In this document: positions 1 to 64,000 of the stretch, one piece after another
How the letters are laid out: every line of letters begins with the position of its first letter
Position numbering within the stretch: the first letter of the stretch is position 1
NCBI GenBank assembly: GCA_032718475.1
Contig: JAUCBJ010006869.1
Span: 1-64,000, forward strand
Reading direction: 5' to 3'
DNA from: Nemertoderma westbladi
Lineage: Eukaryota > Animalia > Xenacoelomorpha
Length of the DNA stretch: 64,000 nt
Made by a program: the position numbers and the translations under genes
The notes under the pieces: model-generated
Seen by the model: the letters and a program-made list of their open reading frames with translations, nothing else
Told to the model about the DNA's origin: nothing
Databases searched by the model: none

Positions 1-83
1 TGTATAACAAGCACAATTACTGTAGGAATAAACTTGGGGACATGAATGTTGCGAATAATCGCATAAACTCTGAATAATAAATA

Positions 84-640
84 TTACGCTACCCGTACAG
101 AATACTCAAACAAAATACAAACTAAACGCTGGCAGACTACTATCAAGCCTAAACAAACTACAGTATGTGCAGATTCTGAAACTGTTAGTTAGTATGCATT
201 CTAACACGGTAGTACGACTTACTCTTTAAGAGGGGATTGACCTTACCGCAGATGGCTGCCCCAACTTACTAACGGCACTTTATCAGACCAACTCTACACA
301 CGCAGCAATCCCTTCAGGCCTAAGAATAGCTAGACAACAATCTAGCCTACAAAATATTTGAGTAATAACTATTACGGTACCTGAACAGACCACACAAACA
401 AACACAGACTAAAACACTGGCAGACTACGATCAAGCCTAAATAAACTACAGTATATGCAGACTCTGAAACTGTTAGTTAGTATGCGTTCTAACACGGTAG
501 TACGACTTATTCTTTAAGAGGGGATTGACCTTACCGCATATGGCTGCCCCAACTTACTAACGGCACTTTATCAGACAAACTCTACACACGCCGTAATCTC
601 TCCAAACTCAACAACAGTCAGACAGCAGCTCAGCCTACAA
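84..640 (+). repeat. ~288-bp tandem duplication (2 copies) upstream of LINE ORF1, possibly 5' UTR monomers
   Basis: GGCAGACTAC at 131 and 419; AGGGGATTGACCTTACCGCA at 231 and 519; near-continuous similarity between the two copies. Confidence 0.85.
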
Positions 641-1191
641 TTATCTGGACAATCTGAGCAGGGTCACACGCCTTCTGCTCAATATTAGCCTACTAGTAAA
701 TAAAACTGACAGAAATAGACCTAAGTAAAATCCCAATAAAAACCAGGCGTCCCCGATTTAATATCGAGACCTACCGGTATACAATAATCAAAATCGAATA
801 ATACTAAATGTATTTGTACAGCAGTACCGGTTAGGACAGTTGGGCCTACAGACCTACAGAAATACCGGTTACTACGGTATTTTGCAACCTTATTGCCTAT
901 TGAGTCCTTAGGTAACTAATAGGGAAATATTAACTTTTACAATAATTATTCACGAGTGTATAAAAACAATAAAAGAACATTATCTCTATGGTGGTCGGTT
1001 ATCTGTTTGCTGTTAGCTGACAGACTGAACAATATGATCTGACTACACTGCTCTGCTGTAGGCCTAACTACCGGTTGACCGGTACAAGATACACATACTG
1101 ACATACTAACTGCCAGCCACTCGACTTCGTGTGTGCGCCCCGCCCACCGCCCACGACGAATCTCACCTGATTGACTGCTCCCAGTGTTGCA

Positions 1192-2169
1192 ATGGGCCCT
1201 AAAAGTGACGTGCAGGCTCTTAGCACAAGACTAGATCGATTAGAAAATCTTCTTGGAAAAGTTTCCGCAGACATTAACAAACTGTCGACGCAACTCAATC
1301 CAACTGACGGGTCTCCGTCGCTACTAAAAATACTATCTGAGTTACAACGTGATAACGACTCGCTCAAGATACAGCTCCGCGACGTGTCCGAGAAGGCGGA
1401 ACTATCCATTGATTCCTTAAGTCAAGATAATCGCCGCAATAACGTTCTCTTCCACGGGGTTGGGGAATCCAAATCGGATACCGATATGAATATAATCAGT
1501 AGAGAATTTGGCAAGATAAACATTAATACTAACGCAATCGACTACATTCAACGACTAGGACCAGTAACACCCTCTGCGGGGCGCAAGATTCGACCGCTAC
1601 TCGTGCGATTCATTGCGCAATCTACTCGTTTCGCTATCTTTAAGAATAAGAGTTCATTCTCATCGGGAATCTATCCTTCCGACCACTTAACTCCACGACG
1701 GGCAAGCCTACTCAGAGAAGCAACGAAGTTAAAAAAGGAAGGACGGATCCGTGCCGCCTACTCACACAACGGCACGGTGTTTATTCGTAAGACGAGCGAC
1801 TCCGCGCCAATCAAGATATCGACTCTGGTCGACGTCCAACATATTAATGAGTCTTCAACCCTGACAGAAATCCTGCAGAGAAACGTATCTCGTCGAGATT
1901 CCAAAGAACCTGTTGAAGCTGGACCTACCGCCCTTCGCGCGTCGCAAAGGAGACTAGCCAAAGGGAAAAAAAAAGGTGGGACCGCTGAACACTACGATAC
2001 TGCAGCGATGGACGGGAATAACGAGATTAGAGATTCCGAATCGCAGTTTGTCACGGATATCGATGAATCGGTTATCGAGGAATCCATCAACGCATCCCGA
2101 GCGTCCAAATCGCTAAACTGCACGCATATTAGTAACTCTTTCGAGGTCGAAGGAATGTATCCCAATTAA
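1192..2169 (+). CDS. LINE ORF1 protein (coiled coil + RRM/L1-ORF1-like)
   Basis: First ATG at 1192. Coiled-coil N-terminus, then RRNNVLFHGV, RLG, RPLLVRF and DHLTPRR motifs typical of LINE ORF1. Confidence 0.85.
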   Translation: MGPKSDVQALSTRLDRLENLLGKVSADINKLSTQLNPTDGSPSLLKILSELQRDNDSLKIQLRDVSEKAELSIDSLSQDNRRNNVLFHGVGESKSDTDMNIISREFGKININTNAIDYIQRLGPVTPSAGRKIRPLLVRFIAQSTRFAIFKNKSSFSSGIYPSDHLTPRRASLLREATKLKKEGRIRAAYSHNGTVFIRKTSDSAPIKISTLVDVQHINESSTLTEILQRNVSRRDSKEPVEAGPTALRASQRRLAKGKKKGGTAEHYDTAAMDGNNEIRDSESQFVTDIDESVIEESINASRASKSLNCTHISNSFEVEGMYPN

Positions 2170-2498
2170 TCAGGAATTTTCATTCATATTAACTCTGATT
2201 AATACGACTGTTGAATTAATAAATAAAATATTGGAAAAAAATTTATAAAATAATACGAAAATGTTGAAATAATATATATATAACTAATAATAATACGGAT
2301 ATATATATAATGGATTAAATAAAAAATTAAGTTACTTTCTATACGACAATGAAAAATTAAATACCAGCGTTATTTTCATTTTGAATTTATTTTTTGGCAC
2401 TTAGTAATGTTTATTATTATTTTTTTTTTTTCTTAATTATCTATAGGCATGGCAGAGTTTGGAACTAGGATATTTTTAGAAACAAATAATTTAAGGAA

Positions 2499-5400
2499 AT
2501 GACTGAAACGAGAAATACACAAATAAAAAAAAATTATTTAGACAAAACTTGTTCATTCTGCTACTCGGGTTTTAAGCGTAGTGATTTTCAATTGTATTGT
2601 GTTTTATGTAATAATATATATCATATGCCATGTGGTACATGTCTCTCAAAATTGGATCTAAATGAACTAATAAATTCAAAATGTTTTGTAGGTCATTATT
2701 GTACTTATTGCTACAACGAAATCTTTCCTTTTACCGGTATTTCGAATGACGATTGTGATGTTTTCGAATGTGAACCTAATACTATAGAGCCACATAACTT
2801 TCAAAATCCAAAGTTCGTATCTATAGACCCAGACAGCAATATTCTCAACGCAGCCAGATTCAGCGATTATTATACTGATATGCGCTTTAACGATGAATCC
2901 CAGAGAGTTAACGCTAAATCTAATTTCTCTATCTTTCACCTAAACTGTAGGAGTCTAAATAACAACCTGCCAACTACTACTAACTTCCTTGCTACACTAG
3001 ACCAGCAGTTTGACGTGTTAGCCTTCTCGGAGACTCTAGTGGGTGCGAAAGACAGTAAAAGTAATCTCAACTTGGACGGTTACGGAGAGCCACTACTGAC
3101 TAACAGACCCAACGGACGGACTTCCGGTGCTGGGTGGGGCGTAGGTTTATATATTAAAAATTGCTTATCATACACTGAACGCCCAGATTTACAAATAGAG
3201 GGTTTTGATAATCTTTGGATAGAAATAAAACGAAATAAAAATAAAAAAAATCTAATAGTAGGTGCGGTATACCGCCCTCCTTCAGTTATGTTTAATGTAT
3301 TTCATGAAAAATTAGAGCTTATTTTTCAAAAGCTAGTCACTACAAAATCTGACATAGTAATAACGGGTGACTTCAATGTAAACCTAACAAAACAGACTAT
3401 TGAATCTATCCAATATCTCCAGACTGCTTCAACCTTTGGTTATACACAACTCACTAAAAATCCGACGCGTATAGTATACGGTGCCAACTCTACATTAGAT
3501 CACATATTGACTAATATAACCACAGCCGTTAACACGTCGGGGGTATTTTTATCAGATTGTGGAAGTACCGACCATTTAGCAAACTTTGCACTCTTTCATG
3601 ATTATTCCGAATTTTTTGATCAAAAGGTAACACGCGAAATATTCGATTACTCAAAATTTAACGAAAATTCATTTAAAAAAGAATTCTGCTCACCAAACAT
3701 GTTTGATTACCGATCTGAAAATGTGCCCTCTGATTTAAAATTCGAAAATTTCTATAATATGTTTAGTGATTTATGCAATAAACACCTTCCCACAAAAACT
3801 GTACCAATTAGAAAACTTTCTCGTAAACCATGGATAACTGAAGGCTTATTAAAATCAATTTCACATAAAAACAAACTTTTTTCAAAATATGTCAAAGCGC
3901 CTACCATTCATAATGAAAAAAAATATAAAAAATACCGGAATAAACTTGGCATAGTGCTCCGAGACACCGAAAAAAAATTTTACTGTACGAAATTTCAGGA
4001 GACCGCGGGAAATATGCGAAAGACTTGGCGCATCATAAATAACGTGCTAAACAAAGGACAGAAAACCTCCTTCCCTAATAAAATAAATTGCAATAATACT
4101 GGTGGTACTAAAACAACATCAGACCCAATCAAAATAGCAACCATTTTGAATGAGCACTTCTCTTTTATTGGTCAAAAACTAGCGCAAAATATACCCCTCT
4201 CAGCACGTTCGCCAATCCGCCACTTACGTCACCGACACTCTAATTCGTTTTCACTAATAGAAACGTCCACTGCTGAAGTTCATTACTACCTACTAAGCCT
4301 AGACTATAGCTCAGCAACTAACGACTCATTCCCTACTAGACTTATACAGATTGTAGCTGAGCCACTCGCCCATCACGTAACTTTCCTAATAAACCTCTCT
4401 ATTAAATCTGGACATTTCCCATCATATTTAAAAACAGCAAAGGTGATATCGAGCTTCAAAGGAAATGACCCATTAGATCCAAATAATTATAGACCTATCT
4501 CGCTACTTCCCATTTTCAGTAAAATATACGAAAAAATAATTTATGTACAACTTCAAAATTATCTGGATCGCTTTTCAATACTAACACCCTGTCAATTTGG
4601 TTTTCGGAAAAATACTTCCACTTTTTCTGCGATTTTAACTGTAACAGAAAAAATTAAGTCAGTTCTAGATTCCAAATCATCCAGTTGCGCAATATACATT
4701 GACCTCAAAAAAGCGTTCGACACGCTCAATCACTCGATATTACTACAAAAACTGGAAGGATACGGAATTCGAGGGACCCCAAAAAATCTAATCCAAAGTT
4801 TCCTTACAGACAGAACTCAGTTTGTATCCCTTAACAATAAAATCCAATCGCCGATTCTGAAAATTACGTGTGGGACTCCCCAAGGATCTATCTTATCACC
4901 TTTGCTGTTTTTACTCTATATAAATGATCTTCCTAACGTATCTAACCTACTAACCACTCTATTCGCTGACGACACCACTTTACTGAACCACAATATTGAC
5001 ATTGACCGACTAATAACAACAACAAACACAGAACTTGACAAGATTTCGGACTGGCTCGCGGACAATAGACTATCCCTCAATATGACGAAGACAGAATACA
5101 CTATATTTACTAACCGCCTACTAACTACTGGTCTTCCTAAAATAAAAATTAAATCTTCTGAGATCAAGCAAGTACAGCATGCGAAATTTCTTGGTATCTG
5201 GATAGACGACAAATTGAAATGGAAAACCCATACAAGGTATATATTAAACAAAATTTCCCGCTCAGCTGGTTTATTCTATAAGTTAAGACATATCTTCCCA
5301 TCCCAGATCCTTCGTATGCTGTACTTCACTTTGATCAATCCATACATAAATTATGGTATATTGGCATGGGGTGTCGCTGGTAGTACTGTTCTCCGACCTA

Positions 5401-5792
5401 TTCGAATTAAAATAAATAAAATTATTCGCTGTCTAACCTTCAGTCACTACCGGTCATCCTCCATACCAATATATAAATCTCTCAATATATTACCTTTACA
5501 ATCGCTATTCAACTACCAGCTAGGCCAACTAATGTACGATATATCCAACAACCCTAAACATCCACTTTCTCATCTATTTACAACTTTCTCTGAGATTCAT
5601 CGTTACAACACTAGGTCGGCCGCTGCAGGCAAATACGTCATACCATTAACACGGCTGAATGTGGCTCATGAGTCTATTGCTGTTTTGGGTGCATCCTTTT
5701 GGAATAACTTACCAAGTCCAATAACTACTTCAACAACAAAAAATATATTCAAAAAACAATTGAAGACATTCTTAATACACCACATGATTTAA
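2499..5792 (+). CDS. LINE ORF2: PHD finger + APE endonuclease + reverse transcriptase, 1097 aa
   Basis: C4HC3-like N-terminus; HLNCRSL, SET, GDFN, LDH, TDH endonuclease motifs; NYRPISLL, DLKKAFD, GTPQGSILSP, LFADDT RT motifs. Confidence 0.95.
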   Translation: MTETRNTQIKKNYLDKTCSFCYSGFKRSDFQLYCVLCNNIYHMPCGTCLSKLDLNELINSKCFVGHYCTYCYNEIFPFTGISNDDCDVFECEPNTIEPHNFQNPKFVSIDPDSNILNAARFSDYYTDMRFNDESQRVNAKSNFSIFHLNCRSLNNNLPTTTNFLATLDQQFDVLAFSETLVGAKDSKSNLNLDGYGEPLLTNRPNGRTSGAGWGVGLYIKNCLSYTERPDLQIEGFDNLWIEIKRNKNKKNLIVGAVYRPPSVMFNVFHEKLELIFQKLVTTKSDIVITGDFNVNLTKQTIESIQYLQTASTFGYTQLTKNPTRIVYGANSTLDHILTNITTAVNTSGVFLSDCGSTDHLANFALFHDYSEFFDQKVTREIFDYSKFNENSFKKEFCSPNMFDYRSENVPSDLKFENFYNMFSDLCNKHLPTKTVPIRKLSRKPWITEGLLKSISHKNKLFSKYVKAPTIHNEKKYKKYRNKLGIVLRDTEKKFYCTKFQETAGNMRKTWRIINNVLNKGQKTSFPNKINCNNTGGTKTTSDPIKIATILNEHFSFIGQKLAQNIPLSARSPIRHLRHRHSNSFSLIETSTAEVHYYLLSLDYSSATNDSFPTRLIQIVAEPLAHHVTFLINLSIKSGHFPSYLKTAKVISSFKGNDPLDPNNYRPISLLPIFSKIYEKIIYVQLQNYLDRFSILTPCQFGFRKNTSTFSAILTVTEKIKSVLDSKSSSCAIYIDLKKAFDTLNHSILLQKLEGYGIRGTPKNLIQSFLTDRTQFVSLNNKIQSPILKITCGTPQGSILSPLLFLLYINDLPNVSNLLTTLFADDTTLLNHNIDIDRLITTTNTELDKISDWLADNRLSLNMTKTEYTIFTNRLLTTGLPKIKIKSSEIKQVQHAKFLGIWIDDKLKWKTHTRYILNKISRSAGLFYKLRHIFPSQILRMLYFTLINPYINYGILAWGVAGSTVLRPIRIKINKIIRCLTFSHYRSSSIPIYKSLNILPLQSLFNYQLGQLMYDISNNPKHPLSHLFTTFSEIHRYNTRSAAAGKYVIPLTRLNVAHESIAVLGASFWNNLPSPITTSTTKNIFKKQLKTFLIHHMI

Positions 5793-6205
5793 TCATTTTC
5801 TCTTTTTTTTAGGACTATATACATGATTTACGTTAAATTTAATTAAAAATTAAATTAAAATAAACAATTTATGAGACACACATCAACAAGGCAAATCGAT
5901 ATTACATATAGTAAATTACTACTTTTTCTTCGTTAATTATATTATACGGTGCAATGCAATAACACATAAAAATGTTCATTTTAATAACCCGAGTAACAGA
6001 TTTACAGCATTACTATAATACTAATTTCTTTAATTATATTTACAGTGCATAGGGGGTGGCTGTTGGCCTCGACTGGCATTGCCATTGCAAACAGTCACTA
6101 CCCCCATAATAAATCGTCGTTAGGTGACGAACAAGTGCAATTTCATATCATATGATTACTATTATACAAACTTGAAACTTGAAACTACTGCAATAAGATC
6201 ATAAA

Positions 6206-7020
6206 CTGTTACTGTTCGCGCTTTTGAAGACCTTTAGCAGTTTAACCTGCCAAAATTTATATGTCTTTTAGTTAATAAAAACACCTTTAGCATACGACAA
6301 TATTTTATGCTAATACACAAAACATTAGCCGAAGTCAGCCCATGCGCGATCATTCACCCGATGGATCTACACCCGGGAGGCTGAATTCGGATGCTTAAAT
6401 TTTATTATTGCAGTGTAAGGTTGCAGTGTAAACTTACTGTATTATTCGATAGATCGTTAATAATTAATTTCTGACAGATATTATTGGCTTTCGGGAAATA
6501 TTAACAGTTCCTTTAGGACGTGGCGCTCTATCTATTTAAACAGAACTAGGACTTATACTAAACGCAACGATACTGCTTATGATTAAAGTATAAAGCGTAT
6601 TCTTTAGGAAATACTTTGTTACCAATCACAATCATGCACACTATTCTGCCGACCGTCAGTATATTTGATCACACATAAAGAGAGTAGCAATTGACTCATG
6701 TAGGGTCTGCTAAATAACATTAGATTCAATACACACCACATTAATATAAATCGCAATTGTTATGTATAGCCTGTCTCTCTAACCTGTAGTGTATCAAGAA
6801 AATTGGGAAATTTGGGAGATTTATCCGTATTATCCAAAGAGCAATATTTCCATCAACAAATAGGTACAATTAATAACTGACGGTAAATAACAGTACAAAC
6901 AATATGATTAATAGTGAGTTAAGATTCGGTAGGATTCGTGAGTTAGGTAACAGTTTATACTTTCGATAATTTAAGCAGTTTTACTAGAGTTCTTCCCAAA
7001 AGCCGGTGTTATGGCGAAAA
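6206..7020 (+). repeat. Dispersed unclassified repeat, copy 1 (possible solo LTR)
   Basis: Co-linear similarity with 60268-61090, e.g. GACCTTTAGCAGTTTAACCTGCCAAA and TTTCGGGAAATATTAACAGTTCCTTTAGGACGTGGCGCTCTA. Confidence 0.8.
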
Positions 7021-8029
7021 TGGGAACACAACAACAGAATCATATAAAATCATATGACTACTACTACTATACGAGTATACCAAAAACTCTTATTCCACGA
7101 AGCCCCGTTCAACACAGAGGATGAGCATAGAGATAGGAAATTCAGTTCAGTAGCGCTGGGATAGGTCGAAATCAACGCCTACGCAAATTCTATTGGCCGA
7201 CACGAACAGCAAGGCTAAGGCAACCTCTCTAAGCTAGTTGGCCGATTAAACTGAGCCCAGATATCTCCGTACAGCACATCAGCCAATAAGCTGGTAGCTT
7301 GCACTATTTTAGTTATAAATCCCTTTGAGAGTATTCTAGCGACTGGGGGGGAACTGGCCAGCAAAGGCAAACGTATCAGTTATCCCACAAAAGCTTTTAC
7401 AGATACATCTATGTGGAGATGTGTGATACAACGCCGATGTAGTAATATGGGCATTGAAATAATATTAAATCAATGTACACTCTTAAAGCTGCAGCGAAAA
7501 ATTGTAGCTAATTTCCTTGGTTACATATAAAATAATAAAATTATTTTTAAGAACATTAATTTTACTACTTTGCAAAAATTCAATTAAAAAATAACCAGAC
7601 AAATACATTGTGGAATAAACTATTTCAGATATAAACCTACACAACAGCCTTGCCATGGATAGTATTTATGTTATTATATCTGTCATTTACCTGAGATAGC
7701 AATACAACATTTATAGTAGAGTCAATAGGAATTGGAATACAGGAAGGATGATGGGATGTGGGATTTAAAGAATGCTGTCTGGGCTGGAATAGCAATACTG
7801 GTTGCCTATTACAATTCCTCTCTGGTTAGTCTACAGCCACAACTCCCAGCCAGCTAGCTCCACACCAGCAGAGACTTGACCAATAATGGGCAGGATTAAA
7901 TTTGTACTCAATAATTGTGCCGTTTAATTACGTTTAGATCAATTAAAGACACATTTATTAAAGCAAATCACTTGAACTAATTAAAAACTATAATAGAATG
8001 GGGTATGTGGATTACATCTGTATAATTTT

Positions 8030-8395
8030 TAAGTATAATTATTGAAGTATTATACTGTAAAACAATTAATTTCCTTTAACAGGCAGGTTGAAAGTGCTGT
8101 TTTTACCGTAATCAATTTAATTAACTAATTAACTGCTATTATCTTAGCTTCTCGAAGGCCACACGAAAATTCAACTTGGAAAATTTCTAAACTTTTGCCA
8201 AACAACATGTGTACCAAGTTTGGATAGATTTCGTCGAAGATTGGCCGAGTTATTAACGTTTAAAATTGAACAAGAACGACAGGTTGATTAATGGTACCAC
8301 TACGCTAAGGCTCACTCACTTCGTGGCTCGCCCCGCAGGTTGATTAATGGTACCCCTACGCTAAGGCTCACTCACTTCGTGGCTCGCCCCACAAT
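8030..8395 (+). mobile_element. Dispersed non-autonomous element (Helentron/HINE-like), with its terminal 57 bp duplicated
   Basis: Inverted copy at 19080-19400; ends in TTCGTGGCTCGCCCC; 8281-8337 repeated at 8338-8390. The class assignment is tentative. Confidence 0.55.
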
Positions 8396-9097
8396 GATGA
8401 ACCTATATTTTCATTGATGCTTTTAAATTTTGAAATCCCTACGGTAACAATATAACATAGTTTTTCCAATATGAATTTTATATACAGTATGTGTTCATGT
8501 TTAGTCTGTTAATCTCGTCGATCGCCCAACATATTTTTATTGTGTTTTTAAATAGTGGTTACAGTCACGTTTTGGGTACGCCTACCTACAAATGCAATAC
8601 TGTACCTCGAAAATAATAAGTCATCTAAACAGCATAATTTTGGTATCCAAATAATGACGGGAAAGAATGAAATTTTTAGTAAAAGTGATGGATTTTTAAT
8701 ATTTTTGAGGTAACAACTGGTTTTTCATTATTCAATATGAGGACATTTTTTGATGTATTTACAAATTTGTAGAAATTAATCCATGTCATTTTGACATAAT
8801 CTTACTACCATTGACATTGTCTGATTAAGACAAGTAATTACACCAAACGAAAATTCAACATTTATTAGAAGCTGTTGATAACAATTTGAATATTGACAGC
8901 CCAGCATATTGTGTGTTTAAATTTTCAAAAATTTTAGATTATATGAGTCCGTAACGAAAATTACTTAAAGTTTTAATTTGGAGTAGGCCTACACCCCGCA
9001 TGTATATTGTACTGAGTAGGCCTACACCTCGCATGTATATTGTACTGACAATCATTTTCCTTTGGGTTTACAACTAATCAAAACATCCATTAGGTCA

Positions 9098-9545
9098 CTA
9101 TTATTATTATTATTACCTTTAATCCAGGCCTTAGCCCATAAAAACGATTAATACAAGCACACAACAAATCAAGCACAGAGTAAGAGTAAGTAGGTCACTG
9201 AAATATTACCTAAGAAAGAATACGTGATATTGAATTAATACTACAAGTACGCGAGATTTCACGTAAAATAGAATTGCAAGTTGTGTCAATTCTACGCAAT
9301 AAACTTTGTTTGGAACGGTACCGAATATGGCAAAACATTGGAAGGTTTAACCTTCCGAATTGTAGAGACATACTTGTAGGTTCACCGTCGGTAACCCGTG
9401 GAATATTAAACAAAAAACGTGCACAATTATTGTAAGCCACCCGAATATTATTGAAACATATCTGTGAATAGTTATGATCATTCCACAGACTGTTATTATT
9501 ACTGTTTCTATGTTCTGTATTGCAGCTGAAACGTTTAAGGACAGC
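9098..9545 (-). mobile_element. 5'-truncated LINE 3' end (RTEX/Proto2-like) with (TAA)n tail
   Basis: Minus strand reads SLW..NY....NIRVAYNNCARFLFNIPR..; TTATTATTA run at ~9100-9115. It lies between 16-bp inverted repeats GAGTCCGTAACGAAAA (8945 and 9570). Confidence 0.7.
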
Positions 9546-10179
9546 ATCACAAATTTTTCGTTACGGACTCGCCATGCGGTAGGTTAGGTAAGAATCATTC
9601 TGCTTTGTATACATTATTCACTATGTAAACTGAAAGTATTCAGCTCCTATTCCACCATGATGCTATAGAATCCCGAGTCGTATATTTTCTGTAGCTCCCG
9701 CTGAATGGAGTGACACAATGACACATCAGTCCCAGTATCTCATTCTGCGTATCCCACGAGATAAAGTGGTTCTGTTCTGATTAGCTTCCCGAACTAGAAA
9801 CACCGTAGGCCTAAGTGCTGGAACCTCATCTTTCAGTAGATCAAGGATAGCTATAAAATTTCCCTCGTCATGCTTATGAATGCCCACAGTGCCACAGAGG
9901 GCAATTACCAGCGGTCGCACAAAGCCGTACAGCGCGGCCCTGCTTTGTCAACTGCAGTATACAGGCAGACAGGTATACATACAGCTACAGTATAGGCCTA
10001 ACTGCCTAAGTAACTTACACACTGCAGTACTGTATGCCTACTGCAATGTATCTGCTATATCTTATCTATCTACTGAGCTTTGCGCTTTGCCTATTCCTGT
10101 AGGCCTATTCCTGTATTCAGTTATTCCATCCATATTCTTGTATTTAAACCCAGTTGCCTGCCTATTCAGTCCTTGCTTT

Positions 10180-11328
10180 GGGTAAATCTTTTCGACCTAC
10201 GCGTAGTTCGCAACATTGGGTCATATATCACCAGTTTCAGAGTTTTAACAATAACTACGCGTAGGTCCTACGCGTAGCTACGCGTAGGTGCTACGCGTAG
10301 CTACGCGTAGGTCCTACACGACCTACGCATAGGTGCTACCCATAACTATGCCTATACGTCGTTTATCATTAGTAGGCTTACGTATTCCAAGCGAGTCAGT
10401 ACTAAAGTAAGACACAATACGGTATGTTCAATAAACAACCCACAACCATCAAATGCTTTCAACAGTAATGTATCCTATACCTGTATACTCTATATAGAGG
10501 AATACGCGAAGACTACATTTTCTTCACTTCATGCGTTGCGGACGGTGTGTTAAATAATTAATGTTTAGAGTTCAAAAATAGTTTACAAAGGAAATAGGCC
10601 GATGGTTCTTATCGATTCTCTATGCTTTTTATTGCCTTTGTTCACGATAGGGCAAGGATATACTGTGTAATATGTTAACCCCTTGACAAGGGAAGGGGGA
10701 GACTAAATTGTCTACCATTGTTGCACTTGTTATTTGACCAAACAATTTGATTATATGCAGTAGTCAGCTTTCGCTTAACCTCTTCACCGGTAGACTGGTC
10801 GCTTTATTTACTACTGTTCAATATTTAAATAATCCAATGGAAACAAAGATACATGAATCATGAGACGTGAATTTTAAGTTTACTTTTTATTCATCCTCTG
10901 TGTTTGTATGTGAAAGAGCCGAATATTATTTATTACCAGTGCTGTATGTAGAGATATGAGTTTATTCCGATTCTGTTATTACATTTGTCTGATAATCAGA
11001 TACCTGACATATACCGATACTTGCCTAACAACTCAACCCTACCGGACCTGAAATGAAAAATCATTGTTATCAGGACTGCTACGCGTAGCACCTACGCGTA
11101 GCTACGCGTAGCACCTACGCGTAGTTTCAAAATACCTACGCGTAGTTCCAAAATAACTACGCGTAGTTTTAAAACACCTACGCGTAGTTGTTAAAAAGGC
11201 AGTAAGTCTGGCCCTACCGGTAAATGACAGGAATGGAAGTTACAAACTACGCGTAAATCTTTTCGACCTACGCGTAGGCCTACGCGTAGCTACGCGTAGG
11301 CCTACGCGTAGGTCGAAAAGATTTACCC
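10180..11328. mobile_element. Non-autonomous TIR element (Merlin/Mutator-like MITE), 1149 bp
   Basis: TIR GGGTAAATCTTTTCGACCTACGCGTAG at both ends; 8-bp TSD CTTGCTTT (10172-10179, 11329-11336); subterminal CTACGCGTAG arrays. Confidence 0.85.
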
Positions 11329-11957
11329 CTTGCTTTCAGCCTACAGCGCTACAGGCCTATATCAGAAGCTGTACAGCCTGATATCAGTACAGCAGTAATA
11401 TAACATACTGCACACTGACATACAGACATACTGTTATTTGTATGCCGTATCATGTACTGTCTGATGTATGTGTATACCGTAACTGCTGTAATGCAGTAAT
11501 GCTGTAATGTTATACCGGTAGCTGTATTCTGTTAATTATTTTATCGAGTGTTATTGTATGTTTACATACAGACATACCGGTAATTAAATTATCAGGTATA
11601 TTTGCCAACGCGCCCTTATTGCTGTATTGTCTTTTTATCTGTTTACTCTCTGACTCTGTCTGTCTGTGCCTCTTTTTATTATGTGTATTTAGTTTTGTTT
11701 TACAACCGTCAGTCAGTCAGTCTGTCAGTGTCTGAGTCTGAGTGTTGTTTGTAACCTGGTTGTTTTTTGTCCTCGACCATATTTTTACTGGTACCGAGTG
11801 TTAATAATAATAATAACAGAATAATACTGTAATAATAATTCTGGTAGAATTCTGATAGACATTTAACATTACAGCATTGGGCCCCTACCAGCTACCAGTC
11901 TGCCAGTATCTAATTTAGGCCTATTAGGCCTATTAAAATAAAAAGCACAATTTCAAG

Positions 11958-12812
11958 ATGCCGTTCAGAAACCGGGAGGAGCGAAGCGAGGTAAGCTGTT
12001 GCATGAAGTACTTTATGTTCGGATTCAACGTAATATTCTGGCTGATCGGAGGCGCCTTCATCGGGGTGGGATTATGGGCGTGGTGGGAGAAAGCGGCGCT
12101 AACAAACCTGGCTGAAGCCACTCTCAGCACCGGCTCTCTGGATCCAGCAACTCTCTTTATCATAGTTGGAGCAATTATATTCATTCTCGGATTCTCTGGC
12201 TGCGTCGGTGCTCTTCGAGAGAATATTTGTTTACTAAAATTCTTTTGCGTTTTTCTCGGAGTTATATTTTTAGCGGAGGTTACTGCCGGGGTTTTAGGTT
12301 TCGTTTACAAGGATTGGGTTCGCGATAAACTCGCTACTTACATACAGAACAACATAACAGTTTACCGGGATGACCCCGATCTGCAGGATGTTATCGATGG
12401 AGTTCAGAGCGCGTTGCAATGCTGCGGTGGAGGTTCGTACGAGGATTGGGACAAGAACGAATACTTCCGGTGCGTCCCGAACCCCGGTGTGCGCGCGGTG
12501 AGTGCGGAAGCCTGCGGGGTCCCGGTTAGTTGCTGTCGGCTGTCGGACGATCCCACCGCCGTCGTTAACAACCAGTGCGGTTACGGGATCAGGGATAAAG
12601 ATATCCAAATGTCCGAGGTCACCGACACCATACACACGACCGGGTGCGTCGAGGCCTTTGAGTTGTGGGTCACGGATAATCTCGTCTGGGTCGCCGGCGT
12701 CTGTATTGGCGTCGCGGTGTTACAGATTGTCGGGATTTGTTTCGCTTCTAATCTAATAAGCGATATAAAGGCACAGCGCGCTAAATGGTACCGAACGCAT
12801 CCCAGCCGCTGA
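11958..12812 (+). CDS. Tetraspanin, TspanC8 subfamily (TSPAN5/14/17-like), intronless, 284 aa
   Basis: Four hydrophobic helices; EVSCCMKYFMFGFN, GCVGALREN, YRDDPDLQ, CCG, ACGVPVSCC and NNQCG motifs. Confidence 0.95.
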   Translation: MPFRNREERSEVSCCMKYFMFGFNVIFWLIGGAFIGVGLWAWWEKAALTNLAEATLSTGSLDPATLFIIVGAIIFILGFSGCVGALRENICLLKFFCVFLGVIFLAEVTAGVLGFVYKDWVRDKLATYIQNNITVYRDDPDLQDVIDGVQSALQCCGGGSYEDWDKNEYFRCVPNPGVRAVSAEACGVPVSCCRLSDDPTAVVNNQCGYGIRDKDIQMSEVTDTIHTTGCVEAFELWVTDNLVWVAGVCIGVAVLQIVGICFASNLISDIKAQRAKWYRTHPSR

Positions 12813-15800
12813 ACTAGTGGTCTAGACAGACGGCAGTGCAGACAGAGCTCATCCATATGATGAATCCCACCATAAAAAAAACTGAAATAGAAAACTTTGT
12901 TGTATAAATGTGTAGAGAAACTATGTGACTAACCCATATAGTCTGTGGAATATTGATCAACCCATATTGAACCGTCCTTTACCTTTTGTACAATATCTCA
13001 TAGCGTCATAAAATGTTTTTACTTAAAGGGTTCGTAACAAAATTTTGACTCCTTTTTGTTTTTACATCGTTATGCAGTTAGTCGAACATCATAATCTATT
13101 TTTTGGACCACTCAAGTAACATTAGAATTGCATTTATCCCGCTGCGTCGCTGAATTCTTCCTTTTCTTTTCGGATTGTTCTGCAGAATTTGAATTCACAA
13201 TATTACGTTTATATTAAATATTATATTATTAATTAATGTTGTTTGTTTTATTATAAAGTTGATTTTACTATTTGTATCTGCGTATATTTCGTGTTTATTT
13301 ACATGTCTATCCGGCTTTATTGCACACAGCCAGAGTCAGTCTCATCCAATACATGAAAAACTGAATATAAAACATTTTTGTTAATAAAAAGTGCGAAATA
13401 TTTTGAGATATTCATAAAATTCTTTAAATTTATTATTAATAGAGCATCAAGGTGGTGTTTGGGACTTTTACGTTATATTAAAAACCAATTCACTGTGTCG
13501 CTACATAATAATAATTAATTACTATAATAATTATAATAATAATTATTTATTGATTGATTTATTGATAATAATTAATATAATAATAATTAATTACGAGTTA
13601 CGACGTCTAGTAATGATGAGATAATTGATTACAGTCTTCATATGAAACTGTAATTACTGTTGTTGTAGTTGGTAATTGTATTAACTGAATGTCAATTTAT
13701 TCTAATTTTGTTGTAACTTGTTATCGTTATAACTATGAATAGGTTGCGATTGCGATGATATTAATAATTTAAATCTATATGTATATGTATGTATATTTAT
13801 ATGTATAGTTAAATTGGCATTTTACGTTGTTGATACAAAATTACTCCTTATACAAACAAAACTCTTAATACTAACTGCTCTAAGTAATAATGTTAACTCT
13901 TTGTGATGTAGAAAACAAGCAGTAAACCCGTGCTATAAGATTGCTATATAGATTGCACGGGTTCAATGAAACTAATTACGATAAATAATTTAATTTACAA
14001 AGCTACTTAAATGTATTTTGATGGGGATTTTATTTTCCTTACTTTTGTCTTTGTGTGTATATTTACAATCATATTGATTTCTAATTTTTCTTATAGATTA
14101 CGAACACAATTTTGTCGTTGTTGTTGAAATTTGACGGAGATTGTGGTATTGGATGGATTCGTAATTTTTTAATAATTTAAATTACAAAATATTTTTTTAG
14201 TCTGTTACATTTAACCGTTATTGTATTTAGAAATTGTACGCCCTATGTGAATCTACATAAATTGAGTACTCGATTTATTTTTTTGTAAATAAAGTTTCGA
14301 ATTTCCTCAATTACTTTCAGTTTTAATGATAAATTTTCGTGGCCATGTATTTCTAGCGGGCCAATCCTTTATCTGTTACTATGGCTGCAGAAATAGCGTA
14401 AAAGCAATCAAAATTACACGCTCTCAGGGGAAAATCAACGCATCTTACGAGAAAAAAGAAACATCAACGCAACATGTTATCTACGAGGGGAAGATAACAT
14501 GTTGCGTTGCTGTTTCATTTTTCTCGTAAGATGCGTCGATCCCCCCCCCCCCCCCCCTCCTCCCAGTCATCACCCCTTCCCATCCATCCTTAGCCGGGCC
14601 AACCAATTAATGTTTTCACTAGTTTTGGATGGTGTCTCCCATATATTACGCCTACAATTAAAGACAGAGTATGAATAAACGTCATTATAAGTATTCTGGG
14701 GAAAAGTCACTTAAAAATCCAAATGGCCGCATGTAAGACCTACCTGGTTAAAGACCCATCAAACATTCTAACGAACTGGTTTCACCGGATCGATCACCCC
14801 TGGACTAAACTGATCGCATGCCCCCTAGCGGCTGGTTCTGCAGTGAGTTCGTGATGAACCACGCCCATGTTGCTGGTTATTGTGAGTGTATATAGGTGGG
14901 TAGCATCCACACCACTGACACTATCTATGATGGGCATTTTCCATGCCCTTCCAAGACATTAATTTTAAACTGGTGTAACTAAAGGTTTCATTTCAATTAA
15001 CATTTATTAACCTCATTGGTGAGGATGATTGGACAACAAGCCAAAGCTTATGTTAAGCCCGTACATCCATAACGATAAACTGTATAAATTGCACCGGCAC
15101 CAAATATATTTTAGATTGATATACTTATTCAAAAAGATGACATACAACTACCATACATATCATACGGACATTGCACACATACATACAAACAGTACGCACA
15201 CCACTACTCATACGCATACGTACTCAACATACATACACGCCCAGACTGCTGCAGAGGTAAGCACTAACGATCCATACTAGAGTTAGATAGAACTACGATA
15301 GAACTAGAATAGACGATTATATTATCAAAACCAGATTACAAAATAATTCAATATAATATACATTATTACAATGCAATATTACAATTTATTGTGTAATATT
15401 AATTAGCGTAAGTTTTGCAATGAGTATGATAGGCACCAAATAAATGGCTCGTGCAATGAATGAATAATGCTACATGTTGCAACACTTGTACAAGTTAAAT
15501 TTGTAAAATCACTCCAGGTAGCCTCCAACTCTCGTTCTATGGCTCCACGAAAATAATAAAAAATATAACAACAACATACAATTTCAGGTAACAGTCCGTA
15601 ATCTGGACCAGGACGTACATATATTTATAGTCTGATTTGTAAATGAAATAAAAACAATTACGGTACTTGGTATTATTATTATTATGCCGGGTTGGAATTT
15701 TAGTACCCCAAATGGAATCTTCCTGTCTTCTCTACGAAATCAGTGATTGCATAAATTATGGATTCGGCCCCATTCAGATCATTCTTATTTTGGGGGCCTT

Positions 15801-16684
15801 GCAATAATAGAAACAATGAGGGACGGAAACCAAGAGAAACAATATTGGCTTGCATAATGAGGTGGAAGTTATGGTACAAAGGGCATTCAAAGAAGTAATG
15901 GAAAGCACCCTCTTTAACGTGACCACACCGGCAACTTTTAGATGGTTTAATAAAGTTTGAAAAAAAGGTCGCAATTTAGAGATAAACAATTGCATCGCAG
16001 GCGGGATAACAAACCATTTATTGCTGGCGAACCCATTAAGTAATATGGTGGAACATAGTGGACCTTGCATACTAAGGGGTGTGTATAGTTTTAAATGATT
16101 GGAGGGTTTCAGAATTACGGATCTCAATGGGCATGGAGGGTTTCAGAATTACGGATCTCTATGGGCAATGTGTTCAATAGCCTTACTGATGATGGTAAAA
16201 GGCATTTTTATAAAAATTGCTCCGAGCAAAAGGAGGACGCAAGTCTAACGAATTGCGAGTGGCGCGTTGGCTAATACTGCTAAAAGTTGAGGGGAGAGTG
16301 GCCCTTAAGTGACCAAGGGGGGGACCCATTCATCATTTTATACATAATTACAAGTTTCTAAAAGTTTCGGCGCTCTTGCAGAGTACATAGCCCAGACTCA
16401 GCATATCAATTAGAGGAAGAGCAAGATACTGTTAATTTGCAGATTATTCTAATCGCTTCCTTTTTCAGTAGTTCCAGGGTGATTTTTAATTCCTCTGAAC
16501 AGTTATCCCAGACTGGACTAGCATATTCTAAGGTAGATAGATAGATCTAATAAATGAAACATAAATATTGTTAAGAGCTTTCCTATTGACAACTGACTAA
16601 ATCACTTGAACAACGAATTTATGGTTGCTACACAAGACTACTAAGGCTACTACAGTACTACTACTACGGCTACTAAGACTACTA

Positions 16685-16977
16685 CACATGACAAACGCCG
16701 AGCTTTATGGTTCACTACCACCTGTATCAACCACCCTCCGTGAACGCAGATTCAGTGGGCACTGCTGGCGAAGTAAAGACGAGGTCATACCAGATCTACT
16801 TCTCTGGCAACCAACTCATGGAAAGCGTAGTCGTGGACGACCGGCCATAACATATATAGATCAACTTGAAAGGGATACTGAACTTGGGAGAAACGAAATT
16901 GCGACAACTATGGAGAATCGGGAAGCCTGGAAGGATCTCATTTCCACTGTCAGAGTTCGCTCGACCTAGTAGTAGTA
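16685..16977 (+). mobile_element. RTE-clade LINE 3' fragment with (TAG)n tail
   Basis: HMTNAELYG..GHCWR..LLLWQP.HGKRSRGRP.TYIDQL..MENREAW is the C-terminal signature of RTE ORFs; TAGTAGTAGTA follows the stop. Confidence 0.85.
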
Positions 16978-17759
16978 TTGACAATATATATTACCGAACG
17001 CAACATGTTCTATTTCCTACTTGCACGACTAATCATGCAAATGCCACTTTAAGTCTAGTGTCAGTATACAGCCGAGGTGTTTATTCTCATTAACTTAACA
17101 ATGGGGACATTATTATTATTATTATAACTAAAGGTTTGTTTACATAAAGGGGGTGATGAGTTTGTTTAAGAAAAATCATTATTTTTTTTTATATACATCC
17201 CCTTACGGGCTAAATGGTTTTATTACTTATTATTAATTCGATTTAAAAGCACTATTATAGTCATGAATCATGATCATAGGAATGCGTTAATAAAATTTAA
17301 ATTAAATATTAAAATATATAATAAAGAGTATAAAAGGGGAGAAAAGCGAGTTAAAAAAGGGGCGATTTATATGTTTCAGGTTTCCAGTTGTCGTAGTGGC
17401 GGGCATGAGTCGCAGTTAAATACATGATAAATGTAAGTAGATGAACCTCCGCAGTATTTGCAGGGGCAGTCAACGGATAATTCGTGGAATTGTGTTAATG
17501 TTACATAGTTTCCAATAGAAGCCGTGAACGGTTGATCTTGAAATTAAATGTCGGTTTCTTTGTCCGGCAGTGCGCCACCAGGTGTTACTTGTGAAAGCTG
17601 GCCCATGTATATAGTTTTTTGTATTACACAAATCATCTTTACTATTCAGAAACATGTTATATTGTTCGAAAACGTCGGAATTGAATAATGACGGGAATTT
17701 ATGGTTGAGATCTTCGATATACGTTTTGCATCCGACCATCTTCAATCAATGACCAAGAG

Positions 17760-18400
17760 GCGTTTTTAGGAAATCGGACACGATATGAAAAAAATAAAAC
17801 TTTAAAAAATAAGCAATATGTCATGATTTATTGGGTAAAATTTCATAAATTTTTCGAATTTGACAAAATTAACATTGATTTGAGGGTACAAAGTAGAAAA
17901 TTTTGCGATTATGTCGACCATCATCAAGGAAACACGTAAAACTCGTAAAAAATCAAAAAATAAAAATATTTTTTTTACTGTTTATCAATATACAGTAGGC
18001 TATCCTTGGTATCATTGTAATCAGCCGTAAATGCACATTCCAAGGAGGTAGTTCTACGCCATAAACAAACATAGAACGCTTCACTTACAATGAGCATTAA
18101 AAGCTACCTGTATCCAATTGTAACGTCAGATACTTTTTTTTACATTTTTTCTGAATTACTTTTCTATTGTTTGGCAAACCATTTCGAAATTAAAATGACT
18201 CAATGCCGACGTAAGATGGGCGTCTCTTGTGCCATTTACAGCAATCTAGGCTACCATAAAAGCTGTGATTTCAGTGATTGAAGTTTGTAACGTCCGACAC
18301 ATTGTAACGTCCGACACATTGTAACGTCCGACACATTGTAACGTCCGACACTATTATTATTTAATGTTTAAATTGCAGTGTATAGTGTAAAAGGCATAAA
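17760..18400 (+). repeat. Dispersed repeat (probable non-autonomous DNA transposon) with 17-bp TTGTAACGTCCGACACA units, copy 1
   Basis: Direct copy at ~47430-47960; 4 tandem 17-mers here against 2 there. Confidence 0.8.
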
Positions 18401-19079
18401 TAAATAAAAATAGGTTTCAATAATTGCGATTTTCGATTCAAATTCATTCAGGTGTGAAACCTTAGTATTTTGATGATTTGGCAATTGTTGGTGAAATTGA
18501 AAATGGTTTTCAGATTCGGAATCTGCAGATGAAGGCGGTTCTTAAATGATATCTAGAGTAGGCCTACATTCCAAAGACGAAAAGTAAAGCTGACGGAGGT
18601 GGCTAAATATTGCTCCTTTTTATGTAACGTCCAACACGCAAAGTCCGACACCATTCCTAATTACAAATGTCGGCTTCAAAGGATCTGTAAATTTAACTTT
18701 TAGTCACAACCCTGGAATGGAGTAGAATAAGTTCAATTAAAATGCAGGAAACATAATGCTGTGATTACCAACTAGTTTATAAATCTCAAACTTATAATTA
18801 AATTTTGGTAAATTCGAATAATTCGAGGAAATAGTATAAATGTTAAAAATTCAACTTTAAGTAAGAGGTGTGAAATACACAATTTTACTTATTTTTTATA
18901 ACAAATAAATAAACAACAGCACCATTAAATACAAAACGTGATGTTAAATTACCGCCTGTAAAATGAAACCCGAAACAAAATACACATAAATAAATATATA
19001 AATAATGGTTCCAGTTACCATGGCTACTGATAGAGGGTGACACAATGATGGCCCAAAAACTATAAAGTACAACCGTTTC

Positions 19080-19400
19080 CACTGTGGGGGCGAGCCACGA
19101 AAGAAAGCGAGCTTATAACATACGGGTACCACTAACTCAATAGGTGTGTCTGTTTTTTCTGTTGTGTCCAATTTTGAACGTTAATAACTCGGCCAATCCT
19201 CAATGAAATCTAACCAAACCTGTTACACATGTTGTTTGGCAAAAGTGTAGAAATTTTAAAAGTTGAATTTGCGTCTGGCCTAAGAGAAGCTAAGCTAAAA
19301 GCAGTTAATTAAGTTGATTACGGTAAAAAACAGCATTTTCAACCTCCCTTTTAATGGGAATTAATTATTTTACAGTATAAGATATAAATAAATATACCGG
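19080..19400 (-). mobile_element. Second copy of the 8030-8395 element
   Basis: Reverse complement matches 8050-8390, e.g. ATTGGCCGAGTTATTAACGTT and TTTTGCCAAACAACATGTGT. Confidence 0.75.
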
Positions 19401-19539
19401 TACTTAAATATTATTTCCTTCGCCCGCGTCACGCGACATACCTTCGCCCGGGGGAAACCTAGCCCGCAAGGAAATCTTCGCCCGCGAGCAACCTTCGCCC
19501 AATAAGATTTGTGTTAGTAACCATTTTAGTTACCAATTG

Positions 19540-20520
19540 AGGGAAAGGAGCAGGTTACAGAGACGGCTTCTTCTATCCAAAACAATAAACGATGATGTAA
19601 CCAATTCAGGGAAAGGACCAGTTTACAGAAACCGCTTTTTCAAACCAAAAAAAAAAACAAAAAAATCATAAGATTGGACGCGGGTGAAATTTTCTAGCCG
19701 GCGAAATTTCCTGCGTACTCTCATAACTGAGCCTCGTGCTGCGCGAAGGCCCCACGAACGTGTATGTAAGTAACATGTTACAACTTACTGTACAAAATCA
19801 AACGAAAATCATAGACGATTTGTAATTAGTTAGAATGAGTCGGATCTGAAAAGGGAGACATGGTGGGAGGGGGGTGGGGGGGGGGGGGGGATCCTTTGTT
19901 GCTTAACTCAAATTCCACCTTGACGAATTAATATATCGTCTTCGCGAATTAACAATGTTAATTGTCAATTAAGCATACAGTATCGCAAAATGAGACTGCA
20001 ATTTTGATAAAAGTTATCTCCAGCGCAAATTGATCGCATAGGAAATAATGTTATGTTTATTATTTTGGTTAGAAAACCCCGCCATTATAGCCTGCTCTTT
20101 TCCCTTAATGTTATGAATTAAATTAAGCTTTAAACTCACTAAACACATAGTTGGCGTTTGCGGTAATTTTGCGCCATAAACTCACATTAAAGGAAAGTAT
20201 CCAGTACATTCAGTGAAAGTAATTCTAAAACAATAAAATTATAGTCCATCCCTCTCCAGGGAAAACAACGTAAAAATAACATCTGATTACTCTCAAAAAT
20301 AAAACTGTAACCTGTTATATTTACTTTCGTTTATTGTTTTGGTTAGATAGAATAACGTGCCAGCAGGTTATACATTTGTGTTTTTATGGTTGCTAGGTGA
20401 GATGTTTTGTCAGCTGGTGACGGGTTTTATAATAAATTTATTAATAAAAGAAATGTGCCGGAGAGGTAAGTAAAAAAAATAAAGTGCCACACTGAAACCT
20501 GCTCATTTCCATTAATGCTA
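19540..20520. repeat. Dispersed repeat family with GGGAAAGGAGCAGGTTACAG / AAAACAATAAAC motifs and G-runs
   Basis: The same motifs recur at ~28225-28430 (-), ~47160-47240, ~52580-52815 and ~53820-54100. Confidence 0.6.
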
Positions 20521-21898
20521 ATCGATTATTATGATTGCTAATTCGCTGCTGCGAGATATTAATTACAAAAACATTAAAAGTAACTTACACAGACTCACTA
20601 AATATTCTGACTGTATTATTGTAAATAATTTCACTGTGAAATGAATTTGAATCAGCTAAGAATACGATTAAAGTTTAAAATATACGAAAAATGACCGCCA
20701 ATTTTACAAACTAAAAGTAATGTATAATAATATTGAGTTACTGTTTACATTTTACATCAATAACACAAATTACTAATATTAAATGTATCGTAATAAATAT
20801 AAAACACAGTGAAGCGACACATTTAGTAAAAGCGTGTGAATTGCAGTGGAGTGTGACGCTAATTAAATTGTGTGTTGTGTGGGTGTGACTACCCCGAAAC
20901 AGTCACTTATAACTTAAATGAAACCCAAAATTAAATAAGTTTAAATATTTTCAATAATTTAGCCACAAAATAGATTGATTCAACCCCAAAATAAAATAAA
21001 TATATACAACAAAATATAGTATAATATTAGGAATATTAGTTCTTATATGAACAACGAACAGTTATTTCGGTAGAGCTATTAGAAATATTTTGCTTATCAA
21101 ACTGAAAGAAAGTAAACTAAGTAATACTTTTTTTTACATTGTAAATTTAGGTTTGTGGATTCAATTGTAAGATTCACGTTACAAAGTTACCGAAAAACTT
21201 ATATACATTACATACTGCAAAAGGTTCCCAAATTTAATTTTGCGAATTAAAGCTGGATAATCAAATTCAATTGTAAATACATGAAATTAATAAAAATTGG
21301 AAAAAAAGTTGAAATCTTATACAAGTTCATACGCGGGTATAGGCCTACATAATTCAGCGAGAAACTTACAGTAAGTTGCTCAAAAAGTTGCTAACAGAGT
21401 TGCCCAAAACATTCCGGAGTGTAAACATGCATTTCGTAAGAGTTATTTTCTAAAAACTTTTAATTTTCAAAATTCCATATTCAGGTATAGGTACGTTTTG
21501 CGAAAACCTATAAGAAATCGATCTTATTTTGGTAGCGATGGATGGCGTACTACTGTACTAAATATTGCCGGTAGTTACAATGTACGCCGTACATTGTAAT
21601 GTAACTACCGGCAATATTTAGTTACTCGTAACTAAGGAAGTACCTACTACTACCAACCCTATAACTGTATAAATGTACCGGTAACTAGGCCTATAATAAA
21701 TTGCATTACTAGATTCCTGTATTGCATTCCATTACCGAATGGCACATATAGCAGCATAGTGGTTTTTCTAATGGGTAGCCACATAGGTAAGGCGAAACAA
21801 AAGCATTTAAGGATTAAATTGAAACGACTGTAGGTAGTTCCACGATACAGTCTGATAGTTGTTCAAAGGAAGATAACTTATTAGATGAATTAGCCTCG

Positions 21899-22282
21899 TC
21901 ATTGTGACTGTGATTGATTCTTTATTATTATAGGGATAATAATAATTAGCAAGAGTACAAGAACAACCCCTAATAGTATCAACCATGTCCGACAATTCTG
22001 CCACCACATGGACCTCTGTAGAGTTCGGGAACGAACACGGAATTGGTCGGCACTGACAGACAGATCGGCCGACCTATCCTCTAGATCTTCCAATCTCTCT
22101 CCCCTGTCCATGACGCGGCTTATGTTTTCGCGCATTACACCTATGACTCCCTGCACCTGGTGCTGCACCTCTCGGATTTTGGAGTCGCGTTGTCCGGAAT
22201 CGGGGTCGGCGAACGGGTTGTAATCGTCGTCGCTAGCGCCTCCGTGGAGGAGGTTGGTTCTCTCGCTGTTTCTTGTCGCCAT
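21899..22282 (-). CDS. VAMP4: Vesicle-associated membrane protein 4 (R-SNARE), intronless, 127 aa
   Basis: SERTNLL dileucine motif + acidic patch; SNARE motif VIGVMRENISRVMDRGERLEDL; MWW followed by a C-terminal TM helix. Confidence 0.9.
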   Translation of the reverse strand: MATRNSERTNLLHGGASDDDYNPFADPDSGQRDSKIREVQHQVQGVIGVMRENISRVMDRGERLEDLEDRSADLSVSADQFRVRSRTLQRSMWWQNCRTWLILLGVVLVLLLIIIIPIIIKNQSQSQ

Positions 22283-22646
22283 AACAATACCGGTAACTTA
22301 GCCTGTTCAGCTGAAAATACCAATACTGCAGTACTGTGTTAGCAGCTCATCTATCAGTCTCGACAGTACCGGCTGACCGGTACTGCAGTGCAGTAGGCTG
22401 GGCTGGGCAGCTGGGAGACAGGGCTGAGAACGAGAAGCAGGGAAGGCCTACAGCACAGCCTACGACAGTACGATATCGATCGTAGAATCTGAGAATAGGA
22501 TAGGCCCAACAGTCAGCCCTTCGCCTTCCCTTCAGTGCTTGACAACTGGACAATGCTGCAATGAATGACAATTTCTGCAGTTGTTCTGCAGTTGGCTGTT
22601 TTACAATTTATAAGTCAGTACTATACTGCTCAAAGTGGTTGGCAGC

Positions 22647-22877
22647 ACTCAGCTGGTCATAGCAATTTACCTTAGAGTCTTAGGTTGAGCTAATAGATTG
22701 GCTTGTTATTGGTTGTGGCAAGATCCAGCCAGATTTATTAATATTGACTGCGTTGTAGTGAGTGTTAAGTTTACAATAATATTTAAGGAATGGATGAATG
22801 AATGACGGTTATTGAAAATAATTTATAATTGGCTGAATTGGTTTGGTTGTATCAAACACATATTTCATTGTATTATA
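22647..22877 (+). repeat. ~230-bp direct repeat, copy 1
   Basis: Matches 28602-28833 (CACTCAGCTGGTCATAGCAATTTA ... TCATTGTATTATA). Confidence 0.85.
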
Positions 22878-24599
22878 TAATATATAATAATAGATATGAT
22901 ATATATTATGGTGGAGTGAAAAAAAGATTTTTCTTTATTTTTAAGGGAAGCATTATTTTCTGATGCCAAATCGGTCTAAACTAACTTTGCAAAAAAAAAT
23001 TTTGATTTCGAAAAATTCTAAGCGGGCCTCACGGCACTTGAAAATTTCAAATTTTTGGGAAGGCAATGCCAGTATTGAAAATCCCAGATATTTTGTATTT
23101 TTGATAAAAGTTAAGGAAGATGCAAATATATAATGCCAAATAGGTTGGAAACAAACACAAAATGTGAAATTGTGAATTTCATATAAATCTACCCCAGCCT
23201 CATGGCCTTTAAAATTTTGCCAAATTTCACCCTAAAAATACAGCAAAGCACTTTGTAGTCTCTATAGTTGAAATCGATTTACTGGGGTTTGGAGTTCTTC
23301 CTGAGAGAAAACCAAGTCCCCTGATTTGATTACTACTATATTTCAATGCTAGAAACCCAGCTAGCTGGCTGTGAATTTGCCTTTGGATCAAATTCCCAAT
23401 AAGTATGTTATAAACAGTAGGTATACCTACTGTTTATAACATACTTCCTTATATACTTATATACTTCCATACTTCTTTCTATATATAGAAAGAAGGATAA
23501 TTCTAAATTAGGAAAACAATAGTAAAACAGTAAAACACTAGAAAAACACTGTAAAGCACCCGGAAAACAGTAAAAATATTGATCAGCAGGAAATATAACA
23601 CGTATACTACTCTGAATTGGTAATCCTAAATGTACTCCTCTCACAGCACACCTTAAGTAATCACCTTAAAACATAGGGAAACACTATAAACTCTCCAGAA
23701 AACAGTGAAAAAATGATTGGCAATAAATAGCATTAAATTTTACCTAATATGCTGATAAAAAATAAATTGAAAGAGTCTAATACTACACAGAAACCATTGT
23801 TGCCAGGCAACCAAGGAACAGTAACCAATCAGCATGCATTTCAGCACTATCCTGTTTTACTGGTAAGGCAGTAGAGGCCATAGTAATGGTGGATTCTGGT
23901 AGTAGTGTATTCCAATATTCAAGTATTGTTAGGGTTGGATCTTGTCATCTGCTAATGCTAAATGTTGAACAGTTAAAGTGCAGATGTTGTAGTATTTAAT
24001 ATTAAGACAGCAAGAGGGCCACATTTAGGTCCTGCCTACAGAAATACTGTAGTGAAGTGGCATGCTAGCAGCGTGGATGCAAGATCTATAGAACCCATCA
24101 CACATGATTTTCTAGTCAGTTCGGTTTTCTGGTATTAATGGTATCCTTAATACTAAATGCCGCAACATCTGCACTTCAACTACATCAACATTTAGCAGAT
24201 GAAATCGTGGGGTGGGTGGTAAAACGTCCTAAGTCTAAAAAAGTTGTTCTGAGAAAACACGTTTTTTGTTTACTATTTTAACAAAAATGCACATTTACAC
24301 TGTTTTATTTCTCTTTCTAACTTTAAAAGGGTGTTGAATCGTTTTCTGATACCAGAAATACAGATAAACAGCCTCCTTGTAGGGCTTTTTGACAAATTTG
24401 CAACATAGGCCGTTTTACCAATTTATATTTTAATGCGACATAGGACATTATATAACCAATCTTTTTTATGTTTATAACATAGGACGTTTTACCAACTTAA
24501 ATATTTATGCGACATAGGACATTTTACAAACTTTTTTCCAAGAAGTTTCGCAAAATGATCTAAAGATAAACCAACATAAAGTTTAATCACTTTCAATTT

Positions 24600-26490
24600 C
24601 GTCATTTCCCGCAACTATGATATCATCATTCACGAATTGAGATTCCGACAGTGTTTCGTAATATGCCCAGTTTGTTTTTGATATAAGACCTTGTTGGCAA
24701 ATATCAAGTAAATCTTTTTTTTTCTTTAGACCAATCTTACGGGGACCAGTGAAAGCTAGAGACAGAGATGGGAGATTCTTACCTGCTGCATAAACTTCTT
24801 TACCTGTAGCTTTTCCTTTAAAATTTTGCTTTTTCCCCTTTCCTTTACTACGTAGATTACATCTGTCTCCAACTTTAGTTTCAACTTTTGGTTTAATTTC
24901 AACAATGGTTCATCCTCACTAAAGCTGTATTTAAACTGAATGATGTTAGTATTTGTTTTCTGAAACCTCATCCATTTGACCTTTTGCCAGTTAACATACT
25001 GTTTTTTCTGTTTTTTACAGCTCCGTTTGTTGATCATTTTACCACTTTGGTCACCGACCTGTTCACCATTACATTCACCAATACGTCCACCCCTTTCTTC
25101 AACGACCTATTCACCACTCCGTCCACCAATACATCCAACCCTTTCTTCAACGACCTGTTCACCACTCCGTCCACCAATAAGTCTACCCCTTTCTTCACCG
25201 ACCTGTTCAAAACTCCGTCCACCAATACATCCACCCCTTTGTTCAACGACCTGTTCACCACTCCGTCCACCAATACATCCACCCCTTTGTTCAACGACCT
25301 GTTCACCACTCCGTCCACCAATACATCCACCCCTTTGTTCAACGACCTGTTCACAACTCCGTCCACCAATACATCCACCCCTTTGTTCAACGACCTGTTC
25401 ACCACTCCGTCCACCAATACATCCACCCCTTTGTTCAACGACCTGTTCACCACTCCGTCCACCAATACATCCACCCCTTTGTTCAACGACCTGTTCACCA
25501 CTCCGTCCACCAATACATCCACCCCTTTGTTCAACGACCTGTTCACAACTCCGTCCACCAATAAGTCTACCCTTTCTTCACCGACCTGTTCACCACTCCG
25601 TCCACCAATACATCCACCCCTTTGTTCAACGACCTGTTCACCACTCCGTCCACCAATAATCTACCCCTTTCTTCAACGACCTGTTCACCACTCCGTCCAC
25701 CAATACATCCACCCCTTTGTTCAACGACCTGTTCACCACTCCGTCCACCAATAAGTCTACCCCTTTCTTCACCGACCTGTTCAAAACTCCGTCCACCAAT
25801 ACATCCACCCCTTTCTTCAACGACCTGTTCACCACTCCGTCCACCAATACATCCACCCCTTTGTTCAACGACCTGTTCACAACTCCGTCCACCAATAAGT
25901 CTACCCCTTTCTTCACCGACCTGTTCACCACTCCGTCCACCAATACATCCACCCCTTTGTTCAACGACCTGTTCACAACTCCGTCCACCAATAATTCTAC
26001 CCCTTTCTTCACCGACCTGTTCACCACTCCGTCCACCAATACATCCACCCCTTTCTTCAACGACCTGTTCACCACTCCGTCCACCAATACATCCACCCCT
26101 TTCTTCAACGACCTGTTCACCACTACATTCACCTATTCGTTCACACCTTCGTTCACCATTCACCTGTCCACCACTCCCTACACCAACCTCTACACTGATC
26201 TGTTTTTCGACTGTATCATTGACACTAATGTCACTTATTACACGACGGTTAACAATAAGAACCTTACATAGTTTCTTGAAATCGTAGATATCACTTTGTT
26301 TTAACCAAGTGATCTTATATGGATTATTTCGCCTCGCTCCCAGAATTATATTTGTCCAATCATTAGGAACTTTAACTACCTGATTAGATTTAGCATACTC
26401 TATTGCGGAGTGCATGCTGTCCCCTTCCATATAGCTATGTCCACTTTCGATTTTTATCTTTGAATTAGTTCTGTCTAGAATACTAAACAT
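24600..26490 (-). pseudogene. Sola1 transposase C-terminal remnant interrupted by a minisatellite
   Basis: GHSYMEGDSMHSAIE..VPNDW..NPY..IYDFK, then after the repeat VNWQKVKW..QFKYSF and KKKDLLDIC..ISKTNWAYYETL in shifted frames. Confidence 0.8.
25050..26130. repeat. 48-bp minisatellite, ~22 copies
   Basis: Unit CCACTCCGTCCACCAATACATCCACCCCTTTGTTCAACGACCTGTTCA; 16-aa periodic translations in the ORF track. Confidence 0.95.
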
Positions 26491-27443
26491 TGCGACATTT
26501 TGGTCTTTCTGGAATCACTAAATGCCATTCAGCAACAAATACTAACTATTAATAGTAATGGAACTCCTGTCTTGACTGACCTTTAACGTGACAAAACGTC
26601 CTATGTTTCACTTTTATTCGTTATTTGTAATCGTTTTTTCGACTTAGGACAACTTACCACCTTAAGTATAAAGTTAGGACGTTTTACCATCCGTAGCCTT
26701 AACTTAGGACAACTGAAAATTTGCAAATAACTCCGTTAAACTGTTATTTTATCACTAATCCTTTGGTAGAAAGGAGGGAAATTCTATTTTATACCCGATT
26801 CACTCAAAACATGAATTTTGAGAAAATTTGACTTAGGACGTTTTACCACCCGCCCCACGAAATGGTCTAACACTAACAATACTGGAATACACTATGTAAT
26901 ACCAGCATACAGCAACACTGGAACTACTGTCTGACCAGTAAAACAAGGATATTGCTGAACTCGATGCTGATTTCTTCTTTCACCTAATATTATTAGCAGC
27001 ATATCAAGCAAACAGTCAAGGCGAACCCGAAGGCTCATCTTTCGATAGCTGCTACCCGAGTGTAGGGGTGGGCGCTACTCCTATCCCAAGATTTGCTGCC
27101 AAGATTGGTTATATCTGTTATATTTTTACTGTTTTCCGTGTGCTTTACAGTGTTTTCCATATGTTTTACTATGTTTTCCTAATTTGGCTAAATTAGGAAA
27201 ACACTATTATAATAGTAAAACAATAAAACATATGAAATACACTGTAAAGTACCCGGGAAACAGTAAAAATATTGATCAACAGGAAATTTAATACATCTAT
27301 TACACCGAATTGGTAATCTTAAATGTACTCCTCGCATAGCACACGATAAGTAATCTCTGTAAAACATAGGGAAAACATTATAAACCATCTGGAAACAGTG
27401 AAAAAAATGATCAGCATTAAATTTTACCTATTTGCTGCTAGAA

Positions 27444-27557
27444 GGCGGGGTAGCTCAGTTGGCTGAGCGCCAGGCCTGCAATCGATTGGTTGTAGGTTCA
27501 GCCCCACCAGGGTCCACCCCACTCAGCTGCCTTCCATCCACTGGGGTCGAGTACCAG
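27444..27557 (+). mobile_element. tRNA-derived SINE fragment with Deu/Nin-like central domain
   Basis: A box TAGCTCAGTTGG and B-box-like GGTTCAGCCCC, then CCACTCAGCtgCCTTCCATCC..GGGGTCGAGTACCAG. Confidence 0.7.
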
Positions 27558-28601
27558 TTAATCTTCTATTTACCAACCCTCTATAAATCTGAGCAAATTC
27601 GTTGAAATTTTTGAAACCGTTGTTTTACTGTTTTACTAGTGTTTTCCTAATTTAGAATTATCCTTCTTTTTATACCTACTGTTTATAATATACTTATTGG
27701 GAATTTGATCCAAAGACAAATTCACAGCCAGATAGATGGGTTTCAAGCATTGAAATAGTAGTAATCAAATCAGGGGACTTGGTTTTCTCTCAAGAAGAAC
27801 TCTAAACCCCAGTAAATCGATTTCAACTATAGAGACAACAAAGTAGGATTGCTGTATTTTTGGGGTGAAATTTTGCAAATTTTTAAAGGCTATGGGGCTG
27901 GGGTAGATTTATATGAAAATCAAAATTTCACATTTTGTGTTTGTTCTCTACATATTTTACATTATATATTTGCATCTTCCTTAACTTTTATCAAAAATAC
28001 AAAATATCTGGGATTTTCAAAACTGGCATTGCCTTCCCAATAATTTGAAATTTTCAAGTGCCGTGAGGCCCGCTTAGAATTTTTCAAAATCAAAATTTTT
28101 TTTTGCAAAGTTAGTTTAGACCGATTTGGCATCAGAAAAATAGTGCTTCCCTTAAAAATAAAGAAAAAACTTTTTTTCACTCCACCCTAATATATATAAA
28201 TTATCGAATATATATATATATCAAATAACAAAATTACTCTCAAAAATAAATCTGTAACCTATTCTATTGTGTTTAGTTTATTGTTTTGGTTAAAATATCG
28301 TGCCACTGTAACCTGCTCCTTTCCCTAAATTTAGAATTAAACATTGATGTGGGATATTAATTCGCCAATTCGGCGGGTTTTGCGTCCAGTCCCCCACCCC
28401 CCCCCCCCCCCCCCCTGTTTCAGATTACGATTACATTATCAAATAGGTTGAACTTTACTAAAGGTTATGTTATAACTTTATGGCGGCCACATTAATTGAA
28501 GTTAGGACAAGCCAATGAATACCATTGTTTGTCGTAGTGGCAAGGCGGCATCCACAAAGCACAGTGGCAAGCGGCTGCCTTAAAGAGGTAGGTATCCGTA
28601 A

Positions 28602-28833
28602 CACTCAGCTGGTCATAGCAATTTATGTTAGAGTGTAGAGTCTTAGGTCTTAGGTCAAGCTAATAGATTGGCTTGTTATTGGTTGTGGTAAGATCCAGCA
28701 AGATTTATTAATATTGACTGCGTTGTAGTGGGTGTTAAGTTTACAATAATATTTAAGGAATGGATGAATGAATGACGGTTATTGAAAATAATATATAATT
28801 GGTTGTATCAAACACATATCTCATTGTATTATA
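28602..28833 (+). repeat. ~230-bp direct repeat, copy 2
   Basis: Matches 22647-22877. Confidence 0.85.
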
Positions 28834-30981
28834 CTATAGGCCGACTATTTTAAAATATGTACAATACAAGTAATATATTACGGATTATTTAAAATATAAT
28901 TAATCTCCTGTAAAGGTGCGGGGCTGTCTAAAAAAAATAAACGGCACTCAGTAAAATGGGGTTAAAAGGTCGGGCATGATGATAACACAGAGCGAAATGA
29001 AATAAAAAAACCAAATTAAAATTAAATAAATTCATTAAATATTCATTCATTTAATAAAATTTTATTTAAAACAAAAAATTTAAATTAAAAAAAATATAAA
29101 AATTATTTAATAAAACTATTTACTAATTTTTTTTACTAGATGAACCAGTTGTAAAACCATTCACCCCGCTGGGGGGGTATAGATTATTTTTATTATAATA
29201 TTGTCTATTTGGTCTACCACGAGCCGTTTTTATTTTTATTTCTGTTTTATTTTGAAGTGTTTACGTATCAAGGTCCATTTTTTTACATTTTAAACTTGAA
29301 TTATGTATAGCCTATTTACAGAACAATTTTAATAGAGTGTAATAATATTAATAATAATTTTAAAATAATCCCGGCTTTTAACTGTTTAATTCGACAAAAT
29401 TAGATATCAGTTTTAAAAATCTTCCCAGTTTAGTTCTACGAACTATTTTGGACAGTGCCATTCTTCTAACAGGGTTAGTGTATATGCGTCTCTATATTTG
29501 CTGAAGCAGGCGGGGTGCATCCAATAATCGAAATATGTTTTAAAACAAATCGGTATCGCACAATATGTATCATAGATTACGCGGGATTAGACTGTAATAA
29601 AGTTAAATATAGATGAAGGTTGATGGGAGGGCGGAGCCATTTGGTTGGAACAAGTGAGCTACGATTGGATGATTAATTACTGTTTTCCTATTGGCTTTGG
29701 CAGATCAGTTAGGGCTGTCACTAATGTTTTACTTAACTGTCTATGCCATATTGCTGTATTGCCTTACTCCTTTACTCAGTTCAGCAGTTACTGCAGTTTA
29801 GCAGTCTTTAGCTGTCTTCTGGCTGCCTGGTCACTGGTCTCTAGTTTATGTCGCTGTTTTTTCTTCTGTAATTGGTTGTCACTTTGGTTTTCAGGATTTA
29901 GTGTGATGGTGATGATATCACACTAGCAGACTAGAGCTGCTTTACAGTACTGCAGTCTGGCAGTAGATAGCTGGATAGTCCCATAGCACTAGCAGCATGG
30001 TCAGATCAGCAGATGGTTGAACCGTCACTGCGTCAATCTTCGGAGTAGGCCCTACCCCCTGCAGCCCTGCCCCTACCAGCCTACAGGCTGACTCTAACAC
30101 CCTGATAGGACAGGCAGGCAGACAGGAGGACGCCCTGACGCCGGGACTTGGACAACATGCTGACATGACACCAGTCTGCCAGTAACTGAGTAGGTAAGGT
30201 AAGTCTGTACTAGGTACAACAACAGCTGAACAGAACAAGCACAAGAGCAAAGAAGAAGGGCTGAAGGTGGAAGGGGTGAAGCCAGAGTTCGAAATTTGAC
30301 AATCAGACAATACTTCTTTAATTCTGTAATTAGGCCTAGGCCCCCAGACAGTTCAGCAGTTAGATTAGAGCCTCATGTCTTAAGAGTAGGGGGGAACCCA
30401 AATCGGCCAAATCCAAGAATCCACCTTACTGTCAGACTGTCAGGTAATGGGTAATCTGGTAATTGTGCCTTGGTCTGTTGGTGCCTGTGGTATTTTCAAT
30501 TTCCAATTTCCCCCTTCTAATTTTAATAGACTAATCTGCTAATAGAGCGTACCGGTACCCTAATAATAATAATGGCTGAATGGTACCGTAGGTACGCGCA
30601 CCCAACCCACCCACCCTACCCATAACATGCTAGACAAGCTATTCACATTTTGCTACTGTAAATTCCTTGCTGTACCACAGCGCTGTACCCTGGTAGGTGG
30701 TACCGTAGCCCTGTACCTCTAACATAACTCGTCTGCCTGTAGGCGTGTAGGCGTAGGGTTATTTTAAATCGTTTCAGATTAGCTGATATACATTCCACGT
30801 CGTTGCCAGTCCCAGTTGTAGATTGTACCGATAGTCTGATAGTATAGAACTGGCTGACTGGCACTGGCTATTGACTTGCAATACACTGATGATACAGTCC
30901 ACCCTGACACTACGGCAACGGCACTACTTGACTCATCACGGTCTCTGATTTAGTTGCAAAGAGTAGACGCAAGACAGGACG

Positions 30982-32760
30982 ATGGCTTCGATTCTACTGA
31001 GATCAACCGTTGTTGAACGAATAGCTCATCGTTTAGGAGTCCCGGTTGCCAGAGTGGCGTGCGAAATTCTCCCTCAACTTCCTGTAAAACCCGTTAACCA
31101 CCACTTTATAATGCAAATCAACACCCGCAAGATTCTAGAATCACAGTCTGTGGTTAGTCGAAAAGTCGCAACACGCGATACCTCAACTGTACCAGAATTA
31201 AATATTAATATTGTTTCGGAAGTCACTCCGTATTTTCCAGGAGGTGGATTTGTCCGTGAGAATTTTAATGTAATTGAATTTGCAGTGCCTTCTGATGAAA
31301 TAGCAACGGAATCTTACAAGGACCTATTCATTGAAAGCAATGGTATTGAAAACGATAATGCTTTACCGTCCTTAATAACTCCTTACATAGACAAACAAAG
31401 GATTGTTGTTGAATTCAGTTCTCCCAACATCGCAAAGCCTTTTCATGTGGGGCATTTACGTAGCACAATAATTGGCAATGCCCTGAGTAATCTTAACCAA
31501 GCTATTGGGCATAATGTTACTCGTATTAATTACCTAGGCGACTGGGGAATGCAATTGGGGATACTACTGTACGGTTATGCTAAATACGGGAATACAGATG
31601 AATTCGAGGCTTTTCCGATTAAACACCTTTTCAATATCTACGTTAAAGCCTATGGAGAGAGTCAGCACATAGAAACAGTGGCCGAAGAAGCGAAAAATTA
31701 CTTTATAAAATTAGTGAACGGTGACCCTGAAATGCGTAAGTTATGGGAAGGTTTTAAAGAGTTAAGCGTTGCAGAGTACGGTAAACTTTACGAACGGTTG
31801 GGAGTTCGTTTCGATGAATATTCGGGGGAGAGTTTGTACGACTCGGCCGCTATAGAATTAGTTAAATATTTCGATTCTCAGTCGCAACTACTTTACGATG
31901 GTGATGGTTCGGCCACCTTGCAACTTAACGCTGTAGGCGGAACGATAAATCCTACAGTCTGCCGAGACAACGGAATGTCTTTGTATCTCACTAGGGACGT
32001 AGCGGCCGCCCGTGATCGATTCAACAGGTTAAACTTCGACAGAATGCTTTACGTCGTAGATCAATCCCAGGCGGAACACTTCCAGAACTTATTTTTGAGT
32101 TTAAAGTTACTAGGGGAGGAATGGTGGTCGCGCTGCGAACACATTACCTTCGGTAAGATTAGAGGGATGAGCACCAGACTGGGTACCGTTGTATTCCTTG
32201 CAGACGTTCTTGAGGAAGCAAAGGAAAGGGCCCTTAATATAATCAATATGAAGTCCACTACTAAAGTCAACTTTTCGGAGGTGGAAGAGGCGGCAGAGAG
32301 ATTGGCGACTTCCGCAATCATTCTGTTCGATTTGAAACACGGGAGGATTAAGAACTACGCCTTCGATTGGGAGGCCGCGTTAACTTTTGCGGATTATTCG
32401 GGAGTTACTCTTCAGTACACCCACGCTAGGATACACAATTTACTGCTGTATAACGACTTCGATCCATCCTCGGTACCAGAGGGTCTAACATTCGTAACCC
32501 CCGAGGAACTATCACTCCTTTACTATCTGAGTTTCTACGAGACTTACGTGGTTCGATCGGGTTTGTTCTCCGATCCCGCCCAACTCGCTCGCTATCTGAC
32601 TTACCTTTGTAAACTCATCAATAGATTTTACCGCGAGGTCAAAATTCGTGATTCGCCCGACCCTCTGAAACGATCCCGTTTAGTTTTATTAAATCGCGCC
32701 GTTTCTGTTTTGGCCGGCGGTATGAAGATATTGGGAATAGTTCCTCTCAATAAATTGTAG
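30982..32760 (+). CDS. RARS2: Arginyl-tRNA synthetase, mitochondrial type, intronless, 592 aa
   Basis: VVEFSSPNIAKPFHVGHLRSTIIGN (HIGH), INYLGDWG, YLTRD, YVVD..Q..HF, GMSTR, LQYTHAR; C-terminal DALR-like domain ending LGIVPLNKL. Confidence 0.93.
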   Translation: MASILLRSTVVERIAHRLGVPVARVACEILPQLPVKPVNHHFIMQINTRKILESQSVVSRKVATRDTSTVPELNINIVSEVTPYFPGGGFVRENFNVIEFAVPSDEIATESYKDLFIESNGIENDNALPSLITPYIDKQRIVVEFSSPNIAKPFHVGHLRSTIIGNALSNLNQAIGHNVTRINYLGDWGMQLGILLYGYAKYGNTDEFEAFPIKHLFNIYVKAYGESQHIETVAEEAKNYFIKLVNGDPEMRKLWEGFKELSVAEYGKLYERLGVRFDEYSGESLYDSAAIELVKYFDSQSQLLYDGDGSATLQLNAVGGTINPTVCRDNGMSLYLTRDVAAARDRFNRLNFDRMLYVVDQSQAEHFQNLFLSLKLLGEEWWSRCEHITFGKIRGMSTRLGTVVFLADVLEEAKERALNIINMKSTTKVNFSEVEEAAERLATSAIILFDLKHGRIKNYAFDWEAALTFADYSGVTLQYTHARIHNLLLYNDFDPSSVPEGLTFVTPEELSLLYYLSFYETYVVRSGLFSDPAQLARYLTYLCKLINRFYREVKIRDSPDPLKRSRLVLLNRAVSVLAGGMKILGIVPLNKL

Positions 32761-33786
32761 ATTATCTATGAATATGAACTACCTTTAACGAATTATAATG
32801 AATATTAATTAAAATTATATTTGCAATATTGAATAGTTCAGTATGTTTTAAATGTTCGTCCTTTTGAGTACAGTGGCTTTAAGCCGTTTCCCAAATATCT
32901 ACGTGTACCAGGTTTTGTTGAAAGAAATAATTTGTCACCATCGGAATCCAGGAATGTCCATAAATATAATTTGCGGCGACGAGTGGAATCCGTGCGACTT
33001 ACAGTTACAGTACAGGCGCTTTACCCCTTGGCTACCGATTTTGTAGTAAATAGCCGTACCGGTAGTAATATTATAACGTTTCGCTGATGTTGGCTTATAG
33101 CTATGCTGCGTAAAGGCCTCTGTTATAGTTTGGTTATAAGTTTTTGTTTGTTAACATCGAATTCATAAATCTAAAAATGAAGGCATTTGTAAGTTTTTCA
33201 CTGCCCCTTTATTGTAGAATTGGTAATGCCGTTTTTAATTACGATTGTGTGCTCTTTGAACACTAAATTTTCATACGTTATTAAACATTAATATTTTTAT
33301 TAAATGTTGTGATTTTCTCTAATATTCTAACAATTTATTTCACTATTTTGGTCAGGTATTCTTTAAATTAGGTATTTTGTCTTTCGTTGGCAATTTATTT
33401 CTCTCTTTATGTATTATTATACTATAATTTTAATATCGTATACCTGCAGGTTACATTGTTTTGACATCCATTTGTCTGATATCATGATTTATAGTAATAA
33501 ATATATATGTCAACAAGATATCATAGTGATATTAAATTCCGATATTATTTTAGAAGGGGATTTCCAATTTAATTTCATCAGTATAAACACAGGAAGTATT
33601 GCAATATTAATTTTATTAATACTAATACTTTGTAATTATATTTGTATTTCGTACCGGTACCTTTTTTAGTGGTAATTGTAACTTATTTATCTATGCAATA
33701 TATATATATACCTAGTTACATAAATTATTGTATCAATTCTGTGCTTTACTAAGTAAACTATCTATACACAATAACTGATCGGAACA

Positions 33787-33939
33787 ATGGCGAAGTTATA
33801 TGAGATGATTCCACCCAGACACCTGGGAGTCGATGAGAATACTTATATTCCAGAACGTAAAGGAATACGAGGTGTTCTTTTGGGACCGCCTGGGGCTGGT
33901 AAAGGTACAGTGGCAACTCGACTGGCTAAAAAGTACCAA
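33787..33939 (+). CDS. AK2: Adenylate kinase 2, exon 1 (51 codons; not in the ORF track)
   Basis: Translates MAKLYEM...KGIRGVLLGPPGAGKGTVATRLAKKYQ (P-loop) and is followed directly by donor GTAAGT at 33940. Confidence 0.93.
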
Positions 33940-36900
33940 GTAAGTTAATTTTATTCTCGCTGTGATATTTAATATTTTAATTTGAAGAAACAGTTTGCTT
34001 CTAGTTAAAATTTTGCAAAAATGTTATAATACCGGTACTATGTTTTCATTACTGGGAAAAAATTACTAACTATGTTTTCCAATCTTTCCCCGTACATGTA
34101 TCGTATGTATACCGTTCCGTTTTATGTTCTTCTTTCTGCGTCCCTCTCGGTTTACAATTATCTATCCTCTCCGTATTTTCCATCTATTCCCTTTGGTTTG
34201 CCATCTACTTCGCATAGGTTTGCCATTTACACCGTTCTCGGTTTGCCATCTACCACGTCTAGGTTTACCATTTATACCGTTCTAAATTTACCATCTATCT
34301 CGTCCTAGATATACCATTTATCCCCGCTAGATTTGCTATCTATCCCGTTCTAAGTTTGTCAGCTATTACCTCGGGGTTTACCAGCTAGCCCGTTCTAGGT
34401 TTCCTATCTATATCTCACCCTAGGTTTGCTATCTATATCTCGTCTTAGGTTTGCCATATATCCCATCTAGATTTGCCATTTACACCGTATAGATTTGCCA
34501 CCTACCCATATAGGTTTGTCATCTACCCCGTTTTAGGTTTGTCAGCTATTCCCTGCAGGTTTGCCTCTGTTCTTGGTTTGCCATTTATCCCGATGTTGGT
34601 TTGCCATTCATCCCATTCTAGGTTTTCCATTTATCCTGTTCTTGGTTTGACATTTATCCCGGTCTAGGTTTGCCATTTATCCCGTTCTAGGTTTGTCATT
34701 TATTCTGTTCTTGGTTTGCCATTCATCCCATTCTAGGTTTGCCATTTATCCCATTCTAGGTTTGCCATTTATCCCGTTCTAGGTTTGTCATTTATTCTGT
34801 TCTTGGTTTGCCATTCATCCCATTCTAGGTTTGCCATTTATCCCATTCTAGGTTTGCCATTTATCCCGTTCTAGGTTTGTCATTTATTCTGTTCTTGGTT
34901 TGCCATTCATCCCATTCTAGGTTTTCCATTTACCCTGTTCTTGGTTTGCCATTCATCCCATTCTAGGTTTGCCATTTATCCCGTTCTAGGTTTGTCATTT
35001 ATTCTGTTCTTGGTTTGCCATTCATCCCATTCTAGGTTTGCCATTTATCCCGTTCTAGGTTTGTCATTTATTCTGTTCTTGGTTTGCCATTCATCCCATT
35101 CTAGGTTTGCCATTTATCCCATTCTAGGTTTGCCATTTATCCCGTTCTAGGTTTGTCATTTATTCTGTTCTTGGTTTGCCATTCATCCCATTCTAGGTTT
35201 GCCATTTATCCCGTTCTAGGTTTGTCATTTATTCTGTTCTTGGTTTGCCATTCATCCCATTCTAGGTTTGCCATTTATCCCATTCTAGGTTTGCCATTTA
35301 TCCCGTTCTAGGTTAGCCATTTATCCCGTCTATGTTTGCCATTTATCCCGTTCTAGGTTTGTCATTTATTCTGTTCTTGGTTTGCCATTTATCCCGTTCT
35401 TGGTTTGCCATTCATCCCATTCTATGTTTGCCATTTATCCCGATGTTGGTTTCCCATTTATCCCAATCAAGGTTTGCCATTTATCCTGTTCTTGGTTTGC
35501 CATTCATCCCGTTCTAGGTTTGTCATTTATTCTGTTCTTGGTTTGTCATTTATTCTGTTCTTGGTTTGCCATTCATCCCATTCTAGGTTTGCCATTTATC
35601 CCATTCTAGGTTTGCCATTTATCCCGTTCTAGGTTTGTCATTTATTCTGTTCTTGGTTTGCCATTCATCCCATTCTAGGTTTGCCATTTATCCCGTTCTA
35701 GGTTTGTCATTTATTCTGTTCTTGGTTTGCCATTCATCCCATTCTAGGTTTGCCATTTATCCCATTCTAGGTTTGCCATTTATCCCGTTCTAGGTTTGTC
35801 ATTTATTCTGTTCTTGGTTTGCCATTCATCCCATTCTAGGTTTGCCATTTATCCCGTTCTAGGTTTGTCATTTATTCTGTTCTTTGTTTGCCATTCATCC
35901 CATTCTAGGTTTGCCATTTATCCCATTCTAGGTTTGCCATTTATCCCGTTCTAGGTTTGTCATTTATTCTGTTCTTGGTTTGCCATTCATCCCATTCTAG
36001 GTTTGCCATTTATCCCGTTCTAGGTTTGTCATTTATTCTGTTCTTGGTTTGCCATTCATCCCATTCTAGGTTTGCCATTTATCCCGTTCTAGGTTTGCCA
36101 TTTATCCTGTTCTTGGTTTGCCATTCATCCCATTCTATGTTTGCCATTTATCCCGTTCTAGGTTTGTCATTTATCCCGATGTTGGTTTGCCATTCATCCC
36201 ATTCTAGGTTTGCCATTTATCCCGTTCTAGGTTTGTCATTTATTCTGTTCTTGGTTTGCCATTCATCCCATTCTATGTTTGCCATTTATCCCGTTCTAGG
36301 TTTGTCATTTATTCTGTTCTTGGTTTGCCATTCATCCCATTCTATGTTTGCCATTTATCCCGTTCTAGGTTTGTCATTTATTCTCTTCTTGGTTTGCCAT
36401 TCATCCCATTCTAGGTTTGCCATTTATCCCGTTCTAGGTTTGTCATTTATTCTGTTCTTGGTTTGCCATTTATGCTGTTCTTGGTTTGCCATTCATCCCA
36501 TTCTAGGTTTGCCATTTATCCCGTTCTAGGTTTGTCATTTATCCCGATGTTGGTTTGCCATTCATCCCATTCTAGGTTTGCCATTTATCCCTTTCTAGGT
36601 TTGTCATTTATTCTGTTCTTGGTTTGCCATTCATCCCATTCTAGGTTTGCCATTTATCCCGTTCTAGGTTTGTCATTTATTCTGTTCTTGGTTTGCCATT
36701 TATCCTGTTCTTGGTTTGCCATTCATCCCATTCTATGTTTGCCATTTATCCCGTTCTAGGTTTGCCATTTATCCCGTTCTAGGTTTGTCATTTATTCTGT
36801 TCTTGGTTTGCCATTCATCCCATTCTATGTTTGCCATTTATCCCGTTCTAGGTTTGCCATTTATCCCGTTCTAGGTTTGTCATTTATCCCGATGTTGGTT

Positions 36901-39900
36901 TGCCATTCATCCCATTCTAGGTTTGCCATTTATCCCGTTCTAGGTTTGTCATTTATTCTGTTCTTGGTTTGCCATTCATCCCATTCTAGGTTTGCCATTT
37001 ATCCCGTTCTAGGTTTGTCATTTATTCTGTTCTTGGTTTGCCAATCATCCCATTCTATGTTTGCCATTTATCCCGTTCTAGGTTTGCCATTTATCCCGTT
37101 CAAGGTTTGTCATTTATTCTGTTCTTGGTTTGCCATTCATCCCATTCTATGTTTGCCATTTATCCCGTTCTAGGTTTGTCATTTATTCTGTTCTTGGTTT
37201 GCCATTCATCCCATTCTATGTTTGCCATTTATCCCGTTCTAGGTTTGTCATTTATTCTGTTCTTGGTTTGCCATTTATCCTGTTCTTGGTTTGCCATTCA
37301 ACCCATTCTATGTTTGCCATTTATCCCGTTCTAGGTTTGCCATTTATCCCGTTCTAGGTTTGTCATTTATTCTGTTCTTGGTTTGCCATTCATCCCATTC
37401 TATGTTTGCCATTTATCCCATTCTAGGTTTGCCATTTATCCCGTTCTAGGTTTGTCATTTATTCTGTTCTTGGTTTGCCATTCATCCCATTCTAGGTTTG
37501 CCATTTATCCCATTCTAGGTTTGCCATTTATCCCGTTCTAGGTTTGTCATTTATTCTGTTCTTGGTTTGCCATTCATCCCATTCTAGGTTTGCCATTTAT
37601 CCCGTTCTAGGTTTGTCATTTATTCTGTTCTTGGTTTGCCATTCATCCCATTCTAGGTTAGCCATTTATCCCGTTCTATGTTTGCCATTTATCCCGTTCT
37701 AGGTTTGTCATTTATTCTGTTCTTGGTTTGCCATTTATCCCGTTCTTGGTTTGCCATTCATCCCATTCTATGTTTGCCATTTATCCCGATGTTGGTTTCC
37801 CATTTATCCCATTCAAGGTTTGCCATTTATCCTGTTCTTGGTTTGCCATTCATCCCGTTCTAGGTTTGTCATTTATTCTGTTCTTGGTTTGTCATTTATT
37901 CTGTTCTTGGTTTGCCATTCATCCCATTCTAGGTTTGCCATTTATCCCATTCTAGGTTTGCCATTTATCCCGTTCTAGGTTTGTCATTTATTCTGTTCTT
38001 GGTTTGCCATTCATCCCATTCTAGGTTTGCCATTTATCCCGTTCTAGGTTTGTCATTTATTCTGTTCTTGGTTTGCCATTCATCCCATTCTAGGTTTGCC
38101 ATTTATCCCATTCTAGGTTTGCCATTTATCCCGTTCTAGGTTTGTCATTTATTCTGTTCTTGGTTTGCCATTCATCCCATTCTAGGTTTGCCATTTATCC
38201 CGTTCTAGGTTTGTCATTTATTCTGTTCTTGGTTTGCCATTCATCCCGTTCTAGGTTTGTCATTTATTCTGTTCTTGGTTTGTCATTTATTCTGTTCTTG
38301 GTTTGCCATTCATCCCATTCTAGGTTTGCCATTTATCCCATTCTAGGTTTGCCATTTATCCCGTTCTAGGTTTGTCATTTATTCTGTTCTTGGTTTGCCA
38401 TTCATCCCATTCTAGGTTTGCCATTTATCCCGTTCTAGGTTTGTCATTTATTCTGTTCTATGTTTACCATTTATCCCGTTCTAGGTTTCCCATTTATCCC
38501 GTTCTATGTTTCCCATTTATCCCGTTCTTGGTTTCCCATTTATCCCGTTCTAGGTTTCCCATTTATCCCGTTCTATGTTTCCCATTTATCCCGTTCTTGG
38601 TTTCCCATTTATCCCGTTCTTGGTTTACCATTTATCCCCGTCTAGGTTTCCCATTTATCCCGTTCTATGTTTGCCATATATCCCGTTCTAGGTTTGCCAT
38701 TTATCCCGTTCTAGGTTTGTCATTTATTCTGTTCTTGGTTTGCCATTCATCCCATTCTAGGTTTGCCATTTATCCCGTTCTAGGTTTGTCATTTATTCTG
38801 TTCTTGGTTTGCCATTCATCCCATTCTAGGTTTGCCATTTATCCCATTCTAGGTTTGCCATTTATTCTGTTCTTGGTTTGCCATTCATCCCATTCTAAGT
38901 TTGCCATTTATCCCGTTCTAGGTTTGTCATTTATTCTGTTCTTGGTTTGCCATTCATCCCATTCTAGGTTTGCCATTTATCCCGTTCTAGGTTTGTCATT
39001 TATTCTGTTCTTGGTTTGCCATTCATCCCATTCTAGGTTTGCCATTTATCCCATTCTAGGTTTGCCATTTATCCCGTTCTAGGTTTGTCATTTATTCTGT
39101 TCTTGGTTTGCCATTCATCCCATTCTAGGTTTGCCATTTATCCCGTTCTAGGTTTGTCATTTATTCTGTTCTTGGTTTGCCATTCATCCCGTTCTAGGTT
39201 TGTCATTTATTCTGTTCTTGGTTTGTCATTTATTCTGTTCTTGGTTTGCCATTCATCCCATTCTAGGTTTGCCATTTATCCCATTCTAGGTTTGACATTT
39301 ATCCCGTTCTAGGTTTGTCATTTATTCTGTTCTTGGTTTGCCATTCATCCCATTCTAGGTTTGCCATTTATCCCGTTCTAGGTTTGTCATTTATTCTGTT
39401 CTTGGTTTGCCATTCATCCCATTCTAGGTTTGCCATTTATCCCGTTCTAGGTTTGTCATTTATTCTGTTCTTGGTTTGCCATTCATCCCATTCTAGGTTT
39501 GCCATTTATCCCATTCTAGGTTTGCCATTTATTCTGTTCTTGGTTTGCCATTCATCCCATTCTAGGTTTGCCATTTATCCCGTTCTAGGTTTGCCATTTA
39601 TCCCGTTCTAGGTTTGTCATTTATTCTGTTCTTGGTTTGCCATTCATCCCATTCTAGGTTTGCCATTTATCCCATTCTAGGTTTGCCATTTATCCCGTTC
39701 TAGGTTTGTCATTTATTCTGTTCTTGGTTTGCCATTCATCCCATTCTAGGTTTGCCATTTATCCCGTTCTAGGTTTATCATTTATTCTGTTCTTGGTTTG
39801 CCATTCATCCCATTCTAGGTTTGCCATTTATCCCATTCTAGGTTTGCCATTTATCCCGTTCTAGGTTTGTCATTTATTCTGTTCTTGGTTTGCCATTCAT

Positions 39901-42900
39901 CCCATTCTAGGTTTGCCATTTATCCCGTTCTAGGTTTGTCATTTATTCTGTTCTTGGTTTGCCATTCATCCCATTCTAGGTTTGCCATTTATCCCGTTCT
40001 AGGTTTGCCATTTATCCTGTTCTTGGTTTGCCATTCATCCCATTCTAGGTTTGCCATTTATCCCGTTCTAGGTTTGTCATTTATTCTGTTCTTGGTTTGC
40101 CATTCATCCTATTCTAGGTTTGCCATTTATCCCGTTCTAGGTTTGCCATTTATCCTGTTCTTGGTTTGCCATTCATCCCATTCTATGTTTGCCATTTATC
40201 CCGTTCTAGGTTTGTCATTTATTCTGTTCTTGGTTTGCCATTTATCCTGTTCTTGGTTTGCCATTCATCCCATTCTATGTTTGCCATTTATCCCGTTCTA
40301 GGTTTGCCATTTATCCCGTTCTAGGTTTGTCATTTATTCTGTTCTTGGTTTGCCATTCATCCCATTCTATGTTTGCCATTTATCCCATTCTAGGTTTGCC
40401 ATTTATCCCGTTCTAGGTTTGTCATTTATTCTGTTCTTGGTTTGCCATTCATCCCATTCTAGGTTTGCCATTTATCCCATTCTAGGTTTGCCATTTATCC
40501 CGTTCTAGGTTTGTCATTTATTCTGTTCTTGGTTTGCCATTCATCCCATTCTAGGTTTGCCATTTATCCCGTTCTAGGTTTGTCATTTATTCTGTTCTTG
40601 GTTTGCCATTCATCCCATTCTAGGTTAGCCATTTATCCCGTTCTATGTTTGCCATTTATCCCGTTCTAGGTTTGTCATTTATTCTGTTCTTGGTTTGCCA
40701 TTTATCCCGTTCTTGGTTTGCCATTCATCCCATTCTATGTTTGCCATTTATCCCGATGTTGGTTTCCCATTTATCCCATTCTAGGTTTGCCATTTATCCT
40801 GTTCTTGGTTTGCCATTCATCCCGTTCTAGGTTTGTCATTTATTCTGTTCTTGGTTTGTCATTTATTCTGTTCTTGGTTTGCCATTCATCCCATTCTAGG
40901 TTTGCCATTTATCCCATTCTAGGTTTGCCATTTATCCCGTTCTAGGTTTGTCATTTATTCTGTTCTTGGTTTGCCATTCATCCCATTCTAGGTTTGCCAT
41001 TTATCCCGTTCTAGGTTTGTCATTTATTCTGTTCTTGGTTTGCCATTCATCCCATTCTAGGTTTGCCATTTATCCCGTTCTAGGTTTGTCATTTATTCTG
41101 TTCTTGGTTTGCCATTCATCCCGTTCTAGGTTTGTCATTTATTCTGTTCTTGGTTTGTCATTTATTCTGTTCTTGGTTTGCCATTCATCCCATTCTAGGT
41201 TTGCCATTTATCCCATTCTAGGTTTGCCATTTATCCCGTTCTAGGTTTGTCATTTATTCTGTTCTTGGTTTGCCATTCATCCCATTCTAGGTTTGCCATT
41301 TATCCCGTTCTAGGTTTGTCATTTATTCTGTTCTTGGTTTGCCATTCATCCCATTCTAGGTTTGCCATTTATTCTGTTCTTGGTTTGCCATTCATCCCAT
41401 TCTAGGTTTGCCATTTATCCCATTCTAGGTTTGCCATTTATCCCGTTCTAGGTTTGTCATTTATTCTGTTCTTGGTTTGCCATTCATCCCATTCTAGGTT
41501 TGCCATTTATCCCGTTCTAGGTTTGTCATTTATTCTGTTCTTGGTTTGCCATTCATCCCGTTCTAGGTTTGTTATTTATTCTGTTCTTGGTTTGTCATTT
41601 ATTCTGTTCTTGGTTTGCCATTCATCCCATTCTAGGTTTGCCATTTATCCCATTCTAGGTTTGCCATTTATCCCGTTCTAGGTTTGTCATTTATTCTGTT
41701 CTTGGTTTGCCATTCATCCCATTCTAGGTTTGCCATTTATCCCGTTCTAGGTTTGTCATTTATTCTGTTCTTGGTTTGCCATTCATCCCATTCTAGGTTT
41801 GCCATTTATTCTGTTCTTGGTTTGCCATTCATCCCATTCTAGGTTTGCCATTTATCCCATTCTAGGTTTGCCATTTATCCCGTTCTAGGTTTGTCATTTA
41901 TTCTGTTCTTGGTTTGCCATTCATCCCATTCTAGGTTTGCCATTTATCCCGTTCTAAGTTTGTCATTTATTCTGTTCTTGGTTTGCCATTCATCCCATTC
42001 TAGGTTTGCCATTTATCCCATTCTAGGTTTGCCATTTATCCCGTTCTAGGTTTGTCATTTATTCTGTTCTTGGTTTGCCATTCATCCCATTCTAGGTTTG
42101 CCATTTATCCCGTTCTAGGTTTGTCATTTATTCTGTTCTTGGTTTGCCATTCATCCCATTCTAGGTTTGCCATTTATCCCGTTCTAGGTTTGCCATTTAT
42201 CCTGTTCTTGGTTTGCCATTCATCCCATTCTATGTTTGCCATTTATCCCGTTCTAGGTTTGTCATTTATCCCGATGTTGGTTTGCCATTCATCCCATTCT
42301 AGGTTTGCCATTTATCCCGTTCTAGGTTTGTCATTTATTCTGTTCTTGGTTTGCCATTCATCCCATTCTATGTTTGCCATTTATCCCGTTCTAGGTTTGT
42401 CATTTATTCTGTTCTTGGTTTGCCATTCATCCCATTCTATGTTTGCCATTTATCCCGTTCTAGGTTTGTCATTTATTCTGTTCTTGGTTTGCCATTCATC
42501 CCATTCTAGGTTTGCCATTTATCCCGTTCTAGGTTTGTCATTTATTCTGTTCTTGGTTTGCCATTTATCCTGTTCTTGGTTTGCCATTCATCCCATTCTA
42601 GGTTTGCCATTTATCCCGTTCTAGGTTTGTCATTTATCCCGATGTTGGTTTGCCATTCATCCCATTCTAGGTTTGCCATTTATCCCGTTCTAGGTTTGTC
42701 ATTTATTCTGTTCTTGGTTTGCCATTCATCCCATTCTAGGTTTGCCATTTATCCCGTTCTAGGTTTGTCATTTATTCTGTTCTTGATTTGCCATTTATCC
42801 TGTTCTTGGTTTGCCATTCATCCCATTCTATGTTTGCCATTTATCCCGTTCTAGGTTTGCCATTTATCCCGTTCTAGGTTTGTCATTTATTCTGTTCTTG

Positions 42901-45176
42901 GTTTGCCATTCATCCCATTCTATGTTTGCCATTTATCCCGTTCTAGGTTTGCCATTTATCCCGTTCTAGGTTTGTCATTTATCCCGATGTTGGTTTGCCA
43001 TTCATCCCATTCTAGGTTTGCCATTTATCCCGTTCTAGGTTTGTCATTTATTCTGTTCTTGGTTTGCCATTCATCCCTTTCTAGGTTTGCCATTTATCCC
43101 GTTCTAGGTTTGTCATTTATTCTGTTCTTGGTTTGCCATTTATCCTGTTCTTGGTTTGCCATTCATCCCATTCTATGTTTGCCATTTATCCCGTTCTAGG
43201 TTTGCCATTTATCCCGTTCTAGGTTTGTCATTTATTCTGTTCTTGGTTTGCCATTCATCCCATTCTATGTTTGCCATTTATCCCGTTCTAGGTTTGCCAT
43301 TTATCCCGTTCTAGGTTTGTCATTTATTCTGTTCTTGGTTTGCCATTCATCCCATTCTATGTTTGCCATTTATCCCGTTCTAGGTTTGTCATTTATTCTG
43401 TTCTTGGTTTGCCATTCATCCCATTCTATGTTTGCCATTTATCCCGTTCTAGGTTTGTCATTTATTCTGTTCTTGGTTTGCCATTCATCCTATTCTATGT
43501 TTGCCATTTATCCCGTTCTAGGTTTGTCATTTATTCTGTTCTTGGTTTGCCATTTATCCTGTTCTTGGTTTGCCATTCATCCCATTCTATGTTTGCCATT
43601 CATCCCATTCTATGTTTGCCATTCATCCCATTCTAGGTTTGCCATTTATCCTGTTCTTGGTTTGCCATTCATCCCATTCTATGTTTGCCATTTATCCCGT
43701 TCTAGGTTTGTCATTTATTCTGTTCTTGGTTTGCCATTCATCCCATTCTAGTTGCCATTTATCCCGTTCTAGGTTTGTCATTTATTCTGTTCTTGGTTTT
43801 GCCATTTATCCTGTTGTTGGTTTGCCATTCATCCCATTCTATGTTTGCCATTCATCCCATTCTATGTTTGCCATTTATCCCATTCTAGGTTTGCCATTTA
43901 TCCTGTTCTTGGTTTGCCATTCATCCCATTCTATGTTTGCCATTCATCCCGTTCTAGGTTTGTCATTTATTCTGTTCTTGGTTTGCCATTCATCCCATTC
44001 TATGTTTGCCATTTATCCCGTTCTAGGTTTGCCATTTATCCTGTTCTATGTTTACCATTTATCCCCTTCTAGGTTTTCCATTTATCCCGTTCTAGGTTTT
44101 CCATTTATCCCGTTCTAGGTTTGCCATTTATCCTGTTCTATGTTTACCATTTATCCCCTTCTAGGTTTTCCATTTATCCTGTTCTTGGTTTGACATTTAT
44201 CCCGGTCTAGGTTTGCCATTTATCCCGTTCTAGGTTTGTCATTTATTCTGTTCTTGGTTTGCCATTTATCCTGTTCTATGTTTACCATTTATCCCCGTCT
44301 AGGTTTGCCATTTATCCTGTTCTATGTTTACCATTTATCCCCGTCTAGGTTTTCCATTTATCCCGTTCTAGGTTAGCCATTTATCCCGTTCTAGGTTTTC
44401 CATTTATCCCGTTCTAGGTTTGTCATTTATTCTGTTCTTGGTTTTGCCATTTATCCTGTTCTTGGTTTGCCATTCATCCCATTCTATGTTTGCCATTCAT
44501 CCCATTCTATGTTTGCCATTCATCCCATTCTAGGTTTGCCATTTATCCTGTTCTTGGTTTGCCATTCATCCCATTCTATGTTTGCCATTCATCCCGTTCT
44601 AGGTTTGTCATTTATTCTGTTCTTGGTTTGCCATTCATCCCATTCTATGTTTGCCATTCATCCCATTCTATGTTTGCCATTCATCCCATTCTAGGTTTGC
44701 CATTTATCCTGTTCTTGGTTTGCCATTCATCCCATTCTATGTTTGCCATTCATCCCGTTCTAGGTTTATCATTTATTCTGTTCTTGGTTTGCCATTCATC
44801 CCATTCTATGTTTGCCATTTATCCCGTTCTAGGTTTGCCATTTATCCTGTTCTATGTTTACCATTTATCCCCTTCTAGGTTTTCCATTTATCCCGTTCTA
44901 GGTTTTCCATTTATCCCGTTCTAGGTTTGCCATTTATCCTGTTCTATGTTTACCATTTATCCCCTTCTAGGTTTTCCATTTATCCTGTTCTTGGTTTGAC
45001 ATTTATCCCGGTCTAGGTTTGCCATTTATCCCGTTCTAGGTTTGTCATTTATTCTGTTCTTGGTTTGACATTTATCCCGGTCTAGGTTTGCCATTTATCC
45101 CGTTCTAGGTTTGCCATTTATCCTGTTCTATGTTTACCATTATCCCCGTCTAGGTTTGCCATTTATCCCGTTCTAG
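33940..45176 (+). other. AK2: AK2 phase-0 GT-AG intron, 11,237 nt
   Basis: Joining 33939 to 45177 gives ..RLAKKYQ|[12 protein letters not shown].., co-linear with AK2 family sequence (RLAENFCVCHLATGDMLRA in human). Confidence 0.88.
34064..34070 (+). promoter_or_regulatory. Consensus branch-point sequence TACTAAC
   Basis: Perfect match 124 nt after the donor, followed by a pyrimidine-rich stretch with no AG until 34216-34217. Confidence 0.55.
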
Positions 45177-45190
45177 GTTTGCCATCTATC
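34150..45190 (+). repeat. 23-bp tandem satellite, ~460-480 units, with 69/92-bp higher-order structure
   Basis: Units GTTTGCCATTTATCCCGTTCTAG, GTTTGTCATTTATTCTGTTCTTG and GTTTGCCATTCATCCCATTCTAG; degenerate at ~34150-34570; the last partial unit is the start of exon 2. Confidence 0.98.
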
Positions 45191-45764
45191 TACCGGCGAC
45201 ATGCTGCGAGCCGAGGCCCAATCCGGCTCCGAACTCGGACTCAAACTCAAAGCGGTTATGGACTCGGGTAAACTGGCCAGCGACGACCTGGTCCTCAGCC
45301 TCATAGACGACCATCTGAACCGACGAGAGTGCCGTAAAGGATTCCTATTGGACGGATTTCCGCGCACCATTCGCCAAGCCGAGGGCCTCGACTCACTCCT
45401 CGAGAAGCGATCGACTCCGTTAGACGCGGTAGTTGAGTTCGATATCGACCCGGAACTGTTACTCCGACGTATTACGGGTCGCCTCTTCCATCTACCCAGC
45501 GGTCGCACCTACCACGAGGAATTCTGCCCTCCCAACCGGCCTATGATTGATGACGTCACGGGGGAGCCGTTGACCAGACGTTCTGACGACAACGCCACCG
45601 CTTTACGGAAGAGACTCGCTACGTACCACGAACTGACTACCCCATTAGTCGGTTACTACAAGGATCGGGGTTTATTAAAGGTTATAGACGCGGCTAGGAA
45701 ACCCAATCAAATGTATAAAACTGTTAGCGGTATATTCGATACAGCAGTGGGCCGGGTCGGTTGA
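45177..45764 (+). CDS. AK2: Adenylate kinase 2, exon 2 (spliced protein 246 aa)
   Basis: [49 protein letters not shown]; preceded by CCCGTTCTAG. Confidence 0.95.
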
Positions 45765-47429
45765 TATACTAAATAAATGGATAATTACGATTTACTGATT
45801 GGTCATATAGACTTTTACTGATAGTTATTGTGTATCTAGGTAGCTGGTAGATGTTGATATTAATTCGCAGTTTGGTTACGGATTAAATTATGGTAGGAAT
45901 CTTAAAATCCGAAAGACTAATTTTTTATAAAATAATAATATTGTTTTAATAATTTAATAATGTTCAGGAGAAAATAAAACGAAACTATATAATCTTAAAA
46001 AACAATTATATACTAAAACTTTTATAATTTAATAAAATCTTTACTTTTTTCTTTACCTATTGGTCATATAGAGTTGGTTTTTGTGTTAAACATTCTAAAT
46101 ACATAATTATTTCAAAATTCCATTAAAACCACATGTAATATAAAAATGTAGTTACTAAACTAGCTCTAGGCTTTTTGACTGATCGATCGCTTATGAATAT
46201 TTTACTTTTGGATTTTAAGTTATCGGTAAGATTATTGTTAATTATTTGGCTTTTTGTTGTAACAAGAAACTACCCACATTAGGAGATAATAAATACATCC
46301 CACCGCGGGGCTGCGATAAACTTATGAGGCTTTCGGTTTTCCATTATCCACGCACTATGTCATCGGGTTTGTTAGGTCCCCGTAGCGACACCTATAGTAT
46401 TCTCTCGGTTGTTGTTGGTGTTGTTGTTAATTTCCAGTTGAGTTTTTGTTTTATAAGGCTTCAGTGACGAAGTTGGTAGAGCGCGAGACTTGGAATCTCT
46501 ATGTACCGAGTTAAATCCCACTTTCCGGTTAATTTTTTTTATAGTAAGATTGGTTAGTGAGGCAGTTGATGCGTTAGTAGACGCGGACCTCTGTGTTTAT
46601 CATTGGGCGGCCAAGTACAGTCGGTTTGAGCACTGTAGTAGCAGCATTCTGCGGTCCCCGCGGGGGGACATTTTCGCCTGTGATACCGGACTGAATATTT
46701 ACAAACCCCATAAAATCTTGACATTGACAATGCAATTCACCTCAAGCAAGGACCAATCAGAGAATAGCTAGTTGATTATCTGTAGTGATGAAGTAAAGTA
46801 AACAGAATAGAGTAAAGTTTTCATCTGTCACTAGGCCAGGGGTTACACATAAAGTCTGACGACTTAATTCCAGTGCCCCCCTCCCCCCTCAGAACTATAC
46901 TCCCCAAAGGAAACTCCAGTACTCATTTACCCACCACTTAAGGGTGCAAGGTAGAGGTGCGCCCTGGCTGCTGAGACCATATGTGGTGTTGGGAGGAATA
47001 CACCACTTCCAAAAACGCCAGGCGATATCGGCACATTTAAATAAATAAACTGTGGCTGAGCTGTGAATACAAATGTACTGAGTAGGTCGCGTTTCAGTCT
47101 ACCGTCCTCACACTTTCCCCAACTTACTTAGAAAGCATCGCATGGAGTTTGTAATTGGGAGGCGCGGGGGGGGGGGGGGGGGGGGGTTAGAAATCCCATA
47201 TCGGCGAATTAATAATATCACGTCTTGATGTTAAATTTATAATCATAATTTTGATAGGGTCGAAACTCACTCCCTATCTCTAGGAATTGGGATGAGCGAT
47301 GGTTCTGAGTGTTCGAAGATGCATAGATGATATCTATATTTAAATTATGTAAAAATAATCAAAATACTGTACGTCAAACAATGTAAAGGTATTGTCCAAC
47401 ATAAGATAGGGCATTTCCACAAAAAATGG

Positions 47430-47960
47430 GAGACGTCATGAAAAAAATTAAACTTTAAAAATGATTTGCGGGTATAAAGTAGGTAATTTTGCGATTATTT
47501 CGACCATCATCAAGACTTAGGTAAAACAAAAAAATACCAAAATTCAAGGCGAAATATTTTTTTACTGTTTATTCATATAGGCTATCCTTGGTATCATTGT
47601 AATCAGCCGTAAATGCACATTCCAAGGAGGTAGTTCTACGCCATAAACAGAACGCTTCTCGTACAATAAGCATTAAAATTAAAAGCTACCTGTATCCAAT
47701 TGTAACGTCAGATACTTTTTTTTACATTTTTTCTCAATTACTTTTCTATTGTATGGCAAACAATATATTATAAATTAAAAGACTCAATGCCGACGTAAGA
47801 TGGCGTCTTTTGTCCCATTTATGGCATTCCAGGCTACCATAAAGGCTGTGATTTAGGTGATTGAAGTTTAGTAACGTCCGACACATTGTAACGTCCGACA
47901 CTATTAATTATTACAACACTATTAATCTAAATTGCAGTGTATCGTGTAAAAGCATACCTA
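47430..47960 (+). repeat. Second copy of the 17760-18400 repeat
   Basis: Shared GGCTATCCTTGGTATCATTGTAATCAGCCGTAAATGCACATTCCAAGGAGG and downstream sequence. Confidence 0.8.
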
Positions 47961-48876
47961 TTCCAGAACTGTATTGTTTATATGCATTTAGGTCTACTAC
48001 TAAATACTAGGCCCTAAAACTTCAAGACTCTTTGTCCATATTATGATTTTCAATAATAAAATGATTAAATATATAAAAATAGTTTTAAATAATTCTCAAT
48101 TAATAACTCATTTATTCAACGCAATCTGATGTCAAAATTCCAGTATTTGCGTAGATTTAAAGAAAAACTTTCAAAAATTGAGAATGTCCGTAACGTCCGA
48201 CACCATATACAGTAGGATTCCCTAAAACTTTGCAGCTTATTTCCTTATTTTCTAAGGGGGGTGTGAAAATTTGGAAATAAAATGGAAATGGAAATAATAA
48301 ATGGGAATGAGTTGATTTGAAAACGAATAAAAACATAAAAAAATTAAACGAAAAAATATTAAAAAAAATAAATATGTCACGCCAATAATTTAATACAGCA
48401 ATATTAATTTACCCAATGCCATACAGTACAGTAGTTTTTTATTAATAAATTTTACAATTTTTCCATCACATAATCGGAACTAAGAAGATGGCAATCTCGT
48501 TTGAAAACTATGTTTTAAAGAAATTATTGGTCATATAATTCAAATATTCAAAGTCATTACTTGAGGAATCTTTAATCCCATTTGTTGCAGAACCTTGATT
48601 CTGTTGAAACTTTTTTTGGTGTTGTGACTTTTATTGTATTGGAATTAGAGTTCCTTCATGCTAATACTAAATATGACAATTTAACAAAAGTCGTATTTCC
48701 CGTGACCTCTCAAAAATGTGATTAGGAGGCTACTGTTACTTTGCAGCAGTGCTAACGAATTCCATAGAAACTGTTTTATTATTATCAATAATAATTATAA
48801 TAAATAATCAGGTTAATTTTCGCTAATCCTGTATAGCAACTTAATTGATTGATGCTGTACCTGTAGTTTTTTACTG

Positions 48877-51111
48877 ATGGCTCTAAAGTTACGCCCAATA
48901 ATATTATCATTTACTAAAGAGGTTATTCGCAAACGGCCGAAAAATATTCCAGAATTCGCTATACATTACTTCGAAAATTTATTAGCCGATGTTGGAGTGA
49001 CTGAAGAACGACCCAGACAAAGGCCATCATACGCCACTACAAAGACGATACGCCCACCCCAGGTACTCTTGAGTTTAATACTGGAATCTTTTACTACAGA
49101 AGTTTTTCGTAATCGACCAGATAATATTCCAGAATTTGCTTTAGATTATTTTGAAAATTTGTTGACCGAAGTCAACGCGGTAGAAGAACGATCCGGTATG
49201 CGGCAGCATGACGCCACGAAAACGGCATTGCGGCTGCTCGAATGTCGGCCGATCTTGCGGCGAATCCACACGCAACCACCACGATCGCGTAGAGTTGTTG
49301 ACGCAATATCAGAGGACAATCGCAATAAAGAAATCGCAGCTGCTATAAAGATTCAATCACTGGTTCGTGGGCATCTGACGCGATTGAGTTTGCAACGTTC
49401 TAGAAGATTCGTTGGTATGGGCAACAAAATGGATACTAGTGGCCCTCTTAGCAAAGAAACTGCAGCTGCTATAAAGATTCAATCATTGGTTCGTGGCCAC
49501 CTGACGCGATTGAGTTTGCAACGTTCTAGAAGATTCGTTGGTATGGGCAACAAAATGGATACTAGTGGCCCTCTTAGCAAAGAAACTGCAGCTGCTATAA
49601 AGATTCAATCATTGGTTCGTGGGCACCTGACGCGATTGAGTTTGCAACGTTCTAGAAGATTCGTTGGTATGGGCAACAAAATGGATACTAGTGGCCCTCT
49701 TAGCAAAGAAACTGCAGCTGCTATAAAGATTCAATCATTGGTTCGTGGCCACCTGACGCGATTGAGTTTGCAACGTTCTAGAAGATTCGTTGGTATGGGC
49801 AACAAAATGGATACTAGTGGCCCTCTTAGCAAAGAAACTGCAGCTGCTATAAAGATTCAATCATTGGTTCGTGGGCACCTGACGCGATTGAGTTTGCAAC
49901 GTTCTAGAAGATTCGTTGGTATGGGCAACAAAATGGATACTAGTGGCCCTCTTAGCAAAGAAACTGCAGCTGCTATAAAGATTCAATCATTGGTTCGTGG
50001 CCACCTGACGCGATTGAGTTTGCAACGTTCTAGAAGATTCGTTGGTATGGGCAACAAAATGGATACTAGTGGCCCTCTTAGCAAAGAAACTGCAGCTGCT
50101 ATAAAGATTCAATCATTGGTTCGTGGGCACCTGACGCGATTGAGTTTGCAACGTTCTAGAAGATTCGTTGGTATAGGCGACAAAATGGATACCAGTGGCC
50201 CTCTTAGCAAAGAAACTGCAGCTGCTATAAAGATTCAATCTTTGGTTCGTGGCCACCTGACGCGATTGAGTTTGCAACGTTCTAGAAGATTCGTTGGTAT
50301 GGGCAACAAAATGGATACTAGTGGCCCTCTTAGCAAAGAAACTGCAGCTGCTATAAAGATTCAATCTTTGGTTCGTGGGCACCAGACGCGATTGAGTTTG
50401 CAACGTTCTAGAAGATTCGTTGGTATGGGCGACAAAATGGATACCAGTGGCCCTCTTAGCAAAGAAACTGCAGCTGCTATAAAGATTCAATCATTGGTTC
50501 GTGGCCACCTGACGCGATTAAATGTACAATATTCTAGAAGATCCGTTGGCATGGGCGACAAAATGGATACCAAAGGCCTTGTAGAAATATCGCAAGTTGA
50601 ACAACAGGCAGCGACTCCTCTCCCATATTCAGAAGACTCAAAAAACATGTCTTTCCGAGAATGTAATATATTGCAAAGAAAAAGGAAATCTATGGGACTG
50701 TCAGAGTCGGCGGTTTATTTAACGTCTTTGCCGGATATTCCTGCAGAAGTTTACGAACGGGCGGCTTCTGTAATTCAGAACGAGGTTCGCACGTATTTGG
50801 CGCAAAAGTCCGGCTCTTCTCATCGCAAGATGATTCACAGCTATCACGCGGTACCGTACCAGTATAAACGGCACTCCGAATCGCATGCGACGTCTATCAT
50901 AGAGCGAGGAGGTCAGGGCCATTCGGTTGGCATGGGAGTCTCGCCATCACTTACGCAATGGGAGCGCGAGAGTGAGGCGGCAGTGCGGATACAGGGCAGT
51001 GTGAGAGGTTATCTTACCAGGAAGAACATCTTATCAATGAAACAGCAATTAAAAGGGGACCAGAGGAGAGTTTCTCTCGCTAAACTTAATAGTTGTCATA
51101 CTAAACAATAA
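48877..51111 (+). CDS. SPA17-like protein: two RIIa D/D-like domains + 10 tandem IQ repeats + 2 further IQ motifs, 744 aa
   Basis: FTKEVIRKRPKNIPEFAIHYFENL and FTTEVFRNRPDNIPEFALDYFENL; AAIKIQSLVRGHxTR x10; IQNEVRTYL and IQGSVRGYLTRK. Confidence 0.85.
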   Translation: MALKLRPIILSFTKEVIRKRPKNIPEFAIHYFENLLADVGVTEERPRQRPSYATTKTIRPPQVLLSLILESFTTEVFRNRPDNIPEFALDYFENLLTEVNAVEERSGMRQHDATKTALRLLECRPILRRIHTQPPRSRRVVDAISEDNRNKEIAAAIKIQSLVRGHLTRLSLQRSRRFVGMGNKMDTSGPLSKETAAAIKIQSLVRGHLTRLSLQRSRRFVGMGNKMDTSGPLSKETAAAIKIQSLVRGHLTRLSLQRSRRFVGMGNKMDTSGPLSKETAAAIKIQSLVRGHLTRLSLQRSRRFVGMGNKMDTSGPLSKETAAAIKIQSLVRGHLTRLSLQRSRRFVGMGNKMDTSGPLSKETAAAIKIQSLVRGHLTRLSLQRSRRFVGMGNKMDTSGPLSKETAAAIKIQSLVRGHLTRLSLQRSRRFVGIGDKMDTSGPLSKETAAAIKIQSLVRGHLTRLSLQRSRRFVGMGNKMDTSGPLSKETAAAIKIQSLVRGHQTRLSLQRSRRFVGMGDKMDTSGPLSKETAAAIKIQSLVRGHLTRLNVQYSRRSVGMGDKMDTKGLVEISQVEQQAATPLPYSEDSKNMSFRECNILQRKRKSMGLSESAVYLTSLPDIPAEVYERAASVIQNEVRTYLAQKSGSSHRKMIHSYHAVPYQYKRHSESHATSIIERGGQGHSVGMGVSPSLTQWERESEAAVRIQGSVRGYLTRKNILSMKQQLKGDQRRVSLAKLNSCHTKQ
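49327..50575 (+). repeat. 126-bp (42-aa) coding tandem repeat, 10 copies
   Basis: Unit starts at 49327, 49453 ... 50461; near-identical at the DNA level. Confidence 0.97.
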
Positions 51112-51895
51112 ATTAAAGGAGCTACAGTACTGAAGACTGTATAATGTCACAATTTTAGATTATGTTTTGGTATTTCGGTGGATATACAAGTTATTATACT
51201 GTAGGCCTACTGTAGTAATTTCAAGGTCCTACTTTATTTTTAATCAGAGCCACTATCGGAATGGTTAGAGCGCCATACTTCTATCGCAGATGACACCAGA
51301 TCGATCCCACCTGACATTCCTTCAATGCCACCTTTTATTTTAGATGAACTAAGTCTGACTGCAATATTTTAACAATATTATTGGAGTCTTAAAATAAATC
51401 TGGCGCGTATTTTTGAAGATGGGTAATGTAGCTTCTGTTTTTTATGGTTGCCAGTGATTTTAAAAGCGCCAAAAAGTAAAAGGATTCGCACGAAACAGTT
51501 TTCTTTATGTTTATGATAAATCTGCATCATTAATAAGAATCCCTCGTCGTCTTGAATTACAGGCGCGCAAAGTTTGAACTTTACACCCGGTTACCTTAGC
51601 AACTACAAGATGAAAATTCCAGAAAGACTTTTTATTACAATTCTATGAACCCTAGTCATAATATCCACCTAACAAAAGTAGCATAAAATAAGTTTCTAAG
51701 GAAATATTATAAAAAAAGTGCCATAAAAAGAAGCTGAAATTGAGCTGAATATTTATTTATTTGTACTTTCCCCCCGTTTCACTCTAACATACTTGAGGCC
51801 GGTAGGTCCGCTGTTAGAGATAGGATATGCAACTTAAGACTGCCCGTTCAATAGAAGTGGATTAGGTGGGATAGTGAATGTCAGGGACAAGTGGC

Positions 51896-51957
51896 TGAAC
51901 TGGTTAGCGCTACTGATGAGGCCTGATATGCTGAAACGTACGTATAGCGCTGGTTCA
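51896..51957 (+). ncRNA. Minimal type I hammerhead ribozyme
   Basis: Stem I AGCGCTA/TAGCGCT; core CTGATGA (51913-51919); stem II GGC-CTGATAT-GCT; GAAA; palindromic stem III ACGTACGT; cleavage triplet GTA ending at 51944. Confidence 0.8.
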
Positions 51958-52814
51958 ACCCCCGGTGACGCGCTTTCTCATTTTTTCCATTTCTGAAGAA
52001 AACCATAATATTACATCTTTAATTACAGTTGCATTAACAGCTCAACTCCAATTTATTTATAAAGGCTACCAATTAAATTCATCCCAAAATTGATGAAAAT
52101 TTCACCAAAAAAAAATATTTTCACCAAATTAAATAATGCGACCCCAAAAAAATTATTCAACACCAAATAAAATAAAGTCACCCCAAATAAAATTATTCAA
52201 ACACCTAAACAAATTTTTTAACACCAAAAACAATTATTCAACATCAAAACAAATTATTCAATACCAAAAGAAATAAATGCTCCCCAAAACCAATTATTAG
52301 CGCCAAAATAAATGACAAATCCCCCAAAATAATTACAAATTTAAAAAAAAAAAAATAATAAATTTTTTTTCCCCCAAAACAAATACATTTTCGCCCAAAA
52401 CAAATACATATTCGCCCAAAATAAATATATTTTCCCCAAAACAAATACATTATCCCCTAAAATAAAAATACCTTTTCCCCCAAAACAAATACGTTTTTGC
52501 ACAAAATAAATACATAATCCCCCTAAATAAATACAGTATTACTGCAGCAATAGCCTAGCACTTACATAAAAACTTTAAGACAGGGGGGGGGGGGGGGGGG
52601 TGGAGGTGGGGGGGAACTGGACGCAAAACCCGCCTTGGCGAATTAATATCCCGCCTCAATGTTAAATTCTCAATTTAGGGAAAGGAGCAGGTTACAGTGG
52701 CACGTCATTTTTAACAAAACAATAAACTAAGCACAATAGAACAGGTTACAGTTATATTTTTGAGAGTAATCAGCTGTTATTTGCGTCGAATTTCCCCTGG
52801 AGAGGGATGAATTT

Positions 52815-53128
52815 TTATTGCGTCCTTCCTCTCCATTTGGATATACTTTCCTCATCGGTGGCCACTTCGACCTGTCATTGAGGAAGTGTGGACCATGCTG
52901 CCACAACTCTTGCTTTCTCGAGAAAGCGTGGCATTGTACTCCCCTCGATAGCAAGTCCCCGGATTGTCGTCAGTCGGGCAGTAGTGCCACTTGTCCAAGT
53001 CCGTAGTTGCTCTTATCTCATCCACCCGATTCGCTACGAATATGGGATATCGCGTCTTGGGATATCACACCACCATGGAATCCGTCCAGTAGTGTGTTTC
53101 CACTATACTTGGCATCGTATCCACCAAA
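52815..53128 (-). mobile_element. BEL/Pao RNase H, distal fragment
   Basis: Reads YLVDT..HYWTDSMVV..FVANRVDEIR..WHYCPTDDNP.DLLSRG..LWQHGPHFL (one stop, one frameshift). Confidence 0.88.
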
Positions 53129-53473
53129 TACAGTCCCAATCCCAATAAACATTAACTTGATCGTTTTGGCGGCCAAAATGACCAAAATCACCAAAAAAAT
53201 GTAGTGTATTCCTATGGGCTACTTGGTCGTTTAAGCAAAGCGATTTAACTCGAATCAGCTCAATCCAGACAGTCTGTCTCCTTGGCCATCCATTTGGTGG
53301 ATCTGACTAAATGTCGGCTCGCTTTCATTTTTATTATTGACAGATTGTTAACTTACCCGGCGCTGAGCCTTGCAGTACTGGAGTCCGCCCACTGAGGCAT
53401 TGATAGAGTACACAGTGTTATAAAAGGAGTTGAATGGGGCTTCGTTAAAAAAGGAGGAGTATGTATAATAATC

Positions 53474-53680
53474 TGAACGTCCCGAAATTAATTTATGGAC
53501 GTCCAGAAATTAACTATATGGACGTCCCGAAATTAACTTATGGACGTCCCGAAATTAACTTATGGACGTCCCGAAATTAATTTATGGACGTCCCGAAATT
53601 AATCTATCAACCAATCAGAATCGTAATGAAATAACTAATTAATGGACGTCCATAAATTAATTTCGGGATGTTAATTTCGG
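53474..53680. repeat. 22-bp tandem repeat (TATGGACGTCCCGAAATTAAyT, ~6 copies) plus an inverted copy
   Basis: Direct units at 53476-53604; inverted unit at ~53644-53671. Confidence 0.85.
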
Positions 53681-54576
53681 AAATTAATTTTAATGATATT
53701 TTTTTTTATAATAAAAATTTTTTTAAATAATTTTTTACAATGTATAATTCGCGGACACGGCGGGGTGACTACAAAAACAAAGACCCAATTATAAAGACCT
53801 GCATAATCTTGTTACATGTGTTAACTTTCGTTAATTGTTTTGAATCCCCCGTCACGCCTCTGTAACTTGCTCCTTTACTAACCTGCTCCTTTAAATAGCA
53901 ATGGTACATAACGCTCATTGTGACCTGTACAAAACAAAGAGGTAAAGTCGCGTTACGTCCCAAAGAGCATTAGGTTCCAAAGAGCTTTAGGTCCCATTGC
54001 CAGAGAGCGTGAGGTCACATTGCCATTTAAAGGAGCAGGTTAGTAAAGAAGCAGGTTACAGAGGCGTGTTGGGGAACCAAAACAATAAACGAAAGTTAAC
54101 ACATGTGTTTTGTATTTGTACAGGTCTTTATTATTTGGGTCGTTGGTCTTTGTTTTGTAGTCACCCGACACTGCGGTGTTGCGTGGGGGCCACCAATCCA
54201 CCCACCCACACTCAACTCCCAACTTCCTGGACACTAGGATACTGAGTGAAAGCGTCTGAAACTACTACATGAACTCCATGACAGACTATGGGCTAGCGAC
54301 TAGGGACTGGCGCCGTTGAACTGAACATGTAAACTGTAGTACCTATCACTGTACCACCTACCTAAAAGTGACCTGTGGGACCAGCCCATTATTAGTGAGG
54401 TCGGCATTTCTCTTTATCCTGCCGCTCTCTTTGTATTACAATAGCATACAGCTAACCAATGGCAATGGTCTACCCTCAGTGCGGGAAAGACAAGCTGGCT
54501 ACCATTGAAATGAATAGGGGAAGGATAATATGGATAATACTTCAATAAACACCACTCAGCTACCCACATCCTATCG

Positions 54577-56264
54577 TTGGACTTATCATCAGCCTTTGAC
54601 ACAGTTGACTATACCAAACTATACAGTATCCTACAGAAATCCAATGTGGGACCTAACCTCACTCGGATGCTCATGGCTTACCTCCACTCAGGGACGTCAT
54701 TTATTTGTTCAGGAAAATTAATCAGGAAAAATCCCATAATACTTGAACGGGGATTAAGACAGGGAAGTTTACTATCGCCATTCCTCTTCAATGTTTACAT
54801 CGCACAGCTATTCGAAGACATAGTCAACAGCAATCTCGGAGTCCACGTGGGAAGTCACTCCTTCAGTTTAATAAGTTACGGGGACGACATCATACTAATC
54901 GCTAATTTAAAGTCGGACCTCCAGAGGATGGCTACTTTATGTTACACATACTTCCAAGACTTCAGTTTAACCTTAAATATTAAGAAAACCCACTACCTAC
55001 TCTTAAACGAAATTGGATGCAGTGTAACTGACATAACCCTACGGATCCCAGAATTCGATATCACTCACATATCCGAAGACAGCTGTTTGTATCTCGGCCT
55101 CCCACTACCTGCCACGCCCCACAACTTAGACAAACATTTTCGGGTGAAAACCTTAGTCAACCTCAGCCGTTTAGAACAACGCGGATTCGCAATAGATAGC
55201 GTACCACTAAACGTTGTTGCCAAAATCTGGCAATGCATCTGCCTACCAGCAATACTGTACGGCTGCGAGTCGCTCGAACATGTCTATACGACAGTTATAC
55301 CGCGCTATTTAAGACGGGCAATGCGAAGACTCCTGCGAGCATCAAACTATATCCCTTCCGACACCCTGGCAATGTTATTTAACGGACTACCACCAGATGC
55401 TATGATTAAACTTAAAACTGCCTCCACGATATTCAACATATTTAATTGCCGCAATGCCAAAGTAACTTATCTTTTCGATTATCTGCTGTCCGGCCATCTA
55501 GGGGGACTGTTCAAGGTAGACACATTTGATAGCTATGCACACGCCGCCTGGGACCTAAACCTCCCAAGCTTGGCCAATCTCAGTATTTCCAAATTTAGCT
55601 TCAGCTCTATACGCAGGCACCTAAAGAATATCCAAGCTACATCCCTGAGCGCAACAAACTCCTACCGCCTGTTCTACACCCAATCAATCCTAAACGCCAC
55701 CACGGGAACACACAGTGACCGACACTCAGTCCTATTAGACTTTTACAATTATTAACTGTTTTCCTTTTTCGACTTTATCTGACAACGATACGCCCGTTCC
55801 AATATAATATTGTACTCTCTCTGAATAAAACCTCTGTATTCGGCAGTTAATTATGGTACCCAAATAGACCCTACGTTCTAGCCAGCCTGTGGGTATCATC
55901 CTTCATTATATCTTATTTTATCCGATTTTATTTTAATGGCAAATTTGTACGTTTTACACATAGCAATTATATTGTACACCCTACACTATTAAGTACGCCC
56001 TATGAATATGTTATATCAATATGTATATATATTTTATTTTACCGGTTTGATTTTATACCGCAACTGACTTATATCGGTGCATTGGTGCCTTTACTGTTCT
56101 TACCGCCACGTTATCTATTTTCTATTCGTTCATTTGGTTCACAACTATACTAGCAGTATACAACCAGTTATACTTGCTGTTGCTATGTATATTTTTATTA
56201 TGGCCCTATCATTTTAATTATAGCCACCGGAGGCGCTAGTCCGGTAATGAAATGAAAAAAAAAA
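54577..56264 (+). mobile_element. 5'-truncated LINE (RTEX/Proto2-like); RT open frame 54577-55755, A-rich tail
   Basis: DLSSAFDTVD, GLRQGSLLSPFLFNVY, SYGDDI, YLG, PAILYGCE; ends AATGAAATGAAAAAAAAAA. Confidence 0.85.
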
Positions 56265-57054
56265 TGGTGTGATCGTGTTCCCATCCTAATGTCTGTCGTC
56301 TTGGCTCAGCTAAGCTTAAACAGAGCCACAGCCTACAATAGAGCTTAACCTAAATACACTTCCAGTGAGCCAAGCAGTAGTGGCGGGTTATCTCCAAAAT
56401 GCCCATGTAGGATTTCTTCGAAAAAGGACCAATTGGTTGAGTTACGAGTTACAGTGAAAAAGTATTCAAGATTAGATTTTGCTTTGAACAGGAGAAACAG
56501 ATGGAATATATAGGTCATCTAATTAATTGTTTAAAGATTAGCAAACAATACAGTGTAATTGAATTGATGAAATCCATAAATAAAACGTGGATACAAAATG
56601 TAAAATCGGGATGCAAAATATAAATTTCTGAGCTAAGAAAGGGAAATTGGATACTGTACAACTTCTCTGGATACAAGCGGTCCGTTTACCTTACAAAATG
56701 AAAAATAAACGTGCGAAATATAAAACGTCATACTCGAACGGAACGGAACTGTCCGGGGGGGGGGGGGGGGGGGGTGGGGTTTGGGGAGGGAATGTCCGGA
56801 AATCGAAGCCTTTAAAACAGTAGTGTCCTACTCGAACGGAACGGAACTGTCCGGGGGGGGGGGGAATCGAAGCCTTTTTCTATCTGCCAACATCCTGGGC
56901 TTTACTTACACTCAGCCTCTATTCACTGGCTGTGATTGACAAGCCAACTTGCCTCAGAACTTCCTTTCATGAATGCCGCAATTTATATTTGGCCATTTTG
57001 GTCGTTTTGGCCGCCAAAATGACCAAGTTAAGGTTTATTGGGATTGGGACTGTA

Positions 57055-60000
57055 TGCTGTCGCTCTCACTCCCAGTTTTGCAGCCGTTAGCTCGAGTTTC
57101 GGTACTGATGCTAAATCTGGTGGCATCGACCTCGCTTTACTGAATGCTCGTCTGGGCGTTTGAGTCCCCTTTTGCTGTACCAAATAAAGCGCAGCACCGT
57201 ATGCTTCCAGGGATGCATCGGAGAACATATGTACAGTAGTTCCAATTCACTCATGTCTCCATCCGGGAAGTATACACTTAGTATACTGTAAGTTCCCATA
57301 TCTTCTAAGATCATGGTCCAATTCTCCCACTGTTTACTTATTTCTATCGGGATCTCCACGTCCCAGTCATCCTTGATCTTGTAAACTTTCTTGAGTACTT
57401 GCTTCCCCGTGACTAACAAAGGGGATTCTAATCCTAGTGGATCCTAAATCCTCGCTATGTATCACACATGCCTTGCTTGGTATGGATCCCAGCACCCTAC
57501 TGACTCAGCTGATATTCCAACTCGTCTGTCTCCTGGTTCCATTGGTTTATCCAATTTCACCTCTGGTTGTTTATCCTCTATGGTTTCCATGAATTCTCTA
57601 GAGTTCGACGGGAACTTCGTCAAGTTGCATCCTGGTTTTCTCAGGATGTCGCGAACTTCGCACCCCGTCTCAATGATCTCCTTAACGGAGTTCCCAGAAC
57701 CCATCGCGTCATCCATGTAGAACCCGCGTCGAATCATATCGATCGCCTCGACTATTGCCATCGACTATACTCCCCTTCTTTACCCTTCACTGTATCTCTT
57801 ACAGCCATGGTTGTGGTGAATGAAGACGACTTGGCCCCCATATTCTGCACCACTATCTTGTCTTGTACATTGGTATATCTGATGGTTCTTTGTCACCGTT
57901 GTACCACAGGAAGCGTTGACTATCTCTGTCCTCAGTTACCCACACTTGGTTAAACAAGCCCTCTATGTCACACGTGAAGGCGTGTTTCCCATTTCTATAT
58001 CTCAACATAACTTCTATCCCCAAATTGTAAATATTGGAGCCTTCTAGTAGGTAGTCGTTAAGAGACTTGCCGTTTGTCTTGGCAGAAGCATCAACCACCA
58101 TCCTTAGTTTGCCCTTCTTGGGATCTAGGGCCACATGAAGTGGCTGATAGTAAGTCCTCTCGGTTTCTGGTTTGTCTACTGGTAGTTCCACGGCCCACTC
58201 CCGATCTACATACTTCTTTATCGTTTTATGTATGTAATCGTTCTTCTCCGGACTCCGTCTAAGCGTTTGTTTTAACTTCTAGAGTCTCGCCTCGACCATC
58301 CTCTTGTTGTTCAGCAAGGGCAGCTTAGGCTCCTTCCATACCATTCCTATGGTATGCCGCCCCCCTCACACTCCATCAACTTCCTGACGCTCTCTTGCGC
58401 CTGCTTGTCTTCTACTGAGGTCCCTACCCCTGTCTCCTTTAACCCTTCGAAATCCTGCCGTAGCAGCCTCTTGAGCTGTTCCTCCACTCCTTCATCCTCC
58501 ATTTCTCTCATTGTCCCCGCGAACATGCACCCTGAGGATTCGGATACGCTAAATGGGATCCTTGTCTTTATTGGGCCACTGAGTATCCATCCAAATGGCG
58601 TTAGAATGGCCACATGTTCTTGCTCTCTGTCGTCGCCGAAAATAGTTTGTAGCCTCTCATGGGCCGTCAGACAATCCATGCCGACTATGAGAGAGACTTT
58701 CGGGACATCTAGTTCGGGCACGGAAAAGTCAATGCCATCCAGGTACCTATATTGTTCGATCTCGATCTTTGTAGGTCGCCTGGTGTTGATGTTAATAGAC
58801 TCCATTATCTGGATGGGTTCGATGGTAGCCCCATAATCGCAGCATGGTGTTATCGCTCCTATTTCACATCGTCCCGTCCTCATTTTCATGACCTCGTCCT
58901 TGCTTGATATCGTGGTCACCACCATCCTACTTGGCTTAGTCTTCAACCCTATTCTCTCAGCCACCCAATTCTCTGTTAGCGTGAATGCTGCTCCACTATC
59001 AACTAGCATCAGTGTTGTAATCAATAGTCCATTTTCCCCTATCATTCTTACTGGTACTACTCCGAGTAGTACTGTTCCCTTCCTCTTAATTCCCGTGGTG
59101 CTCATCACCATCGTTTGGCCTCCAGTTTTGACGGTCTCAGAATACTTAGGTGGACGTTCTTGACATTTATCCTCCCTGTGTCCTCCTACCGCACATCGAT
59201 GAGATAGTCCAAATCTCCTGATATAAGCTATTCTATCTCATTTAAGCAATGCCTGCCAATGCTTATAGTCTATGGTCTTATGTGCCCCACTTCTATGCAC
59301 TTTACATTTGTAATCGGGGTTGTAGCATTCCTTTTATAGCGCATCGTGTATTGCGTTCAGATTCATGTCGAGTGGTTTAGTGTTTTAGTTGTTTGGACTC
59401 AGCCTACTGGGGGTGTTAGCTTTATATCTACTGTTGTTATTATTTTGTCTCTGTCCCTGCCACGATGTGGTTATATTCCCAGGGCTCTGTGGACTTGTAG
59501 TCCCCTGTGTAGCCACATACGGTAGTAGCTGCCTCACTTTCGGAAGTGCATTCGCCGCACTGCATTGGAAGCGCATTGGGTTTAGGTCTGCTTTTGGTAC
59601 TTTGCCCAGACTGTCCTCACCTTAATCTCAATCCATTATTAACTCCGCTTCGTAGTTAAGGAAGTTCGACATCTCTTCCAGCCCCGGCTCCACACCCTTC
59701 TTTTCCTGAGTAGAGAAAGCAATCTTTCTCCATTTATTCCTTAACCATATCGGTAGTGCCTGCGCTATGGTTGTGATGTTATTTAAAGAATTAAGTTCGT
59801 ATGGTGCTTCTAGCATCTTTAAAACTATTAATGCTTTCTCTATCCTGGTCGCGAAAACTTTAATAATGAAGGGGTTATCTGCAAGTCTGCCTGATGTTAT
59901 TCCCCTTAAGGTTTGCCGGATGATCTTTGCCGGATGGCTAAATTCCCTATCCAGGGCTCTCCATGCTGCTGCAAAACCTCCTTCTATTCGCTGGTACTGT

Positions 60001-60265
60001 CTTATAATGTCATAGGCTGGCCACCCCATATAAACTTGTAAATATTTAAAAGGCACTCCGCTTGGGTTAGATTCTTTGTGAGAATCTCGTTGCTATACAT
60101 CCTCCGGGAACTGTAGATATTCTTCCGGTTTGCTACCATCGAACTTGAAAGGCTCCACTGGTGGTAACTATATCCTAGTTTTATAATGCATCGATAAGTG
60201 TTGCCATTCCCATCGCTTGGACTTCCAGCGCATTCGACCGTGCGGATGTAGGCTCCCTTGGTGTT
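57055..60265 (-). mobile_element. Degenerate BEL/Pao LTR retrotransposon: gag, protease, RT, RNase H
   Basis: LPPVEPFKFDG gag motif; LVDSGA protease; KLRMVVDAS, DIE, FYMDD RT; FSDAS..AYGA and PKLELTAA RNase H; multiple stops and frameshifts. Confidence 0.92.
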
Positions 60266-60267
60266 GA

Positions 60268-61090
60268 CTGTTGTTCGCGCTTTTAGACCTTTAGCAGTTT
60301 AACCTGCCAAATTTAGGTGTCTTCTAGGTTATAAATCGACTTTAGCCTATAACAAGTATTTGATACACATAAAGTTACATTAGCCGAAGCCAGCCTATGC
60401 GCGATCATTCACCCACGGTTAAGGGAGACTGGATTCGGATGCTCTGACCTTATTGCGGTGTAGGCCTACTGTACTATTCGATTGATCGTTAATATATAAT
60501 CTCTGACAAATATTATTCACTTTCGGGAAATATTAACAGTTCCTTTAGGACGTGGCGCTCTAAGTATGTAAACAGAGTTATGACTTACACTAAACACAAC
60601 GGGATAGCTAATGATTTACGTATAAAGCGCATTCTTTAGGAAATGCTTTGTTACCTGTCACACTCCTGCACACTACCTCACACTGCTGCACACTGATCTG
60701 CCGACCTTAACTAAATTTGATCATATATAAGGAGATCAGCAACTGACACATGTAGGGTCTATGAAATAGCATTCAATTCACTCCAAAACCACTATAATGT
60801 AAGTCGCAATTGCTATATGTAACCGGTCTCTCTAACCTTCAGTATATCAAGAAGATTGGGGTTTTATGATTATTCATCGATATTCTCCAAATATAACAAC
60901 ATATCAATCAACTTCTAACAATTAATAACCGACAGTAAATAGCAGTAAAATAATGCGGTGAAAGGTAAGGTGAGTCTGGTATGCCAGGTATGGCAGGATA
61001 ACAGTTATACGTTTCTATGATCAAAGCCGTTCTAATGTTTGGCTAAAGTCTGAAACACAGAATAATTCCACAGCCGATGTTCTGGGCTCA
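60268..61090 (+). repeat. Dispersed repeat, copy 2 (see 6206-7020), interrupting BEL gag
   Basis: Co-linear similarity with 6206-7020. Confidence 0.8.
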
Positions 61091-61774
61091 GGAAAAAAGG
61101 TAAACAAAGACCATAATGCATTGCGCGATTTTCCGGAGGCTTCTGTGCAAATAAAATGAAAATCGCTCTGATTGGTCGTGCCGAACAAAGAACAAAGAAA
61201 AGTTATACGTGGACATATCAGCTGATAGATGTCGTCATCTGAACTACACTGTATCAAGAGTATTTTGGCGTATTGCGGCATAAAATCGCTAGTTATGTCC
61301 GCTAAAGTACACATACAGAAAAATGGCCTTTTATGTCCACTAAGACACCTACACAGTAAGAAAACGGCTTTTTATGTCCGCTAAAACACCTACAGAGTAC
61401 TTTGCGGGGAAAATGACTAGCTAGATCCGCAAAAGCCTTTACAACTGTGCTTCACCTCTTGGGTTCGTCGACTTTCCTTGTGTAGGATATATCATCGGGG
61501 GTAATGGTTCCCTCCATAACTCGGTGTCACATGATTTATTTGAATCTGAGGGTTTTGCAATTTTTATTTTATTTGGTTGCGTGTATTGTGGATACAGTTT
61601 ATTACACTGCCCCCCCCCCCCCCCACCCACCTGTTTTATATTCTGCACTGGGGTAGATATAATTATATTGGCACCCATACACTTATCTGCAATACCCCCT
61701 CCCCCTTCCCCTGGGATATATTATATCCTTCAATATTATAGTCAAACTGGTGTGCAGGTACCAGAATATGCCTA

Positions 61775-62330
61775 ACAGGTTTTTGCCTACTCACTGGTAT
61801 GTAAGCCACGACTTCCAGGTCCAATCCCAGCATTCGCATTACCCTAGCACCTACACTATCTCTCCCAGCATGGCCTATAGTATGTGCAGTAAGACCTACA
61901 GTATTTCCTGCAGTCTGAATGTGGTCCACCGGACCGAAGTTTAAAATTCTCGAATATTCCGAGAACTCCTCCCTGTGACTACCATATCGTCGATTGGCAG
62001 CTATGTTCTGACGGGAAATTTCCCTTCGATCCCTTCTTCTCTCATCCTCTTCATCCCGGTATACTCTATACCCCTCTCCCAGTGCATAATATATACCTCC
62101 AGGCTGTGTTTCTCTGGGGCGATGGCAATCTCCCGAAGTAAAACCCCACCGGTCCCGTCTCTCTATTTCAACTATCGATGGTTCGCTGTCCATCCTATAT
62201 CGACATCTCTGGTTGCCCATAGCAACATTTCCTTGCTTATCCCTACCATAGTCCTCGCATCCTCCACTTCCGGAATTATATCCACGTTCATGAAGTCTCA
62301 TATCGACCTCCAACACGTATTTTTGTTTTA
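61775..62330 (-). pseudogene. Probable N-terminal part of the BEL/Pao gag
   Basis: Open, charged, low-complexity frame on the same strand, upstream of gag, with similar purine-rich composition. No diagnostic motif seen. Confidence 0.5.
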
Positions 62331-64000
62331 GTTCCAGCTTCCTGACTCTCTGTAACACGTATTTTTGTTTTAGTTCCAGCTTCCTTCTCATTCTCTGTAC
62401 GATTTTTGTTTTAGTTCCAGCTTCCTGACTCTCTATAACACGTATTTTTGTTTTAGTTCCAGCTTCCTGACTCTCTGTAACACGTATTTTTGTTTTAGTT
62501 CCAGCTTCCTGACTCTCTGTAACACGTATTTTTGTTTTAGTTCCAGCTTCCTGACTCTCTGTAACACGTATTTTTGTTTTAGTTCCAGCTTCCTGACTCT
62601 CTGTACGATTTTTGTTTTAGTTCCAGCTTCCTGACTCTCTGTAACACGTATTTTTGTTTTAGTTCCAGCTTCCTGACTCTCTGTAACACGTATTTTTGTT
62701 TTAGTTCCAGCTTCCTGACTCTCTGTACGATTTTTGTTTTAGTTCCAGCTTCCTGAATCTCTGTAACACGTATTTTTGTTTTAGTTCCAGCTTCCTTCTC
62801 ATTCTCTGTACGATTTTTGTTTTAGTTCCAGCTTCCTGACTCTCTGTAACACGTATTTTTGTTTTAGTTCCAGCTTCCTGACTCTCTGTAACACGTATTT
62901 TTGTTTTAGTTCCAGCTTCCTTCTCACTCTCTGTACGATTTTTGTTTTAGTTCCAGCTTCCTGACTCTCTATAACACGTATTTTTGTTTTAGTTCCAGCT
63001 TCCTGACTCTCTGTAACACGTATTTTTGTTTTAGTTCCCGCTTCCTGACTCTCTATAACACGTATTTTTGTTTTAGTTCCAGCTTCCTGACTCTCTGTAA
63101 CACGTATTTTTGTTTTAGTTCCAGCTTCCTGACTCTCTGTAACACGTATTTATGTTTTGGTTCCAGCTTCCTGACTCTCTGTAACACGTATTTTTGTTTT
63201 AGTTCCAGCTTCCTGACTCTCTGTAACACGTATTTTTGTTTTAGTTCCAGCTTCCTGACTCTCTGTACGATTTTTGTTTTAGTTCCAGCTTCCTGACTCT
63301 CTGTAACACGTATTTTTGTTTTAGTTCCAGCTTCCTGACTCTCTGTAACACGTATTTTTGTTTTAGTTCCAGCTTCCTGACTCTCTGTACGATTTTTGTT
63401 TTAGTTCCAGCTTCCTGACTCTCTGTAACGCGTATTTTTGTTTTAGTTCCAGCTTCCTGAATCTCTGTAACACGTATTTTTGTTTTAGTTCCAGCTTCCT
63501 TCTCATTCTCTGTACGATTTTTGTTTTAGTTCCAGCTTCCTGACTCTCTGTAACACGTATTTTTGTTTTAGTTCCAGCTTCCTGACTCTCTGTAACACGT
63601 ATTTTTGTTTTAGTTCCAGCTTCCTTCTCATTCTCTGTACGATTTTTGTTTTAGTTCCAGCTTCCTGACTCTCTGTAACACGTATTTTTGTTTTAGTTCC
63701 AGCTTCCTGACTCTCTGTAACACGTATTTTTGTTTTAGTTCCAGCTTCCTTCTCACTCTCTGTACGATTTTTGTTTTAGTTCCAGCTTCCTGACTCTCTG
63801 TAACACGTATTTTTGTTTTAGTTCCAGCTTCCTGACTCTCTGTAACACGTATTTATGTTTTGGTTCCAGCTTCCTGACTCTCTGTAACACGTATTTTTGT
63901 TTTAGTTCCAGCTTCCTGACTCTCTGTAACACGTATTTTTGTTTTAGTTCCAGCTTCCTGACTCTCTGTACGATTTTTGTTTTAGTTCCAGCTTCCTGAC
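62312..64000. repeat. 42/38-bp minisatellite, ~41 copies, running off the window end
   Basis: Unit GTAACACGTATTTTTGTTTTAGTTCCAGCTTCCTGACTCTCT and a 38-bp GTACGA variant. Confidence 0.97.

Follow-up and report, generated by a model that had tools for sequence, protein, structure and literature searches.

A very large acceptor-side mirage array in the only intron of an AK2 gene of Nemertoderma westbladi

How is the correct 3′ splice site found in an intron that consists almost entirely of tandem look-alikes of that site, and how did such an intron arise? Both questions are raised by an AK2 gene in the window, a stretch of 64,000 nt from Nemertoderma westbladi (GenBank assembly GCA_032718475.1, contig JAUCBJ010006869.1, positions 1 to 64,000), in which all features described here lie on the forward strand. 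Sequencing runs of the same organism from three studies were used for the evaluation: the DNA runs X1 and X3, run X2 of study P1 and run X4 of study P3. No run is recorded as RNA; X4, which carries a guessed DNA label, was judged to be RNA by a poly(A) end, by coverage confined to exons and by a splice junction.

The AK2 gene and the 23-nt array in its intron

The coding part of exon 1 (33787 to 33939, 153 nt, 51 codons) starts with the ATG at 33787 and contains the P-loop, as indicated by the ORF, positions 1-21 of the ADK profile and the homologue alignment. The coding part of exon 2, the last exon (45177 to 45764, 195 codons and the stop), is defined by the ORF, the ADK and ADK_lid profiles and the same alignment. 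As stated in the first-pass annotation, both exons are open and join into a protein of 246 amino acids; the joint is in phase 0. The protein matches the Pfam families ADK (7e-45) and ADK_lid (3e-12) and aligns end to end, without gap or overlap at the exon joint, with all eight homologues aligned (120 listed). The best matches of the exon 2 protein show 60-67% identity, come from many phyla and in several cases are named adenylate kinase 2. Judged by its sequence, the gene is an AK2 of the animal AK2 type. Members of the AK2 family are located in the mitochondrial intermembrane space.

The 5′ untranslated region (33716 to 33786) has an approximate start, which was taken from the beginning of the spliced X4 contig at 33716, since contigs do not fix the true start. 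The 3′ untranslated region (45765 to 45996) contains an AATAAA at 45973; its end was inferred from the length of an X4 contig, of which the part at 45765-45950 is aligned.

The only intron of the gene extends over 11,237 nt (33940-45176), from GTAAGT to TAG. The neighboring genes in the window, coding for a tetraspanin, a synaptobrevin, an arginyl-tRNA synthetase and an RIIa-IQ protein, each consist of a single long ORF with a full Pfam match, which suggests that the genome of this animal is intron-poor. The tetraspanin has its best protein matches, at 56-57%, in a hemichordate and in amphioxus, and no close relative was found by this protein search.

About 99% of the intron is a 23-nt satellite. 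TRF reports a period of 23 with 477.5 copies at 34215-45185, and when the intron is cut unit by unit, starting at the acceptor and moving upstream, 478 units are obtained between 34196 and 45176, of which 461 are exactly 23 nt long. These units comprise 69 distinct sequences, five of which make up 348 units. In the unit, the opening 14 nt of exon 2 precede the terminal 9 nt of the intron, and the array runs in register into the exon. Between unit head and exon start 13 of 14 positions match (chance ~1.6e-7), the one difference being synonymous. The first-pass annotation had described about 470 tandem copies of the intron's own 3′ splice junction with this very unit, one mismatch and the register included, and this observation is confirmed.

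Successive zones can be distinguished from the donor to the acceptor. The intron begins with the donor site, which matches the usual consensus at 8 of 9 positions, and an AT-rich start (33940 to 34073); the splice point is given by contigs, and these first ~134 nt are not clearly satellite, as 21 of 300 shuffles reach their score. About five heavily decayed units follow (34074 to 34195), none ending in AG; no shuffle out of 300 reaches their score. Next come 17 old, diverged units (34196 to 34575) with a mean identity of 77% to the consensus, 13 of which keep the AG and whose majority sequence equals the first 14 nt of exon 2 exactly. The remainder is a homogenized array of ~461 units with 91% identity (34576 to 45176), in which a higher-order pattern of three units is seen along with long internal duplications; exact repeats reach 513 nt, with offsets of 0.3-6 kb. 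Its last unit (45154 to 45176) ends on the real acceptor TAG, as given by the unit cut and the spliced contigs.

The AG at the acceptor position is kept in 264 of the 477 upstream units. The first-pass claim of hundreds of near-identical decoy acceptors thus stands for hundreds of look-alikes, but not for all ~470 units. Over the 23 nt upstream of the splice point, 108 of the upstream units are identical to the real site, and 17 are so from -23 to +9; with the real site counted, the numbers are 109 and 18. The decoys are spaced at 23-116 nt, with the closest one 23 nt upstream of the real acceptor. The decoy AG is followed by GT in 260 of 264 cases, and 102 joints read TAG^GTTTGT, by which +5G and +6T are kept.

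Reality of the array and splicing of the AK2 RNA

Support for the array as genomic DNA comes from short-read contigs and their depth. In X3, a contig of 4923 nt begins upstream of exon 1 and reaches into the array, and another of 1282 nt leads out of the last unit and takes in exon 2. Among the array contigs listed for X3, the deepest has 85-115 times single-copy depth, to be compared with the commonest 31-mers of the window, which are present in 85-95 copies. This agreement means that the assembled size is about right and that the satellite is not abundant elsewhere. X1 carries other alleles in the intron start and also contains array contigs. As regards length differences between haplotypes, adding up the depth of array contigs within one bin yields 21 times single copy for X1 and 36 times for X3; sums of this type are not copy numbers.

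Splicing was evaluated in the RNA-like runs. In X4, the contig of the arginyl-tRNA synthetase terminates at 33536 with a run of A, and the exons are covered but not the intron. An X4 contig of 634 nt with a depth of 4674 leads from 33716 via exon 1 straight into 45177. The identical join is found in an X2 contig of 863 nt (depth 63.9). The junction 33939^45177, for which the first-pass annotation had proposed a search in transcript data, is thus present in assembled contigs of both RNA-like runs examined, which stem from two studies. At contig level, the dominant AK2 RNA is spliced at the last AG. Neither a joint to a decoy nor a loose end is listed among the X4 and X2 contigs; contigs drop rare forms, so that they show the dominant product only. 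No X4 contig lies on array units. X2 contains an array contig with a depth of 38.6, corresponding to ~0.4-0.6 per copy or ~1% of the spliced depth, which may represent nascent RNA, DNA carry-over or mis-spliced RNA.

Taken against these data, it is extremely unlikely that the array is an assembly artefact, or that it sits in a dead copy while an intronless AK2 is expressed from elsewhere. Such a reading could appeal to the fact that the DNA runs X1 and X3 may themselves be the source of the assembly; for X3, the support would then come from a second technology and not from a second animal. On the other hand, contigs enter the array from either side, its depth fits its size, and the spliced contigs show no mismatch to the exons of the window over the pieces aligned. 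The join of exon 1 and exon 2 occurs in neither DNA run, which speaks against an identical intronless copy.

Origin of the array and comparison with known splice-site repeats

The first 14 nt of exon 2 encode the motif VCHL(S), which is conserved in the homologue alignment. The unit head was thus derived from the exon and not the reverse. Unit position 10 carries the exon letter C in 9 of the 17 old units as aligned, and in none of the 455 young 23-nt units. The majority sequence of the oldest 5′ units is identical to the exon start, so that growth of the array in place is likely. The unit head has no match elsewhere in the window and the unit pattern none in metagenome contigs, and the depth in X3 leaves scant room for many satellite copies elsewhere in the genome. 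A 42-nt array of the window, at 62312 onward, is the first candidate for a further repeat that matches its own junction. Expansion in place from the gene's own junction, by slippage and unequal crossing-over, is likely. The first-pass proposal that an intron of ~150 nt grew by amplifying its acceptor fits both the exon-identical old units and the non-satellite remainder of ~134 nt.

In the course of events that we propose, the composition of the unit and the exon-identical oldest units are directly visible in the DNA. The initial 23-nt duplication would have been tolerated because splicing shifted to the exon-proximal copy. Later, repeated turnover would have homogenized the middle and the 3′ part, and the 5′ edge would have been left to decay. 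Most likely, the array serves no function of its own and is simply tolerated.

Arrays of this kind are known. In the accessible parts of two papers on amphioxus, "mirage" minisatellites are described for Adh3, the globins BflGb6 and BflGb9, troponin C and PGBD5 (PMC3087553, PMC3902484). The units are 10-72 bp long in Adh3 and 10-160 bp over all mirages. In BflGb6 they are tandem copies of an intron 3′ end and the exon start, in arrays of 3 and 6 units. There, AG/GT dinucleotides occur in many but not all units, splicing is reported as undisturbed, and the clusters show concerted evolution from which edge units are excluded; a length that differs between haplotypes is a further feature of mirages. 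As far as these sources go, the AK2 array shares four of these five features. Each unit spans the intron-exon boundary of the host gene with a length inside the mirage range, the splice dinucleotides are partly kept, and normal mRNA is made from the authentic site in both RNA-like runs, with rare forms possible. The homogenized part and the 17 diverged units at the 5′ edge correspond to concerted evolution within the cluster. Unlike the arrays of BflGb6, the AK2 array comprises 478 units over 11 kb. It also differs from the amphioxus cases in that it makes up 99% of its gene's only intron and occurs in a different lineage with apparently few introns.

Repeats that span donor sites have been described for human genes, namely in F7 IVS7, 6-16, CBS IVS13, LAMIN B2 and PDGF (PMC1557585, accessible part) and on the donor side of ABCA7 intron 18, where a 25-nt unit reaches ~427 copies and 10.7 kb (PMC5954066, accessible part). 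As in AK2, a splice site is reiterated into the intron and the copy adjoining the real exon wins. In contrast, the right donor is transcribed first in the human cases, whereas the right acceptor of AK2 comes last among 265. A further parallel, as far as the source was accessible, is CBS 844ins68, in which two copies of 68 bp are present and the distal one is favored (PMC2630376); the duplicated site is worded as a donor there and as a 3′ splice site in the source it cites. A junction duplicated upstream of the real exon, strong preference for the distal copy and a normal mRNA are shared with AK2, which has hundreds of 23-bp copies instead of two of 68 bp. In the accessible text of PMC10078293, no repeat spanning a splice site was found.

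The AK2 array is, in summary, a real, spliced and very large acceptor-side mirage, and its kind was already known. In the literature searched, which largely consisted of papers outside subscription, no acceptor-side array of this copy number was found, and it is the largest acceptor-side case there and likely an unusually large example of its kind. The first-pass statement that no case at this scale had been described holds in this restricted sense, for scale on the acceptor side, but not for the kind, given the amphioxus mirages and the donor-side scale of ABCA7.

A different origin would be a Rogers-type intron birth, in which the entire intron arose from a tandem-duplicated exonic AG^GT and its donor end was eroded later. 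The satellite share of ~99%, the score of the first 134 nt slightly above that of shuffles and the single-ORF genes next to AK2 are compatible with this. The AGGT duplication mechanism has been shown to work (PMC3265369) and has been proposed for mirages (PMC3087553, PMC3902484), according to the accessible parts of these papers; like such a gained intron, that of AK2 resembles its flanking exon and is made of a duplicated junction. Nevertheless, an origin of the whole intron in this way appears very unlikely. The mRNA junction reads CAA^GTT and not AG^GT, and the near-perfect donor GTAAGT is unlike the unit head and lies outside the clear repeat. The 9-nt tail of the unit agrees with the end of exon 1 at 4 of 9 positions only, and the old units show no drift toward that end. 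In the duplication-born introns of the accessible text (PMC3265369), AG^GT stands at the mRNA junction and the donor comes from the duplicated unit. Neither holds for AK2, so that an older intron most likely existed before the array, as far as can be read from the DNA.

The orthologous intron was searched for in runs X6 and X7, which come from other organisms in the study of X4. No contig lies on exon 2 at 80% likeness, which does not prove absence. A scan of metagenome contigs for AK2 gave 80 loci with 39-57% identity. Introns were present in 2 of the 10 loci inspected, which represent one fungal-looking gene and carry them at other positions; they are uninformative for animals.

Choice of the last acceptor

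A wrong acceptor would be costly. The intron contains 279 other AGs, none of which leads to the normal stop; 197 of them cause a frameshift and the remaining 82 are in frame. Translation of an in-frame decoy product would end at the real acceptor TAG if not earlier, and use of the closest decoy would give a product of 101 amino acids.

Upstream of the splice point, the real site is nearly ordinary. A pyrimidine tract that is equal or richer is present at 248 of 264 decoys. By a crude branch-point score 19 of 264 decoys are equal or better, which places the real site in the top 7%; its best branch-point candidate has another TAG, that of a decoy, 17 nt behind it. The local sequence may help the real site by this branch-point edge. 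A search for a local signal that only the real acceptor has gave nothing beyond this modest edge, and this candidate explanation was rejected. Pairing over a long range, from the beginning of the intron to the real acceptor, was rejected as well, with 87 of 200 shuffles being as good.

Downstream, the real site is distinct. The share of purines after the AG is 0.53 in exon 2 and 0.29 in the array, and the enhancer-like purine motifs GAA, GAG, GGA and AGA, which were taken from vertebrates and may not be those of the host, are absent from the array. Only the real site precedes a terminal exon carrying a poly(A) signal. The old units next to the donor have not been purged of AG, as is expected if the site is not selected beginning at the donor. 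Both letters of the acceptor AG belong to the seven most variable unit positions (p ~0.08, or 0.05 without the CpG pair, for non-independent copies), which hints weakly that decoys are selected against and that the array is not purely neutral.

Since the real site is nearly ordinary upstream and distinct downstream and the donor-proximal decoys are unpurged, we infer an exon-anchored choice. In this mirage array, which likely expanded in place, the last copy is probably used because the real last exon, and not the sequence of the acceptor, anchors the splicing machinery. The decoys would remain silent because only pyrimidine-rich satellite lies downstream of them, which lacks enhancer-like purine motifs, a good donor and a poly(A) site. 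Rare errors would lead to truncated or frameshifted products, which would be degraded.

Two other readings of the same RNA have to be weighed. In the first, decoys are often used and their products are destroyed by nonsense-mediated or nuclear decay, so that the array would be a cost or a dial on AK2 output. The premature stop or frameshift after each of the 279 other AGs, the decoy AG just 23 nt away from the real one and some array sequence in X2 would agree with this. However, behind a stop codon located in the last exon there is no further junction by which the usual decay would be set off. The depth of the AK2 contig in X4 (4674, compared with 316 for the neighboring arginyl-tRNA synthetase contig) also speaks against heavy loss, although it is a poor measure. 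A variant contig with a depth of only 13.5 elsewhere in AK2 was kept in X4 and no decoy junction was, with the reservation that dead-end branches may be pruned differently. In human genes, as far as the sources were accessible, retention of one unit occurs at the ABCA7 donor repeat (PMC5954066) and neighboring pseudo-sites are used in 6-16 and CBS (PMC1557585); such leaky use of neighboring units was not seen in the AK2 contigs. Frequent but masked use of decoys is unlikely.

In the second reading, splicing to a decoy recreates a donor at AG^GT, and the intron is removed stepwise until the last copy is reached. The array would then be a natural ladder of ~260 AG^GT exons of zero length, along which re-splicing would proceed from decoy to decoy until all 11 kb of the intron are removed. 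Nearly every decoy is an AG^GT because exon 2 begins with GT, and the 102 joints that keep +5G and +6T would also be in favor of such steps. Recursive sites are reported to be enriched in large invertebrate introns (PMC2773006, accessible part), and the harmlessness of so huge an array would be explained. Still, AG^GT follows automatically from the valine codon at the start of exon 2. The recreated donors agree with the usual consensus at 5-6 of 9 positions, compared with 8 of 9 for the real donor, although the tolerance of the host may differ. The real mRNA junction carries an equally weak GT, which is evidently stable, and four donor-proximal decoys read AG^AT and would be dead ends. Known ratchet points share the AG^GT core inside a long intron, but they have a gtaagt consensus according to the accessible text (PMC2773006), while the donor half here is GTTTGC or GTTTGT and sites recur every 23-116 nt. 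No intermediate is seen in the contigs, in which none was to be expected. In the literature searched, again mostly papers outside subscription, no case of recursive splicing within a repeat of this type was found. Removal of the intron by such steps is unlikely. If it were true, acceptor mirages could grow without limit wherever an exon starts with GT, and mis-splices would correct themselves.

The AK2 intron is an extreme natural experiment on the choice of the 3′ splice site in a conserved housekeeping gene. The right acceptor is transcribed last of 265 near-identical ones, and each wrong choice destroys the protein. Models in which the first site to appear or the donor-proximal site is taken predict failure here, and exon-anchored or step-wise models predict success; the latter two differ in what they predict for nascent RNA. 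The locus further shows that a mirage repeat has inflated an intron ~80-fold in an apparently intron-poor animal, and arrays of this type break short-read assemblies and gene models. Its value is that of a test bed for 3′ splice-site choice and not that of a new kind of element.

Adenylate kinase gene AK2 and its surroundings

Downstream of the P-loop, the coding region of AK2 at 33895-33939 reads GKGTVAT vs GKGTQA(P/V) in the 8 aligned homologues, so that the usually conserved glutamine is substituted here. An adenylate kinase gene was also identified in a fungal-looking metagenome locus met in the scan for AK2-like genes (L012:2800-3700), where short introns follow the GPPGAG and CHL motifs. 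The intron behind CHL is four codons off from the position of the AK2 intron in the window.

In X1, a DNA run from the same organism, a second allele was found, which carries several substitutions and indels at the start of the AK2 intron (33967-34098) as well as in the upstream 3′ untranslated region (33039-33156). In the region 32760-33716, the arginyl-tRNA synthetase transcript has a poly(A) end at 33536, about 780 nt beyond the stop codon, leaving a gap of only 180 nt to the point from which the AK2 transcript is seen.

CpG changes in the AK2 array

In the homogenised part of the AK2 array (34576-45176), the 23-nt unit contains a single CpG at unit positions 16-17, which is also its most variable spot, with C>T changes in 143 of 455 and G>A changes in 148 of 455 units. 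This is the pattern of methylated-CpG decay and suggests that the array is, or was in the past, methylated.

Further tandem arrays

At the end of the window, 41 copies of a 42-nt unit were seen on the forward strand (62312-64000), and the array continues past the window end. Each unit comprises a branch-point-like word (TAAC), a stretch rich in T and the hexamer TTTTAG, after which come some 20 further bases. By this make-up, the array looks like a second acceptor mirage, i.e., a tandem repeat whose units span an intron 3′ end and the exon start; its host exon would lie outside the window, past 64000. The presence of 38- and 41-nt variants among the units argues against a coding repeat.

A 48-nt array of 22 copies (25051-26124), each with CAG|GT on the minus strand, breaks up ORF pieces (24583-26514, minus strand), which may resemble a DNA-transposon transposase.

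Mobile elements and neighbouring genes

An apparently intact LINE (1171-5792, forward strand) consists of an ORF1-like frame and a 1100-aa endonuclease plus reverse transcriptase. An additional reverse transcriptase fragment (54538-55755) and broken pieces, which we take to be LTR-retrotransposon-like (57111-60092, minus strand), were found as well.

A single forward-strand ORF of about 745 aa (48853-51111), encoding a protein with RIIa and many IQ motifs, rests on ten near-identical coding repeats of 126 nt and presumably resembles sperm protein 17 with an expanded IQ region.

The genes for a tetraspanin (11937-12812, forward), synaptobrevin (21899-22297, reverse) and arginyl-tRNA synthetase (30967-32760, forward) are each contained in one ORF. 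In animals, these genes have several introns as a rule; on this basis, the genome is read as intron-poor and repeat-rich.
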